Notes under the pieces: generated by a model
Databases searched by the model: none
Seen by the model: only the letters and a program-made list of their open reading frames with translations
Told to the model about the DNA's origin: nothing
Translations under genes and position numbers: made by a program
Assembly (NCBI GenBank): GCA_965140585.1
Contig: OZ223264.1
Span: 64,001 to 128,000, forward strand
Origin: Spirochaetia bacterium
Lineage (GTDB): Bacteria > Spirochaetota > Spirochaetia > UBA9216
DNA length: 64,000 bases
Reading direction: 5' to 3'
In this document: piece by piece, positions 1 through 64,000 of the stretch
Numbering within the stretch: position 1 is the first letter of the stretch
Layout: each line of letters opens with the position of its first letter

Positions 1-100
1 ATGAAAATCCCCCAGTATAGAAGATATTTCTTGCTGAAAAGATATAAAAAGCTTTATAATTATATTTAAATAATAATTAAGATATATTTTTGGAGTTCTT

Positions 101-1624
101 ATGGCACTTTTGAAGGTTCAGACAGAAGGCGGGCTGGTAGAAGGATTACCGGCAAATAACCAGGTGATTTCAGTTTTTAAAGGGATCCCGTTTGCAAAAC
201 CACCGGTGGGTGATTTACGGTGGAGGGCTCCGGAACCGGTTGAACCCTGGGAGGGCAACTACGAGGCTTTCAGGTTCAGGAATATTTGTACTCAGCCGCG
301 GTTTGCATCAGAAGGCGGAAATACGCTGGCAGCTACAGAATTTTATGTAGTGGAATTCCCAATGAGTGAAGATTGTCTGTATTTGAATGTCTGGACGCCG
401 GCTGAAAGTGATACGGAAAAACTTCCGGTTGCGGTTTACATTCATGGAGGCGGGTACGAAACCGGCTTCAGTTATCTTAATGCTTATGATGGCGAGGGCT
501 TTGCCAAAAGAGGTGTTGTCTTTGTAAGTATTGCATACAGGCTGAATTTCTTCGGTTTTCTTGCTCATCCTGAACTTGCTGCTGAAGATCCTAACGGAAG
601 TACCGGAAATTACGGTGAAATGGATCAGATTGCAGCGCTTGAATGGGTTAAAAGGAATATAGGAGCTTTCGGCGGAGATCCGGAGACTGTCACAATTTTC
701 GGACAGTCGGCAGGAGCCTCAAGTGTGCAGAATATTTGCGCCAGTCCTCTTTCTGAAGGGCTTTTTAAGAGAGCTATTATGCAGAGCGGCGGCGGCTTAT
801 CCCGGAATGGTGTTCTTGAGCCCCTGGATCAGGATACGGCTTATGCAATGGCAGAAGATTTTATGGAGTTTGCAGGCTATAAAAATATTGAGGAAGCCCG
901 GAAAGCTGCAGATCTGGAAATGCTGGAAAAATATCAGGCGTTCACAAAAGCACGCGGACTGGTTATGCCTGTTTTTGCACCTTCAGTAGATGGTTATGTC
1001 CTGCCCGATAAGGCATATAAGGCTTTCAGAGCCGGAAAGCATCCCGATATCGATTATATGGTAGGTTCGACTGCAGATGAAATGAGGAATAAAAATGCCG
1101 TGGCTCCGCCTTTCGAAAATATAAAGAAAGCAGCGGAACAGCGGTATGGAGAGTTAGCAGAAGCTTACCTGACTGCGATTGATGCTTCGGATCCTGAAAA
1201 ATGCAGACCGTATTTTGAAGATTTTTTTGCTGATGAGACTCTTGCCGGATGTCTCGGCTGGTGTGAGAATCAGCTGCTTTTGGGACGGCGTCCAAGTTAC
1301 ATGTACCATTTTTCCTATGTTCCGCCCGGAGCAGAGGAGGTCGGAGCTCATCATTCGGTAGAACATCATTATGTTTTTCAGACACTGGTTCGTTCTTTCC
1401 GTCCATATACGGGGTTTGATTTTGACCTGTCCGAAGAGTTAGCAGGTTACTGGGCAAATTTTGTGAAGACTGGAAATCCGAACGGTGAAGGGCCTGAAAC
1501 ATGGTCTTCGTATACAAAAGATTCACCGAAAGCGCTGCTGATCGACAGGAAGCGGGAAATGGTTAAAATGCAGCCGAGCCGAAAAGTCTGCTTTATGCGG
1601 GATTTTTCTCTTGTAAAGTTTTAG
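101..1624 (+). CDS. Type-B carboxylesterase (para-nitrobenzyl esterase-like)
   Basis: FKGIPFAKPPVGDLRW, SEDCLYLNVW, HGGG oxyanion motif, nucleophile elbow FGQSAG, C-terminal GAHH and WANFVKTGNPN. Confidence 0.93.
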   Translation: MALLKVQTEGGLVEGLPANNQVISVFKGIPFAKPPVGDLRWRAPEPVEPWEGNYEAFRFRNICTQPRFASEGGNTLAATEFYVVEFPMSEDCLYLNVWTPAESDTEKLPVAVYIHGGGYETGFSYLNAYDGEGFAKRGVVFVSIAYRLNFFGFLAHPELAAEDPNGSTGNYGEMDQIAALEWVKRNIGAFGGDPETVTIFGQSAGASSVQNICASPLSEGLFKRAIMQSGGGLSRNGVLEPLDQDTAYAMAEDFMEFAGYKNIEEARKAADLEMLEKYQAFTKARGLVMPVFAPSVDGYVLPDKAYKAFRAGKHPDIDYMVGSTADEMRNKNAVAPPFENIKKAAEQRYGELAEAYLTAIDASDPEKCRPYFEDFFADETLAGCLGWCENQLLLGRRPSYMYHFSYVPPGAEEVGAHHSVEHHYVFQTLVRSFRPYTGFDFDLSEELAGYWANFVKTGNPNGEGPETWSSYTKDSPKALLIDRKREMVKMQPSRKVCFMRDFSLVKF

Positions 1625-1652
1625 CCGAAGCAATTTTTTAAAATAGAAATTT

Positions 1653-1691
1653 AAAAAGGCTGATCGGAAAGTATTCCGGTCAGCCTTTTTT
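1653..1691. terminator. Bidirectional rho-independent terminator
   Basis: AAAAAGGCTGATCGGAA-agta-TTCCGGTCAGCCTTTTTT hairpin with A and T tails between convergent genes. Confidence 0.88.
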
Positions 1692-1711
1692 ATTTGCTTT
1701 GAAAAGTATAA

Positions 1712-4000
1712 TCAGTTTATAGAGTAGAGAACTTCAGTTTTGATGATATCCAGAAGCTCAAGGACCGAGCTGTCTGTCTCTGTTCTTTTCAAATTTTCAA
1801 CAACCCTGTTCAGTACAGTTTTATCTGTACTCTCTGACAGAGAAACAATAAATTCTGTGAGCTCCGGGTTCCTGCCTTCCAGAAGCATTCCTTCATAACC
1901 TTCTTCAGTTCCTGTAAGATAAAACGCGTAGGTCAGCCGTCTCTGGCTGGAAATGTCTGTAAGTATGCTGCCCAGTTCAATGCCCTTTGAAATAAAATCT
2001 GATGACCGAAGTTCTCCCAGTATTTCACAGATGAGCAGGGCAATTGAAGAATTCTTCTTCAGGTCCATCTTGTCGAGAGTCTCTGCCAACTGATTTATTC
2101 TTGCAGGATCTGAGAGCCCTATTCTGAGCAGTGTCTGAATTGCCTCTTCTCTTATGGCTGAATCTCTTTCCCTGGAAGCAAGACTTATCAGTTTTTCTAT
2201 CGATTCATCACTCAGGTTCTTCATCTGTCCAAGTGACCTTACAGCGTAAAATCTCAGCTGAGCGTATTTCTCATCCCTCATTGTTGCGGCTGTTATTAGA
2301 GTCAATTCGACGTTGATGGTAGGATTATCATACCCGCATGCACCAAGGGCCCTTACCGCATTGACTCTTACATCAAGAGGCTCAGTCTCATTGGAGACCA
2401 TTTTGTTAAGGGCGGTTGTGATAAGTGCGTTGTTTTCCGGTCTGATCCTGTAAAGAGCTAAAGTCGCATACCTTTTTACTTCGGCATCTTCGGAAGCCAG
2501 CATTTTAAGAAGGGTCGCGATCGCTGAACTGTCGGGCAGTTCTGAAAAAAGCCTGGCAGCCTGGCGCTGAAACTCCGGATCAGTGTTTGTTGTTGAAAAT
2601 CTTGCAAGACTTCCAATCAGGGCAATGGAGTCTGTTTGGTAAATGGCTTTTGCCGCCATATATGCCGCATCTTTAATTTCAGTATCTGCAGAAGAAAGTG
2701 CATCGAGTACTCCATTGATTCCTTTTGCCCCTTCAGGGTGTACTCCTATGGTTTCAAGGCAGCTGATTTTTAATTCTGTTGATGTCTGCGGGCTTTGCAG
2801 GAGGGCAATAATTGACGGAACTATTGCAGGGTTGTTAATATTCTTTGATTTTTCTACAAGGGTAAGCAGTACAGTTTCGGAACGTTCGGTTTTGAACAGC
2901 CTTACAAGAGAGCCTACTGTAGCCTGATCGCTGAAAGATGAAAGGCCGCTGATTGCAGTAATTCTTAATGCCGGATCGGCTGAGTTCAGGTATTCGGAAA
3001 GAGCTGTAGAAATTCTGCGGTCGGCTGTTCCATATGCTGCTATTTTTCCCAGAGATTCAAGTGCGGCTTTCAGCACTGCCGGAGGTAATTCTTCCTCTTT
3101 CAGTATATTGAAAAGCGGAATGAGGCTTTCCTTTGCCCCCATTGACCCAAGGGCTCTGATAATTTCCACCTTAAGCGGTTCTTCCGGATTTTCATCAAGT
3201 TTAGTGAGCAGCAGATCCATTGCTTCAAGGTTTCCAATCGCACCCAGACTTCTGATGCTTTCAACAGCATAGGTCTTGTCTGAGGTCATTGGCATTATAT
3301 AGGGAATAGCCCTGCTGGAGCTAAGCAGCCCGAGGGTATAGAGTGCGGTGTTGATGGCTTCCTGATCGGACTGTTCCCGCAGCAGGCTGTTTATAAGTGT
3401 TGACTCAAGGATTTCCTTTTCCTTTCCCGTCATGGGTTCAGGAACGGGATAGCCCTTTTCAAGCATATCGTATAGTTTGCCTTTGGCTGTTTTAAACTCA
3501 GTTTCAGCTCCGCTTCCTTCTCTCTTGTAGGCGCTGTCCATCACGGCAAGATAGGATGACATTTCATCCATTGCCTTTCGGCGTGCTGAATTAGGAAGGT
3601 AAAGACCGTAATCACCCATTGCAATCCGCTTTTCAATAAGCTGGCTAATTGCGGCCCCGTAGTTCAGTCCGATAAGCTCATTGATTGTGCCCTCGGGGCT
3701 TTCCAGTGCATCTCTAACTTCTTCAAGTGTTCTTACCGGGAAATACCTGTAGTTTTTTCTGATAAATTCAAGTGTTTCCTGAACCTGAATCTGATCATCC
3801 TGAACAAGATAGTCTGATATCTGCTCATCCATATCATCAAGCCGATCCATGGAACCGTTTTTATTCAAATCAATATAGCCGTTTCTGAGTTCGGGAAAGA
3901 TCGAACGAAGCTGGTTACCCAGCGGAGTTGAGACAATATCAGAAAACAGGGGATTAATGATAATTATACCTGCAATTAGAAGAAGGAGTTTTCGTTTCAT
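1712..4000 (-). CDS. Exported HEAT-repeat protein
   Basis: N-terminal signal peptide (MKRKLLLLIAGIIIIN); many repeats of the type vR..AvrALG..g; EF-hand-like DLNKNGSMDRLDD near the N-terminus. Confidence 0.8.
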   Translation of the reverse strand: MKRKLLLLIAGIIIINPLFSDIVSTPLGNQLRSIFPELRNGYIDLNKNGSMDRLDDMDEQISDYLVQDDQIQVQETLEFIRKNYRYFPVRTLEEVRDALESPEGTINELIGLNYGAAISQLIEKRIAMGDYGLYLPNSARRKAMDEMSSYLAVMDSAYKREGSGAETEFKTAKGKLYDMLEKGYPVPEPMTGKEKEILESTLINSLLREQSDQEAINTALYTLGLLSSSRAIPYIMPMTSDKTYAVESIRSLGAIGNLEAMDLLLTKLDENPEEPLKVEIIRALGSMGAKESLIPLFNILKEEELPPAVLKAALESLGKIAAYGTADRRISTALSEYLNSADPALRITAISGLSSFSDQATVGSLVRLFKTERSETVLLTLVEKSKNINNPAIVPSIIALLQSPQTSTELKISCLETIGVHPEGAKGINGVLDALSSADTEIKDAAYMAAKAIYQTDSIALIGSLARFSTTNTDPEFQRQAARLFSELPDSSAIATLLKMLASEDAEVKRYATLALYRIRPENNALITTALNKMVSNETEPLDVRVNAVRALGACGYDNPTINVELTLITAATMRDEKYAQLRFYAVRSLGQMKNLSDESIEKLISLASRERDSAIREEAIQTLLRIGLSDPARINQLAETLDKMDLKKNSSIALLICEILGELRSSDFISKGIELGSILTDISSQRRLTYAFYLTGTEEGYEGMLLEGRNPELTEFIVSLSESTDKTVLNRVVENLKRTETDSSVLELLDIIKTEVLYSIN

Positions 4001-4141
4001 TGCATCATCCTAAAGAAAGAAATGATTCTTGGCAACTCAAAAAAAATCATAGAAATTTAATGATGATTGAATAACTTGGATATTCACTATAGACTGTGTC
4101 ACTGCAAACAATTCTGCGAAAAACATATTTTAGAGGAAGAT

Positions 4142-6272
4142 ATAAGCTTAAAACAAACTGTAGACTTTAAAAAAAGTTCTTTCTCAACTCCACTGATCAT
4201 TACAATTATCGGTGTTCTGGTTATTTCATTCTTACTTCAATATCTGCTTGTTTCATCAAGGATATCTGAAGAGGTAAAAAAACTCAGTCGATGAATTTCA
4301 GGGCAATCACCATGTCTCTAAGTGAAATTCTTGAGCTGCAGCTCGACTATAATGAAAAACTGGCATTATCCTTTGCGGATAATATAAGCCGCTATTTAAC
4401 GGCTGCAGATGGAGACTTATCAAATCAGGGAGAGGTCTTTGAGCTCATATCTGAGCTCAAAGCTGTAAATGAAAACTTTGAATCTGTATTTATTCTTGAT
4501 AATTATGGAATAGTTAAATCTTCAACATATTCCGAAAGCCTTCTGGGTACTGATTTGTCTTACCGTGAATATTATATAAAGATTTTAAGCAACATTAGAA
4601 AATCATTCACTTCAAGTGAAGCACTGCAGTCTGCAGCAACTGGAAATCCAACTATAGTTCATGCCGCACCGCTTTTCAAAAATGGGGAATTTTTTGGAGT
4701 TCTTGGTATTTCACTTGATTTAACTGCACTTGGGAATGAATATATTATATCCAAGAAAATCGGGGAAACTGGTTATCCATATGTCCTGGATAAGCGTGGG
4801 CTGGTTCTGATTCACCCCTCCGGGGATATTGTTTTTACTTCGGCACAGGATGTTGACCCATTTTTTCAGGATGTCGTTGACAGCCGGGAAGACATTCAGA
4901 AAATAAATTATACACTCGGCGGATCTGCAAAGCAGGGTGTCTTTATAAAAATACCTGACACAGGATGGATAGTCTGTCTGGCTATTGATGAAAGCGAAGC
5001 ATACAGCTCGATTTATATTTTAAGAATCCTTCTGATTATCTCCGGAATTGTTATGCTTGTTTCAATAAGTCTGATTCTTCTATTTTATATCAGGAAGAAC
5101 CTTGTAAAGAAATTTTCTGATGTTGAAAAAATTATTTTTAAGGCTTCAGAGGGAGATATCTCAGGACGGGGAATAGTCAGGGGAAGAGATGAGATAGCAA
5201 GTATGACTTCCTTTTTTAATAAATTTATGGAACCACTTGCTGTCTTTTTGCCAATCTCAAAGGTAACCTTGGAGAGCTTGATGATGCGGGAAAGGAGCTT
5301 TCGATTAATATGGAAGGAACTGCTGCTGCTGTCTATCAGATAAGTACGAACGTATCCAACTCACGAAAGCAAATCTCTATGCAGGAAAACTATGTCCGGG
5401 AAACAGATATGGCCGGCCGTGAGATTACCGATAGTATAAATGAGCTAGTGCACATAATAGAAAAACAGCAGATGGATCTTCAGCAGGGGTCAAGTTCTAT
5501 TGAAGAAATGATTGGACAGATAAGAAACATATCCGCCTCTACTGATGATTCTACTAAAATTATGAATGAATTGAAACTTTCATCCAGTGCCGGAAAAGAA
5601 AATCTTGATAAGGTGAGTGAGCTTGTCAGTACTATTGCTGCACAGTCTGCGAAACTCGAAGATGCCAACACAATCATTGCCGGAATAGCCTCACAGACCA
5701 ATCTTCTGGCTATGAATGCCGCTATCGAGGCTGCTCACGCCGGGGATGCCGGACGCGGCTTCGTTGTTGTTGCTGATGAGATACGGAAGCTTGCCGAGCA
5801 GTCCACCCTTCAGTCCGGTGAAGTAAAGCAGAGTATATCTGAGATCATTTCGACTATTACCGAAGTTGTGAGGAGTTCTGATACTTCAAATAATTCATTT
5901 CAGGAAATTCTGGAAAGAATTAACTCAATTGACAGACTTACCGGCGAAATAAAAGCTTCGGTGCAAGAGCAGGTGTCAGGCGGAACTCAGGTTCTTCAAT
6001 CTCTTGAAGAGATGAAAATTTCGGGCATGGAAGTCCGTACAGGTTCAGAAAAAATGATGAAAAACAATACAAAGATTCTTGAATCAATTAAATCACTGAT
6101 TCGGATTTCAGATGAGGTTTCAATGGCCATTGCTGAGATCGGTAGCGGAATGGATGAAATAAACCAGTCTGTTCTGAATGTAAAAGAGCTTGCGTCGGTG
6201 AATATGAAGAGTGTGAATGAAGTAAGACAGAACGCTCTTTTTTACAGGACTGAAGAGGCCTCTCTTAATTAA
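4142..6272 (+). pseudogene. Frameshifted methyl-accepting chemotaxis protein (TM-dCache-TM-HAMP-MA)
   Basis: ORFs 4067-4294, 4291-5343 and 5310-6272 form one MCP (Cache [41 protein letters not shown]); breaks at A7 4276-4282 and T5 5245-5249; ATA instead of ATG after the GAGGA RBS. Confidence 0.85.
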
Positions 6273-6301
6273 GCAGAGATCATCATTGAAAAAATAGTTA
6301 T

Positions 6302-7996
6302 CTATGACAATGAATAAAGGATAATCGGTCTGGATTTACCCCTTACAGTAACAGGTTCATTTTTTTCAGCATTTATCCGTCTGATGTATTCATCTGACAA
6401 CTGTGAAAAAGTTGATTCGCTGATAAGAATATCAGTCTCGTAAACCTTAGTCTGACTTTCGATCCTTGATGCCACATTAACAGTATCTCCGATTACCGTA
6501 TACTCCTTACGTTCTTCCGAGCCCACATTTCCCGCGATAAGCGTTCCGGTATGAACACCTATCCCGTGCCTGATAGGGGGATATTTCCCTGCCTCATTGA
6601 ACATATCAAGTGCTTTTCGCATTTCAAGTGCAGCAGTAACAGCCGATTCGGCATGTGACTCCAGGCCGAAGACAGGAGAAAACACAGCCATTATACAGTC
6701 ACCTATAAACTTGTTGACAACACCGTGGTTGTCGGAAATTGGTTTTACCATATAAGAGAAATAATCGTTTAAAAAATCAATAAGCTCGCGCGGTGTGTAT
6801 CCCTCACTGATAGATGTAAAACTTCTGATGTCGGCGAACATGACGGTTGTTTCAATCTCCTCTCCGGCAAGATCTATTCCTTTTGTATCTATCAGTTTCT
6901 TTGCTATTTCTATAGATACAAATTTTCCGAATGTGTCACGCAGTTTTTCTCTTTCTTCAAGTCCTTCAACCATCATGTTGAAGTGCCCCTTCAGCTTTCC
7001 AATTTCATCGGCTGACAGCACTGACGATCTTGTTGTAAAGTCTCCTTTTGCCACAGTCTGCATTCTTTCAATAAGTATGTTGATAGGCCCCTGAATATTC
7101 CTGCGGAACGTGAATATTGAAAAGAACTGTGCTGTAATGAAGAAGAGGTTAACAAGAAATATGATGATAATCGGACCAAATAACTGACCTGTTACTACGA
7201 GGTCAGGCTGAGAGCCTTCAGCGATGGCTTTGAACATCCATGAATTAAATACAACCGGTATGTAAATGCTTAAAATCAGAGGTATTACTCCAAGCGAAAC
7301 TATCAGAAGCAGAACCCTTGCTGTCAGGTTAAGAGTAAATCCTTTTTTCAGTGAATAAAGTTTGCCGCTTCTGAAAACTTGTGCAGCTATTCCCCTGTTA
7401 ATGTATCTGGTTGTGTGCCAGGCGTTGATGAATCCGGAAAGACTTCCATACATTATGGCAGAGGCTATGAAGTTTGCAATTATCTTTCCATTTATTTCGA
7501 TACCGTCAATATCTCTAATTACCAGCTTGATAATCAGACTCCAGATTGCACCGATCCAGGGAAGAACAAACATAAGAACAGGCAGGTTAAGTACCCTTTT
7601 TACCGTTTTCTCATCAGGCTCTCCTTCGCCTTTAAAATTATACCGGTATACTGGAATCAGGTAGATTATTATAAAAAGAAACATAATCCCGACAGGGTTT
7701 CTTGTTCTGTAAAAGAAATATTCTTCTGAAAGACGCTCGTTTATGGTCTGATCATCTTCAAAGCCGAATTCATTTCTGATTGAGTCCTCAAGTTTAATAT
7801 CAGGATTGTCCTTATGTTCGTTCATTACTTCCAGAATCTGGTCAGAATTGTTTTTGACATATTTTGCCATTTCTTCAAATGGCATGTTTGAGTAGAATTC
7901 AAAAAAGCCTGAAAGAATAGAACTGAGTATTATTGAAGTTAAAAAAAGCAGATAAAGCGGTATAAACAGTTTTTTAAGAAACAGCCGTGAATTCAT
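6302..7996 (-). CDS. Membrane class III adenylate/guanylate cyclase with HAMP domain
   Basis: Several TM helices, HAMP (DEIGKLKGHFNMM), catalytic FADIRSFT, KFIGDCIMA, YTVIGDTVNVASRIE. Confidence 0.93.
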   Translation of the reverse strand: MNSRLFLKKLFIPLYLLFLTSIILSSILSGFFEFYSNMPFEEMAKYVKNNSDQILEVMNEHKDNPDIKLEDSIRNEFGFEDDQTINERLSEEYFFYRTRNPVGIMFLFIIIYLIPVYRYNFKGEGEPDEKTVKRVLNLPVLMFVLPWIGAIWSLIIKLVIRDIDGIEINGKIIANFIASAIMYGSLSGFINAWHTTRYINRGIAAQVFRSGKLYSLKKGFTLNLTARVLLLIVSLGVIPLILSIYIPVVFNSWMFKAIAEGSQPDLVVTGQLFGPIIIIFLVNLFFITAQFFSIFTFRRNIQGPINILIERMQTVAKGDFTTRSSVLSADEIGKLKGHFNMMVEGLEEREKLRDTFGKFVSIEIAKKLIDTKGIDLAGEEIETTVMFADIRSFTSISEGYTPRELIDFLNDYFSYMVKPISDNHGVVNKFIGDCIMAVFSPVFGLESHAESAVTAALEMRKALDMFNEAGKYPPIRHGIGVHTGTLIAGNVGSEERKEYTVIGDTVNVASRIESQTKVYETDILISESTFSQLSDEYIRRINAEKNEPVTVRGKSRPIILYSLS

Positions 7997-8062
7997 TGGT
8001 ATTTCCTTATTTATCTAATTATTATTAGTATAATTATATATTATTGTAATCGGAGGGACTGT

Positions 8063-9037
8063 TTGAAAAGTATAAAAAAAACTGAAACAGTGTTTATTAT
8101 CAGTGTAATCATAAGTGCAGTTATAGTTCTGATAACCTGGCTTCTCGGCGGCCGGCTGGAGACTGTCCCTCATTTACCCGACAAGGGTGCTTCATGGTAT
8201 TACTGGCAGCTGGCAAAGCCTGAAACCGCCGCCAGACTGAGTGCCTGGATTGGTTACGGGCTCCATCAGCTTTTTATATGGACTGTTTTTTATAAGGCGA
8301 GAAATGAAAAACCTCATCCTGATACTGTAGGCAAATTCAATGCCGCTCTTCTTCTTATAAACCTTCTGTTTATTTTTCTTCATCTTATTCAAACTCATGT
8401 CTGGTACGACGGACTTGCACAGGATGTTCCTATCTGGACTTCCCAGGGCTCTGTAATTGTAATGCTTGTTCTGATGCTCGTTATGCTTACGCCAAGACGC
8501 GGCTTTTTTCTCGGGATCAAAATTGGACTTCCGGCAAAGGGTGTAAGGTTTCTTAACGCTGTTCACGGCGTCTTTATATCATGGGCACTGGTTTATACAT
8601 TCTGGTTTCATCCCATGGAAGGAACCTATGGTCTGCTTTCCGGCTTCTTTTACATGTATCTGCTTTTTACCCAACTGAGTATGTTCAATACCAAGATACA
8701 TTTCAGCATGAAGTGGCTTGTACTTCTTGAATCAATGGTTGCCGTGCACGGAACACTTATAACACTTCAAAAAGAAAATCCTATCTGGCCGATGTTTCTT
8801 TCGGGTTTTCTTTTTATGATTGCATTTACCTACGTTTACGGTCTTACTAAAAAGCGGGTATTTAGAATAGGGACCCTTGTTCTTTATGTTCTGGCGGTCG
8901 CTGTCATGTATTATTTCCGGGGATACAATCACCTTTATGAGGTCAGTTTTATTCCGGTTGCCCTGTACGGCGGAGGGCTTGCTCTGATAATTCTGATGAA
9001 GCTTGCTGGAAAAATTTTGGAAAGGAGAGCCGGCTAA
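8063..9037 (+). CDS. Hypothetical polytopic membrane protein
   Basis: TTG start after GGAGG; about 9-10 hydrophobic segments; several His in or near helices. Confidence 0.75.
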   Translation: MKSIKKTETVFIISVIISAVIVLITWLLGGRLETVPHLPDKGASWYYWQLAKPETAARLSAWIGYGLHQLFIWTVFYKARNEKPHPDTVGKFNAALLLINLLFIFLHLIQTHVWYDGLAQDVPIWTSQGSVIVMLVLMLVMLTPRRGFFLGIKIGLPAKGVRFLNAVHGVFISWALVYTFWFHPMEGTYGLLSGFFYMYLLFTQLSMFNTKIHFSMKWLVLLESMVAVHGTLITLQKENPIWPMFLSGFLFMIAFTYVYGLTKKRVFRIGTLVLYVLAVAVMYYFRGYNHLYEVSFIPVALYGGGLALIILMKLAGKILERRAG

Positions 9038-9043
9038 CATATT

Positions 9044-10276
9044 ATGCCGATTATTGAGCGTAAAACTCTATACAGGGTAAATACTGAAGATGTTCTTTAT
9101 CTGGATGCCGGAAACCTGATGAAAGCCGGCCAGAAGGTAGGTGAAAAGATCTAAGGCTTGGCAAAATATAATGTTTCGCATATAACTGTAATTGCTCCAA
9201 CTAGAGAGGAGCGGGCAGCTCTCAATGATGATAAACTGAAAGAGCACATCAACAATTACATTGAAATCGGAAAAAGAAAATCTCATTATGATTTGAGGTT
9301 TAATCTCAAGAATACACTACTTAATTTTCATGAACTTTACTCTTAAAAAGACAGAATCTTTTCAATACCCGGAAAACGATCATACCTTGAAACAGGCGAT
9401 CTTCTCTCAGCAAAGATTGAATCTTTAAACTACAATCATATACAGGCTGGAAGTTCCCGCCTGATTGATAAATATAAATTAAAGTACTTAGGTGAAATAA
9501 TTAGCAAGTATCAGTCCTTCTATGATAAATTAAAACCAATCGAAAAAGGTGAAAAGGAATCTAAGGGTGCTGTTAACAGAATACATATGAATTCGATTCG
9601 GCTTAACAGTATGTATGATGATTCAAAACTTGCATCACTTGGTGATTCTCTTGTTAATCAATCTATAGACATTGCTCTGCTGTTTCTTCACACCTTCATT
9701 AATATTAATAAAAAGCGGATTATTGAGGGCCGTCCGTTATCTGAATCCCGATGGGATCCGTCTCAGAAAAAATCCAATCAGGGGATATATCAGTATAAGC
9801 CTGAATTGATTTTTGAGGCTGTTATCGGGGCACTTCTTCATAATGTAGGTGAGGCACACAGTCTGGTTCATCAGATAATTTCCGGGAAGCCGTATTTTTC
9901 AGATCAGAGCAAAAATGATCAGATGAAAATAAAGCAGATTCAGAAATCAACCAATGTGCTGAAGCACCTTCTGGACCGGGATGACATATCATCAATAACC
10001 AGGATGATAGCTGTTATGCAGAAGGATTACCCTGACGGTACAGGATATCCTTCGCCCAATGAAAACCGCTATTTATTTGAGTTTGTTCGTTTATTTCAAA
10101 TTAAGGTTTATCTTTATGAGAAGAGAAAAAGAAACCACCCTATGTACGTAGGCAAGGTTGTCTCATATCCTGATTCATATTTTCCGATGGTTGCAATTCT
10201 TAAGGATGAAAAGAATAACAGAGCGTACCGGGATATGATTTTCGGTTCGGAAAGACCGCTGAGCAAACATCTGTAA
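9044..10276 (+). pseudogene. Fragmented HD/HD-GYP-like protein
   Basis: Frame from ATG 9044 is broken by in-frame TAA at 9152 and 9344 and later shifts; fragment 9587-10276 keeps GALLHNVG and DGTGYP HD-GYP-like motifs. Confidence 0.65.
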
Positions 10277-10287
10277 AAAAGTAATAA

Positions 10288-11031
10288 TTAAAATCCCAGC
10301 TCTTCGGCAATCATTATCACATGGAAGTCCGAGTCTGTGGGTTGCCTGTGAATGATGTTTGTAATGTTGCAGTAGCGTTCTTCTGAGCGGCAGTCCAGAC
10401 ATCTGCCGCTTTTATTGCAGGCTAGTTCATTATGGTATTTGATATTATTCATCTGGGCTGCTGTTTCATGGATTCTATCCAGGCCGGTGTTCAGGTCTTT
10501 TACAAGCTTGTTGGCTCCGGCAACTACAATAATGCGGTCGGAACCGTAGCAGCTGCCGGCAACTCTATTGCCGGTTCCATCTATGTTTATGATCTGTCCG
10601 TCCATCGTAACGGCGTTTGCTCCCAGTATAAAAACATTTGAGACCAGGTAGTTCATCAGAATTTCCCTGGTTTCCTGTTCATTTCCGATTATCTTATATC
10701 CCGGGGTTTTGCTATCAAATGCTGTTTTATTTACAGCGCAGGTATGAGGTATGGCAACGCAGTTTTTCTTTTCCAAATCGTCATCAAGTTCAAGGGAGAA
10801 AATTGTATGAGAATCTCCAAATCCGACTGTGCTGTTTTCCGGTATCAGGTTTAGAAGAAGAGCTTTTGCTTCAGTTCCCGATTTGCAGAAGTGTGCTTCA
10901 AAATTATTTTTTGACAGATTTTTAACAGCAATACGGCATTGCTGCTTCATGTAATCAGATCTTATTTTTTCTCTACTGCAGTCCTCTTCCCTTAGTTTTG
11001 GAAATTTCAGTTTTCGTAAATTAAGCATCAT
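10288..11031 (-). CDS. LUD-domain (LutC/YkgG-like) lactate utilization family protein
   Basis: GANAVTMDGQIINIDGTGNRVA, VAGANKLV, Cys-rich tail CNKSGRCLDCRSEERYCN, EELGF end. Confidence 0.85.
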   Translation of the reverse strand: MMLNLRKLKFPKLREEDCSREKIRSDYMKQQCRIAVKNLSKNNFEAHFCKSGTEAKALLLNLIPENSTVGFGDSHTIFSLELDDDLEKKNCVAIPHTCAVNKTAFDSKTPGYKIIGNEQETREILMNYLVSNVFILGANAVTMDGQIINIDGTGNRVAGSCYGSDRIIVVAGANKLVKDLNTGLDRIHETAAQMNNIKYHNELACNKSGRCLDCRSEERYCNITNIIHRQPTDSDFHVIMIAEELGF

Positions 11032-11092
11032 AGCCTCCCGATGATGCTATTCTACAGTAAAAATCAGTTTCTACAAAATATTTTGGCTCGAT

Positions 11093-12461
11093 TTATAAAT
11101 CTTCGCAGTTTTCATCATCAGGATCAACACAGCCGCGTTGTCCGGGTGCCGGAAGAGCCCTGGTCTGTCCTGTTTTTATATGACAGGCCTTCAGGTTGAA
11201 GAATTTAATCTGCTCTTCAATACTCTGGACCTGGTCCGCCAGGGTTGTCGCTGTTGCCGACATTTCTTCGGCCCCGGCGGCATTTTGTTGAATGATATTG
11301 TCCAGCTGCATGATAGCCGAGTTGATCTGATCAACACCGGTGCTCTGTTCTGCACTCGCTTGACTTATTTCGCGAATAAGCGCTGATGTTTTTTGAATAT
11401 CCGGAACAAGCTTGCCCAGGCGGTCGCCTGCATCGGTTGAAAGTTTTACAGTTTCTATTGAAAGTTGGCTTATTTCTGCAGCAGATATCTGGCTTCGCTC
11501 GGCCAGCTTGCGAACTTCTGAGGCTACTACTGCAAAGCCCTTTCCATGGTCGCCAGCTCTTGCCGCCTCAATAGCCGCATTCAACGCCTGCAGGTTTGTT
11601 TGCCTGGCTATTTCCTCAATAATTACTATCTTTTCAGCAATCTGCTTCATTGAATCAACGGCCAATACTACAACCTTGCCGATTCCTCCTATAATGTCAC
11701 ATAGAGAAAAAATCATGGAGTCGATTGCACGGGCCTGATCTCCGGTTTCATCCTTCATTTTCATATTCTTTTCAGGAACATCGATTTCAAGATTTCCCCG
11801 TGAAATTTCCTGAGTCAGTCTTACCCCGGTAACAATTGGTAAGGCAATTTTTTTTACTTATTATCCATGCTGCAATAATTCCGGCCACTGAAAGGATGAT
11901 TGTCAGTACCATTAGCAGCAGGATTATATTCCTTGCCAGCCTGTCGGCCAGTTTGGTTATATCGTCATTCGGAATTGCTACGTAGAGTATTCCAATTATT
12001 TCACCCACTGAATTATGAAGGGGATCATAGGCTGTTAAATAGTTTTTTCCCAGGATTGTTGCTGAACCCAGAAATCTTGTATCGGCCATAATAGGAGCAT
12101 ATGCAGAACTTGCTTTTCCGAGAAATGTTCCTACCGCACGTGAGCCGTCATCCTTTTTAAAAACTGTTGCCGTTATATCAAGCCTGCTTCCAAAGTCATC
12201 GATGAAATCAAAATCTTTTACAGGAGAACCGGATTTATCAAGCATAATTCTGTTCTCAATATATGCTGAACCGAATCTCTTATCAAAAGCAATTATAAGT
12301 GATTCTATATCGCCTTTCACCTTCATATTCAGAGCCGCAGTTGAGATATCAGTACTCAGCTTTTTCATGCCGACGTAGGCTACAGAAAGTCCTCCGAGTG
12401 TTATGACTAAAACAATTATTACAATAAACAGTATTATCTTATTGGTTATGGATACCCGCAT
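11093..12461 (-). pseudogene. Frameshifted and internally deleted MCP (Cache3/Cache2 sensor)
   Basis: 12461-11787 has TM plus DGSRAVGT...ILGKNYLTAYDPL Cache domain; frameshift at T8 11848-11855; 11764-11093 has HAMP end fused to a shortened MA domain ([20 protein letters not shown]). Confidence 0.85.
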
Positions 12462-12646
12462 TAGTAGTCCTGAAAAATTATAGAGTTTCTAATATATATG
12501 TTAGTGTCTGAGATTTTCGGAATCAAGGCTGAAGATTAAATTAGAGACTTTGAAACATCAGCTGAATATAAAGTCAAGAACCCAGCCAGTATGTTTATTA
12601 AGGTGCTGGTATAATTTAAATTCCATGCTATATTAAAATCGATGTT

Positions 12647-13431
12647 ATGTTTAAAAAAGTAATCTTCTACATTTTTCTGATATTGGTGTCATCTAATATT
12701 TTTTCTCTTCCTTTCCGCAGCAGCGGGCTATGGCTTGGTGCTGATGTTTCGGCAGACTTTCTGACTATATCAGAGCTTTCAAATTCTTCAATCTGGTACA
12801 GGACTGTGATGCCTGCTTATTCAGTTGACGGGAACTATGATTATTTAACCAATGAGAATGAGCTTCACCGCAGTGATTTTGGGGTGAAGTATTTTGAAAG
12901 TAACTGCTTCAAAATGAACACCGTGGAACTTGAGCCGGGTGATATGAGGATACTGCTTTTAAATATCTACGGTGATTACACAGATACCTGCCGTTTGTTT
13001 CTTATCTTGATTATATTACAGGGCTGAAAGTTTCCGGAACATATGACAGCTATGGATGGGTTGTTTCATCAGAAGGGGTCAGGGTAAACAGTTTCTTTGA
13101 TATTAAAGTGGGACCGGTAAACGGGTTTTCGGTGAATATTCCCGATCTTTTTGAAGTCAGGAGTGTTTTTGGTATACTTGCCGGAATTCCGGTTTCAGGC
13201 AGCATTGAATATCCGGGGGATCTGGAAAAAGCGATGTATCCGCTCGATCTGCTGCTTGAGGTTCAGACTGAAGCAACCCTGTTTCTGAACCGGATTTCTC
13301 TTTCCATATTTTATAACTGGTCACAGGAGTTTATTGCCGCGGTAGAGGATGAGGCAGAATACTTCACGCCAATATCATTTAATTCCCGGATTATTCACAG
13401 TGCAGGAATCAGTGCATGCGTAAAACTATAG
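12647..13431 (+). pseudogene. Frameshifted secreted, possibly outer-membrane beta-barrel protein
   Basis: Signal peptide in 12647-13027; the reading frame of 13108-13431 is open back to about 12980 (RYLPFVSYLDYITGLKVSG), implying one frameshift; alternating beta-strand pattern ending SAGISACVKL. Confidence 0.55.
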
Positions 13432-14147
13432 AGATAGTACTGTGTCTGCTGATTGCTTCTTTCATGATTTCCTGTTCATACATTGCCTATCCGGAGGATT
13501 GTGAAGTTATAGAGGGCGAGCGATGTTTTGTAGTCTGTGACGGTACACTTACTGCGGATCAATATGAGCAGATCTGCAGTCTTGCTGACGGTGTTTATCC
13601 CGTCCTTCAGTCAGAGATTGGAATACAGATGAGTTCAAAATTATATATCCACTTCAGTGATTTAAATTTCTCCGGATCAGCGGGAGCCGCAGGCACCGAA
13701 AGTATTTTTCTTGATGCAGATTATTATACAAGCCTTGATACAGACTATAAAATATACATGCTCAGACATGAAATGACACATATAATCTTTGAACAGAATT
13801 TCGGGGACACAACATCATTCATTTTCTCGGAAGGCATAGCTGAGTATTACAGCTCTTCAGATTCAGATTCTACGGCGGGAATATATGATATTGAAAACTG
13901 GATCGGTCTTTCATATTATGATTATTTTCTTAATGCGGACGAATATACTGAAATAAGCACAGAACTGTATTCATTGAGTCTTTCGTTTATAACTTTCTGG
14001 TGTTCACAATACGGTGAAGAAAGTTTAAAAGAGCTGTACCCGGGAATTACCGCAGAGAATATAATTGAAAAACTTGAAGATTACAGTCACAAGGATTTTG
14101 ATGAAATAGTGACCGATTACAATTGCTATCAGGGAGATCGTCTGTGA
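13416..14147 (+). CDS. Lipoprotein with gluzincin (peptidase MA-like) motif
   Basis: Lipobox FMISC; HEMTH followed by FSEGIAEY. Confidence 0.75.
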   Translation: MRKTIEIVLCLLIASFMISCSYIAYPEDCEVIEGERCFVVCDGTLTADQYEQICSLADGVYPVLQSEIGIQMSSKLYIHFSDLNFSGSAGAAGTESIFLDADYYTSLDTDYKIYMLRHEMTHIIFEQNFGDTTSFIFSEGIAEYYSSSDSDSTAGIYDIENWIGLSYYDYFLNADEYTEISTELYSLSLSFITFWCSQYGEESLKELYPGITAENIIEKLEDYSHKDFDEIVTDYNCYQGDRL

Positions 14148-15451
14148 AAACACTATTTGCTTTTGCGTTTGCAGTCCCGCTATTGTTCTGGTCATGTTTC
14201 CCGTTGACTGTAGATGTTGAAACAGAAAGCTCGGAGGGAGATGTTTCATACGTTCAGGAAGTGACTCTCGATGACGGCGAGGAAAAGAGGGTAGTAATCT
14301 GTTACGGCAGTAACAATGCATTGCTGATTCAAGTTACTGAGATAAATCAAACAGGTTATATAAAAGTTTCACTCAAATCCGCCTCTGATGTCGCAGAGGG
14401 CCTTCATATCTCAGATATGATTATCAAGATATATGATGATGAGCCCCTGATTGGGGACAGCGAATATACTCCATATGATTCTTATGACAGGGACAGCGAT
14501 ACGGCTGAGTACTATTTTATTTCCGACGGTGCTCAGAAATTTATTATCCTGTACCATGAAAATTCAGATTACAGCGGTTTGTTATACGGTGATGCAGTAT
14601 TTGATTTGAGGGTGGAATCATTTGCGTATTCAGTGGAACCCCCACAACCTGAAGATGAATATGAGCAGAGGTCTATCTCGGCAGGGCAGACCGATTCAGT
14701 TTCGGTGCCTTTCCTGGGAGAATCAGCATACATATACACGCTGAATGATATTGAAATTGACAAGTTCTATTCGGTAGCCGTTAGTCTTGATAAGAGTGCG
14801 TCTGTGCTAGGATCGGATTATGCTTATTATTTTACGGGTATTGGGCTGATTGCGTCCTCTTTAAGTCTGGAAAAATATTACAACGATTCTGTAATAAATG
14901 AGGATATCTGCATCTTCCAAATTACTTCGGATGAAGGGCTTTCCGGCACTGTTGGCGATGCAGTTGCGCTTAGAATAGTGGAATGTTTCACCGGGGATCT
15001 GCTTACTGTGGAATTACAGGAAACCACAGAACACATATTTGCTGATGACGCTTTTGAACCTGATCAGGGCCCTGTTACTGCCGGCGATATCATTGATACT
15101 GGACATCAGACCTCGGAGCTTCATACAATTATTGACAGAAATGAAGACTGGATACTCTGGGAGCCATGGGGTGCCGGTGATTACCGGATTACAGTTCAGC
15201 TGACTGATGCCTGGTATCCGGATTCATCAAACGAGAATTTCGAGTGCGGCATCGGTCTGAATCTCATAGATCCGAATGGTGCTGATGAACTTGAAGCTGA
15301 ATACTATAATTTTGATGAGGCTCCTGTAAGCCCGGTTGTAAGCAGCGATCAAATTGAGTTTACCCTTGAATCGGACACGGGTGAGCCGTATTTTATTCAA
15401 ACCGGTTCCGCCTGGGATCTCAGCTATAGGGTTATCGTAGATAAGCTTTAA
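14144..15451 (+). CDS. Acidic hypothetical lipoprotein
   Basis: GTG start overlapping the upstream stop (GTGA); lipobox LFWSC; very D/E/Y-rich; DDAFEPD motif. Confidence 0.7.
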   Translation: MKTLFAFAFAVPLLFWSCFPLTVDVETESSEGDVSYVQEVTLDDGEEKRVVICYGSNNALLIQVTEINQTGYIKVSLKSASDVAEGLHISDMIIKIYDDEPLIGDSEYTPYDSYDRDSDTAEYYFISDGAQKFIILYHENSDYSGLLYGDAVFDLRVESFAYSVEPPQPEDEYEQRSISAGQTDSVSVPFLGESAYIYTLNDIEIDKFYSVAVSLDKSASVLGSDYAYYFTGIGLIASSLSLEKYYNDSVINEDICIFQITSDEGLSGTVGDAVALRIVECFTGDLLTVELQETTEHIFADDAFEPDQGPVTAGDIIDTGHQTSELHTIIDRNEDWILWEPWGAGDYRITVQLTDAWYPDSSNENFECGIGLNLIDPNGADELEAEYYNFDEAPVSPVVSSDQIEFTLESDTGEPYFIQTGSAWDLSYRVIVDKL

Positions 15452-15472
15452 TTTAAAAACTATAATGCCTCC

Positions 15473-15838
15473 ATGGGATTATATTGGAAGGATATTGAAA
15501 TACTGCCCGGGATGCTTATAGAGGTGGAGCTTGTGCGTCCGGATGCCTTTGACGATGACGGCCGGCCTGTCAGGCTTACTTGGCAGATTATGAACTTCGG
15601 AACACGGCTTCCTGATGATGCCTACCTGCTTTATAAAAACGGAAAGAAGTATCCGCTTAAAAAAGTTGTTAAAAGCAGGCGACTTCAGTCGTTGATTAAA
15701 AAGGGCCAGCTTCTGCAGCTTCCTGCCGGTACGGATTATATGGTTGTTGAAGAAAGGCATAACGGTACAGAGTCCGGACTAAAGTGCTGCAACCTTGATA
15801 TGCTTGCGACCGTCAGGAGTATTCGGGTACTGGTGTGA
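15473..15838 (+). CDS. Hypothetical protein
   Basis: 121-aa ORF with plausible composition; TATAAT 6 nt upstream of ATG. Confidence 0.65.
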   Translation: MGLYWKDIEILPGMLIEVELVRPDAFDDDGRPVRLTWQIMNFGTRLPDDAYLLYKNGKKYPLKKVVKSRRLQSLIKKGQLLQLPAGTDYMVVEERHNGTESGLKCCNLDMLATVRSIRVLV

Positions 15839-16475
15839 GGATTTTTTCTATCAGCTTTTGCATAAACGGCAGCATTTTTCTGGCGATGCCTCCAACTAGA
15901 AATACCGCAACCAGAGTTCCTTCTCGTACACCATGTATTGTGTCGAAAAAATAAATTGAAAAAATACAGCTTAGCGCAACTACCGCGGCATCAAAGCCGA
16001 TTTTTATCTTCCCGAATTCAATTTTCGTAACATCGGCTATAGCATTGGTTGCGCCCTCAGGCGGCAGAACGATAACATCGGCAGCAAGCTCCATACTTAC
16101 CCCGACAGCAGCCAGTACGCAGCTAATAAGCATAAGAATAAACCGATAATGATATACTGCAGGTGTCAGCCATGATGTAATATAGATAGAAAAGTCTACA
16201 AGGTAGCCGAAAAGAAATGCTACAGGCAGCTGAATAAGGTGTATTGGTTTGAACCTTTTTCGAAGCAGAATTATCTGCAGCAGTACCATTACAAAATGGA
16301 ATACAATTGTGAATTGTCCGATAGTAAGCTTTTCTGTTAGGCTCAGTACAAACGGGAGTGTTGATATTGTCGATATTCCCAGGTTTGCCTTTACTGAAAG
16401 GGCGGAACCCAGAGAGAGTAACCAAATCCCCAGTATAAAAAATGTGTAGCGAGTAAATATTTCTTTGAATTTCAT
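15813..16475 (-). CDS. YczE/YyaS/YitT-like (DUF6198) membrane protein
   Basis: KANLGISTIS, FGKIKIGFD, GVREGT motifs; 6 TM helices. Confidence 0.85.
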   Translation of the reverse strand: MKFKEIFTRYTFFILGIWLLSLGSALSVKANLGISTISTLPFVLSLTEKLTIGQFTIVFHFVMVLLQIILLRKRFKPIHLIQLPVAFLFGYLVDFSIYITSWLTPAVYHYRFILMLISCVLAAVGVSMELAADVIVLPPEGATNAIADVTKIEFGKIKIGFDAAVVALSCIFSIYFFDTIHGVREGTLVAVFLVGGIARKMLPFMQKLIEKILTPVPEYS

Positions 16476-16484
16476 GTTCTTTTT

Positions 16485-16676
16485 TTAAAGTATCTTCTGG
16501 ACCCGGCCGACCTGGCCGTCTTCAAGTCTGACTTTTATCCCGTGAGGGTGGTTTGGTGATTTAGTAAGAAGATCGGCAACCACTCCCTCGGTAAGTTTTC
16601 CGGTGCGCTGATCCTTTTTTAAAACTATCGCAACCTTAATTCCCGGCTTTATATTTGCTCTGACTTTTCCGTCCAT
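16485..16676 (-). CDS. ywbE: YwbE family protein
   Basis: IVLKKDQRTGKLTEGVV...HPHGIKVRLEDGQVGRV signature. Confidence 0.88.
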   Translation of the reverse strand: MDGKVRANIKPGIKVAIVLKKDQRTGKLTEGVVADLLTKSPNHPHGIKVRLEDGQVGRVQKIL

Positions 16677-16687
16677 ATATTTCTTTC

Positions 16688-17317
16688 CTAAATATTTAAT
16701 ATTTCAGATGAATTAATAATTTTTATTCCATCTGATTCCAATTGTGATATTGAAGATCTTACACCCTCAGTTGTGACTCCTGCGCAGGCATCTCTGATAA
16801 CAAAAACTGATCCGTCTGCATTCAGCTGTCTGGCGTCTTCTGCAGTGTTCAGGACGCATACATCGGTTGCTATTCCGCAGATGTAAATTTCCAGCTGTTC
16901 TTTTAAAGGACATTTGCTTTTAAGCAATCCGAAAAGTCCTGTATCATTTTTCTTTTCGTTGTCAAAGAATGCAGAATATGAATCAACATCGGGGTTTGTT
17001 CCCTTTCTGATTATGCAGTCGACAGGATTCAGGTTGACAGAGGGTCTGAATTCCGCTCCGCGTGTCCCCTTTATGCAGTGATCCGGCCATACGACCTGAC
17101 CGGCTTCTTCATTCATTTCATATGGCTCAGATCCCCAGGTGGTCGCGAATGACACATGATCTGCCGGATGCCAGTCCTGAGTCGCAACGACGCAGTCGAA
17201 TATTTTGCTGGTTGACAGCCTGTTAATAACAGGAATAATCTTGTCACCGTCAGAAACAGCAAGACTTCCTCCAGGGCAGAAGTCATTCTGGACATCTACA
17301 ATAATCAATGTTTTCAT
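16688..17317 (-). CDS. pncA: Nicotinamidase/pyrazinamidase
   Basis: VDVQNDFCPGGSL, QDWHP, WPDHC, KG...DSYSAF, GIATDVCV. Confidence 0.92.
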   Translation of the reverse strand: MKTLIIVDVQNDFCPGGSLAVSDGDKIIPVINRLSTSKIFDCVVATQDWHPADHVSFATTWGSEPYEMNEEAGQVVWPDHCIKGTRGAEFRPSVNLNPVDCIIRKGTNPDVDSYSAFFDNEKKNDTGLFGLLKSKCPLKEQLEIYICGIATDVCVLNTAEDARQLNADGSVFVIRDACAGVTTEGVRSSISQLESDGIKIINSSEILNI

Positions 17318-17398
17318 CCCAGCATATTATGCCTGATCGTGTGCGAGGGTCAATATTTCTATTTACTGTATAGTGAGATTATAATTATAATATTTCCT

Positions 17399-18822
17399 AT
17401 GAAAAGCAGTGATATCTCCAACCAGGATGCAAAAAGAGTTTTCCAATTGCCTGAAAAGCTCGAAAATTCACTGCTTTAAAGGATTATTGAAAATTCGTAT
17501 GACGGATTATTGGCACCGACAACACCGGGCGGGTTCTTCTTGCCAACCCTCCGGCCGCAAATTTTATGAACCGTACCGTCGAGGAGCTTCTTGGCTATAA
17601 TGTCAGACTTCTGGTTGAAAAGGGTTTTTACAGTCAATCTACCATTCTGGAGACTATAAGGACGGGACAGACCGTAACAAAACTGATAACAATACCAAGC
17701 GGAAAGAAGGTTCTTTCAACAAGTATTCCTGTACTCAATGATGATAATACCGTTAATCTGATTGTTACCACTACAATTAATCAGGATCTGGTTGATACAT
17801 ATGTGGATGCGATTGAACAAGAAAAGACAAAATCGGAAAAATATAAAAGTGCCGCCAATTATCTTGATGGTCTTTAATCCAGAGCTAATGAGATTGTCTT
17901 TAAAAGCGAAAAAATGAAGCGGGTATGATTGCCAGAACCGACAGTACTGTTCTGATAACCGGGGAATCGGGCACGGAAAAAGAAGTTATTGCAAGATTTA
18001 TTCACAGAAACAGCTTCCGATTCAGAGAACCCTTTATTCCGGTTAACTGTGCAGCAATACCTGAGGAATTGATGGAGTCGGAATTTTTCGGGTATGACAA
18101 GGGGGCTTTTTCCGGAGCAAATTCAAGAGGGAAACTGGGCTTCTTTGAGATGGCTGATAACGGAACTCTTTTTCTTGATGAAATCGGAGAGCTGTCTTTG
18201 AACCTGCAGTCTAAACTGCTGAGGGTTCTTGAGACAGGAGAGTTTCAGCGCTTTGGCGGCGTTGCGATAAAAAAATCGGATGTCAGGCTTGTTGCGGCAA
18301 CTAATAAAGATCTAGCCTCAATGGTCACTCGCGGGGTTTTCAGGGAGGATTTATATTACAGACTCAATGTTATCCCTGTTTCCATACCGCCGCTGAGGGA
18401 GAGGCCGGAAGATATTTTGAAGCTTTCTGATAAGTTTTTAAAGGAATTCAACGCGAAATTCGGGACTGATAAGGCATTTTCAAAGAACCTTCTTGTTAAT
18501 TTTATGAACTACAGCTGGCCGGGTAATGCGAGAGAATTAAGGAACCTGATTGAAAGGCTTGTTATTATTTCCAGCGGAAAAGAACTGAATTATGATTTTA
18601 AGGGTGATTATTGCTCGGAAAAAGATACGGTTGAGTCAAAGCTTGATAAAAAAGGAACTGAATTTGTTCCTTATTAAGGATGCCGTTAAGACGTATGAGC
18701 AGACTTATATAAAAGCTGCAGTAGATTCATGTAATGGTAAAATTTCAGCGGCGGCAAATCTGCTTGGAATTCACCGGACCATGATATATCGAAAGCTTGA
18801 ATCTTCTTCTTTAGATGATTAG
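17399..18822 (+). pseudogene. Fragmented sigma54-dependent activator (PAS-AAA+-Fis HTH)
   Basis: PAS start IIENSYDG after a premature stop; fragments 17566-17877, 17925-18677 ([31 protein letters not shown]; Walker A altered to GESGTEKE) and HTH AANLLGIHRTMIYRKL in 18592-18822. Confidence 0.88.
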
Positions 18823-18826
18823 GTTT

Positions 18827-18887
18827 TGTAGTATAATCGCTACATATGTAGTAAATATGCTACAATAAATGTTGCAAAATTGCTACA
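18827..18887. promoter_or_regulatory. Three tandem 18-bp enhancer (UAS) sites, TGT-N12-ACA
   Basis: TGTAGTATAATCGCTACA (18827), TGTAGTAAATATGCTACA (18847), TGTTGCAAAATTGCTACA (18870), about 130-190 bp upstream of a -24/-12 promoter. Confidence 0.8.
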
Positions 18888-19012
18888 AGTAAAAATCATA
18901 ATAAAATAAACTCAGTGTAATAAAGTCTGAAATTTGATAAATACCAGCTGTTTTTCCCATTTTTCTCTCCTAATCAACGGTTTCTATAAATAATTCAAAT
19001 AAAAAATTGATT

Positions 19013-19028
19013 TGGTATGTAACTTGCA
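19013..19028 (+). promoter_or_regulatory. sigma54 -24/-12 promoter
   Basis: TGGTATGTAACTTGCA with GG-N10-GC spacing, upstream of AAGGAG RBS and ATG 19072. Confidence 0.85.
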
Positions 19029-19071
19029 TTTATGACTTCGAGAATATCATTTAGATAAGGAGAAGAATTAA

Positions 19072-20265
19072 ATGAGTATTGTTTTGAGTGGACTGGGAAT
19101 CCTGTTCGGGTTTCTTCTGCTGATAGTCGGCGCCTGGAAGAAGATCAACCTTCTTGTTGTAACGCTGGCTGCAACTGCAGTAATCGCAATTTTTAACGGA
19201 TTGAATATCGCCGAAGTCTGGGCCGGAACCTATATGGAGGGGTTCACAAGTTTCGCAGGAAAGTATCTGCTTCTTTTCTGTTTCGGTTCGTTGTTTGGTA
19301 AAATCATTGAAGACAGAGGTGCCGGCTGGAGAATTGCAAATACAATTGCATCAAAAACCGGCCATAAAAAAGCCCTGGGTGCGCTTACTCTTGTGACAGC
19401 CCTTCTGTTTTACGGCGGTGTAAGTATATTTGTAATTGTATTTTTTATTCTGCCCATCGGAAAGAGTCTGTTTAAGAAAATCGGGATTCCCTGGTATCTC
19501 TTCCCTGGAATAGCAATGATCTGAACAATTCCTGCAGTCGGAATGCTTACCTGAACTCTGCAGATCCTGAATATTATTCCTACAAACTTCCTTGGTACTA
19601 CTCTGACAGCCGGAGCCGGCGTCGGTCTTGTTGCAACTGTTGTATATTTTATGATGGCTTATTTTTATACAAGACGTGTAATTCGAACCAATGCAGGTAA
19701 TTTTGTCCTTGCAGATTTCAATACAGGGCATGATGTGGAATTAAATGAGGAAGAGCTTGATTCAAGAGCGCCGAATGTTATCTTTTCGCTTATTCCAATA
19801 GCCGTTGCGCTTATCCTGATAAACGTATTCAAGATTAACATTATCATAGGAATGCTGCTTGCCAGTGTTGTCGGTGTCGCCCGAACCGTAGCCGCAGTTC
19901 CCTTCTTTGATGTAATGAAAGATGCTCTTCTTAATCTTCAGGCTAATGGTCTGATAAAGGTAATTGCAACCACATCTGTTCTTTCTGCAATGACCGGATC
20001 TTCGTCTGGAAGTATGACAATGATTCTTGATCTTTTCAGTCAGGACTTTCTGTCATGGGGATACGCCCCGGGACTTCTGCACAGATTGATCTCTGTTGCC
20101 GCTCTGGGTTTTGATTCTCTGTCATGGAATTCAGTTGTTGTAGTTTTCTTTACCTTAAGCGGGGATTCATATGCAAAGGGATATAAACATGTTTTTGCCT
20201 ATACTGTAGTTATGCCTTTAATATGTGCCTTTCTTATTATTGCCATATCACCAATATTTTATTAA
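19072..20265 (+). pseudogene. GntP/IT-superfamily organic-acid permease with nonsense mutations
   Basis: ORFs 19072-19524 and 19651-20265 share one frame interrupted by two TGA (19522, 19552); GSLFGKIIED, LFYGGVSIFV, QILNIIPT, SAMTGSSSG motifs. Confidence 0.8.
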
Positions 20266-20277
20266 ACAGGAGTTTAA

Positions 20278-20499
20278 ATGAGTAATTCAGATACAAAGAA
20301 ATATCTGATCCAGCAACTTCATGATCCTAATATGGGGTCACCTGAGTTTCAGGAGATGCATACAATTACCAAGTCATCACTGATATTTATACCGGCAGGT
20401 ATGCCTCATATGCCCCTGTCGCTTAAAAGGGTTGATAGACCCATCTTTCATTTTTCAGTAGTAATGAACCCCGAATACTACGACGGGGCTTACAAATAG
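20278..20499 (+). pseudogene. Small cupin-like protein, probably internally deleted
   Basis: RBS AGGAG; keeps only a cupin motif-2-like segment ITKSSLIFIPAGMPHMPL and lacks motif 1. Confidence 0.45.
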
Positions 20500-20556
20500 A
20501 GGAAAAGTTATAATTTCGTTGCTTACATTACAGGTAATATACTAATATTACCTGTA

Positions 20557-21372
20557 ATGACTAATAAAACACTGCAGTCTTTTCTACCCCGTAAGGGAAT
20601 CACAATTATCAGCGGTTATACCGATGCTGATATTCTTGTTTATGTAGCAGCATATGAACTGGATAAGGATAACAGTATCGAGATCCGTTTTCCGAAGGGA
20701 CATCGATTTAAAGATGGTCAGTTTGTGACTCTGCACCTTGATAACAGGACCGGAGTCGAAGAATACGATTCAGATTTACGGGTTTACCGAACATCCTACC
20801 GGGGTATTGTTTCAAATATTAAGGGAAATGATATAAAAGTCCTTCCGAAAGAATTCATGTGCTACTATTCGAACGACTGTGTCATAAAATATGTGTCGCC
20901 TGATTTTCAATATGATTTTGTAAATGAAACAAACCCCATACCGGAATCCGGAATAGAACATTCTGAACTTCGCTGGACCGGAAGAGAGTACGAGAATAAG
21001 CTGGGAGTTTTAATCACACGGCTTAAAGAGTATCCTCACTCTTCCTTAATGGCTTTTCTTTCCACCGAATGTGATGATATTTTTCTGATCACCCTGAAAA
21101 GCCTGTTTAAGTCTTCGGTAATCCACCGGGATAACAGATGCTGTTTTGCGATTGATCACAGGTCGGATTTTGTATTTGAAAAAGCCTATGACTGGAATTA
21201 CACAATTGTGGAGGCAGATGCTTACACAGTGTCTAACAGTAATCCTGTCTTTGAAGAGATTCAGTCGAGGTTTGTAGATAAGAACCCCTGGGAAGCTTCA
21301 TTCTTTCTAAGTCCTGAAGTTGAAATGTTTCATCTTAAACCGAATAAAATACTGATGCCCGATACAATATAG
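20557..21372 (+). CDS. Hypothetical protein with C-terminal pyridoxamine-5'-phosphate-oxidase-like split-barrel domain
   Basis: PHSSLMAF...IFLITLKSLFKSSVIHRDNRCCFAID resembles the PNPOx-like K..ni..np.v.f pattern. Confidence 0.55.
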   Translation: MTNKTLQSFLPRKGITIISGYTDADILVYVAAYELDKDNSIEIRFPKGHRFKDGQFVTLHLDNRTGVEEYDSDLRVYRTSYRGIVSNIKGNDIKVLPKEFMCYYSNDCVIKYVSPDFQYDFVNETNPIPESGIEHSELRWTGREYENKLGVLITRLKEYPHSSLMAFLSTECDDIFLITLKSLFKSSVIHRDNRCCFAIDHRSDFVFEKAYDWNYTIVEADAYTVSNSNPVFEEIQSRFVDKNPWEASFFLSPEVEMFHLKPNKILMPDTI

Positions 21373-21380
21373 GAGCTGTT

Positions 21381-22565
21381 ATGCAACTTTCACTTAAGGA
21401 ATATTTCATCTCTCTTTCCTCGCTTCTGGACTTTCTGGAGGTGGAAATGCATTCCAGACCTACTAATCACTGTAAAAGGGTTGCACTTTTTGCTTTGAAG
21501 CTGGGCAGTGAAATGGGGCTTGATGAGGATGAGCGTTTCAGTCTGGGTGCCCTGGCTCTGCTGCATGATCTAGGTGCATCGATGGCGGTGCTGATCCAGA
21601 AAATGGAAAAGCAGAAAAATCCTGACATTGAAGTATTTCCTGATCACTGTAAGGCCGGAGCCGATCTTGTCTCAGGCATTCCGTTTCTGTCCGGGCAATC
21701 TGATGTTATTCTGTATCACCACGAACGCTATGACGGCAAGGGCTATTACGGCGCAGATACCGTTCCGCTTTTCTCAAGCATTATAACCATAAGCGACAGG
21801 GTTGATATGGAGCTGTTTAATAAATCTTCCGGGATGGACGCACCCAATAAGCTGTTGGAAAAAGAAAAGGGCAGGATTTTTTCTCCGGAAATTGCAGAGG
21901 CCGGACTTCTCTCATTAAGCAGCTGCAATATGTTTCAGACTCTGGATGATGCAAATGTTCTGTCCGGAATAAACGCGGAACTGCCGGAAAAGATGATCTC
22001 CGCATCAGGAGAAGAGATACTTGAAATGACTCAGCCTTTTTCAAATATCGTTGATGCAAAATCACCCTTTACCAGGAATCATTCCTCTCAGCTCACCGAT
22101 AAGGTTGCTGCGATGTGTGAGTATTATAAGTTTGACAGAGAAAAAACTATTAAGATGCTTATCGCAGCTAATCTTCATGATATCGGAAAACTGGCGGTGC
22201 CGAACAGGATTCTTGAAAAGAACGGAAAGCTGACTCCTGAAGAATTTGATGTGATAAAGACACATACTTATTACACCAGGATTGCACTTCAGCAGATCTC
22301 CGGCTGGGAGGATATCACCGACTGGGCTTCCGATCATCATGAAAAGTTGAACGGAAAAGGATATCCGATAGGCAAATCTGCAGATGAACTGTCATTTGAA
22401 GCAAGGTTTATGGCATGTCTGGATATCTATCAGGCGCTATCCGAAGACAGGCCCTACAAGCAGGGATTCTCAAATGAGAAGTCTTTCGGGATCCTTGATG
22501 AATGTGTTGCCAGAAATGAGATCGACGGTTCTATCGTTGAGGATATGAAGAAGGTTTTTGTTTAA
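21381..22565 (+). CDS. Tandem HD / HD-GYP phosphodiesterase
   Basis: LLHDLG and HHERYDGKGY in domain 1; DAKSPFTRNHS, LHDIGK, HHEKLNGKGYP, DIYQALSEDRPYK in domain 2. Confidence 0.92.
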   Translation: MQLSLKEYFISLSSLLDFLEVEMHSRPTNHCKRVALFALKLGSEMGLDEDERFSLGALALLHDLGASMAVLIQKMEKQKNPDIEVFPDHCKAGADLVSGIPFLSGQSDVILYHHERYDGKGYYGADTVPLFSSIITISDRVDMELFNKSSGMDAPNKLLEKEKGRIFSPEIAEAGLLSLSSCNMFQTLDDANVLSGINAELPEKMISASGEEILEMTQPFSNIVDAKSPFTRNHSSQLTDKVAAMCEYYKFDREKTIKMLIAANLHDIGKLAVPNRILEKNGKLTPEEFDVIKTHTYYTRIALQQISGWEDITDWASDHHEKLNGKGYPIGKSADELSFEARFMACLDIYQALSEDRPYKQGFSNEKSFGILDECVARNEIDGSIVEDMKKVFV

Positions 22566-22567
22566 AT

Positions 22568-22618
22568 CATGGCTGTTTTGAATATCTCTTAGACGGAATC
22601 TTATTCAAATCAGCCATG
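22568..22618. repeat. Intergenic inverted repeat (17-bp arms, 1 mismatch)
   Basis: CATGGCTGTTTTGAATA ... TATTCAAATCAGCCATG; no U-tail, so terminator status is uncertain. Confidence 0.6.
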
Positions 22619-22658
22619 GAAATTCCGGGTTGAAAAAGCTAACATTCTTCCTGTTATT

Positions 22659-23999
22659 ATGCAGGATATATTTAAAGAAGGTGTTCACCTCAAACCATTC
22701 TACAGATTTATTTTCCCGTCCATTATCCAGATGGTTTTCATGTCCATCAATTATATCATTGACGGTATTCTCATTGCCAATTTCCTGGGGATAAATGCCT
22801 TTGCCGCTTTGAATCTCTGCTACCCGGTGGAGTCGCTGATATGGGGCTTGTCCGTAATGCCTGCAGCCGGAGCCTCCGCTCTCATAGCTATTCTTCTTGG
22901 CGAAGGAAAAACAGAAAAGGCCAATAGCCGCTTTACCCTGATATGTCTTGTTGCTCTTGGCATCGGCCTGCTGTATACACTGGTTGTCTACGTGTTTATG
23001 GAGCAGATTCTGAATCTTCTCGGGGCAACCGGACTGCTGCGTGAAAACAGCAGAACCTATCTGATGATAGCAAATATCGGAACACCCTTTGCATTTCTGG
23101 GAGTAATCCTCGGCTTTTTTATCAGGGTTGACGGCAGCCCCAGATTTACGCTTCTTCAGAATGCGGCAGGAGGGGTTGCCCTTGTCGGTCTTGATTTCCT
23201 GCTGATGGGTAAGCTCGGCTGGGGTATTGAAGCCCCCGCTATTGCTACGCTTGCCTGGCTTGTTGTGAAAGCTGTTTTAGGTGTCTGGTATTTTCTGCGC
23301 CATAACAAGACCATTAAATTTGTAAAACCGCAGTGGGACGGTAAATTTGTCAGAGATTCTCTGGTTAACGGTTCGTCCGAGCTTGTCTCTGAAAGTTCTG
23401 CCGGGCTGGTTGCCTTTGTATTCAATCTGCTGGCCCTTCATTACGTAGGAGAAGCGGGGGTTGCTGCAATAGGTATAATCATGACAGTGAATTTTCTGCT
23501 CATCTCACTTTACTTCGGTTATATCTCCGGAGCCAGTCCTCTTATAAGCTACTACTATGGTGCCTCGGAATTTAAGATAGTAAATACAATTCACAGATGG
23601 TCCAAAAACCTGCTGCTTGTAAGTTCTGTTGTAATTGCCGGCTTAACCTTTATCTTTGCTGAGAATCTTGTTTCAATTTATGAATCAAATGACAGCGAAG
23701 TTTTCCGGATTGCGGTAACCGGAATGCGTTTTCTTGCCGCGGGGCTGCTTTTCGGCGGCGTGAACATTTATGCCTCGGGATTTTTTACCGCATATGGAAA
23801 CGGTTTGATTTCTTCGATTATTTCGTTTTCGCATTCAATTGTTTTTACCCTGCTATTCGGCCTTGTGTTCACCGCGGTAATGGGATTTGACGGAATATGG
23901 TTATCGATCTGTACCGCGGAGTTTTTGACGCTGATTATTTCACTTGTATGTTTTTATATTTTCAGAAACAAGTATAGATATTCATTTTTTAAGAGCTGA
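22659..23999 (+). CDS. MATE family efflux transporter
   Basis: 12 TM helices; YIIDGILIANFLG, RVDGSP, LDFLL, GFDGIW motifs. Confidence 0.92.
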   Translation: MQDIFKEGVHLKPFYRFIFPSIIQMVFMSINYIIDGILIANFLGINAFAALNLCYPVESLIWGLSVMPAAGASALIAILLGEGKTEKANSRFTLICLVALGIGLLYTLVVYVFMEQILNLLGATGLLRENSRTYLMIANIGTPFAFLGVILGFFIRVDGSPRFTLLQNAAGGVALVGLDFLLMGKLGWGIEAPAIATLAWLVVKAVLGVWYFLRHNKTIKFVKPQWDGKFVRDSLVNGSSELVSESSAGLVAFVFNLLALHYVGEAGVAAIGIIMTVNFLLISLYFGYISGASPLISYYYGASEFKIVNTIHRWSKNLLLVSSVVIAGLTFIFAENLVSIYESNDSEVFRIAVTGMRFLAAGLLFGGVNIYASGFFTAYGNGLISSIISFSHSIVFTLLFGLVFTAVMGFDGIWLSICTAEFLTLIISLVCFYIFRNKYRYSFFKS

Positions 24000-24053
24000 T
24001 TATAAAAGTATCAATTCTGTGATATTCTGGATCCGCAGGACTGCGGAACAGAT

Positions 24054-25010
24054 ATGATTAAAGAAGAGGAAATAGAATATCCGGAAGGGAGTCCGCTTTC
24101 ATTCAGGATTTATTCTGTTGAACACTATCATGTACATTTTCACTCCGACTCGCTTGAGCTGATATTATGCCTTGAAGGTTCGGTCTTTATTCAGAACTGT
24201 TCCGAGACCAGAAAGCTAAATGTCGGACAAATTTACAGCGTTGATATGCCGGACATTCATCACCTTTACTCAGAAGAGCCTAATATTATTGTTTCCTTTT
24301 ACATCAGACTCAGTCCGTTTTATTCCCGATGGCCTGAGCTCAGGCACATATGGTTTGCCTGCAACCCCTCCAATCTCAGTCCTGTAAAAAGGAAAGCCCT
24401 TGAGCGAATTGAAGAGCTGATTCTATTCACTGCATACGGGGCTGTTTCCGGAAAAACGATGGATGAGGCGGAAGCTGAAAAAATAGCCCTTGAGATGCTG
24501 CAGCTTTTAATTGATTATTTTAACTACTATTATTTTAATAAAGAAACAGTCAGCCATAACCCCGATACTATCAGGCGTTTCAACAGGATAATATCCTATT
24601 GTCAGGAAAATTACCGGAATAAAATAACACTGTCAGATATTGCCGAGAACGAGAATCTGAATAAATTCTACATATCGCAGCTGCTTCGCAACAGCAGCTT
24701 TGACGGTTTCAGCAGGGTCCTTGGTTATATCAGGTGTCTTCACGCAGTGCATCTTCTTCTTACAACTGAAGATTCAATTGAACAGATCTCCAGTGATTGC
24801 GGATTTTCAGATTTGAAATACTTTTATAGGCAGTTCCGTGAATGGTGGAAGTGTACTCCGAATGAATTCCGTATCAGGCACGAGGAATACCTGCAAGAAC
24901 CGGAAATTTTCTGTGACATCAATGAAGCTGAAGTAAAAACACTGCTAAAGACCTATATTATTTCCCGGATGATGCGCAGATGGGCACCATCCGGTACTAT
25001 TCAACCATGA
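24054..25010 (+). CDS. AraC family transcriptional regulator
   Basis: Cupin N-terminus HFHSDSLE; C-terminal ISSDCGFSDLKYFYRQF...TPNEFR. Confidence 0.9.
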   Translation: MIKEEEIEYPEGSPLSFRIYSVEHYHVHFHSDSLELILCLEGSVFIQNCSETRKLNVGQIYSVDMPDIHHLYSEEPNIIVSFYIRLSPFYSRWPELRHIWFACNPSNLSPVKRKALERIEELILFTAYGAVSGKTMDEAEAEKIALEMLQLLIDYFNYYYFNKETVSHNPDTIRRFNRIISYCQENYRNKITLSDIAENENLNKFYISQLLRNSSFDGFSRVLGYIRCLHAVHLLLTTEDSIEQISSDCGFSDLKYFYRQFREWWKCTPNEFRIRHEEYLQEPEIFCDINEAEVKTLLKTYIISRMMRRWAPSGTIQP

Positions 25011-25260
25011 ACTGACCCATCATCCCCGAGTCCTCATGTTCAAGCAGATGGCAGTGATACATGTACAGACCGGTATAATCCCTGAAGCTTACGCCAATCA
25101 CAGCAGTATCGCCGGCATTAAGGAGAATTGTGTCTTTGGGGCCTGCATAAACCGGATCCGGTTTTCTACCGTTGAAAGACAGCACCGTGAACTGTGTATC
25201 ATGGACATGGAATGAATGCGGTATGTTCATCATTCCCACCCCTATGTTGCGTACTGTCTT
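24997..25260 (-). pseudogene. Multicopper oxidase C-terminal remnant
   Basis: PHSFHVH and YMYHCHLLEHEDSGMMGQF copper motifs only; domains 1 and 2 are absent. Confidence 0.82.
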
Positions 25261-25269
25261 AACCTCCTT

Positions 25270-27708
25270 TCAGACCGGGCTGTAGCCGGCCTGCTTGACT
25301 GCATCCTTTACAGCCTCTGTCAGGGCTGCATTTTCTGCCGCAGCCTTAAATGCAAGTTCTTTCTTTTCAAGATCTACTTCCGCAGATTCTACTCCGCTGA
25401 CAGACATTGCCGCTTTTTCAACCGCCATTTTACAGTGGTTGCATGTCATTCCATCTACTGTAATTTTTTCAGTCATTTGATCCTCCCTGGATTCATTTGT
25501 TTTTACTGGTGTTATTTTTTTCAGTTTGAATTTCTTCAGACTGAGTGAATTCGATACTACTGATACCGAGCTGAACGCCATTGCTGCACCGGCAATTATA
25601 GGGTTAAGAAATCCGAGTGCAGCAAAAGGAATTCCAATCGAGTTGTAGAAAAAAGCCCAGAACAGATTCTGACGGATTTTAGCCATCGTTTTACGTGAAA
25701 GCAGTATGGCAGCTGAAATTTCCCGCAGATCTCCTCTCATAAGAGTTATGTCCGCTGACTCCATGGCTATGTCCGAACCGGACCCCATGGCTATTCCTAT
25801 GTCTGCAGTCGCCAGGGCGGGGGCATCGTTTATTCCGTCTCCGACCATAGTGACGATTTTCCTGCTGTTCTGAAGTTTCTTAACTTCAGCGGCCTTCTGT
25901 TCCGGCAGGACTTCTGCAAGAATGTTTGTAATTCCGGCTTGTTCCGCTATCGCCACAGCAGTGATGCGGTTGTCGCCGGTTATCATGTATACTTCAATTC
26001 CCAGCTCTTTCAGACGGGCAACACCTTCTCTGGACTCCGGTTTTATACTGTCCGCAATTGCAAGCAGGCCGGATGGTCTGCCGTTTTCTGACATCACTAT
26101 TACAGTATTGCCCTTTGACTCAAGTTCTGTTTTCCGGGACAGAAATGTTTCAGTGCTGATTCCTTTTTCCTGCATAAAGGAGGTCGTTCCTATCAGGTAT
26201 TCTGCACCGTTTAATTTTCCGCTGATTCCCTTTCCCGGAATTGCATTAAAGTCTGAGACCTGCAGTAGAGCAAGGTTTTTGCTTTCCGCGGCATCAACTA
26301 CGGCCAAAGCAAGCGGGTGTTCTGAATTCTTTTCCAGAGATGCGGCTGCGGCCAGGAGTGAATCTTCATCCGTCTCGGCAGTGAGCGGGACAATCTTCTG
26401 AAGCGCAGGTTTGCCCATGGTAATGGTTCCGGTTTTATCCAATACAACTGATGTTATTTTCCCGGCGTTCTGAAGTACCTCTCCGTTTTTAAGTAGTATT
26501 CCCCGCTGAGCACCTATCCCGGTTCCCACCATAATTGCTGTGGGGGTAGCAAGGCCCAGCGCACAGGGGCATGCTATTACAAGAACCGCCACCGCCGGTA
26601 CTATCGCTGAAAAAACTGATCCGCTTATTACCCACCACAATATGAAGGTAAGAACTGCTATTCCGAGCACTATCGGAACAAAAACTGCCGCAACCTTGTC
26701 TGCCAGTTTCTGGATAGGAGCCTTTGAGCCCTGTGCTTCCTCTACTATCGATATCATTCGGGAAAGAACTGAATCACTGCCTACATGCTCCGCTTCGAAT
26801 TTTACTGAACCGTAGCCGTTGATAGATCCGCTTACGACCCTGTCCCCGGCCTGTTTCTCAACCGGCATGCTTTCGCCTGTTATTACGCTCTCATCGGCGG
26901 TTGTGTTTCCGTCAGTGATTATTCCGTCTACAGGAAAACGTTCGCCGGGTTTGACCAGAACGACATCACCGGGAATAACATCATCGATGGGGACCTCTAT
27001 CTGCTCTCCATTGCGTTCAATATGTGCGGTTTTAGGCTGGAGCCCCATCAGTTTTTTTATTGCCTCGGAGGTTTTTCCTTTTGCTTTCATTTCAAGGTAT
27101 CTGCCCAGAAGCACCAGGGTGATAATTATGGCCGAGGCTTCAAAATACAGGCCGGCAGATTCAAAACCAATCCGGGACGCTATAAAACCGTTGAAGATAC
27201 TGAATAAATATGCGGTTGAAGTTCCAAGCACTACAAGTACATCCATACCCGGGCTTCCGGATTTTATGGTCTTCCATGCTACTTTGTAGAATTCCTTTCC
27301 TATCCAAAACTGAACAGGAGTTGCAAGAACCAGCTGAATAAGCGGGTTATGCAGAAACATCAGCGCTTCAATTTTAAGTATAGAAGCAAACATAGCTGTA
27401 AGAAGCGGAATGCTGAGTATTACCGAAATAATGGTTTTTCTTTTAAGAGAATTCAGCTCTTTCTGTTTTACATTTTCTTCCTTGTCGCTTCCCGGGTCGG
27501 GAAGGGCAGCGGCATATCCTGCATCTGATACAGACCTTATTATGTCCTCTATATTAGTTTTATCAGGATCATAGCTGACTGTTGCTTTTTCTGTGGCGAG
27601 ATTAACCGAAGCCAGCTCAATACCTGAGCCGCTTTTTATTCCTTTTTCTACATGGGCTACGCATGACGCACAGGTCATACCCTGAATATTAAGTTGTACA
27701 ATTTCCAT
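25270..27708 (-). CDS. copA: Cu(I)-translocating P1B-1 ATPase with N- and C-terminal HMA domains
   Basis: GMTCASC, TGES, CPCALGLATP, DKTGT, SEHPL, GDGIND, YN and MAFSS; C-terminal GMTCNHC. Confidence 0.95.
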   Translation of the reverse strand: MEIVQLNIQGMTCASCVAHVEKGIKSGSGIELASVNLATEKATVSYDPDKTNIEDIIRSVSDAGYAAALPDPGSDKEENVKQKELNSLKRKTIISVILSIPLLTAMFASILKIEALMFLHNPLIQLVLATPVQFWIGKEFYKVAWKTIKSGSPGMDVLVVLGTSTAYLFSIFNGFIASRIGFESAGLYFEASAIIITLVLLGRYLEMKAKGKTSEAIKKLMGLQPKTAHIERNGEQIEVPIDDVIPGDVVLVKPGERFPVDGIITDGNTTADESVITGESMPVEKQAGDRVVSGSINGYGSVKFEAEHVGSDSVLSRMISIVEEAQGSKAPIQKLADKVAAVFVPIVLGIAVLTFILWWVISGSVFSAIVPAVAVLVIACPCALGLATPTAIMVGTGIGAQRGILLKNGEVLQNAGKITSVVLDKTGTITMGKPALQKIVPLTAETDEDSLLAAAASLEKNSEHPLALAVVDAAESKNLALLQVSDFNAIPGKGISGKLNGAEYLIGTTSFMQEKGISTETFLSRKTELESKGNTVIVMSENGRPSGLLAIADSIKPESREGVARLKELGIEVYMITGDNRITAVAIAEQAGITNILAEVLPEQKAAEVKKLQNSRKIVTMVGDGINDAPALATADIGIAMGSGSDIAMESADITLMRGDLREISAAILLSRKTMAKIRQNLFWAFFYNSIGIPFAALGFLNPIIAGAAMAFSSVSVVSNSLSLKKFKLKKITPVKTNESREDQMTEKITVDGMTCNHCKMAVEKAAMSVSGVESAEVDLEKKELAFKAAAENAALTEAVKDAVKQAGYSPV

Positions 27709-27717
27709 AATGACTCC

Positions 27718-28041
27718 CTATTTTGTCATTTTCCGGACAGTAGCTAAAAGCTCATCAATAACTTCATCGCTGCCTTCGCGAATCTGTTCTACAACACAGC
27801 TTTTCATATGTGCTTCAAGCAGCGACATCTTCACACCGTTAATTGCTGACTGTACGGCCATGAATTGGTGAAGAATATCGTCACAGTAGACGTCTTTTTC
27901 AATCATTCCGGAAATACCGCGGATCTGCCCTTCAATTTTTTTCATCCGTGTAATCATATTCGCTTTCTGCTCATATGAGTGATGAGCCTTTCTGGTTCCG
28001 CCTGTATTTTCAGCAAGGATATGGCAGCTATTTTCGTTCAT
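27718..28041 (-). CDS. csoR: CsoR family copper-sensing repressor
   Basis: RMKKIEGQIRGI, YCDDILHQ, HMKSCV (C-H-C ligands); directly upstream of copA. Confidence 0.9.
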   Translation of the reverse strand: MNENSCHILAENTGGTRKAHHSYEQKANMITRMKKIEGQIRGISGMIEKDVYCDDILHQFMAVQSAINGVKMSLLEAHMKSCVVEQIREGSDEVIDELLATVRKMTK

Positions 28042-28168
28042 ATTTATTCTCCCTGTTTAGATCGCAGCAGTCGAGTCGTCCTTTTCCATAAAGATCTTCA
28101 TTAACCTTTGCGAGTCTGTCCAGATAATTTTTCCACTTTCTGCTGATGGAATTAAGTACTATCTTCAT
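28028..28168 (-). CDS. LDCC-motif small putative metal-binding protein
   Basis: WKNYLDRLAKVNEDLYGKGRLDCCDLN; ATG 7 nt after GGAGG; first gene of the copper operon. Confidence 0.78.
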   Translation of the reverse strand: MKIVLNSISRKWKNYLDRLAKVNEDLYGKGRLDCCDLNRENKYERK

Positions 28169-28182
28169 TTCCATACCTCCAG

Positions 28183-28199
28183 ATACCCCCAGGGGGTAT
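28183..28199. promoter_or_regulatory. CsoR operator
   Basis: Palindrome ATACCCCC-A-GGGGGTAT with C and G tracts, between a minus-strand TTGACA (28229-28234) and the RBS. Confidence 0.88.
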
Positions 28200-28343
28200 A
28201 CTTGTAAGTTAATAAACCTTACTGCAATTGTCAAGTAAAGTGTGTCAGTAGGGGACTATTTGAGGTGAATTCCTTTCTACCATCGCTGCTATAATTCAAT
28301 TCCATGAAAGCTGTAGCCGGTAAACTGTGATATAATTTTCTAC

Positions 28344-28937
28344 ATGAAAATAAAGTCAATTATTCTCGTGCTTATTCTGATAGCCTCTTCGGTTTCTTTG
28401 TACGGTATTCCGTCCAACCTTACCGGTGATGAAGAGGGCTGGTTTGAGCTGAATATCGGCTACACCCTTACTATTCCTGTTATGGCTACGGAAAAATTCG
28501 GTCATAATCTTCGAGGCGGATTTGTGTGGAGTATGAATAATATCGGTCTTGGTGCAGGCTTTATGGCCGGTGAGGATTATGCCAATTGTTATGCGGAGGG
28601 TCATTATTATTTTGATGTCCCGGGTATGGATTCTCTAAATATTCCGGTATTTATCAAGGCTGGTTTTTTTCAGTCCGGAATTCTGGGATGGCTTGGTCTT
28701 TCTGCTGAGACAGGGTTGAAATACTTCTTTGATGAGAAAGTTGAAGACATTGGACCTTCGCTGGAGTATTACTATAAATCACTGGAACTGCTCAGCGAAA
28801 TGGATTTTCTGATTATCCCGCTGTTTGATACTGCATCCCGTGAATTAAAAACGGCTGACAGGTTTATCTTTTCAGCCTCTGCAGTATATAGTTTTGATAC
28901 AACACCGAGGCCCTCCAGCGGTGTATACTACTACTAA
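28344..28937 (+). CDS. Hypothetical secreted protein, possibly a small outer-membrane beta-barrel
   Basis: Signal peptide; aromatic and Gly-rich alternating strands; 19 nt upstream of the macroglobulin gene. Confidence 0.6.
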   Translation: MKIKSIILVLILIASSVSLYGIPSNLTGDEEGWFELNIGYTLTIPVMATEKFGHNLRGGFVWSMNNIGLGAGFMAGEDYANCYAEGHYYFDVPGMDSLNIPVFIKAGFFQSGILGWLGLSAETGLKYFFDEKVEDIGPSLEYYYKSLELLSEMDFLIIPLFDTASRELKTADRFIFSASAVYSFDTTPRPSSGVYYY

Positions 28938-28956
28938 ATATAAAAAGTGAGTTGTT

Positions 28957-31900
28957 ATGAAAAAAATCATTCTTTTAATCATTATTTCAATTCTGATCTT
29001 TTCATGCGGAGATAAGTCAGGACCGCCGGCTGTACAGGTTGATGCCGAAACTGTAGAATTTTCAGGGCTTGACGGCACTGTTGTCGGCCGTGATATGTCC
29101 AACCTGGTTGGCGGACCGTCAGAGGATGTTTCTGATGAAGGATACACCAGAGAAGGCTTTGATCTATCGGCAACGACAGTAAACTACTTTTCTGTAGATG
29201 AGCTGGATTCTGCTGATTTTATTATTGAAGATGATGGACTGAGTTTTGATGTAACCGATTTCGGGCCGGAGGGGCAGCTTCCCCGTGAAAACAGGAAACC
29301 GGTAATCTATGTTACATTTTCACATGCAATGGTTCCGATCGGAAAACTCGGCGCGCCGCTCTCTGTGTTTGACGGACTTTCAATTACTCCTGAACTTAAG
29401 GGAACCTACCACTGGTACGGTACGCGGACGCTGAGTTTCGAACCGGATGAACTGCTGCAGAGCCAGCAGGAGTACATGGTTACAGTCAGCAGTAATCTTC
29501 AGTCTCTTGGGAAGAAGTCGCTTGCAAAAGATTTTAGTTTCATTTTTAAGACTGAGCCCCTGGACATTGCCGGAATGCGTCCGGGAACATATGACAGGGT
29601 CTGGGATGACTTTTTCAATGTTCCCCCGGATTTCTCTCAGAATATTCTACTTTCATTTACTGAACCGGTTGATGCAGAATATATAAAATCCTTCATAAAA
29701 ATCAGATCCGGGCAAAAGGATTTTTCATTCAGGGTTTCAAGACCTGAAAGTGAAGAGCAGGAGCTTGATGAAAATTATATTTCAAGAACTCTTCAGCTGG
29801 AGCTCGATGAGGCTCCTCCCTTTGATTCGGATATTAATGTTGTGCTTGAAGCCGGAGCCGCCTCGGCTGAAGGAAAAAACGGCAGGCCGGGGGCAGTTTT
29901 CAGAAAATATCATACCCTCAAGCCTTTCAGGTTTGTATCAGAGAGCACATATTCCTATGCATTTCCCCGAAGCCGTACAGGTACAATTAACCCTGTTTTT
30001 ATTGAAATGTCCCAGCCGGTAAACAGCACGGGAGCAATTGATTTAATAAGTACGTCATTTGGAGCAATTGAAGACTGGGCTGACAAGGTTGAAATCTGGG
30101 AGAATATAATCAGGATAAACGATCTGCCAGTTGAGTACGGCAAAAATTACGAAGTAGTTCTTAAGGCCGGGCTTTCAGATATATACGGCCAGGAGCTTCA
30201 AACCGACAGGGCTGTTGAAGTCTATGTGCCGGAAGCCTCGCCCTATGCCTATTTTCCGGGCGGCAGCGTTTACCGTGATACCGACTACAACTTCAGAATG
30301 CTTGAATCACAGTTTACCCCTAAGGTGATATATGAATACCAGAATGTTTCCGAGGGACAGATGGCTGTTACACCGGTTTCAAACCTCTACAGCAATATAA
30401 GAACTGAGCTGACTCCGGTTGATTTTACCGACAGCCGTAAAAATGAGGCCAATTATAAAATTCTCGATCTAAGCCCCTGGCTGAATGAAGACGGTTTCGG
30501 TTCGGTACAGCTGAACTGGAACTTCATTAATCCAAGCACAAGCCGCTACAAGAATGATTACAAGCAGAACCTTGTCGTTCAGGTTACCGATCTCGGTGTA
30601 ACCGTAAGATACGCTTACAATACGATTCTCGTCTGGGTTAACAGCCTTACCGGCGGAGAGCCGGTTGCCGGTGCCGATGTTTCAATCAAAGTAGGAGGAA
30701 GTGATAAAATCATGCAGACTGATGCTGACGGGCTCGCTGTTTTTGAACTGGTCGGTTATGAAAATAAGAATGTCTACAGCAGCCGCTATCACTCCCGATT
30801 CAGCAATCCTCTTACAGTTACGGTTAACGGAGACAGGGCTGACTTTCTGCCGTCCGGAACCCACAGCGCCTGGCATTTCGGTGTGTATTCAGGAGCCGGA
30901 CCCTGGGCCGGAAATGATCCCGAGCCGGTTACCTTCTTTTTTACAGATCGCGGACTCTACAGACCGGGAGAAACCCTTACCTTCCGGGGAATAGATCGTG
31001 ATATCAGGCTCGGCGACTTCGAATCCTACATCGGCGATTTTCAGCTTACTGCAAAAAAGCAGGAATGGCGGGCTAAACCCTTTAATGAAATCACCGGTTC
31101 AACAACGACTGAAGGCGGATTCTACGGAAAGATAGACCTGCCTGAAAACCTCGAACCCGGAACCTATCAGCTGGCCTACAAGAGAGCCGGTGGTACAGGA
31201 GAGACCAGGCTGAGCTTTGAGATAGCCAACTTCCGCAGACTCAACTTCGAGGTCAGCTCAAAGGTTCCACAGCGGCTGTTTATTCAGGGTGATACAGTTT
31301 CTGTTCCTGTTAAAGCCTCCTATCTGGCCGGCGGAGCAATGGCTAATGCTGATTACGGCTACTTCTGGACAAGGCAGCCTGCATGGTTTCATCCGGAAGG
31401 CGAAAAATACAGCGACTGGGTTTTCGGCCCAGATCATTCAGGTGGAACTCAGAATCTTACCCATAAAACCGGAAAACTTAATGCCTCCGGAGAAGTCCGT
31501 GCAGAACAGGAAACCGGCGATGAAACTATCGAAGGCCAGCCTTTCAGGTATGTGCTGGAAACCACTGTTGAAGATATTGACCGCCAGGAAGTTTCAAGCC
31601 GGGCATCGGTTCTGGTTCATCCTGGAAGCTTTTATATAGGCGCCAAACTTACATCCGGCAGCAAGGGCTGGTGGTCGCGTTTTGTTGCTGAAGATACCGA
31701 GCAGACCGCCGAGTTTATTCTTGTAGACCCGGAAGGCGGTGAGGTTTCAGCAGAGGCCGAGATTACAGTCGAGCTTATCCAGCGATCCTGGGTGACCGCA
31801 CAGCAGCGGGGAGTCTACGGGCGGATAAATACCCGCTATACCCTGGTTGAGAATGTTGTTGATACGCAGATTGTAAAACACAGCGGGGGAACATCAACTG

Positions 31901-34830
31901 TTAAATTTAAGCCCTCAGAGGCCGGCTCATATATTCTTCGTTCAAAGGCTGTTGATGAAAAGGGCAGGACGATAGTAACCGATTTAAGGCTCTATGCAAC
32001 CGGAGCATCCTGGATAAAATGGGCCAACTCAGGAGCCGACGATATAAATCTTATTGTTGATAAATCACTGTACAGTGTAGGCGAGACAGCGCGAATCCTT
32101 GTACAGTCTCCACTCCCTGACGGAAAGTATCTGATGACTGTCGAGCGTGAGGGAATATTCGAAGAAAAAATTATAAGTTTTGAAGGTTCAACCGGTGTTA
32201 TTGAGCTTCCGATAACTGAAGATCATGTGCCGGTAATCTATGTTGCCCTCTGCTCTCAGCAGGAAAGAACCTCAACTGCTGAATCCTACTTTGATCCGGA
32301 TTTGGGAAAACCCAAGGGTTATTTCGGAATTACTGCAGTTAATGTTTCCACAGCTACCAGAGAACTTGATATTGAGGTTATTCCCGATAAAAAGATTCAC
32401 CGGCCGGGTGAAAAGATGGATGTGGTTCTGAGGGTCACAAAGGACGGAGAGCCTGTCGCCGATTCGGAGATGATTTTTCTGGCCGTGGACCGGGGCGTTC
32501 TTGATCTGATCAACTACCATGTGCCTAATCCTCTGACCCATTTTTATGATCCTGATAATTTCAGGTTTGCAGTAGCGGGCGATGATTCACGCAGACTGCT
32601 GCTTGATCCTGTAACCTACGATGTTTCGGAACTGCAAGGCGGAGACGGGGATAAACTGAACCGTCGTGAGGATTTTGTCCCGCTTGCTGTCTTTGAACCC
32701 TTTCTGAAGACCGACTCAAATGGTGAGGCCCGTGTCAGTTTTGAGCTTCCGGATACGCTTACGACCTACAGGGCAACTGCCATCGCCCTTGAAAATGCAG
32801 ATATCGGCTTCTCGGAATCGGAATTTCTGGTACAGAATCCGATAAATGTCAGAACCGCCCTGCCGCGGAAACTCCGGTACCGGGATACTACGATAGGCGG
32901 CCTGATTCTTCAGAATCTTGATTCCGAGGCTCATAAAATGACAGTTTCCATTAAGGCCGACGGAATTTCAGTTGGTGATGCTAAGGAAAAGAAAGTGACC
33001 GTTCCGGCAGAGTCCTCTTACGAACTGACCTGGCTTTTGATGGCTGAACAGACTGGAACTGCTGAACTTGTGTTTACTGTAAACTCCGAGGTCCTCAACG
33101 AAGAACTTGTGCAGAAGCTGGAGATAGAAACTCCTCTGGTGAAAGAGGCGTTTACAACAATCGGAAGCACCGACAGCTTCTTTGAGGAAGCTCTGGTTCT
33201 TCCTTCCGCAGTACAGCAGGATTTCGGGGGACTTTCCTTCCAGCTCGATTCAACCCGGATGCCGCTAATACGCGAACCTCTTGGTCTGCTTGCCGACTAC
33301 AGGCTGTCAGGAACCTCCTTCCTTCTTCCATATGGATACAGGGCTCTTCCCGGGCTGCTTTTCGGAAATGCTGTGACTAAACTGCTCCCTGAATCAGCAA
33401 TAGATCCTGAGGGGCGTTCAAAAGCGTATTTTACACGTGTTGCCAATTACCAGTGGTCGGACGGCGGAATACGGATGACCTCCGGCGGAATCTCAAGTTC
33501 TCCGAGAGCTTCTGTTCAGGCGGCAGGACTGCTTAACCTAGCAAAGACAAAGGGCTATACTTCTGTTATTCCTGAAAGTCTGGATCAGGGCAAATTATAT
33601 AAATACCTTTCCGAGCTGGCAAAAAATGAGAAGATACCGCTATATTTCAGAACACGGGCAGCTGCAGAGCTTGCTGAAGCCGGCCGTCCTGTTCCTGATT
33701 CTGTAAGGGCCCTTGAAGGCTACGGAGACAGCCTCGGTCTTTCAGGCTACAGCTACCTGGCAATTGCCGAACTTGCACAGGGCAGCAAGACAAAGGCTGA
33801 AGAACTCTGGGGAAGGATGAAGAACTTTCTTGCAATAAGCACCCAAAGCATTGATCTTGAAGAAACCTATGAGGCTGCCGGATATTTTGATTCGGAGATA
33901 GAACAGCTGTCTCTTATACTCAAGGTTGCGGTGCTGATGGAAGAGTCAGATGATATGATTAGCCGCCTTTCTGAAAGTATCGGAAGAAGGATTCAGGCAG
34001 CACGATGGTTAAGCTACCCTGACTGCGAAGCTGCAGCATCAACCTTCGGTACAGCCTATAAGGATGAGAGCGGTGAAGATACCGATTTTACCGCTTCAGT
34101 TAAAATCTCAGAAACAGCTGTTGCTTCTGAATCCTTCGAAGGAATTTCTGAAAATCCCTTTGTTAAAGAACTCTCCTTAAATGGTCCCGAACTTGGAGTT
34201 CTGGAAAAAAATAAACCCTATGTTATGCGATTTGAGAAGGAAGGAAGGGGTAAGCTTTATTACACTTCAACGATAGAGTATGCTCTGCCCTCAGAAATTG
34301 TACAGCCGCGGGATGAAGGTCTGTCCGTGTACACGGTTATTGAAACCCTGGATGGTGAAGAAGTCTCTGCAGACAGCATAGTGCTTGGTGAAACTTACCG
34401 GTGCAGAGCCTTCATCAGCTCTGATCGTGACCGCAGCTTTCTTACTCTGTCAGTTCCTGTTCCATCGGGAGCGGATATAATTGATTCAACCTTTGTGACA
34501 AGCTCAAGCTATACTGCTGAAGGCGGTGTTAATTCAGAAGAATGGACCAGGGAAACTGTATACGGTGATCAGCAGAGTTTTATCGCAGAAGGCACAATCA
34601 ACTTTGAATACGGCGGATGGTGGATGCACTATTACCGCCCTGAGATGCTTGTCTATGATAATGAAATGATTTATCAGTGGGAATATTTCTATAAAGGAGA
34701 ACGACGGGTTTCGTTTCTGTTCAAGGCCACTACACCGGGGCTTTACCCTGTACCTCCTGCTCAGGCTTCTCTGATGCTTGAGCAGGAGGTTTTCGGACGA
34801 ACCGGCGGCGGTCTGTTTATTATACAGTAA
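28957..34830 (+). CDS. Bacterial alpha-2-macroglobulin family lipoprotein lacking the CxEQ thioester
   Basis: Lipobox IFSC; FTDRGLYRPGE (MG2), AVDRGVL, LPDTLTTYR, ATTPGLYPVPPAQA; adjacent to pbpC. Confidence 0.92.
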   Translation: MKKIILLIIISILIFSCGDKSGPPAVQVDAETVEFSGLDGTVVGRDMSNLVGGPSEDVSDEGYTREGFDLSATTVNYFSVDELDSADFIIEDDGLSFDVTDFGPEGQLPRENRKPVIYVTFSHAMVPIGKLGAPLSVFDGLSITPELKGTYHWYGTRTLSFEPDELLQSQQEYMVTVSSNLQSLGKKSLAKDFSFIFKTEPLDIAGMRPGTYDRVWDDFFNVPPDFSQNILLSFTEPVDAEYIKSFIKIRSGQKDFSFRVSRPESEEQELDENYISRTLQLELDEAPPFDSDINVVLEAGAASAEGKNGRPGAVFRKYHTLKPFRFVSESTYSYAFPRSRTGTINPVFIEMSQPVNSTGAIDLISTSFGAIEDWADKVEIWENIIRINDLPVEYGKNYEVVLKAGLSDIYGQELQTDRAVEVYVPEASPYAYFPGGSVYRDTDYNFRMLESQFTPKVIYEYQNVSEGQMAVTPVSNLYSNIRTELTPVDFTDSRKNEANYKILDLSPWLNEDGFGSVQLNWNFINPSTSRYKNDYKQNLVVQVTDLGVTVRYAYNTILVWVNSLTGGEPVAGADVSIKVGGSDKIMQTDADGLAVFELVGYENKNVYSSRYHSRFSNPLTVTVNGDRADFLPSGTHSAWHFGVYSGAGPWAGNDPEPVTFFFTDRGLYRPGETLTFRGIDRDIRLGDFESYIGDFQLTAKKQEWRAKPFNEITGSTTTEGGFYGKIDLPENLEPGTYQLAYKRAGGTGETRLSFEIANFRRLNFEVSSKVPQRLFIQGDTVSVPVKASYLAGGAMANADYGYFWTRQPAWFHPEGEKYSDWVFGPDHSGGTQNLTHKTGKLNASGEVRAEQETGDETIEGQPFRYVLETTVEDIDRQEVSSRASVLVHPGSFYIGAKLTSGSKGWWSRFVAEDTEQTAEFILVDPEGGEVSAEAEITVELIQRSWVTAQQRGVYGRINTRYTLVENVVDTQIVKHSGGTSTVKFKPSEAGSYILRSKAVDEKGRTIVTDLRLYATGASWIKWANSGADDINLIVDKSLYSVGETARILVQSPLPDGKYLMTVEREGIFEEKIISFEGSTGVIELPITEDHVPVIYVALCSQQERTSTAESYFDPDLGKPKGYFGITAVNVSTATRELDIEVIPDKKIHRPGEKMDVVLRVTKDGEPVADSEMIFLAVDRGVLDLINYHVPNPLTHFYDPDNFRFAVAGDDSRRLLLDPVTYDVSELQGGDGDKLNRREDFVPLAVFEPFLKTDSNGEARVSFELPDTLTTYRATAIALENADIGFSESEFLVQNPINVRTALPRKLRYRDTTIGGLILQNLDSEAHKMTVSIKADGISVGDAKEKKVTVPAESSYELTWLLMAEQTGTAELVFTVNSEVLNEELVQKLEIETPLVKEAFTTIGSTDSFFEEALVLPSAVQQDFGGLSFQLDSTRMPLIREPLGLLADYRLSGTSFLLPYGYRALPGLLFGNAVTKLLPESAIDPEGRSKAYFTRVANYQWSDGGIRMTSGGISSSPRASVQAAGLLNLAKTKGYTSVIPESLDQGKLYKYLSELAKNEKIPLYFRTRAAAELAEAGRPVPDSVRALEGYGDSLGLSGYSYLAIAELAQGSKTKAEELWGRMKNFLAISTQSIDLEETYEAAGYFDSEIEQLSLILKVAVLMEESDDMISRLSESIGRRIQAARWLSYPDCEAAASTFGTAYKDESGEDTDFTASVKISETAVASESFEGISENPFVKELSLNGPELGVLEKNKPYVMRFEKEGRGKLYYTSTIEYALPSEIVQPRDEGLSVYTVIETLDGEEVSADSIVLGETYRCRAFISSDRDRSFLTLSVPVPSGADIIDSTFVTSSSYTAEGGVNSEEWTRETVYGDQQSFIAEGTINFEYGGWWMHYYRPEMLVYDNEMIYQWEYFYKGERRVSFLFKATTPGLYPVPPAQASLMLEQEVFGRTGGGLFIIQ

Positions 34831-34836
34831 GTCTCT

Positions 34837-37089
34837 ATGGTAAAAAAACGCATCATTGTTTTTCCTGCAGCAGCCCTCCTCCTGTTTCTAACCGGATGGC
34901 TGCTGCTCAAGTTTACTCCATATCCGCAGTGGGATTCGTTTTCACAAAGACCCTACAGTCCGGTGCTGACTGATGTTCAGGGTGCTGAGCTGCGGGTGAT
35001 TCCGCTTGATAATGGTCTTCGACGAATCTACAAACCGCTTGAAGATTATCCTGACTACCTTGTCGATATCTTTATTGCTGCTGAAGATCACCGCTTTTTT
35101 TATCATCCCGGAGTAGATGTTATGGCGATACTGCGTGCAGCAAAACAGAATGCTGATGCCGGACGTATTGTCTCGGGAGCCTCAACAATTCCGATGCAGC
35201 TTGCCGGAATGGCGGAGGCCGAAGCCGGGGATGTAAATCTTCACAGTAAACTTACAGAAGCCTACGGTGCACTGAGGCTGGAGGCGCGATATTCAAAGCA
35301 GGAACTTCTTGAAATATGGCTGGCATCGCTTCCATTCGGACATAATGTCGAAGGAGCAGCTGCTGCGGCAAGACATTACTTTGGTACGGAAGTTAAAAAT
35401 CTTTCACCAGAGCAGGCGCTTCTGCTTGCTGTAATTCCCCGCCGTCCGGAGCTCTACAGCCCCTCCGCCCATCCGGATGAAGCTGTTAAGGCTGCATTGG
35501 CACTTAGTCTGCAGCTGCCATACGAAATATCTGAAGACCGGCTTCGGTCGGCTGCTGTAGGTGCTGCTGATTCCGAAGCCTGCTGGCCGAATGAGGCTCC
35601 CCATTTTGTTAACTGGGTGCAGTCTCAATTAACTCCGGATTTTTATATGCCCGGGCTTCCGGTACGGACTACGCTGAACCTTGAAACCCAGCATATTCTC
35701 CAGTCGGCGCTTAACGCCAGGGTGGAAACTGCCGGGCATTTCCGTATAAGTAACGGTGCCGGCCTGATAGTTGATGCCCATAGCGGAGGCGTTCTTGCCT
35801 GGGTTGGATCTACTGATTTTTACAACGACAGTCTATCCGGCCAGATTGACGGAGTCCGGATTCAAAGGCAGCCGGGCTCAACACTGAAACCCTTTCTATA
35901 TTCGCTGGCTCTCGAATCAGGTTTCACGGCGGCTTCTGTACTGCCTGATATCCCTATGACCTTCGGTAGTGAAGAGGTCTACATACCCCAGAACTACAAC
36001 CAGAGGTTCAACGGTCCTGTGAGACTGCGGACAGCGCTTTCATCATCTCTGAATATACCGGCGGTATATATTGCCGAAAAACTGGGTGTCAGTGTATTTG
36101 CAGATCTTCTGATTAGGCTGGGCTTTGAATCACTGAAGTCTCAGCGGAACAGTCTGGGTGTGGGGATAGCCCTGGGGAATGCAGAGGTTTCTCTTTTTGA
36201 ACTTGTGCAGGCATACTCCGTTTTTCCCGGAAACGGAATTCCGGCAGCAGTTCACTGGCAGTCAGATTATCTGGTTTCAGGCTCCGGTTCGGTTCAGACT
36301 GAGGTTGTAGGCGGGGACAGGATTTTCAGCGCTGATACCATGTTTTTGATTCGTGATATTCTCTCGGACAATGTTTCCCGCATTCTAGCCTTCGGCCGCC
36401 GCGGTATGGGAACCGAGGGCTTTGACGCAATGCTTAAAACCGGAACCTCCAACCAGTTCAATAATATCTGGGCCGTGGGTGCAACACCTTCGGTTGTCTG
36501 CGGGATATGGATGGGTAATTTCTCCGGCGAGACAGTTATCGGCAGTCCGGGCAGCGGCCTTCCGGCAGAGGCTGTTACCGAGGTACTGGGCAGGCTTCAG
36601 AGGGGTGAAAAATTTCCGCAGCCTGCCGGTCTTCACATGGTTGAAGTTTGTCCTATTTCAGGCGGAGCAGTAACTGAAGCCTGCCCGTCTTCGATGTCTG
36701 AGTGGTTCCGTATTGGTGAAGAGCCAGAACCCTGCAGTTTCCACCGGAATGAGGGTGGTATGAGCAGTATAGTTTATCCGCCGGAATACAGCAGCTGGGC
36801 ACAGATGTACGGGATTGATTTTAAGACAGACGCCAGTGGCACAGGGCTTTCCATTACAGCTCCGGCGGATGGTTCGGTCTTCTTTTACGACAGCACCCTT
36901 CCGGCCGGCGGGCAGGCCGTGCCGGTGGAAGTTCAGGGCAGGGGTGCAGCTGTTCTTTCTGTAAATGGAAAACAGGTAACAGAGGGACAGCTTCCCCTCC
37001 GCTGGTTTCTCCCTGTGAAACCTGGAACCTACATTCTGGAGGCAGAGACCGCTGACGGGAAGGATTCTGTTGCAGTCAAAATACGCTAA
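34837..37089 (+). CDS. pbpC: Penicillin-binding protein 1C
   Basis: Transglycosylase EDHRFFYHPGVD and GASTIPMQL; transpeptidase STLK, SLN, KTGTS; C-terminal beta domain; follows the macroglobulin gene. Confidence 0.92.
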   Translation: MVKKRIIVFPAAALLLFLTGWLLLKFTPYPQWDSFSQRPYSPVLTDVQGAELRVIPLDNGLRRIYKPLEDYPDYLVDIFIAAEDHRFFYHPGVDVMAILRAAKQNADAGRIVSGASTIPMQLAGMAEAEAGDVNLHSKLTEAYGALRLEARYSKQELLEIWLASLPFGHNVEGAAAAARHYFGTEVKNLSPEQALLLAVIPRRPELYSPSAHPDEAVKAALALSLQLPYEISEDRLRSAAVGAADSEACWPNEAPHFVNWVQSQLTPDFYMPGLPVRTTLNLETQHILQSALNARVETAGHFRISNGAGLIVDAHSGGVLAWVGSTDFYNDSLSGQIDGVRIQRQPGSTLKPFLYSLALESGFTAASVLPDIPMTFGSEEVYIPQNYNQRFNGPVRLRTALSSSLNIPAVYIAEKLGVSVFADLLIRLGFESLKSQRNSLGVGIALGNAEVSLFELVQAYSVFPGNGIPAAVHWQSDYLVSGSGSVQTEVVGGDRIFSADTMFLIRDILSDNVSRILAFGRRGMGTEGFDAMLKTGTSNQFNNIWAVGATPSVVCGIWMGNFSGETVIGSPGSGLPAEAVTEVLGRLQRGEKFPQPAGLHMVEVCPISGGAVTEACPSSMSEWFRIGEEPEPCSFHRNEGGMSSIVYPPEYSSWAQMYGIDFKTDASGTGLSITAPADGSVFFYDSTLPAGGQAVPVEVQGRGAAVLSVNGKQVTEGQLPLRWFLPVKPGTYILEAETADGKDSVAVKIR

Positions 37090-37165
37090 AAGAATTCTTT
37101 AGAGGGACGCGATAGATTGATACCAAAGTTATATAAGCCGATACCGGGACTTGCATTATCAGCTT

Positions 37166-38572
37166 TCAATACTCCTGCATAGGCTTGTCGGCTTTTGTTG
37201 CAAGCAGTCTTGCCGATATTTTTTTTGCTTCAGTAAGAAGCCCTCTGTAATCAGCGGTCAGAAGTTTTCCGTCCTCGACTACCATTCTGCCGTTAACTAT
37301 TACGCTGTGAATATTTCTACCGTCCATGCTGTAGAGTATGTCTGCAAAGAGGTTGTTTCCCGGAAACATCGAGGGAGTTTCTGTATCAATCAGGACAAGG
37401 TCGGCAGGGGCGCCAGGAACTATCTTTCCATAGTTCGGCAGTCCCAGAGCTCTTCCTCCGCTGAACAGCAGCGGCAGAACTTCACCTAAGCCTGCCTTCT
37501 CTGCATTGCCCGCCGAGCTTTTACCCATAAGAGCTGCAAGCCTTGCCGCTTCATAGAGGTTCATTGTTGAGTTGCTCGCAGCCCCGTCGGTTCCCAGTGC
37601 AACTGCTGCTCCCGCCTCAAGAGTCCTGGGCAGGAAGTTGTGAGAATCTCCGAAACGCAGGTAGGTCTTGGGGCAGTGGGCTGATATGCAGCTGCTTTCC
37701 GCCAGTATTTTCAAATCGCTGTCGGTTGCGTAATAGGCATGGGCAAGTATGGTCGGCAGATCGTCAATGGATGCACTGCCGGCAGCCTTCCCCAATTCTG
37801 AGCTTGCAGCAGAACTGGCAGTTCTACACGGCCGAAGTATTCCCGTATCACGAAGAACCTCTATCGGCGTTTTGCCATGTGCATTAATTGAAGCCGTTAC
37901 CTGAGCCTCTTCCTCTGATACATGGATATGCAGCTTCATTTTTTCATCAGCTGCAATCCCGGCAATACGTTTCAGAAAATCATCAGGACAGAGATAGGGT
38001 GAGTGCGGTCCCATTGATATATTAATCAGCGGTGACTTGCCGCGGTAGGCGGAATTGAAAGCAATGGCTTTTTCGAGCTTGGCTTCAACCTGATCTCCCA
38101 GGCCGAAAACAGCCCAGCACAGATCGGCCCGCATTCCAAGCTTATCATATGCCTGCCAGGCCCTGTCCATTGCGAAGTAATGATCGGCAACGGTAGTAAT
38201 TCCGTTCAAGAGCATTTCGGCCCCGCCTAAAAGCGTTCCGGTGTATACGTCATCGGGAGTAAGACTCTGCTCATAGATCCAGATATGCTTGTTAAACCAG
38301 TCCGCGCTGCTGCAGTCTTCAGCGGTTCCCCTGAGCAGGGTCATAGCTGTATGAGCATGCATGTTGACCATTCCGGGGATTAGCACCATGCCGCGGCCGT
38401 CGATTATACTGTCTCCGGTATCTATTTTCGTATTGGAACCTGCTGAAAACGGATCAACCGATATGATGTTGCCATTGTCGATTTTGACGGTCATCCTTTT
38501 TGAAATGCTAAGATCAAAAAAATCCGGAATTCTTACATTCCGGATTTCAGTTACTGTATTTGAAATTTTCAT
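37166..38572 (-). CDS. Amidohydrolase, MTA/SAH (nucleoside) deaminase family
   Basis: PGMVNMHAH, GPHSPY, HIHVSE, LGTDGAASN, GAPADLV. Confidence 0.85.
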   Translation of the reverse strand: MKISNTVTEIRNVRIPDFFDLSISKRMTVKIDNGNIISVDPFSAGSNTKIDTGDSIIDGRGMVLIPGMVNMHAHTAMTLLRGTAEDCSSADWFNKHIWIYEQSLTPDDVYTGTLLGGAEMLLNGITTVADHYFAMDRAWQAYDKLGMRADLCWAVFGLGDQVEAKLEKAIAFNSAYRGKSPLINISMGPHSPYLCPDDFLKRIAGIAADEKMKLHIHVSEEEAQVTASINAHGKTPIEVLRDTGILRPCRTASSAASSELGKAAGSASIDDLPTILAHAYYATDSDLKILAESSCISAHCPKTYLRFGDSHNFLPRTLEAGAAVALGTDGAASNSTMNLYEAARLAALMGKSSAGNAEKAGLGEVLPLLFSGGRALGLPNYGKIVPGAPADLVLIDTETPSMFPGNNLFADILYSMDGRNIHSVIVNGRMVVEDGKLLTADYRGLLTEAKKISARLLATKADKPMQEY

Positions 38573-38574
38573 AT

Positions 38575-39522
38575 TCAGCCTGCGAGTTTTTTATCGAGTT
38601 TCCTGACCGCATCCATCATGATGGACATGAACAGATCGTTATCTACCTTCATGGCTACCTTGCAGTTGGGGGTCTTTCCGGTTACTCCGTAGACATCGGC
38701 AACAGTCTGGCCCCTTGTCAGTTCTCCCTGTGTTTCAATATCAACAAACATGGTTTCAAATTCAACAACCTTAGGATTGATGATTGTAGCTACGGTAAGA
38801 GCATCATGAATGGGCGCGCCTTCAATTCCGAAGTAGTTCAGGTTTGCCTGGGCAAAAAACTTCATAAGCGGGCCGACTACTGATGAAATCTTTCCGCCCC
38901 AGCTGCTTATCTCTTCTGTCTGGGCAAAACTCATCAGTGACTTGTTTGTTACATCAAGTCCGACCATGGTGACCGGCAGGCCGGAAAGGAATACTTCGCG
39001 GGCGGCTTCAGGATCAACAAAGATGTTGAACTCGGCACCGGGCGTCATGTTGCTGTCGTATACTGCGCCGCCCATAAGGACAACTTCCTTTACGTTCTTT
39101 TTAATTTCCGGAGCCTTGATGAAGGCCAGTCCTATGTTAGTAAGCGGCCCGGTCGGAACCAGCGTGACCTTCTCTGCCGATGCCTTTACGGTGTCGACTA
39201 TGAAATCAACAGCATGGCAGTCAAGAAAGGGCGCATCGGGGTTTGGAAGTTCAGCACCGTCAAGTCCGGATGTTCCGTGAATCTGCGGCGCCGTGATAAG
39301 TTCTCTGATTATCGGCCGGTCTGCTCCGCGTGCAAGAGGGATGTCATGCCGATCTATCAGAGTAAGAACCCTTCTGGCATTTTCAAAAGTTTTTTCTCCT
39401 GTCTGGTTTCCAGCTACTGTGGTTATTCCCAGGATTTCAAGTTCCGGGCTGGCTGCGGCAAGCATTATTGCCATCATGTCATCATGCCCGGGATCACAGT
39501 CAAGTATGATTTTTGTGCTCAT
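38575..39522 (-). CDS. Nucleoside hydrolase (IUNH/Rih family)
   Basis: DCDPGHDD, TGPLTN, MGG, AEFNIFVDPEAA, IHD. Confidence 0.93.
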   Translation of the reverse strand: MSTKIILDCDPGHDDMMAIMLAAASPELEILGITTVAGNQTGEKTFENARRVLTLIDRHDIPLARGADRPIIRELITAPQIHGTSGLDGAELPNPDAPFLDCHAVDFIVDTVKASAEKVTLVPTGPLTNIGLAFIKAPEIKKNVKEVVLMGGAVYDSNMTPGAEFNIFVDPEAAREVFLSGLPVTMVGLDVTNKSLMSFAQTEEISSWGGKISSVVGPLMKFFAQANLNYFGIEGAPIHDALTVATIINPKVVEFETMFVDIETQGELTRGQTVADVYGVTGKTPNCKVAMKVDNDLFMSIMMDAVRKLDKKLAG

Positions 39523-40502
39523 CAGTTTGCTCCTTCAGGCGTTTGTCCGGTGTTCGTGCCGGGCTTTTCTTTTACTTCTTCGGCTGCCGCTTCTTTTTTC
39601 TTTTTTATTGCACGTCCAGAGAAAACGGCGAGAGCTACAACTGTTATCAGGTATGGAATCAGCTGTATTAGTTCTGAGGGGATGTTCAGCGATGCAATGT
39701 AGATTGCAACAGCAGATACAAGGGCAAAAAACAGTGAGGAAATCATTGTTCCGACAGGCATCATTCCTCCGAGTGTTGCCGCTGCAATTGCTATAAATCC
39801 GCGTCCTGCTGTCATGTCGCGACTGAACCATGAGACATAACCCATTGAAAGATAGAGTCCTCCGAAGGCGGCGAACATTCCCGAAAGCATTAAAGCGTAG
39901 GTTTTTGTTCTGTTGACGTTAATTCCTACCGATTCGGCGGCATTCGGATTCTGGCCTACAGCCCGTATCCGCAGTCCCAGAGGAGTTTTGAACATAAGAA
40001 TGTAGAACAGAAAGACCGAAATAAGCGCCAGGTAGGTGAGTATATTGTGTCCGCTGATTATTTCTCCCAGAACAGGAATTTTGTTTATCAGCGGAATTTC
40101 TACATTCGGAAAAACAAGGCTTTTTAGGGATGAAGTTGAACCTTTATCACCTGTGAACATATAAAGTAGGAAGATTGTAATTCCAGATGCGAACATATTG
40201 AGTGCTACTGCGGAAAGAAAAATATCAGCCTTTAGCTTCAGGTGAAAATATGCAAGAATCAGGCACAGAAGTACACCTGCGGCAATTCCTGCCAAAAGGG
40301 CAAGCCAGAGGCTTCCTGTGAATGCACCTACTATTACCCCGAAGAAGGCCGCTATTAGCATGGCTCCTTCCATGGCGATGTTTTGTGAACCGGCCATTGT
40401 GCTGACAGCAATTCCCAAAGCCGGAAAAAGAAGCGGGGTCATGACCCGCAGGATTGCAAAGCCGAAGTTTACCGAGAAAAAGCTTTTCAGAAGTTCATTC
40501 AT
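39522..40502 (-). CDS. Nucleoside ABC transporter permease
   Basis: NIAMEG, TPLGLRIRAVGQNPNAAESVGINV, MTAGRGFIA. Confidence 0.9.
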   Translation of the reverse strand: MNELLKSFFSVNFGFAILRVMTPLLFPALGIAVSTMAGSQNIAMEGAMLIAAFFGVIVGAFTGSLWLALLAGIAAGVLLCLILAYFHLKLKADIFLSAVALNMFASGITIFLLYMFTGDKGSTSSLKSLVFPNVEIPLINKIPVLGEIISGHNILTYLALISVFLFYILMFKTPLGLRIRAVGQNPNAAESVGINVNRTKTYALMLSGMFAAFGGLYLSMGYVSWFSRDMTAGRGFIAIAAATLGGMMPVGTMISSLFFALVSAVAIYIASLNIPSELIQLIPYLITVVALAVFSGRAIKKKKEAAAEEVKEKPGTNTGQTPEGAN

Positions 40503-41563
40503 TTTGCAGCCTCCTCGCGTTCAGCCTGACGTCTTGTAATTCGGTACTTCCACTGTCCAAGGAAGGCTTCTGCTGTGATCAGAAGTATTATCAGAGACTG
40601 GATTACGTTCACAAGCTCTGCCGGTACATCGCCCATCAGGTTCAGCACCTGTCCTCCGACGCGGAGATAGGCCAGAAGCAGTGATGAAAAAATAATCAGG
40701 ATTGGATGGCTTCGGCCGATGATGGCAACGATAATTCCGTCCCATCCGTAGCCGGGCTGGTTCTGCCACAGAAAGCGTCCGTGTATACCCATTACCTCGC
40801 TCATTCCCCCGATTCCCGAAATGAAACCGAGCAGGACCTGTGAGAGGATAATTACCTTTACAATGTTGATACCGCCGAAGCGGGCGAAGTTTTTATTGTA
40901 GCCTGTCTGCCTGAACTCGTAACCGCTTGTTGTATGATAGAGAAAGTAATAGGCGACCAGGGCGATAATCAGTGCCAGAATAATGCCGAAGTGCATTCTT
41001 GTTCCCGGCAGAAACTGTGCAAAAAGTGCTGTTTCCGGAAGCCTCAGTGATACCAGGAACCCTGCATCCTTGTCCCGGAAGTGAGAGTTGATCAGATATA
41101 GACTGAAGTAAAATGCGACGTAGTTCATCATAAGCGATGATACAAGTTCGCTGGCGTTCCATTTGGCCTTCAGGATACCCGGAATCAGGCTCCATACAGC
41201 ACCCGTTACACCGGCTACTATTAGAACCAGAGGTATGTGAAGAACTGCGGGCATGCTGGTTGAAACAGCAAAGGCTGTTCCGACTGCCGCTGCAATTATA
41301 AATGAACCTTCGGCGCCCAAGTTGAACTGGTCGGCCTGAAATGATACTGCAATGGCAACACCGCAGAATATCATCGGTGCGGCCATTTCAAATATATTGA
41401 AAAGTCTTCCCTTGGAAGCTATCGGTCCGGTAAAGAAGTACTTCAGCGACTCTCCGGGATATTCACTTATCAGGTAGATCATCAGTATTGTTACAACCAC
41501 ACCGATGATAAGGGCGATCATTACGCGGATAAGCGTAAAATATTTAAGAATCCATTTTTCCAC
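40499..41563 (-). CDS. Nucleoside ABC transporter permease
   Basis: FNLGAEG, ELVSSLMMNY, GYGWDGIIVA. Confidence 0.9.
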   Translation of the reverse strand: MEKWILKYFTLIRVMIALIIGVVVTILMIYLISEYPGESLKYFFTGPIASKGRLFNIFEMAAPMIFCGVAIAVSFQADQFNLGAEGSFIIAAAVGTAFAVSTSMPAVLHIPLVLIVAGVTGAVWSLIPGILKAKWNASELVSSLMMNYVAFYFSLYLINSHFRDKDAGFLVSLRLPETALFAQFLPGTRMHFGIILALIIALVAYYFLYHTTSGYEFRQTGYNKNFARFGGINIVKVIILSQVLLGFISGIGGMSEVMGIHGRFLWQNQPGYGWDGIIVAIIGRSHPILIIFSSLLLAYLRVGGQVLNLMGDVPAELVNVIQSLIILLITAEAFLGQWKYRITRRQAEREEAAK

Positions 41564-43094
41564 TTGCCGCCTCCTCTTTTTTTACTCCAAGCATATAGGG
41601 GCCAAGGTCTACATCGTTGATTTTTGAAGCATCCTTGAAATGTCCGGTGATCTGTCCGTTGTATATTGCAATTACCCTGTTTGAAAGTTTAAGAACTTCA
41701 TCAAGGTCTGCAGATATCAGGAAGATGGCTTTGCCTTCATCCCTGGCTTTTTTCAGCAGGTTGTGAATAAGTTCTTCCGAGCCTATATCAACACCCCTGG
41801 TAGGCTGTGATGCGATTATCACCTCCGGGTTTGAAGTAAGTTCTCTTGCAACTACAACTTTCTGAATGTTACCGCCTGAAAGCGAGCCGACACTTGTTTT
41901 TGAGTTCTTTGTAAGAATGTTGAACTGCTTTATCAGGTCCTTGCTCTGCTGGGCTATATATTTCCAGTTCAGTTTACCCTTTGAACTGTATTTTTCCATG
42001 TAGTATCTGTCAACTATAAGGTTTTCTTCAACAGATGTTACTTCGGCAACCCCGTTTTCCATTCGGTCTTCGGGTATATGGGCGATACCCTGTTCGCGTA
42101 CCTGTCTCGGTGTTTTCTTTAGGAGTGAAACCCCGTCAAGTGTTACCGAGCCGGAATCCGGTTCAAGAAGGCCGGCTATGATTTCGGCAAGTTCTGACTG
42201 TCCGTTTCCTTCAACTCCGGCAAGGCCAAGAATTTCTCCTGCCCGGATATCAAAATCTATACCTTTCAGGATTTCCACATTGTCTTCGTCTGTATATTTC
42301 AGGCCTCTGACTGCAAGCTTTGTTTTACCGATCTTGTCGGGAGCCGGAATTCTCTCGGTATTTATTTCACGGCCGACCATCAATGAGGCTATTTTTTCCT
42401 CATCAAGGCCTTCCATATCCCTTGTAACAATAGCCTTTGCATCACGCATGACAGTTATACGGTCGGCCACACGGGTTACCTCGGAAAGCTTGTGAGTGAT
42501 AAAGATTATGGTTTTTCCAGCAGCCTTGAGCCCGTCAAGGGTTTTAAAAAGAACGTCAGTTTCCTGGGGAGTCAGGACTGCTGTCGGCTCATCAAGAATC
42601 AGTATCTCTGCATTCCTTGCAAGGGCTTTAAGAATTTCCACCCTCTGTCTAACGCCGATGGCCAGGTCCTTTATCTTCTTTTCTGCGGGAACGGCAAGGC
42701 CGTATTTCTCTGCTGCCTCTTTGCAGACTTTGACTGCTGACTGGGAATCAAGAAAGAGTTTTCCCTTTTTCGGCTCCATGCCGAGAACCAGATTTTCCGC
42801 GACCGTTAGATCGGGAGCAAGCATCAGGTGCTGGTGCACCATTCCTATTCCGGCGGCTATAGCGTCACGCGGATTGGAGAAGCTTACCTTTTTCCCCTTG
42901 TATGTGATACTTCCGTCCTGATACGGAGTAATACCGAAAAGGACTTTCATAAGGGTGCTTTTACCGGCACCGTTTTCACCTACGAGGGCATGGATGCTGT
43001 TTTCCTGCACATCCATAGATACATTCCGGTTTGCTATAACCCCGTCGGGATAAACCTTGAAAATATCTTTTATCTCCAGGATGTTGTTTTTCAT
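41544..43094 (-). CDS. Nucleoside/sugar ABC transporter ATP-binding protein (CUT2, two NBDs)
   Basis: GENGAGKST, ILILDEPT, THK, LSGGNIQK, QPTRGVD. Confidence 0.93.
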   Translation of the reverse strand: MKNNILEIKDIFKVYPDGVIANRNVSMDVQENSIHALVGENGAGKSTLMKVLFGITPYQDGSITYKGKKVSFSNPRDAIAAGIGMVHQHLMLAPDLTVAENLVLGMEPKKGKLFLDSQSAVKVCKEAAEKYGLAVPAEKKIKDLAIGVRQRVEILKALARNAEILILDEPTAVLTPQETDVLFKTLDGLKAAGKTIIFITHKLSEVTRVADRITVMRDAKAIVTRDMEGLDEEKIASLMVGREINTERIPAPDKIGKTKLAVRGLKYTDEDNVEILKGIDFDIRAGEILGLAGVEGNGQSELAEIIAGLLEPDSGSVTLDGVSLLKKTPRQVREQGIAHIPEDRMENGVAEVTSVEENLIVDRYYMEKYSSKGKLNWKYIAQQSKDLIKQFNILTKNSKTSVGSLSGGNIQKVVVARELTSNPEVIIASQPTRGVDIGSEELIHNLLKKARDEGKAIFLISADLDEVLKLSNRVIAIYNGQITGHFKDASKINDVDLGPYMLGVKKEEAASGKMDS

Positions 43095-43151
43095 ATTTCC
43101 TCTTTTATTAGGAAGTAAGACCCCTTAAATGATAGTGGGGTACGCTGATGT

Positions 43152-43185
43152 AAAAGAAACCCGGAACAGGCTGCGCTGTTCCGGG
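43152..43185 (-). terminator. Intra-operon stem-loop or terminator after the binding-protein gene
   Basis: On the minus strand CCCGGAACAG-cgcagc-CTGTTCCGGG followed by TTTCTTTT. Confidence 0.75.
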
Positions 43186-43202
43186 CATATGTATTAGTTA
43201 AA

Positions 43203-44279
43203 TTAGAAAGCGGATGAAACCTTGATTTCTCCGGCAAGAATTTTCTGTTCAATTTCATCAATCTTTGCCTGGAATTCTTTGGGTACTACCTTGAGGTAGT
43301 TTTCATTTTTGGCAATACCTACACCGCCTTCGGCAATACCGAGGTATTCAGCTTCGCCGTAAACAAGTGTTCCTTCCTGATGCATCTTGATTCCTCTGTA
43401 AAGAGAGTTACCAACATTTTTAAGCATTGAAGTGATGATATTTGCAGCCTTTTCAGGATCGCTTTCTGCAAAAAGTGCATACTGGTCAGAATCTACACCG
43501 AAGGTGTATTTGCTTCTTTCTTTTGCAGCATCGAGTCCGCCAAGTCCGGTTTCTCCTGCTACGTTAAAAGAAATATCTGCGCCCTGGTCAAAGAATGCGA
43601 GGGTAAGCTCTTTACCCTTTGCAGGGTCATTCCATGCTCCTGCATATGCAACTTTAACGTCGATTGCAGGGTCAATGTAGGCAGCGCCTTCCATGTATCC
43701 GATTTTGAAGTCGTTGATAACGTCAATATCCATACCGCCGAGGAAGCCGATTGTCTTGTCTTTATTTGCTTTAGGCATCGCTGATTCAGTAATCATTGCT
43801 CCAAGAGCTCCTACGAGGAAAGATGCCTCATTCTGCATATACATGATTGAGTATACGTTGCCGAGGTTTCCGTTGCTATAGGTTACTGTTGTGTCGTATG
43901 TAAAAAACTTTTTGTCCGGATGCTGGGGAGCCAGCTTTTCAAGAATTTCCTGAGTCTGCCAGGTTCCTGCAATGATTATGTCCCAGTCACCTTCACAAAG
44001 CTGAGTAATATCCGGTTCCCATCTTGAAGCGTCGTAACCGCCCTCAATTACCTTAGCTCTGATTCCGAGATCCTTTTCAGCTCTTTTTACACCGTCTGAT
44101 GCAGAGTCAAAAAAGGATTTGTCGCCGAGTGTTCCGTTTAGATACAGAACAACCTTAAGCTGTTCAGCTTTTGCTGAGCTGTCTGTTGAAGCGCCTTCCT
44201 GACTTCCGCCTGCGAATACGGTTGTGCCTGCGAATACCATCAGGATGCAGATGAGTACTGAAATGATAGTTTTTTTCAT
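43203..44279 (-). CDS. BMP family nucleoside ABC substrate-binding protein
   Basis: LGDKSFFDS, EASFLVG, WNDPAKGKE, GVDSDQ, TSMLKNV; spirochaete-type FAGGSQE signal; start chosen at MKK. Confidence 0.9.
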   Translation of the reverse strand: MKKTIISVLICILMVFAGTTVFAGGSQEGASTDSSAKAEQLKVVLYLNGTLGDKSFFDSASDGVKRAEKDLGIRAKVIEGGYDASRWEPDITQLCEGDWDIIIAGTWQTQEILEKLAPQHPDKKFFTYDTTVTYSNGNLGNVYSIMYMQNEASFLVGALGAMITESAMPKANKDKTIGFLGGMDIDVINDFKIGYMEGAAYIDPAIDVKVAYAGAWNDPAKGKELTLAFFDQGADISFNVAGETGLGGLDAAKERSKYTFGVDSDQYALFAESDPEKAANIITSMLKNVGNSLYRGIKMHQEGTLVYGEAEYLGIAEGGVGIAKNENYLKVVPKEFQAKIDEIEQKILAGEIKVSSAF

Positions 44280-44426
44280 TCCATAATCCTCCAATTTAAG
44301 TATTACTTCAATTGTAGTTTGCTTCATACTTTATGTAAACCAAAAAGTTGTTTATAAATTTTGTGCTCATGTTTGAATCGCGGGAGATCGATTTTATTTA
44401 TATAAAAGTAAATTTGAGGAGAAAAA

Positions 44427-45152
44427 ATGAAATTAAAAATCAAAATTGCAGCAGTCATTGCTCTGATTGCTGCAGTCAGCGGTTGTGAATGGTTTGGTGC
44501 AACAGATGCTGCGCTGGAAGAGGCTGTGCAGGGAACCTGGCTGGTTTCTGTTCCGAGTGCATTGAGTGCCTTTTCCGGTACAAAACGGATTTTTAACGGT
44601 AATAATTACGAAATCTATTACTATGATACAGACAGTTCCCGTTATGTTCTTGTGGAGTCCGGAACCTTCAAATTCAGCGGCGGGGTGATGATTGAAACAG
44701 CTGAGAAATTATACAGTAACGGAGCACTAATAGACGCAGGTGAAGGGTACCTTGTTAAATGGGAATATCCTTCTTTTTATGTGAACGGGGATATTCTTGC
44801 GGAGGCTTCATATACGGGAAATTCCGATGAACTGATAGGAGTTTGGACAAAAGACCTCGAAGGTCCATTCTATGCGATGGGAAGTGCCGGTTTATACAGA
44901 TATTCAGAATATCGAGATTATGTTCTGGAGTTTGACTCCTATTCAGGCCGCCTGGATTACTCAGGATCCATTTATTACCCCACAGGCGAACTATATGAGA
45001 GTAACTCTTATTATGCAAATTATGATGACTTTTCTTATGCAGGGACCGAATGGACCTACACGTACAATTCAGAGACCTACTATGTAAAAAGTAAAATCAT
45101 AGCTGAAGGAAATCAAAACAGGCTATTATTTTCATATTATGAAAAACAATAA
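44427..45152 (+). CDS. Hypothetical Tyr-rich lipoprotein (two lipocalin-like beta units)
   Basis: Lipobox VSGC; repeated vqGtW / liGvW strand starts. Confidence 0.65.
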   Translation: MKLKIKIAAVIALIAAVSGCEWFGATDAALEEAVQGTWLVSVPSALSAFSGTKRIFNGNNYEIYYYDTDSSRYVLVESGTFKFSGGVMIETAEKLYSNGALIDAGEGYLVKWEYPSFYVNGDILAEASYTGNSDELIGVWTKDLEGPFYAMGSAGLYRYSEYRDYVLEFDSYSGRLDYSGSIYYPTGELYESNSYYANYDDFSYAGTEWTYTYNSETYYVKSKIIAEGNQNRLLFSYYEKQ

Positions 45153-45171
45153 ATTTCCCTACGCGGCGGTC

Positions 45172-45396
45172 TTAATGTCCGCCGCACATTCCTGAACCGC
45201 AGCAGCCCCGCTGATAACCTCCGCCACAGCCTGATGCACAGTCCGGTTTTGCCGAGCCGGTTGAGAATCCGAATGTGCTGAATTTCTTAGTCAGTTCAGT
45301 ACTCCCGCAATTTTCGCATTTTATTTCTGTATCAGAGTTCACTAAAAGTTCAATGTCACTGCCGCATTTAATGCATTTATATTCATAGATTGGCAT
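45172..45396 (-). CDS. FmdB family zinc-ribbon protein
   Basis: MPIYEYKCIKCG...CENCGS...KKFS with Cys/Gly-rich tail; start after AGGAG. Confidence 0.88.
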   Translation of the reverse strand: MPIYEYKCIKCGSDIELLVNSDTEIKCENCGSTELTKKFSTFGFSTGSAKPDCASGCGGGYQRGCCGSGMCGGH

Positions 45397-45404
45397 GGTG
45401 TCTC

Positions 45405-45722
45405 CTACAGGCCCAGCTGTTTGCGCCGGTTCGATAGTACTGTGCCTTCTGCGCATGCAGCCAGATCAAGTACGCAGGGTGCTGTGATCCTGTATTCAAC
45501 CCTTGTTCCTGATTTCTCATCATCAACAAGCCCTGCATCCTTAAGCTGTGAAAGATGCTTTGATGCCGCAGATTTGGGTATTCCTGCCTCTTCTGCCAGT
45601 TCGCATACACACCACGGCTTCTCCTTGAGTTTCTGCAGGAAGTATATTCTCATCGGATGTGATAATGCTTTAAACATATGTGCCCGCCATTCGGCATGCT
45701 CCATTTCTTCTTTACTGATCAT
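45405..45722 (-). CDS. ArsR/SmtB family repressor
   Basis: FKALSHPMR, CVCEL, SKHLSQLKDAGLV. Confidence 0.92.
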   Translation of the reverse strand: MISKEEMEHAEWRAHMFKALSHPMRIYFLQKLKEKPWCVCELAEEAGIPKSAASKHLSQLKDAGLVDDEKSGTRVEYRITAPCVLDLAACAEGTVLSNRRKQLGL

Positions 45723-45731
45723 ACCTATAAG

Positions 45732-45812
45732 GTTTCAAATTCTAGAAACTTTGTCAATATGAAGCCTATGGGCTATTGACTTTTTTGCTGCAAAGTTTCT
45801 TAATAAGGAAAC
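45732..45812. promoter_or_regulatory. Two GTTTC-N8-GAAAC inverted repeats in the divergent promoter (candidate ArsR operators)
   Basis: GTTTCAAATTCTAGAAAC (45732-45749) and GTTTCTTAATAAGGAAAC (45795-45812), each downstream of a TTGAC on its own strand. Confidence 0.65.
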
Positions 45813-45841
45813 AATGAAACTATTAATTTTCAGGAGATAAT

Positions 45842-46081
45842 ATGAAATTACAGGTACTTGGAAGCGGCTGTGCAAAATGCAAAATGCTTGAGGCTTCTGT
45901 GATAGAAGCGGTTAAAGCAATGGGATCAGATGCTGAGGTTGTAAAGGTAACAGACATTGATGAAATTCTCGATATGGGTGTAATGATTACTCCGGCGCTT
46001 GCGATTGACGGAGATGTTAAATCATCCGGAAAGGTTCTTACCCTGGCTGAAGTTCAGGATTTTATAAAAGCGGCTCTTTAG
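45842..46081 (+). CDS. Small redox-active disulfide protein (MTH895/TM0996-like thioredoxin)
   Basis: LGSGCAKC, GVMITPALAIDG. Confidence 0.9.
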   Translation: MKLQVLGSGCAKCKMLEASVIEAVKAMGSDAEVVKVTDIDEILDMGVMITPALAIDGDVKSSGKVLTLAEVQDFIKAAL

Positions 46082-46098
46082 GAACAGGAAAAAACAGT

Positions 46099-47289
46099 AT
46101 GGCAAAAAAGGAACTTGGTCCGAATAAACTGCTTATCATAACCGCTGCGGTTTTTCTCGCAGTGTATTTTATACCCTTTGACACTGCCCGTGTATCCGGT
46201 GCAATTCAGGAAGCCTTTCTGATGCTCAGTGACTACGCAAGGGAACATGTGCTGCTCTGTCTTGTTCCAGCGATGTTTATTGCAGGCGCAATCACTGTAT
46301 TTCTGAATCAGCAGTCGGTTATCAGATTTCTCGGGCCGAAAGCTCCAAAGGCTGTTGCCTACAGTGTGGCTTCGGTCTCAGGTGCGATCCTCGCTGTCTG
46401 CTCCTGTACAGTACTGCCCCTGTTTAAAGGAATATATAAAAAGGGTGCAGGACTTGGTCCGGCCGTCAGCTTTCTGTATTCGGGACCTGCAATAAATATT
46501 CTGGCAATAGTAATGTCCTATAAGGTTTTCGGATGGCAGATTGGACTTGCAAGAATGGCAGGGGCCGTTCTTTTTGCTGTTATTATAGGGCTTGTAATGC
46601 AGTTTCTCTTCAGAAAGGATGAAGAGAAAAGAATGGGTGATGAACGGATGTTCCAATATCAGGATTCCGGTGAAGAAAGAACTCTTCCCCAGATGATGCT
46701 TTATATGTTTTCAATGATCGGTATTCTTGTATTTGTTAACTGGGCGAACTCAAAGGGCGGAAGCAGAATCTGGGATATGATTTACAGCTATAAATATTTT
46801 ATCACTGCAGCCTTTGCTCTTATTCTTGTTTTTTCGCTTGTCCGATGGTTTTCAAAGATGGAACTGAAAATATGGCTGACTGCTACAAGAGACTTTGCCC
46901 TGCAGATTCTTCCCTATCTCTTCTTCGGTGTTCTGGTAGCCGGTTTTCTTTTAGGCAGGCCGGGTCATGATGCCCTTATTCCGACCGACTGGGTTGCATC
47001 GCTGGTCGGAGGCAATTCTGTTTTTGCAAATCTAATCGCATCGGTGGCGGGAGCTTTTATGTATTTTGCGACCCTGACCGAAGTTCCTATTCTTCAGGGC
47101 CTGATTGGTGCGGGAATGGGGCAGGGCCCGGCACTCGCACTGCTGCTTGCCGGACCGTCTTTATCGCTCCCTTCAATGCTGGTTATCGGCGGTGAGCTCG
47201 GGTTCAAAAAGACTGCCGTTTATGTTCTGCTTGTTGTTATACTTTCAACTGCTGCCGGTTTAATTTTCGGCTCGATAACAGGCATATGA
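46099..47289 (+). CDS. DUF318/ArsP family permease
   Basis: AVCSCTVLPLF, FLYSGPAIN, YFATLTEVP, LAGPSLSLPS. Confidence 0.88.
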   Translation: MAKKELGPNKLLIITAAVFLAVYFIPFDTARVSGAIQEAFLMLSDYAREHVLLCLVPAMFIAGAITVFLNQQSVIRFLGPKAPKAVAYSVASVSGAILAVCSCTVLPLFKGIYKKGAGLGPAVSFLYSGPAINILAIVMSYKVFGWQIGLARMAGAVLFAVIIGLVMQFLFRKDEEKRMGDERMFQYQDSGEERTLPQMMLYMFSMIGILVFVNWANSKGGSRIWDMIYSYKYFITAAFALILVFSLVRWFSKMELKIWLTATRDFALQILPYLFFGVLVAGFLLGRPGHDALIPTDWVASLVGGNSVFANLIASVAGAFMYFATLTEVPILQGLIGAGMGQGPALALLLAGPSLSLPSMLVIGGELGFKKTAVYVLLVVILSTAAGLIFGSITGI

Positions 47290-47292
47290 TTC

Positions 47293-47348
47293 GTTTGAAT
47301 AAGAGGTTTACCTCTTATTCAGACATAAAAAACTTGTTTTTTATGTCT
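47293..47348. terminator. Two adjacent hairpins between convergent genes
   Basis: GTTTGAATAAGAGG-ttta-CCTCTTATTCAGAC and AGACATAAAAAAC-tt-GTTTTTTATGTCT. Confidence 0.6.
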
Positions 47349-47667
47349 ACTCGCAGCCGCAGCTTACATTTCCTTTCAGTATTTCCTTCCAGTCGCCTAA
47401 TACATCATGGGTCCAGCAGTCGTCAGCGCCGGCTGCTTCTCTCATGACGAGTGCAAGGATATAAGAAAGCTCTTTAACTGTAGCTCCTGCATCCATAGCA
47501 CCCTTGAAGTGCTTAAGAACACATGGTTTTGATCTTGCCTTGATTGAAAGGGCAAAACATATGAACTGGTATGTCTTCTCATCTATGGTTCGTTTCTCCC
47601 GGTAAAGGGCATCCATCTCATCAAGCTGTCCGGCAAATTCCGGAAAAAATTCTTCAAGCATCCGCAT
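47347..47667 (-). CDS. Carboxymuconolactone decarboxylase (AhpD-like) family protein
   Basis: IDEKTYQFICFAL, CVLKHFKGAMDAGATVKEL. Confidence 0.82.
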   Translation of the reverse strand: MRMLEEFFPEFAGQLDEMDALYREKRTIDEKTYQFICFALSIKARSKPCVLKHFKGAMDAGATVKELSYILALVMREAAGADDCWTHDVLGDWKEILKGNVSCGCE

Positions 47668-47786
47668 TTTGTTACTCCTTGACTGATTTTATAATGTATA
47701 TATCCGTTTGGATACCGGAATTAATTAAGTTTGAATTCAGCAGCAGGATATTATAAAATTCCTGTAGTTGGATTTATACGGGTTTT

Positions 47787-49103
47787 TTGCAGATGAGAAA
47801 AATCTCTTTCAGAGATAATATAATATTTCAGTATACCGCTGTTTCGTTTTTTACCACCTTGATAATTGCAGTTCTTCTGGTTTTGCTGATGATGGGACGA
47901 GTACAGAGTCAGCTGATACGATCACATGGGCAGTTCTACCGAGAGTTTATAAATGCAATCTCTGAAAATTACCGGGAAATACTTCCTGTTTTCAATGGAC
48001 TTAACCCTGTGGGAACAGATGAGCATACAGAAGCAGAACATGAGCATGAGGCTGCAGATGTCTGGGAACACTTCAGGCAGGATTTACAACAGTATCCTTA
48101 TATCGAAAAACTGCTCCTTATCAATACATTTAACGAAACAGTCTGGATTTATCCGGAAACTTCCGATTTCAAAAATATTAATCCCACAGTCAGAATCGGT
48201 GATACAAATCCTGGCGGTATTAATTATAAAATAAATGACGAATCTTCCGACCTGGTTGTTTCTTATTTTCTTCCGGTAAGGGACGGGACAGAGCTTGTTG
48301 GAATGGCCGAAATTATCATCAGAAACAACAATCTCAGAGAGGCCATAAATGAAAGCCGTCTAACTTTTGCAGGCTATATTTTTGCCGGCGGATCTGTTTT
48401 TTACTTAAGTGTATTTTTGCTTTTCCTCAGGCTTTATCTGAAGCAGAAATCTGCACTGGACAGGCTTGAAAAAAGTCAGAAACTCACTATTCAGACCATG
48501 TCTCTTCTTGCTGAACTAAAAGACAATGACACAAGTGAGCATGTTCAGCGTACCAGTAAATACTGCCGGGTTCTGGCAGAGGAGCTGGCGAAGGACAGCA
48601 GATACCGGGGTTATATAGATGAACATTATATAAAAGATCTGGAACGTTCAGCACCGCTCCATGATATAGGCAAAGTCGGTATACCGGAAAATATTCTGCT
48701 GAAACCGGGGCGACTGACAGAAGACGAGTTTTCAGTAATAAAAAAACACCCGTTGCTTGGGGCGAATGTTTTAAAACAGGTAATGAATTCGGTTGAGTTT
48801 CGTTCATATTTTGAGATTGCCTATCAGATTGTTCTGTCACACCATGAAAACTGGGACGGTTCCGGTTATCCGCAAGCGTTGAGTGGTGAAGATATTCCCC
48901 TGTCTGCAAGAATAATGTCCATAGCTGATGTCTATGATGCCCTTACTACCGAGCGACCGTATAAGGAAGCTTTTTCACATGAAAAGGCGGTTGAAATAAT
49001 TCTGGAGGGCAGGGGCAGCAAATTTGATCCGGCTCTTGTGGATCATTTTCTAAATATAGAAAAAGAATTTAAAATGATCTCAGATGTTAAATTTGCCCCG
49101 TAG
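47787..49103 (+). CDS. Membrane-anchored HD-GYP phosphodiesterase
   Basis: Two TM helices flanking a periplasmic domain; LHDIGKVG, HHENWDGSGYP, ADVYDALTTERPYK. Confidence 0.92.
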   Translation: MQMRKISFRDNIIFQYTAVSFFTTLIIAVLLVLLMMGRVQSQLIRSHGQFYREFINAISENYREILPVFNGLNPVGTDEHTEAEHEHEAADVWEHFRQDLQQYPYIEKLLLINTFNETVWIYPETSDFKNINPTVRIGDTNPGGINYKINDESSDLVVSYFLPVRDGTELVGMAEIIIRNNNLREAINESRLTFAGYIFAGGSVFYLSVFLLFLRLYLKQKSALDRLEKSQKLTIQTMSLLAELKDNDTSEHVQRTSKYCRVLAEELAKDSRYRGYIDEHYIKDLERSAPLHDIGKVGIPENILLKPGRLTEDEFSVIKKHPLLGANVLKQVMNSVEFRSYFEIAYQIVLSHHENWDGSGYPQALSGEDIPLSARIMSIADVYDALTTERPYKEAFSHEKAVEIILEGRGSKFDPALVDHFLNIEKEFKMISDVKFAP

Positions 49104-49175
49104 CCATGATACTATAATCCAAAAGCAGTTGTTAATATATTTTGATAGACTCTTATAATCACTCTGGAGGTAGGT

Positions 49176-50801
49176 GTGCTGAAACTATTAATTGCTGATG
49201 ATGAGCACCGTGTTTGCCAGCTTATAGAAAAGATAATTCCCTGGGAGGAGTATGACGTTAAGCTTACGGGTGTAGCCTATAATGGAATAGATGCATTTGA
49301 GCTGATTAAAGAGCTTCAGCCCGACATTGTGATTACTGATATCCGTATGCCGGGGTATGACGGCATCAGCTTAATTGAAAAAACAAGAAAACTTGATTCA
49401 GATATCAGTTTTATAATTGTCAGCGGATACCGTGATTTTGAATATGCACAGAAAGCTTTGAAATTCGGTGCTGAAGATTATCTTCTAAAGCCGATTTCCG
49501 GAGATGAATTAAAAAGGATAGTTCAGAAGGTTATTGGAAAGAAGTTAAAAAATGCTGAGAAAGAGGATTATGAAAGCCGGCTGAAATTCGAACTGAGCCG
49601 AAACAGGGAAACGCTTCGTAGGGCTCTTGCAAAAGAATTTTTAGACAGAGATTTTAACCTCGGGATGAATGATTTTTTAAATCTTCAGGAGTATTACAAT
49701 ATCAGTTTTAAAAGTTTATATTTTCAAACTGTAATTATCCAGCTGGATAATCAGGATGAAAATATTCAATTCGATAATTCTGAAGCTGAAAATACAATGC
49801 TTGAAAAAACAGAGAGCATGATATCCTCGATAATTGAAGGGGCAGTCTGTGAATATTTTTCAGTGATCCAGCGCAGAAGTATTATTTATATTTTGAACAC
49901 TTTTGATACGGAAGGCCTTAATCATAGCGATTTGGAACTTCTGCTGGAGAATTCCTCCCAGAAAATTGCAGAATATGGAAAGTGGACAGCAACAATATGT
50001 GTCGGCCGGACAGTTGAAAAAATTGAGAATCTGAACTTTAGCTTTAGAGAAGCTCTTTTTGCGCGGAAAGATCGAATAATACAGGGCACTGGAAAAATCA
50101 TCAGGTTCAGGGCGCCTATTCATGCAGATGATGACTCCCGTCGCTTCAATTATCCGGTTTTATATGAAAAAATGAAGAGAATATTTGAATCTAATGAAAC
50201 TGAGCAGGTCAAAGCACTGTTTTCGGAACTTCTTGTTTTTCCGCATATCTCCGGTAGAATAAAAAACCCTGAAATTATCAATAATTTCTTCGTCAAACTT
50301 TCTGAAATGTTTGGAGAGCTTTTAATTACCTTTGGTTCAGAAGGTGAAGAAGCCGCTGAACTAAAGAGAAAGACAGAGTTTATAATAGAGATATCGGAAT
50401 CAGTGCCGGTTATCCAGTCAAGGCTATCCGTCCTGTTCTCATCATATCTATCAAGGGCTGCTGCATCGAAAAAGCTGCAAAACTATAAGCCGGTACGGAT
50501 TGCCAAGGAATATATTGAAAAAAACTTTGCTGAAAATATAGAACTCAGTACGGTAGCCGGAAAATCCGGCTTGAACCCTGTATACTTCAGTACTCTTTTT
50601 AAAAAAGAAACAGGTACAAATTTCAAGGAATATCTCCAGCATGTTAGAATTGAGAGGGCAAAGCAGATGCTGGTTTCAGGCAATGACACTATAGTTGCGA
50701 TAAGTGAGAGTGTAGGTTACAAGGATGTCCGTTATTTCAGCAGAATCTTCACACGGACTGTAGGAATAAAACCGAATATGTACAGAAAGATTTATGGATA
50801 A
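49176..50801 (+). CDS. YesN-type response regulator (REC plus AraC HTH)
   Basis: IADDE, ITDIRMPG, YLLKP; C-terminal YFSTLFKKETG and VGYKDVRYFSRIF. Confidence 0.93.
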   Translation: MLKLLIADDEHRVCQLIEKIIPWEEYDVKLTGVAYNGIDAFELIKELQPDIVITDIRMPGYDGISLIEKTRKLDSDISFIIVSGYRDFEYAQKALKFGAEDYLLKPISGDELKRIVQKVIGKKLKNAEKEDYESRLKFELSRNRETLRRALAKEFLDRDFNLGMNDFLNLQEYYNISFKSLYFQTVIIQLDNQDENIQFDNSEAENTMLEKTESMISSIIEGAVCEYFSVIQRRSIIYILNTFDTEGLNHSDLELLLENSSQKIAEYGKWTATICVGRTVEKIENLNFSFREALFARKDRIIQGTGKIIRFRAPIHADDDSRRFNYPVLYEKMKRIFESNETEQVKALFSELLVFPHISGRIKNPEIINNFFVKLSEMFGELLITFGSEGEEAAELKRKTEFIIEISESVPVIQSRLSVLFSSYLSRAAASKKLQNYKPVRIAKEYIEKNFAENIELSTVAGKSGLNPVYFSTLFKKETGTNFKEYLQHVRIERAKQMLVSGNDTIVAISESVGYKDVRYFSRIFTRTVGIKPNMYRKIYG

Positions 50802-51822
50802 CAGGAAAACTCCAATCAGCAAGTCTTTAGCGGTTCTACTTAAACTGCATATAATTTTATTATCGCTAATTGCCCTTGCTTCCTTCTCTCTTCAGTTTGT
50901 GGAAATCCGGCTGGTTCCGGAAGGGCTGATTTCTGTTTTATTCCTGGTCTTCTTTTTTGCAGCGGTATTGTTTTCACTATATAAAAAAGTATACAGACCG
51001 ATTCACCGCATGGAAGATGCGATGGATCTTCTGTCTCAGGGAGATAATGATATTTTTGAAAGTGTAAAACTTGAGCCGGATAACGCGGTACTTTCCATGC
51101 ATTTTTCAGAGCTTATCCAGCTGCTTAAGGATTCAATAGACCGTGAGTATACATCCGACTATCTGAAAAAGGAGGCGGAGCTTAATGCCCTTCAGAGTCA
51201 AATAAATCCACATTTTCTTTATAATGTACTGGACGCAATTCGCGGACATGCTTTGAATGAGAGTGTTCCTGAGATTGCCGAGATGACTGAAGCCTTATCT
51301 AAACTGTTCCGGTACAGTGTCAGTCACTGGGAAAGTGAGGTTACTCTTGAAAGAGAGCTGATAAATGTCCGCAGCTATTTCAAAATTCAGCAATACCGTT
51401 TTAACAACAGGTTTGATTTAAGAGTTTTATTTGATGCCGATGAAAGCACTGCTTTATCCTGTAGAATGCCTAAATTGACGCTTCAGCCTGTAATAGAAAA
51501 TGCAATTTACCATGGTCTTGAAATGAAAATGGATAGGGGCATGGTTACAATCAGGATAAAAGTTTCGGGAAAGCTTCTGCTAATCGAAGTTTCTGATGAT
51601 GGTGTCGGAGTTGAGCAGGATGTGCTTGATTCAATCAATAGTTCTTTTGTCGACTGGAGGGCTGTAAAAGTTTATGAGAGAGAAAGTTCCGGCACCGGAA
51701 TTGCCCTTACAAATGTAAACAGCAGAATTAAGATGATGTACGGAGAAGATTACGGGCTGTACATGTATAGTACAAAGGGGTACGGCACTACAATAGAAAT
51801 ACTTCTTCCATTTATAGAATAG
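50794..51822 (+). CDS. YesM/LytS-type histidine kinase without an extracytoplasmic sensor domain
   Basis: Two TM helices with a loop of about 8 aa; LQSQINPHFLYN, LQPVIENAIYHG, DDGVG, GIALTNV. Confidence 0.92.
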   Translation: MDNRKTPISKSLAVLLKLHIILLSLIALASFSLQFVEIRLVPEGLISVLFLVFFFAAVLFSLYKKVYRPIHRMEDAMDLLSQGDNDIFESVKLEPDNAVLSMHFSELIQLLKDSIDREYTSDYLKKEAELNALQSQINPHFLYNVLDAIRGHALNESVPEIAEMTEALSKLFRYSVSHWESEVTLERELINVRSYFKIQQYRFNNRFDLRVLFDADESTALSCRMPKLTLQPVIENAIYHGLEMKMDRGMVTIRIKVSGKLLLIEVSDDGVGVEQDVLDSINSSFVDWRAVKVYERESSGTGIALTNVNSRIKMMYGEDYGLYMYSTKGYGTTIEILLPFIE

Positions 51823-51844
51823 ACCTGACGGGGGAAATGAAACT

Positions 51845-53296
51845 ATGGGTGAATTACTCAGGATTAGATCACTTACAACTTCAAACAACACCGAATCGGG
51901 TTTAAACGGCTTTCGGCTGCAGATATTTGATCATGAAATTGCAGGTTTGATAGGATTGAACGGTTCAGGTAAAAGTCTGCTCGTTGATGTTCTTTCCGGT
52001 GAGAGGCAGGTTAGGAAAGGTGTTCTAAAAATAGGTGATAAAAGATGGAGGCTGGATACTCAGCGCCTGTCAAGGACGCTTCTTGAAGAAAACGGTGTAT
52101 ATATTGTGAAGAATGAAACCCGTCTGATAAAAAATCTCAATCTATCCGAGAATATGTCCATCTCGACTATTAAGAAGCTCAGAAGCATGTTGAAAAATCC
52201 GCTTAAGCAGGAGCCTTTGCTGCGTGCGCTGCTGGAAGAGTTTGCTTCTGATCTTGATATAAGTACAAAGGGTGATAATCTTCCGTTGTCTGCACACTGG
52301 CGAATCGGAATTATAAAAGCATACATGGAGGGGGCTAAATTAATAATACTCGATCGTATTCTGGAGTATTGCTCCGCTCCAGAAAATGAACAGATAATGA
52401 ATCTTGTACGGACCTTCCGTAGCAAGGGGACGGCTTTTCTGGTTACATATAATAAAACCGCCCGTTTTTTAAAAGATTTTGACAGGCTTGCAATTGTCAG
52501 AAATGGAAGGCTGGCAGCCGTTGTGCACAGGGAGGACTATGATCCGGAATCTCTTGCCGGACTAATGACAGGTCAAGCTTATTCTGAAACAACTGCAGTT
52601 AGAGCCGGTTCTGAGATACCCGGAAAAAAGAAACTTTTAGAGATAAAAGATCTCAATACAGAAAATTGTATGGCTGAATTAAGTCTGAATCTCTTCACCG
52701 ATGAAATCCTGGGTGTTTACGATCCCGTGCAGGAAAACTCAGAAACTCTTTTAAAGGTCTTAACGGGAAAATGTGAAATTAAAAGTGGGCAGATTCTCAT
52801 AGACGGAAAATCTGTAAGATTTGAAAGTGCACATCATGCTCTGAAATACGGAGTAGGAATAGTGTCTGAAATACTTTTTGACAGGCTTTTTTTTGAAGAC
52901 CTTTCAGCAGGGGATAATATTATGTTTTCTGCTGCGCGTCGGGCTTCAAGGTTTTTAGGGTTTATCTCATCACAGGTAGAACAGTATTTCTGCAAAAAGC
53001 TTCCTCCTGAAATTGGAATTTCTGCAGAATGTAATGACAAGCCTGTCAGATATGTAGACAGGCATATGCAGTTTGTCCTTGCCCTTCATATGAAGATACT
53101 AAGCGGTGCGCAGATTCTAATCCTGGAAAATCCGCTTCGAAGTGCCGATCTCATTACCAGGGAACTTGTTTATCACAATATTGCAGCCCAGACCAAGAAA
53201 GGTCTTGGAATAATTTTTATCTCCTCTGATTATTCAGAGCTCGACGGCTTTTGTGACAGAATTATACAGTTTGAACAAAAAGGAGTTTTTCAGTGA
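51845..53296 (+). CDS. Degenerate CUT2 sugar-ABC ATPase-like protein
   Basis: Two-NBD layout; Walker A GLNGSGKS kept, but Walker B is LIILDR, H-switch is TYN and the LSGGNQ signature is absent. Confidence 0.82.
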   Translation: MGELLRIRSLTTSNNTESGLNGFRLQIFDHEIAGLIGLNGSGKSLLVDVLSGERQVRKGVLKIGDKRWRLDTQRLSRTLLEENGVYIVKNETRLIKNLNLSENMSISTIKKLRSMLKNPLKQEPLLRALLEEFASDLDISTKGDNLPLSAHWRIGIIKAYMEGAKLIILDRILEYCSAPENEQIMNLVRTFRSKGTAFLVTYNKTARFLKDFDRLAIVRNGRLAAVVHREDYDPESLAGLMTGQAYSETTAVRAGSEIPGKKKLLEIKDLNTENCMAELSLNLFTDEILGVYDPVQENSETLLKVLTGKCEIKSGQILIDGKSVRFESAHHALKYGVGIVSEILFDRLFFEDLSAGDNIMFSAARRASRFLGFISSQVEQYFCKKLPPEIGISAECNDKPVRYVDRHMQFVLALHMKILSGAQILILENPLRSADLITRELVYHNIAAQTKKGLGIIFISSDYSELDGFCDRIIQFEQKGVFQ

Positions 53297-54258
53297 AAAA
53301 CACTGCTCTGAAGCATCTATTGAGAGATCATCTTAATCTGTGGTTTATACTCGGTATAATTACAATCGAGTTGATTTTTTTAAAAATTGCAATTCCGAGT
53401 TTCATCTCTTTGAACAGCATTATCGGTTTTGGCCGTCAGTCTGCTATAATTTCAGTTCTGGCTATAGGTATGTGTATAATTCTAATAAGCGGAGGGTTCG
53501 ATCTTTCTGTGGGCGCAATCGTCTCACTGCTTGGAATGGTTGCAGCACTTTTATTTATCCGGTTCAATATTCCTCTGCTTCCGGTCTGTATTATTATTAT
53601 CGTTCTTGGCGGAAGCCTTGGTTTTCTTAACGGTTCGGTTTGTGCAAAAGTCCGGATTCATCCTTTCATACTTACTACAGCCCTGTCTGTTGTTTACAGG
53701 GGAACTGCGAACATTGTTAATAACGGAATGCCCATGTACGGACTTCCTGCAAGTCTCCTTAAACTGGATCGATATGCATTGCTTGGAGTTCCGCTCTCAC
53801 TGATAATACTGATTCTTTGTTTTGTTTTCGGTGCTTATATACTGAGGAAAACATATCTTGGAAAGTATATTTATGCGATCGGGCTGGACGAAAAAACAGC
53901 TGAATACGCAGGTATTGATTCAAAACTCATAAAAAAGATTGTATACAGCATTTCAGGAATGTTCTATGGAATAGCTTCAATTCTGCTTCTTACAAAGATA
54001 GGCTCAGCTCAGCCCAATGCTATGACCGGTATAGAACTCGATTTGCTTGTTGCCGCAGCTATAGGCGGGATAAGTTTCAAAGGCGGCAGGGGCCGGCTCC
54101 TGAATATAATACTTGGAGTGCTGCTAATGGAGATCTTCGCAGATACGTTGATTATCTTTAATGTTGGTGAATATTACAGAAGTATTTTCAAGGGGCTGGT
54201 TTTGCTGGCGGCCCTGTTTATGGATGGTGTAATTCGAACCGGAAAAGAAAAATCATAA
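53293..54258 (+). CDS. Sugar ABC transporter permease (RbsC-like), first copy
   Basis: GGFDLSVG, IHPFILT, GKYIYAIG...AEYAGI, ELDLLVAAAIGG; GTGA overlap with the degenerate ATPase. Confidence 0.9.
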   Translation: MKNTALKHLLRDHLNLWFILGIITIELIFLKIAIPSFISLNSIIGFGRQSAIISVLAIGMCIILISGGFDLSVGAIVSLLGMVAALLFIRFNIPLLPVCIIIIVLGGSLGFLNGSVCAKVRIHPFILTTALSVVYRGTANIVNNGMPMYGLPASLLKLDRYALLGVPLSLIILILCFVFGAYILRKTYLGKYIYAIGLDEKTAEYAGIDSKLIKKIVYSISGMFYGIASILLLTKIGSAQPNAMTGIELDLLVAAAIGGISFKGGRGRLLNIILGVLLMEIFADTLIIFNVGEYYRSIFKGLVLLAALFMDGVIRTGKEKS

Positions 54259-54298
54259 TTTTGTCTGAATTTTATCAACATAAATCTTAAATTTGTCT
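54257..54298 (+). promoter_or_regulatory. Phased direct repeats upstream of the transporter genes (candidate response-regulator site)
   Basis: AATTTTGTCT (54257), AATTTTATCA (54268), AAATTTGTCT (54289), followed by TGTTATCCT extended -10-like element. Confidence 0.5.
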
Positions 54299-54366
54299 CA
54301 TTGCGTGCTGAATTCGGCAGTGTTATCCTTAATTATCAGTAATAAACCACAAAGGGGTATCAAACA

Positions 54367-55893
54367 GTGCCGTCTCCGGTTCTAGAAATGAATAATATTA
54401 CTAAAAGTTTCTCGGGAGTAAAGGTCCTTGAAGATGTTCAGCTCACGATAAATCCAGGCGAAGTACATGCACTTATGGGTGAAAACGGTGCCGGAAAATC
54501 TACACTGATGAACATTCTTATGGGAATACATTCTGCAGACAGCGGACAGATTCTTCTCAACGGTAAAGTTGTTGTTAACAGAAGTCCCAAAGAAGCCATG
54601 GATAACGGAATATCCATGATTCATCAGGAACTTCACCCAATTCAGGATATGGACGTATCTGAGAATGTTTTTCTTGGAAGAGAGATCAGAAATGGAACGG
54701 AAGGTTTTTTCAGTCTTGTAAACAGAAATAAAATGAGACATGAGACCGCGAAACTTTTTGAGAATGCAGGTATCGATATTAATCCATCATCATTGATGCG
54801 GGATCTTAGTGTTGCTCAATGTCAGCTTGTTGAAATAATCAAGTCTGTAGCACTGTCATCCAAGATAATAATTATGGATGAACCTACATCCGCAATCACT
54901 GAAAAAGAAGTCGATTTGCTGTTCAACCAGATTAGAATGCTGAAGGAAAGCGGTACCGCAGTTATATATATTTCACATAAGATGGATGAAATATTCAGGG
55001 TTGCTGACCGGATTTCTGTTCTTAGAGACGGGAAATATATCGGCAGCGATAAAACAGAAAATCTTGATGAGCAGAAACTGATAAAGATGATGGTCGGCAG
55101 AGAGCTTACAGAGGTTTTTCCAAAAACAGAGGCCGAAATTGGCGAGATTATTCTTGAAGCAAAAAACTACAGATGGGGCAGAAAAGTCAGAGATGTAAGT
55201 TTTAATCTCCGGCGCGGAGAAATACTGGGTATTGCCGGTCTGGTCGGAGCAGGAAGAAGTGAGCTGGTTGAAACCATCTTCGGGGTGCATCCGGACGGAA
55301 GCGGTGATTTATATTTACACGGTGAAAAGATGTTCATTCGCAGGACAAGTGATGCCATCCGGCACCGGATTGCTCTGGTGACAGAAGACCGTAAAAAGAC
55401 GGGTCTTAATCTTATTGCATCCATTAAAGATAATATTACTCTGGTTTCGCTGGACCAGCTTTTTACAAAGGGTGTTATCAACAGGAAAAAAGAATCCAAA
55501 ATCGCAGATGAAAGCATTAAAAAGCTAAAGGTAAAAGCCCATTCAAAGTTTGATGCAACCAGCTCTTTGAGCGGCGGAAATCAGCAGAAAGTTGTTATAG
55601 CAAAATGGCTTTTATCAGAGCCTGATATTATTATCATGGACGAGCCGACCAGGGGTATCGATGTAGGCGCCAAAAGAGAGATTTATCTGCTTCTTGGTGA
55701 GCTTGTAAAAGCCGGGAAGGCGGTATTGATGATTTCATCCGAGATTCCTGAAATCATGGGAGTTGCAGACAGAATCCTTGTTATGGCTGAAGGCCGTATT
55801 ACCGGGGAGTTGCAAAGAGGAGAATTCTCCCAGGAAAAGATTATGCACTATGCTTCACAATTCAGAAAAGGAAATAATGATGAAGAAAATTAA
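54367..55893 (+). CDS. Sugar ABC transporter ATP-binding protein (RbsA/MglA-like), canonical
   Basis: GENGAGKST, HQE, IIIMDEPT, SHK, LSGGNQQK, DEPTRGID. Confidence 0.95.
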   Translation: MPSPVLEMNNITKSFSGVKVLEDVQLTINPGEVHALMGENGAGKSTLMNILMGIHSADSGQILLNGKVVVNRSPKEAMDNGISMIHQELHPIQDMDVSENVFLGREIRNGTEGFFSLVNRNKMRHETAKLFENAGIDINPSSLMRDLSVAQCQLVEIIKSVALSSKIIIMDEPTSAITEKEVDLLFNQIRMLKESGTAVIYISHKMDEIFRVADRISVLRDGKYIGSDKTENLDEQKLIKMMVGRELTEVFPKTEAEIGEIILEAKNYRWGRKVRDVSFNLRRGEILGIAGLVGAGRSELVETIFGVHPDGSGDLYLHGEKMFIRRTSDAIRHRIALVTEDRKKTGLNLIASIKDNITLVSLDQLFTKGVINRKKESKIADESIKKLKVKAHSKFDATSSLSGGNQQKVVIAKWLLSEPDIIIMDEPTRGIDVGAKREIYLLLGELVKAGKAVLMISSEIPEIMGVADRILVMAEGRITGELQRGEFSQEKIMHYASQFRKGNNDEEN

Positions 55894-56842
55894 GGATATT
55901 ATGACACTTCGCTCAATGCGGGAACTTGGGATAGTATTTGTATTTGCTGCCATCCTGATTGTTCTGATGATTTTATCACCAAATGCATTCGCAAGACCTG
56001 CCAATCTTATAAATATAATCAAGCAGGCTTCCATTAATGGAATCCTCGCAATGGGTATGATGTTTGTAATTATAGGCGGTGACATTGATCTTTCAGTAGG
56101 ATCCATTGTTGCGCTAACCGGAGTTGTTTCAGCCAGTTTTGCACACCCCGGAGAGTATCCTCTGATCGTTCCGTTTATACTGGCCATTGTGATAGGTATG
56201 TTTGTAGGCTGGTTAAACGGTGTAGGGGTTTCTCATGGAAAAATACCTTCATTCATTGTAACTCTGGGTATGATGACAATAGTCCGTGGCGTTGCCCTTA
56301 TCATTGCAAAGGGAGCCCCTGTATTCGGAGTAACTGATGAATATGAGTTTATTGCCGGGGGCTTTCTTTTTGACCGGGTGCCTCTGCTTGTTGTTTACTT
56401 TGCTGTAATTACAGCAATAAGTGCCTATATTTTGAATAAAACCGTATTCGGGCGAAGGGTTTACGCGATAGGTGGTAATGATATTTCTGCGGCTTTTTCC
56501 GGAATAAATGTAAATAAAATTCGTATTACCATATTCATGATCTCAGGAATGCTTGCAGGGTTTGCCGGTCTGCTTCTGGCTTCAAGAACAGTATCTGGTA
56601 ATCCGACTGCAGGTCAGTCATATGAGCTTGACGCGATTGCAGCCGTAATTATCGGTGGAGTGAGCATGTCCGGAGGATCCGGAAAGTGGTACGGAACTGT
56701 AATAGGCGCACTGTTAATCGCTGTTATCGGTAATGGACTGGATATTCTGAATGTCTCGTCGCATTATCAGCTTGTCATCAAGGGGGCAATCATAATCTTT
56801 GCTGTACTTCTTGATGTTAAAGGTAAGGGAAAAACGGCTTAA
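55877..56842 (+). CDS. Sugar ABC transporter permease (RbsC-like), second copy
   Basis: IDLSVGS, IPSFIVTLG, GRRVYAIGGN, YELDAIAAVIIGG. Confidence 0.93.
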   Translation: MMKKIKDIMTLRSMRELGIVFVFAAILIVLMILSPNAFARPANLINIIKQASINGILAMGMMFVIIGGDIDLSVGSIVALTGVVSASFAHPGEYPLIVPFILAIVIGMFVGWLNGVGVSHGKIPSFIVTLGMMTIVRGVALIIAKGAPVFGVTDEYEFIAGGFLFDRVPLLVVYFAVITAISAYILNKTVFGRRVYAIGGNDISAAFSGINVNKIRITIFMISGMLAGFAGLLLASRTVSGNPTAGQSYELDAIAAVIIGGVSMSGGSGKWYGTVIGALLIAVIGNGLDILNVSSHYQLVIKGAIIIFAVLLDVKGKGKTA

Positions 56843-56886
56843 GCCGGTTTAATAAAAATGGAATCTCATAATTTAGGAGGATTTTT

Positions 56887-57819
56887 ATGAGAAAACTGTT
56901 AACAATGGTTTTTACTCTCATGCTGGTCATGTCACTTTCTGTCTTTGCTTCAGGAAATTCAGAATCTGATGCAGCCAAACCTGCAAAATATGCACTTATG
57001 ATGAGTCATATGACAAACGCCTTTACAATGGAGCTGTCAAACGCTGTTAAAGAAAAAGCAGCTGAACTCGGTGTTGAACTTACCGTTTTTGATGGTGGGC
57101 AGGATGTTTCAAAGCAGATCAGCCAGGTTGAATCTGCTGTAAATCAGGGCTATGCAGGTATTCTTATTGAACCTGTATCAGTTGATGGAATTAAGCCTGC
57201 AGCAGAAACTGCCAAAAAGGCAGGTATTCCGCTGGTTACGGTTAACCAGAAAATTACACATCAGGAACTCACCAGTGCCTTTGTTGGTGCCAACCCTGTT
57301 GAAGGCGGAGAGCTTGAAATGAGAACCGCTGCAAATGATATCGGCGGATCAGGCAAGGTTGCCTTTCTGCTGGGGCCCCTGGGTTCTGATGCCCAGATTG
57401 GTAGAACCGAAGGATATTATAACGTACTCAAAGAGTTCCCTGGAATTGAAGTAGTATATGAACAGACTGCAAACTGGAGAACAGATGAAGCTCTGAAGCT
57501 TGTTGAAAACTGGCTTCAGACCGGAGTTGAACTTAAAGCTATTGTAGCAAACAATGACGGTATGGCTCTTGGTGCTCTGAAGGCTGTTGAAGATGCAAAG
57601 ATGCTTGATAAGATCAAGATTTACGGTCTTGATGCTACCCCTGATGCTCTTGCTGCTGTAAGAGAAGGCCGACTTTCTGCAACAATTTCTCAGAGCACTT
57701 CTGATCAGGGAATGGTTGCCATGGAAACAATTGTAAAGATTGTTAACGGAGAATCCGTACCTGCAGAAATAATTGTAGGACATACACTTATCAACAGTTC
57801 AAATATTGCTGATTTTTAA
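56887..57819 (+). CDS. Sugar ABC substrate-binding protein (RbsB-like)
   Basis: Signal FASGNSE; NAFT, ANWR, ANNDGMALGA, GLDAT. Confidence 0.92.
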   Translation: MRKLLTMVFTLMLVMSLSVFASGNSESDAAKPAKYALMMSHMTNAFTMELSNAVKEKAAELGVELTVFDGGQDVSKQISQVESAVNQGYAGILIEPVSVDGIKPAAETAKKAGIPLVTVNQKITHQELTSAFVGANPVEGGELEMRTAANDIGGSGKVAFLLGPLGSDAQIGRTEGYYNVLKEFPGIEVVYEQTANWRTDEALKLVENWLQTGVELKAIVANNDGMALGALKAVEDAKMLDKIKIYGLDATPDALAAVREGRLSATISQSTSDQGMVAMETIVKIVNGESVPAEIIVGHTLINSSNIADF

Positions 57820-57846
57820 TCTGATAAAATATTTAAATATCAGGAG

Positions 57847-57873
57847 GGACCGCAGAATGCGGTCCTTTTTTTT
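57847..57873 (+). terminator. Rho-independent terminator
   Basis: GGACCGCA-gaa-TGCGGTCC followed by T8. Confidence 0.9.
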
Positions 57874-58988
57874 CAGTAAGTTTTCTTCAGCCAGGAGAGG
57901 TATCCATCGCTGAGTTCTTCGGAAGTTCTTCCTGTGACCTGTTCGAATGCTGAATGAAGTACCGGCTGCAGAATTGATTCCGAATCTTCAGATTTAGCCC
58001 GATCGAAAAAATCTTTACCTGCACAGGCTTCAAGTATTTTACGGTGTACATCATCCCCCCAGGTTTCCGCCATATATTTCACTATCAGCGCTGAAATACC
58101 GTAAAAACATGATATTTCCTTTTCGTCTGTCATGGACGCCATATCAATACTCTCAAGCTTTGCGATATTCCAGGCTGCATCAGAAGGTGAAAGCCTGCCG
58201 CTTTTTATAAAATCACCTCCGAACACAGCGCCGTTGCCGTAGTGTACGGCGAGGCCTTCCGCATACCAGCCTGCCAGATAGTTTCTGCTTATTTTCAGTG
58301 TAATGTGATGAACAAGTTCATGCCTTATTGTTCCCTCATAGGGAGGAATGGTCGGATGGCCGGTCCAGATTTTCAGTGATTCATTTGCCTCTCCCCATGC
58401 CGTGAACTGCCTTTCGATTATAGGGTATGTTCTCTGCCTCAGCAGTTCTCTGTCGGTATACAGCTTGACCGGAAAGTTCTCATCAACACCTGTACCGAAC
58501 AGGTCCGACAATGCCTCATTTGAATTTATAAGGTATCTTTCAAATGACTGAAGATTCCTTTCATTTTCCCGGTAGAAGATTCTGAATCCGTCAACATCAT
58601 GCCGCAGGAAATCCAGATCGCAGTCCAGCCACTTGCCGTCCTGATAGCTGTACACAATGTTATAATTAAAGTCAAAGTTTTCACCGGCATATATGTGCTT
58701 CTGATTGATGTGAACAAGTACAGTTCTTTGGTCAATCTGATCGATTCCGGTAATATTAAAAGAAAGGTTTTGAAAATCATTATTTGCCATATACCAGAAC
58801 CAGGCATAGCTTTCATTACGGTAGTAGCTGTCTTCGGTGCTTAGCGTGGACATGTATAAATCTGAATCGGAGGTATTGATTGCGGTAATTTTATTATTCC
58901 ATGATTCAGAAAGCTTTTCTTCCACCGAAACACAGGAAAAAAATATTGCCGTCATAAAAACGATGAGTGTAAAAATTTTCTTTTTCAT
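57873..58988 (-). CDS. Lipoprotein with peptidase MA-like gluzincin domain
   Basis: Lipobox FFSC; HELVH followed by WYAEGLAVH. Confidence 0.78.
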   Translation of the reverse strand: MKKKIFTLIVFMTAIFFSCVSVEEKLSESWNNKITAINTSDSDLYMSTLSTEDSYYRNESYAWFWYMANNDFQNLSFNITGIDQIDQRTVLVHINQKHIYAGENFDFNYNIVYSYQDGKWLDCDLDFLRHDVDGFRIFYRENERNLQSFERYLINSNEALSDLFGTGVDENFPVKLYTDRELLRQRTYPIIERQFTAWGEANESLKIWTGHPTIPPYEGTIRHELVHHITLKISRNYLAGWYAEGLAVHYGNGAVFGGDFIKSGRLSPSDAAWNIAKLESIDMASMTDEKEISCFYGISALIVKYMAETWGDDVHRKILEACAGKDFFDRAKSEDSESILQPVLHSAFEQVTGRTSEELSDGYLSWLKKTY

Positions 58989-59038
58989 AATGGAATAATT
59001 ATAACATGATATAATTATTTGAAAGGAGAGTAGTTGTT

Positions 59039-59314
59039 TTGATTGAGATTAATGAGCTGCTTAGTATTATCATTGACATCGTAAGTTTTTCGTTTCTGCT
59101 TATTGCCGGTTCCAAGGTGAATTTTCAGCGTTTTAAGCTCATTATTCTTGCAGTTATTTTTGTTGTCCTCAGCCATACAGCAACCGTTGTGGAGGGCTTT
59201 TTACTACCAAATTTTTTTAATGTCCTTGAACACTTGTTTTTATTATCCGCGATGATAACTCTGCTTTTTGCTGTCTCAAGAATTGCCTTTAAAAGTGAAT
59301 GTTCCGGTGCCTGA
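59039..59314 (+). CDS. Small 3-TM membrane protein
   Basis: TTG after AGGAG; three hydrophobic segments; overlaps the kinase start. Confidence 0.7.
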   Translation: MIEINELLSIIIDIVSFSFLLIAGSKVNFQRFKLIILAVIFVVLSHTATVVEGFLLPNFFNVLEHLFLLSAMITLLFAVSRIAFKSECSGA

Positions 59315-60257
59315 TATTATCATAATAATTAATACAGCAGGTATTCTTGCCGGTTTTGCAGGTATATTTCTGATTATAAAAGCGATTATCAGGAAGCGAC
59401 TGGTCTGGCAGAGCGGTATTTTTCTTCTCATTCCCGTCCTGGTTCTCATCTTTGTATTTACGGCAAATGTTTTCGAATATGAGCACCTCTATATCAATAT
59501 GGATCAGTATGAAGAGTATCTTGAACTGCTGATAATTCCTGCTCTTCTTATTTTTCTGTATTCACTTGTGACAGAAGAGGTGCTGAAAGAAAAAGTGAAA
59601 CGTGAGCAGGAACTTGAGAGAATGGTCAAGGAGCGAAACCTGTTCATTCAGGAACTGCAGCACCGTATCAAAAATAATCTACAGCTGATAAGCAGTTTTA
59701 TTAATCTTCAGATTGGTAATTCTGACAAGCGTGAAATTATGGATGCACTGGGAGCTGCAGTAAATAGGATTGATTCACTTGGTGTAGTGCAGAATGTACT
59801 TTACGACATAGATGATTTCTCAAATATCAGGATAGAATCATGTTTCGGTGAGGTTATAAGAAATCTTGTCGGATATTTTGAAATTGATACCAGAGAGACG
59901 CTTGTTGAGCTTTCTGATAGGGGTATTACAGCCGGGATGGATACAGTTGTGTCATGCTGCGTAATAATTAATGAGCTGGTTAGCAATATATTCAGGCATG
60001 TTAAAAGCCATGTTGAGAGATGTGTAATTAAAATTGATGTAGATCAGAGTTCTGACGGTATGCTGATTATCGGCCTGTCAGATAACGGCCCCGGCTTAAG
60101 TGAGAATATCAGCTTTGAGAAGACTCCGGGTCTTGGACTTTTAATAGTAGATGTTGTGACTCAGCAGATAGGCGGAACTGTAGAGATACTCAGGGGCAGC
60201 GGGACTGAATTCCGTTTTAAAATCCCTGCAGAAACAAAAAAAGTAATTGAAAAATAA
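59307..60257 (+). CDS. Membrane histidine kinase (HisKA_2 type)
   Basis: ELQHRIKNNLQ, INELVSN, DNGPG, GLGL; start uncertain (GTG 59307). Confidence 0.88.
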   Translation: MPDIIIIINTAGILAGFAGIFLIIKAIIRKRLVWQSGIFLLIPVLVLIFVFTANVFEYEHLYINMDQYEEYLELLIIPALLIFLYSLVTEEVLKEKVKREQELERMVKERNLFIQELQHRIKNNLQLISSFINLQIGNSDKREIMDALGAAVNRIDSLGVVQNVLYDIDDFSNIRIESCFGEVIRNLVGYFEIDTRETLVELSDRGITAGMDTVVSCCVIINELVSNIFRHVKSHVERCVIKIDVDQSSDGMLIIGLSDNGPGLSENISFEKTPGLGLLIVDVVTQQIGGTVEILRGSGTEFRFKIPAETKKVIEK

Positions 60258-60313
60258 TAAAAAGATAAATACTTTATATATAATAAATAATATATTAAAT
60301 ATGAGGTGTTTAA

Positions 60314-60982
60314 ATGAAAAAATATATTCCTGTGATTTTCCTTTTTCTTTTTATCTTCTCATGTGCCGCTGATGAATCGGCTTCTACAGCTGAGGCTGAC
60401 GGTTATATTAAAAACGGTCTGAGGTATGTTGAGATTCCTGAAAAAAGCAGTCAGATTCAGCTGAAAGTATACAGAGGCGATTATGTTGTTTTTCAGCCCT
60501 CTGAAAGCGATTCCGCTTTACTGAGTATTCCGGGCCTGGATATAAATGAGACTGTTTATAAATCATCAGCTGATGCAGGTTATATAAAAATGAAAAGTGC
60601 CGGTGAGTTCGAGTTCACCATTGGTGGTAAAAAAGGCACTGTCACGGTAACAGAATTTGAGGCGGAAAGCTACAAGGCTGTTTCAGCGGAAGATGCTTAT
60701 AACCTTATTAAGACTGTGGATCCTGTTATTCTTGATGTAAGAACCCAGGCAGAATACGACAGCGGGCATCTGGAAGGCGCGATCCTGATTCCGGTTCAGG
60801 TGCTTGAACAGAATATGGGTGTACTGGAACAGTTTAAAGATGAGAACATCCTTGTTTACTGTGCGTCCGGAAACCGCAGTACTGTGGCTTCGAAGCTGCT
60901 TCTTGAGGCAGACTTCTCCCGTCTGTACAACATGCGCTACGGTATAAGAGAGTGGCTGCAGAAGGGTTATCCGGTAGAATGA
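60314..60982 (+). CDS. Rhodanese-domain lipoprotein
   Basis: Lipobox IFSC; LDVRTQAEYDSGHLEGA, YCASGNRS, GIREW. Confidence 0.88.
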   Translation: MKKYIPVIFLFLFIFSCAADESASTAEADGYIKNGLRYVEIPEKSSQIQLKVYRGDYVVFQPSESDSALLSIPGLDINETVYKSSADAGYIKMKSAGEFEFTIGGKKGTVTVTEFEAESYKAVSAEDAYNLIKTVDPVILDVRTQAEYDSGHLEGAILIPVQVLEQNMGVLEQFKDENILVYCASGNRSTVASKLLLEADFSRLYNMRYGIREWLQKGYPVE

Positions 60983-60993
60983 CCCTTCTGCAT

Positions 60994-62286
60994 TTATTTG
61001 CAGGTCATTATATCTAGAATGAGTTTATCGGTTTCGGCCATTCCCTGTGATGCGATAACCGCCAGGTTTTTAATGGTTTTTTCGATATCCTTCTCGATTA
61101 TGCCTTCATACTCGGTTACATAAAGATTGTGCACTGCCAGGATTGCCGACTGCATTGCAGCGCTTACAGATGTTGAAACCTTAAGCGCGCAGCCGGCTTT
61201 TGCTCCGTCGCAAATCATTCCAGCAATATTGCCGATCATGTTCTTGATGGTGTGTTTGACGCAGTTGGCATCTCCGCCCATCAGAAAAACTACGCCGGCA
61301 CTCGCTCCTGTTGCCGCTGAAACAGCCCCGCAAAATGCCGAAAGCCGGTCCATAAAGGTTTTCAGGTGTATTGCTACCAGATTTCCCATCAGAAGAGCTC
61401 TTTCAGTTTTTTCTGTGGAAGCTCCCAGCTTTCCTGCCACCGCAGTAATGGGAACAGAAACTGTTATTCCCTGATTACCACTCCCCGAATTGCTCATGAC
61501 CGGCATCATGCTTCCGGCCATTCTTGCGTCAGAAGCCGCTGCGGCGCGTGACATTGCATAGGTGGTGATGTCCTGCTTGATTATGTCTTTGTCGATACAG
61601 TGGACAACTGTCTTCCCTACCTGCAGCCCGTAGCGGCCTTTCAATCCCTCGTCGGCAATTGCATCGTTAAGTGCTGCTCCGTCAAAAATGAACTGAACAG
61701 CCGGACGGATTTTTTCCAGATCACAGCCAGATGCGAACTCGAAAATTTCTTCCACCGTTGTAAGTACTTCATCATGGGCTTCGGTGAATTTCTGAAGTTC
61801 GGCTGTGTTGTCGAGGATGATGTTTTTATCAGCTGCCATGTAGATAAAATTTGTGTGGTGTCCGGCAATGATGACAGACGCCTTATGTTCTCCGGCAATT
61901 GCCACTGCCTCTATATACAGCTTTTCGGGAGTGTCCTTTTTATGAATTGTAACAAAGTCTTTGAATACAAGCTGTTTTGCCTGCTCAACTATAGGTGCTG
62001 AAATACTTTTCAGCACTTCAAGCTCTGCATTGGCATCACCGCCTATTGCTCCAAGGGCTGCTGCAATATGAAGTCCGACAGTGTCTGTGCCGGGGATCCC
62101 GACACCCATTCCGTTTTTGATGATATTACCGCTTGCAAAAATGTCTATTTTTTCGGGCTTTTTTTTCAGCAGTTCGGCGGCTTTTGCCGAAGCAAGAGCG
62201 ACTGCAATTGGTTCGGTGCAGCCGAGTGCCGGTTTTACTTCTTTCTGAAGAAGTCCTATAAGTATGTCGGTTTTATTGCTGTTCAT
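60994..62286 (-). CDS. L-cysteine desulfidase (CyuA/YhaM, serine dehydratase alpha-like family)
   Basis: PALGCTEP, SDARMAG, SNSGSGNQG, LSAFCG, GMICDGAKAGCALK. Confidence 0.88.
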   Translation of the reverse strand: MNSNKTDILIGLLQKEVKPALGCTEPIAVALASAKAAELLKKKPEKIDIFASGNIIKNGMGVGIPGTDTVGLHIAAALGAIGGDANAELEVLKSISAPIVEQAKQLVFKDFVTIHKKDTPEKLYIEAVAIAGEHKASVIIAGHHTNFIYMAADKNIILDNTAELQKFTEAHDEVLTTVEEIFEFASGCDLEKIRPAVQFIFDGAALNDAIADEGLKGRYGLQVGKTVVHCIDKDIIKQDITTYAMSRAAAASDARMAGSMMPVMSNSGSGNQGITVSVPITAVAGKLGASTEKTERALLMGNLVAIHLKTFMDRLSAFCGAVSAATGASAGVVFLMGGDANCVKHTIKNMIGNIAGMICDGAKAGCALKVSTSVSAAMQSAILAVHNLYVTEYEGIIEKDIEKTIKNLAVIASQGMAETDKLILDIMTCK

Positions 62287-63545
62287 TGTTCAGCCTTTGT
62301 AAGAGGGATTAGAATATTAACTTTAACATAGGGGTCTGATTTTTCAAGGGTGTGCATTACAACATTCTGGGCATGAATTTCGGAATTCATCTTTTTAAGC
62401 ATCTCTCTGGCAACATATAAGCCTATTCCCTGACTCCATTCCTCTTCGGGTATTCTTGTCGGGAATTTATCTATTGTATAAAAAAGGTCAAAGACATTCT
62501 CTGAATATTCATATGGAATTCCTGTTACCTTTTTTCCTTTTGCATCGGCACTTGAAGCCTCAACCGGGTTGTTCCAGAACGAAATATCGAGAAAATATTT
62601 ATCCTTGATTGAATTCACATCAAAGAAGATTATAATCTTGGAATTTTCCGGTGAATATTTTATGGAATTAAAAAGCAGCTCTCTGCATATCCGAAACAGA
62701 TTATCCTTATTGATGCTGAGAATGTAATCTTTTTTAGAACTGTTGGTGTTCAGGGAAATTCGTTTTTTGTATTTTGCCGCGACAGGAATGCCCTGAAGTT
62801 CATACTCGGTTTTGAAATTATCAAGAAATGTATTCAGGCTGATGTTTTCAATCGGGAATTCCGCGCTCATCAGTGTGTTGATATATGTCAGATCGTAGAT
62901 GATTTTTTGAATGTATTCTGCCGATTCCGTAATAAGGTTAAGCAGTGATTTACTCATCATCATTGAATCCTGTTCTGAATCGGAATCAGAGAGTTCCTGC
63001 TTAAGCAGATCCAGCCATACAAAACCTCCGGCATGTTCAATATTTCTTGAAAGAAAATTTAAAAGGCGGTTTGCCTGTGTAGATTCCTTTCCGCTGTAAA
63101 GTTCTTTCCATGAGACAATGCTTTCTTTTTGTTTCTTTTCAATAATCTCATCTTCACGGATTTTCTGCAGCAGAAGCTCCCGTTTTTTTTCACTGATAAG
63201 CCTCTCAATCTTGGGGAAGAGAGTTCCGACTTTGATTGGTTTTTTCAGATAGTCATCAGCCCCGAGCTTCATAAGTTCAATTACTGTATCAAGATCATCG
63301 TTGGCTGTAAGGAAGATAAAGGGGATGTCCGGTTTCATTTTTTTTACTTTTGAGTAAAAAACCTGTCCGTTCATAACCGGCATCATCAGATCTGATATTA
63401 TCAGATCGTAGTGTTCATTCTCTATTGAGTTTACTGCATCAATTCCGCTGCTGAAACAATTGAGGTCATATCTATCTTCCGGAAGAAGTGTTTTAAGGAG
63501 TGTGAGAATAATCTCATCATCGTCGAGGGCTAGTATCTTGTTCAT
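62283..63545 (-). CDS. Hybrid response regulator with C-terminal HATPase (kinase-like) domain
   Basis: LDDDE, SDLMMP, YLKKP; ELLFNSIKYS, VFDLFY, GIGLY; no canonical H-box recognised. Confidence 0.82.
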   Translation of the reverse strand: MNKILALDDDEIILTLLKTLLPEDRYDLNCFSSGIDAVNSIENEHYDLIISDLMMPVMNGQVFYSKVKKMKPDIPFIFLTANDDLDTVIELMKLGADDYLKKPIKVGTLFPKIERLISEKKRELLLQKIREDEIIEKKQKESIVSWKELYSGKESTQANRLLNFLSRNIEHAGGFVWLDLLKQELSDSDSEQDSMMMSKSLLNLITESAEYIQKIIYDLTYINTLMSAEFPIENISLNTFLDNFKTEYELQGIPVAAKYKKRISLNTNSSKKDYILSINKDNLFRICRELLFNSIKYSPENSKIIIFFDVNSIKDKYFLDISFWNNPVEASSADAKGKKVTGIPYEYSENVFDLFYTIDKFPTRIPEEEWSQGIGLYVAREMLKKMNSEIHAQNVVMHTLEKSDPYVKVNILIPLTKAEQ

Positions 63546-63606
63546 AAAGGCTTATTTTATATTCAGATTCAGATATTTACAATCCAAGATTACAATCAGT
63601 GACTAT

Positions 63607-63640
63607 AAAAAGGAACATCCGGGCCTCTGCCGGATGTTCC
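63607..63640 (-). terminator. Rho-independent terminator
   Basis: On the minus strand GGAACATCCGG-cagaggc-CCGGATGTTCC followed by TTTTT. Confidence 0.85.
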
Positions 63641-63738
63641 AGGTTGATCCATGTGTTATGCAAAACAGTTTTTTAAATGTAAATGGAATAGCCGTCGTGG
63701 ACGGCTGCGCCAAATGAAGCGTTAAGGAGTTTTCTTAA

Positions 63739-64000
63739 CTAGTCGAGTTTATATACAAGAACCAGCCCTGATCTCTGGAAGACCTGTGCTACTTCAATGA
63801 GATCCATACCGCCGGCATTTGCCGCAATAAGGTTTGAAACCCATGTTACACCGAAGTCAACCTGACCGGTATAAACAGCAGTTGTTTCGCCAATGTCGCC
63901 GCCTCCGGGGATTACAGTTACATCAAGACCGACTTCACTGTAGTAGCCCTTGTCGAGTGCAACGTAGTAACCCATGAACTGAGCCTGGGGAAGCCATTTA
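63739..64000 (-). CDS. NMT1/THI5-like ABC substrate-binding protein; start lies outside the window and it ends unusually early
   Basis: KWLPQAQFMGYYVALDKGYYSEVGLDV...PGG...QVFQRSG then TAG. Confidence 0.75.
   Translation of the reverse strand, partial: KWLPQAQFMGYYVALDKGYYSEVGLDVTVIPGGGDIGETTAVYTGQVDFGVTWVSNLIAANAGGMDLIEVAQVFQRSGLVLVYKLD

Follow-up and report, generated by a model that had tools for sequence, protein, structure and literature searches.

Between positions 49176 and 57819 of a 64,000-nt stretch of a Spirochaetia genome (the window), seven genes, all on the plus strand, encode in order a response regulator (RR), a histidine kinase (HK), a degenerate relative of sugar-importer ATPases that we term the pseudo-ATPase, a first permease, a canonical ATPase, a second permease and a binding protein. 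The initial annotation had described this gene order, the tight coupling of the first genes and a 108-nt gap ahead of a complete importer, and all of this was confirmed. The features are as follows:

49132..49159, plus strand: sigma-70-like promoter candidate (TTAATA-16-TATAAT), a consensus match only, in the 72-nt gap 5' of the RR gene
49176..50801, plus strand: response regulator of 541 aa, REC plus AraC-type HTH, YesN-like (Response_reg 7.6e-25, HTH_18 4.8e-20)
50794..51822, plus strand: membrane-anchored histidine kinase of 342 aa without a sensor, YesM/LytS type (PF06580 and HATPase_c)
51845..53296, plus strand: pseudo-ATPase of 483 aa, a tandem-NBD CUT2 paralogue with both ATP sites degenerate by motif alignment
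53293..54258, plus strand: permease 1 (BPD_transp_2), 321 aa, its start overlapping the pseudo-ATPase stop by 4 nt
54259..54366, plus strand: conserved intergenic control region of 108 nt, with a direct repeat, a TTGCG block and a ribosome-binding site (RBS)
54367..55893, plus strand: canonical CUT2 tandem ATPase of 508 aa, all motifs intact (580 bits to the xylose ABC ATPase model PRK13549)
55880..56842, plus strand: permease 2 of the importer, 320 aa from a conserved ATG (82% identity to its orthologues in two related genomes, G003 and G005)
56887..57819, plus strand: periplasmic sugar-binding protein (Peripla_BP_4, RbsB/AlsB-like) with a signal peptide and without an N-terminal Cys

The HK gene overlaps the RR gene by 8 nt and is followed, after 22 nt, by the pseudo-ATPase gene. 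A start at 55763 was considered for permease 2 and rejected in favor of the conserved one at 55880. The cassette carries a single binding-protein gene, and a domain search of its genes revealed none resembling PhoU. The candidate at 49132..49159 is possibly a constitutive promoter of the sensor operon, to be read against a promoter scan that overall showed no enrichment (20 found vs 20.9 expected).

As had been proposed, the kinase possesses two transmembrane (TM) helices and no periplasmic ligand domain: hydropathy and alignment place hydrophobic segments at approximately residues 13-33 and 45-63, with a loop of some 10 residues between them; a linker of about 60 residues, the DHp domain (PF06580, with His140) and the HATPase_c domain follow. 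It is the sole short kinase among the seven PF06580 kinases of the genome. H140 within QINPHFLYN, N236, D268-G270-G272 and G302 are invariant in 20 short kinases, and by these conserved motifs and the Response_reg domain of the regulator, which shares 50-51% identity with its orthologues in G003 and G005, HK and RR appear to constitute a functional two-component pair. Among HK orthologues, the DHp domain is 85% identical and the TM region, at 24%, is the least conserved part of the protein; the latter appears to serve for anchoring and not for sensing.

The pseudo-ATPase shows full-length, tandem NBD1-NBD2 homology to the CUT2 (TC 3.A.1.2) ATPases of the RbsA/AraG/XylG/MglA type. Its AlphaFold model comprises two NBDs, its best matches in the PDB are to the folds of fused importer ATPases (DppD/OppD, TMq 0.54-0.65), and residues 5-478 align with the NCBIfam AraG model at 172 bits, far under the cut-off of 689; Pfam ABC_tran matches a single stretch only. 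In pairwise and multiple alignments, Walker A1 (GLNGSGKS) and the Walker B1 Asp are the only motifs retained. The initial annotation had noted that the Q-loop Gln, catalytic Glu, H-switch and NBD2 signature were missing and that Walker A persisted, and alignment bears this out: Asn occupies the Q-loop position, LIILDR stands where the neighboring ATPase has IIIMDE, TYNK corresponds to SHK, and VDRHMQ to LSGGNQ. Three further losses were absent from that list, namely those of the NBD2 Walker A (DPVQENSE vs GLVGAGRSE), the NBD2 Walker B (ILENP vs MDEP) and the NBD1 signature (LPLSAHW vs LSVAQCQ). Both composite sites for ATP are thus broken, site 1 having lost its catalytic Glu, H-switch His, Q-loop Gln and NBD2 signature, and site 2 its NBD1 signature along with Walker A2 and Walker B2. 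The protein retains not one competent ATP site of the kind that defines a CUT2 ATPase, and is predicted from its sequence to be unable to hydrolyze ATP. Among the 25 tandem CUT2 ATPases of the genome, it alone has a broken site 1, and the other 24 keep theirs.

Permease 1 is a full-length CUT2 permease of the RbsC/AraH type (PF02653 1.8e-32, positions 4-269 of 269; 180 bits to the AraH model, under the cut-off of 378). Its cytoplasmic loop GKYIYAIGLDEKTAEYAGI aligns with the permease 2 loop GRRVYAIGGNDISAAFSGI, preserving the pattern G-x-x-x-Y-A-x-G ... G-I, and we take this conserved loop to be the NBD-coupling element. Permease 1 belongs to a clade distinct from the importer permeases, composed of 25 clusters at 45-66% identity beyond which scores drop from 272 to 206 bits. 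Its orthologues are 61-62% identical, a pace of evolution like that of the sensor genes and unlike that of permease 2 (82%).

The module is conserved among relatives of this organism. All seven genes recur in unchanged order in G003 and G005, where the flanking genes are unrelated, and two metagenome contigs carry RR-HK-pseudo-ATPase-permease 1-ATPase and HK-pseudo-ATPase-permease 1, so that the proposed synteny of regulator, kinase, dead ATPase and permease is maintained in all five loci with DNA context. For all 13 pseudo-ATPase homologue clusters, the longest contig is the same size as that of a kinase or permease 1 cluster. The motif losses are shared by all 13 aligned homologues of the clade at 43-53% identity: GLNGSGK is kept in Walker A1, LD(R/G) replaces DE, TYNK replaces SHK, and both signatures together with the NBD2 Walker A and B are gone. 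The Lys of Walker A1 and the Asp of Walker B1 do not vary among 12 spirochaete-clade sequences. The reading frame is open in every complete locus, and selection is purifying, as anticipated, with pN of 0.23-0.37 and pS of 0.76-0.86 giving pN/pS of 0.28-0.47, a ratio computed from saturated synonymous sites. For the closest pair, dN is 0.275 vs 0.092 for the canonical ATPase, approximately threefold higher. The pseudo-ATPase is not a recent copy, because it shares only 23% identity with the neighboring ATPase and groups outside the canonical clade (FastTree, with long branches; this placement could reflect long-branch attraction). The distribution of the module is patchy: it is missing from another genome of the genus that is 99% complete and was found in none of 400 other genomes of the phylum, with three candidates scored per genome.

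A second set of loci was found in Clostridia, where short kinases, defined by a frame of 335-373 aa, were detected in 15 of 400 sampled genomes. A degenerate tandem ATPase-like ORF adjoins the short kinase in all 15 loci, in 13 immediately 3' of the kinase gene and in the same orientation; in the variant arrangements it is convergent (L119) or lies upstream of the regulator gene (L129). Kinase and pseudo-ATPase genes touch or overlap in each of the 12 same-strand loci measured (gaps of -179 to +23 nt). Fourteen of the ORFs were scorable, and these lack the NBD2 SGG (14), the Walker B1 Asp-Glu (13), the NBD2 Walker A (13) and Walker A1 (12), the last of which means that nucleotide binding is not a general part of the mechanism; the neighboring ATPases keep all site-1 motifs (11 of 11). 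As a control, loci encoding long, sensor-bearing YesM-type kinases, which often have an XylFII-like HK-SBP order, were surveyed, and in 0 of 32 was an ATPase-like ORF found directly downstream of the kinase gene. We define the module here as the genes of a 2-TM PF06580 kinase and a REC-AraC regulator, directly flanked by that of a degenerate tandem NBD and lying beside an intact CUT2 importer; so defined, it is present in 5 of 5 spirochaete-type and 15 of 15 Clostridia loci. Sensor-less kinases are specifically associated with dead ATPases in two phyla. None of the 15 Clostridia short-kinase loci carries an extra permease, and the constant partner of the kinase is therefore the dead ATPase and not permease 1.

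Structure prediction also supports a physical link between the two proteins. The complex of pseudo-ATPase and HK reached an ipSAE, a model confidence score and not a measurement of binding, of 0.66 in each of three runs, while the best of three controls, a set that does not include the pairing of HK with the neighboring canonical ATPase, reached 0.00. In calibration, the mark was attained by 116 of 157 solved complexes vs 2 of 215 mismatched pairs, approximate counts that hold only roughly here because we used our own alignments. Both chains have a pLDDT of 74, and at least 90% of contacts agree between runs. The predicted contacts involve ATPase residues 1-3, 9, 24-28, 62 and 219-245, all in elements of NBD1 (strands E3-11, E25-28, E55-63 and E214-228 and helix 234-242), and kinase residues 212, 252-265, 286 and 319-333. 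The model thus supports a cytoplasmic contact in which the outer beta-sheet of NBD1 would bind the kinase catalytic (CA) domain. Structure searches turned up no solved NBD-kinase complex that could explain the score as memory. Two N-terminal motifs on the contact surface, E-(I/V/L)-L-R and F-x-(L/M)-x-(I/V)-(F/Y), are common to the spirochaete and Clostridia pseudo-ATPases and differ in canonical ATPases; of the predicted contact residues, 8 of 22 are invariant or nearly so vs about 31% overall, and conservation at the interface does not clearly exceed that elsewhere in the protein.

The 108-nt gap has the features of a control region. It contains a conserved direct repeat, TCTGAATTTTATCAACAT (54264-54281) and TCTTAAATTTGTCTCATT (54285-54302), of 18 bp each at a spacing of 21 bp, as well as the TTGCG block and an RBS, AAAGGGG (54351-54357), preceding a GTG start. 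The strict half-site of the repeat occurs once in the 4.85-Mb genome. A gap of 61-263 nt likewise lies 5' of the canonical ATPase gene in 8 of the 10 Clostridia loci showing both genes. The regulator would drive a promoter in this gap.

The initial annotation had gone further and proposed that the dead ATPase and permease 1 form a receptor that signals to the kinase. The link between dead ATPase and kinase finds support in synteny and the complex prediction; permease 1, absent from the Clostridia loci, is not the constant partner of the kinase. On balance, we consider it somewhat probable that a transporter-derived sugar receptor controls the kinase and induces the adjacent importer. The first four genes would then specify this receptor and the last three the importer under its control. 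The input to the kinase would be the pseudo-ATPase, attached to the CA domain by the outer beta-sheet of NBD1 and seated under an ABC membrane domain, which in spirochaetes would be permease 1 and in Clostridia, we assume, is probably the permease of the importer itself. Docking of the sugar-loaded binding protein on the membrane domain would move the NBD halves as in a normal transport cycle, and this movement would free or reposition the CA domain; the phosphorylated AraC-type regulator would then bind the direct repeat in the 108-nt gap and switch on the importer operon. The docking of the pseudo-ATPase on a permease, the liganded binding protein as the stimulus that is read and the sign of the effect on the kinase are steps that we infer.

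The most serious alternative, though an unlikely one, is that the pseudo-ATPase regulates the kinase as a soluble cytoplasmic protein, reading, for example, ATP/ADP through its Walker A motif, or an internal sugar, without docking on a permease, permease 1 being a second membrane subunit of the importer. The wholly cytoplasmic nature of the predicted contact, the lack of a dedicated permease in Clostridia and the invariant Lys of Walker A1 and Asp of Walker B1 in the spirochaete clade (12 sequences) speak for such a regulator, yet ATP sensing could not be general given the loss of Walker A1 in 12 of 14 Clostridia pseudo-ATPases, and the kinase retains a membrane anchor despite its freely varying TM sequence, which fits a membrane-held partner. 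Moreover, in spirochaetes translational coupling ties permease 1 to the pseudo-ATPase, its gene precedes the regulated gap and stands apart from the importer genes, and it evolves like the sensor genes and not like permease 2. Less probable again is that both proteins are importer subunits, for example a heteromeric membrane domain with an inhibitory, non-hydrolyzing NBD that throttles uptake, and have no signaling role, their position after the kinase gene reflecting co-regulation only. Heteromeric CUT2 permease pairs do exist (LsrCD, YtfT/YjfF), and two of the loci surveyed, L129 and L130, have importers with two permeases. Against this reading stand an association specific to sensor-less kinases (15 of 15 vs 0 of 32 for long kinases), kinase and pseudo-ATPase genes that consistently touch or overlap and a kinase-binding model that passes its controls, and such a subunit would be expected downstream, not upstream, of the regulated promoter. 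Finally, that the pseudo-ATPase is a decaying duplicate of importer genes en route to a pseudogene, as loss of catalytic motifs at both sites might suggest, is refuted by the conservation of the gene and of its motif losses (an open frame in every complete locus, identical substitutions in 13 divergent homologues, pN far under a saturated pS, and a sequence and tree position remote from the canonical ATPases) and is exceedingly improbable.

Many bacterial kinases lack a sensor domain, and the source of their signal is a standing question; known inputs are working transporters (Bce, Pst) or binding-protein paralogues (XylFII, LuxP, TorT). The transporter-derived receptor favored here has a parallel in UhpC-UhpB, where a paralogue of a transporter has turned into the receptor of a membrane-bound kinase and brings about induction of the actual transporter; UhpC is a single membrane protein of the MFS and not of the ABC family, UhpB has many TM helices, and the Uhp system includes no pseudo-ATPase. 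A literature search did not recover a description of a dead CUT2 ATPase-kinase module. No fusion of an NBD to a kinase was detected among three frames taken from one Anaerolineae genome, two of which were scanned. In the BceRS-BceAB systems of Firmicutes, a 2-TM kinase without an extracellular domain relies on an ABC system as its sensor, and in VirAB-VirRS-AnrAB one transporter senses and a second does the work (PMC7828314, PMC3023708). HK resembles these intramembrane-sensing kinases in its two TM helices, short loop, lack of an extracellular domain and ABC-derived partner. However, Bce systems combine a BceS-like kinase and an OmpR-type regulator with a BceAB-type exporter having FtsX-type permeases with a large loop and active ATPases, act against peptides and sense flux, whereas the locus combines a dead tandem NBD of the CUT2 importer family with a PF06580 kinase and an AraC-type regulator, and its predicted contact is between NBD and CA domain rather than between TM helices. 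Because the predicted contact is cytoplasmic and the TM region is the least conserved part of the kinase, Bce-style intramembrane sensing via permease 1 is not favored.

The regulatory partners resemble those of XylFII-LytS-YesN of Clostridium beijerinckii, in which a LytS/YesM PF06580 kinase and a REC-AraC regulator target the xylFGH CUT2 importer operon (PMC8050422). In that system, the binding-protein paralogue XylFII is bound by a four-helix-bundle domain of the kinase in the periplasm. The locus likewise sets a PF06580 kinase and a REC-AraC regulator beside a CUT2 importer operon, but it has only a loop of about 10 residues and no second binding protein, and the dead ATPase, with a permease in spirochaetes, takes the accessory place. 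As a precedent for the favored reading, PstB mutants that are non-transporting and conformation-locked are reported to signal to PhoR nonetheless (PMC5775613), and the locus resembles PstSCAB-PhoU-PhoR in that the conformational state of an importer would be read by a kinase without a periplasmic domain. In the Pst system, the working transporter is itself the sensor, acting via PhoU and a PAS domain in PhoR, whereas here a separate, permanently non-hydrolyzing paralogue would be kept for sensing.

More tentatively, dead CUT2 ATPases may constitute widespread and unrecognized signaling adaptors, in which the open-close motion of an ABC motor, stripped of hydrolysis, would serve as an input switch for two-component kinases, with the kinase catalytic domain clamped or released depending on the presence of a liganded binding protein on the membrane domain above. 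Spirochaetes (and Anaerotalea) would have duplicated the permease to yield a complete, non-transporting pseudo-transporter receptor, and the invariant Walker A1 of the spirochaete clade could allow ATP binding to gate the signal. The module would add a third route to the known inputs of sensor-less kinases, that of a dedicated dead ABC motor coupling a membrane domain to a kinase, and it is directly testable because its parts are few and its output promoter is adjacent. Nor is it rare, given that at least 61 of the 147 complete best representative clusters are of the dead type and that the kinase form occurs in 15 of 400 Clostridia genomes. Pipelines annotate the pseudo-ATPase genes as 'sugar ABC transporter ATP-binding protein,' with the result that transporters are miscounted and a layer of control over how gut and sediment anaerobes use carbohydrates is hidden. 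The module would also offer a natural system in which to study NBD motions without hydrolysis.

The first four genes of the cassette and the importer that follows them are separated by an intergenic gap, and the gene layout, the short-looped kinase with two transmembrane (TM) segments and the ATPase motif losses are all as the initial annotation had described them.

Features of the seven-gene cassette
49176-50801 (+): AraC-type response regulator gene
50794-51822 (+): LytS/YesM-type kinase gene (PF06580 plus HATPase_c, 342 aa), with an 8-nt overlap into the regulator gene
51845-53296 (+): ABC ATPase-like gene (dead ATPase, 483 aa), 22 nt after the kinase gene
53293-54258 (+): BPD_transp_2 permease gene (permease 1), overlapping the dead ATPase gene by 4 nt
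54259-54366: intergenic gap of 108 nt between permease 1 and the canonical ATPase
54367-55893 (+): canonical CUT2 ATPase gene, 508 aa
55880-56842 (+): permease 2 gene, start 55880 set by orthologue comparison
56887-57819 (+): Peripla_BP_4 binding protein gene

The kinase consists of two hydrophobic segments with a join of ~10 residues, a linker of ~60 residues, a DHp domain and a catalytic domain; its TM hairpin is poorly conserved (24% identity vs 85% for DHp). Immediately 5' of the regulator gene, an HD-GYP-type (HD_5) membrane-anchored protein is encoded at 47787-49103 (+); it does not adjoin the cassette in the related genomes G003 and G005, and is therefore probably unrelated to it. On the other flank lie a 371-aa protein at 57873-58988 (-) with an N-terminal hydrophobic segment, a HELVH (HExxH) motif and no Pfam family at E <= 0.01, which could be an undescribed secreted metallopeptidase, and, at 59268-60982 (+), a small kinase of HisKA_2/HWE type (329 aa) with a rhodanese-domain protein after it. 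Farther away, the stretch 30000-40000 has a GC content of 0.48-0.52 vs ~0.40-0.44 in the remainder of the window, which may mark it as foreign or as highly expressed. Rfam returned no family anywhere in the window.

The dead ATPase is 23% identical to the neighbouring canonical ATPase. Walker A1 (GLNGSGKS) is retained, as is the Asp of Walker B1, but the Q-loop Gln is replaced by Asn, the catalytic Glu by Arg and the SHK switch by TYNK. The signatures of both nucleotide-binding domains (NBDs) are beyond recognition, as are Walker A and Walker B of NBD2, and both composite ATP sites are therefore broken; the losses originally listed were thus correct, and even understated. Among 25 tandem CUT2 ATPases in the window's genome, it alone has a broken site 1. 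Its AlphaFold model (mean pLDDT 75.6) adopts a two-NBD fold and, among solved structures, comes closest to the fused ATPases of mycobacterial Dpp and Opp importers; a protein atlas look-up of NBD1 gave generic ABC clusters only.

The initial annotation had called for comparisons of motif losses, gene order and selection among homologues, and all three came out in its favour. A search of 5.8 billion proteins recovered 13 homologues of the dead ATPase at 43-53% identity (360-546 bits), one named from Sediminispirochaeta bajacaliforniensis, below which the score falls to 144 bits and to ordinary CUT2 ATPases; identical substitutions occur in all 12 that were aligned, the fragment P0011 being left out. 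Of the 11 genomes in the order to which the window belongs, 3 gave matches scoring over 700 bits (the window's own, G003 and G005), whereas a 99%-complete genome of the window's own genus gave none. The sole match in a 401-genome phylum sample was the window's own genome, which, with three candidates scored per genome, is not evidence of absence. Second-tier matches at ~210 bits in G005, G006, G007 and G010 were considered as a second dead family and rejected, since the two of five that were aligned keep site 1 and are CUT2 ATPases of the ordinary kind. Both G003 and G005 carry all seven genes in identical order, with 102 and 90 nt preceding the canonical ATPase and unrelated flanks on both sides. 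Partial cassettes occur on two metagenome contigs, one with the order kinase, dead ATPase, permease 1 and the other (L067, 2100-8450) running from the regulator gene through kinase, dead ATPase and permease 1 to the ATPase. In the latter, the genes for regulator, kinase, dead ATPase and ATPase are interrupted by several frameshifts, which reflect either assembly error or real decay.

The dead ATPase is 49/46% identical to its G003/G005 orthologues, permease 1 61/62%, the kinase 58/57% and the regulator 50/51%; for the importer the figures are 69/73% (ATPase), 82/82% (permease) and 76/74% (binding protein). Because synonymous sites are saturated in every pair (pS 0.65-0.86), pN/pS and dN are reported in place of dN/dS proper. 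With pN of 0.23-0.37 against this saturated pS, the substitution pattern clearly points to purifying selection on the dead ATPase, ~3 times looser than on the working ATPase, and as judged from these alignments the gene is conserved, not decaying. The permease 1 clade comprises 25 clusters at 45-66% identity, after which bits fall from 272 to 206, and takes in Sediminispirochaeta smaragdinae and the clostridial Anaerotalea alkaliphila; the kinase search showed that the latter also has a short kinase, on a contig equal in length (14740) to that of its permease 1.

Many relatives of the kinase in Clostridia, 310-370 aa in length, share its build of two TM segments and a short loop. A profile of 20 short kinases run against 400 sampled Clostridia genomes (E <= 1e-80) matched 21 genomes, with 15 matches in frames of 335-373 aa; 14 of these loci were fetched and the fifteenth was taken from its short contig. 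A tandem ABC ATPase-like ORF adjoins the regulator-kinase pair in all 15, on the same strand and directly downstream in 13 (the 12 gaps that were measured range from -179 to +23 nt); the exceptions are L119, where the ORF is convergent, and L129, where it lies upstream of the regulator gene. Among the 14 scorable ORFs, the NBD2 SGG is lost in all, the Walker B1 Asp-Glu pair and the NBD2 Walker A in 13 each and Walker A1 in 12, the near-intact exception being that of L129. This locus (G725:C13:31500-51400, at 6300-10600) encodes a tandem ATPase of 556 aa whose Walker A and B motifs are intact but whose signatures are degenerate. The gene lies 5' of the regulator and short-kinase pair and 3' of an importer with two permeases, and may represent an intermediate stage of the pseudo-ATPase. 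Next-door ATPases keep site 1 in 11 of 11 cases. Long, sensor-bearing YesM kinases served as a control (24 loci from two genomes and 8 from the same Clostridia sample, with 1.5-kb flanks each): none of these 32 loci has an ATPase-like ORF directly downstream, its place being taken by a regulator or binding-protein gene. The constant partner of the short kinase is the dead ATPase; the Clostridia loci continue with a canonical ATPase and one permease, and have no extra permease.

In the window's genome, the cassette kinase is the only short one among seven PF06580 kinases, and four long ones (500-637 aa) each have another canonical CUT2 ATPase gene no more than a few kb away (contig C3, ~130-135 kb; C2, ~366-373 kb; C9, ~336-342 kb and 362-369 kb), so that sensor-bearing and dead-ATPase designs run side by side. 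In an Anaerolineae genome, G816, two odd-length frames were scanned as candidate NBD-kinase fusions, and neither is one: the first is a canonical ATPase in a locus ordered regulator, long kinase, binding protein, ATPase, permease, permease, and the other is an ABC exporter.

The dead-ATPase/sensor-less kinase module is widespread. A spirochaete-clade profile was run against 1.84 billion representatives, and 147 of the best 150 matches cover the motifs: at least 61 of the 147 are dead-type, with site 1 and the NBD2 Walker A both broken (24 of the 61 keep Walker A1), 82 have site 1 intact and 4 are mixed. Three long matches (P0292, P0347, P0360), considered as kinase fusions, proved to be ATPase-permease fusions. 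A FastTree phylogeny of 95 sequences places all canonical ATPases in a single starred clade, with the dead ones outside it, and unites the spirochaete clade with most kinase-linked Clostridia copies in a starred group of 28; because of long branches, both results are provisional.

When the dead ATPase and the full-length kinase were modelled as a complex, ipSAE was 0.66 in 3/3 runs (best of three controls, 0.00). Both the partner and the other chain had a pLDDT of 74, and the runs agreed with one another in no fewer than 90% of contacts. The calibration mark for this score was met by 116 of 157 solved complexes and 2 of 215 mismatched pairs, a guide that is rough here as the alignments were self-supplied. 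Sequence and fold searches returned no solved NBD-kinase complex, which makes recall of a known structure unlikely. Predicted contacts involve the N-terminal antiparallel sheet, C-terminal hairpin and helix 234-242 of NBD1 on the ATPase side, and the catalytic-domain sheet (residues 252-265 and 319-333) on the kinase side. The N-terminal strand motifs of this surface are common to spirochaete and Clostridia dead ATPases, and differ from those of canonical ATPases; overall, conservation at the interface does not clearly exceed that of the remainder of the protein. Going by general NBD architecture, we take the NBD1 surface to lie at the periphery, clear of both the groove for the membrane domain and the contact between NBDs, and the dead ATPase could thus hold both membrane domain and kinase.

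Turning to the output side, conservation in the 108-nt gap far exceeds what would be expected from flanking coding DNA. It holds an 18-bp direct repeat (54264-54281 and 54285-54302, 21 bp apart), a TTGCG block, a strong RBS and a GTG start, all four present in the three genomes, and the strict half-site of the repeat occurs once in the genome. To judge by its sequence, the gap would look like a candidate AraC-type regulator site at an activator-dependent promoter, and a consensus scan of it found no strong sigma-70 match. A good match lies at 49132-49159, 5' of the regulator gene; no terminator was found after permease 1, and the promoter/terminator scan overall was not enriched over shuffles.

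We lean, somewhat on balance, towards a transporter-derived receptor that controls the kinase and induces the importer. The sensor-less kinase would be anchored in the membrane by its poorly conserved TM hairpin and receive its input from the dead ATPase, which would bind the kinase's catalytic domain. Above the dead ATPase there would be an ABC membrane domain, supplied by permease 1 in spirochaetes and Anaerotalea and, in other carriers, presumably by the permease of the importer itself. When the sugar-loaded binding protein docks, the dead ATPase would report it through NBD movement without hydrolysis, and the regulator would then induce the importer. We infer the steps from binding protein through permease to dead ATPase. 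Non-transporting, locked PstB mutants are reported to signal still (PMC5775613), which offers a precedent for signalling by NBD conformation.

The initial annotation had cast the dead ATPase and permease 1 together as a non-transporting receptor signalling to the kinase. Conserved motif losses, synteny, purifying selection and the predicted kinase link favour that reading; the lack of an extra permease in Clostridia, where the dead ATPase is the constant partner, tells against permease 1 as an obligatory part. A dead ATPase acting as a purely cytoplasmic regulator of the kinase would need no such permease and would fit the predicted contact, which is wholly cytoplasmic, but we think it rather unlikely. 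An importer accessory with no signalling role is less probable still, given the predicted kinase contact and the association with short kinases. Decay of a duplicate, for all the lost motifs, is scarcely credible beside their identity among homologues and the selection on the gene.

Among known systems, Bce-type modules and the VirAB/AnrAB sensor-and-worker pair work in a way that the proposed module would resemble (PMC7828314), but the module described here differs from them in its importer family, dead ATPase, PF06580 kinase and AraC regulator. XylFII-LytS-YesN shares the type of kinase, regulator and target but has a periplasmic domain and a second binding protein, both absent here (PMC8050422). 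A literature search, mostly outside subscription journals, turned up no account of a degenerate ABC ATPase partnering the kinase of a sugar system. The module would be a form of transporter-coupled two-component sensing.
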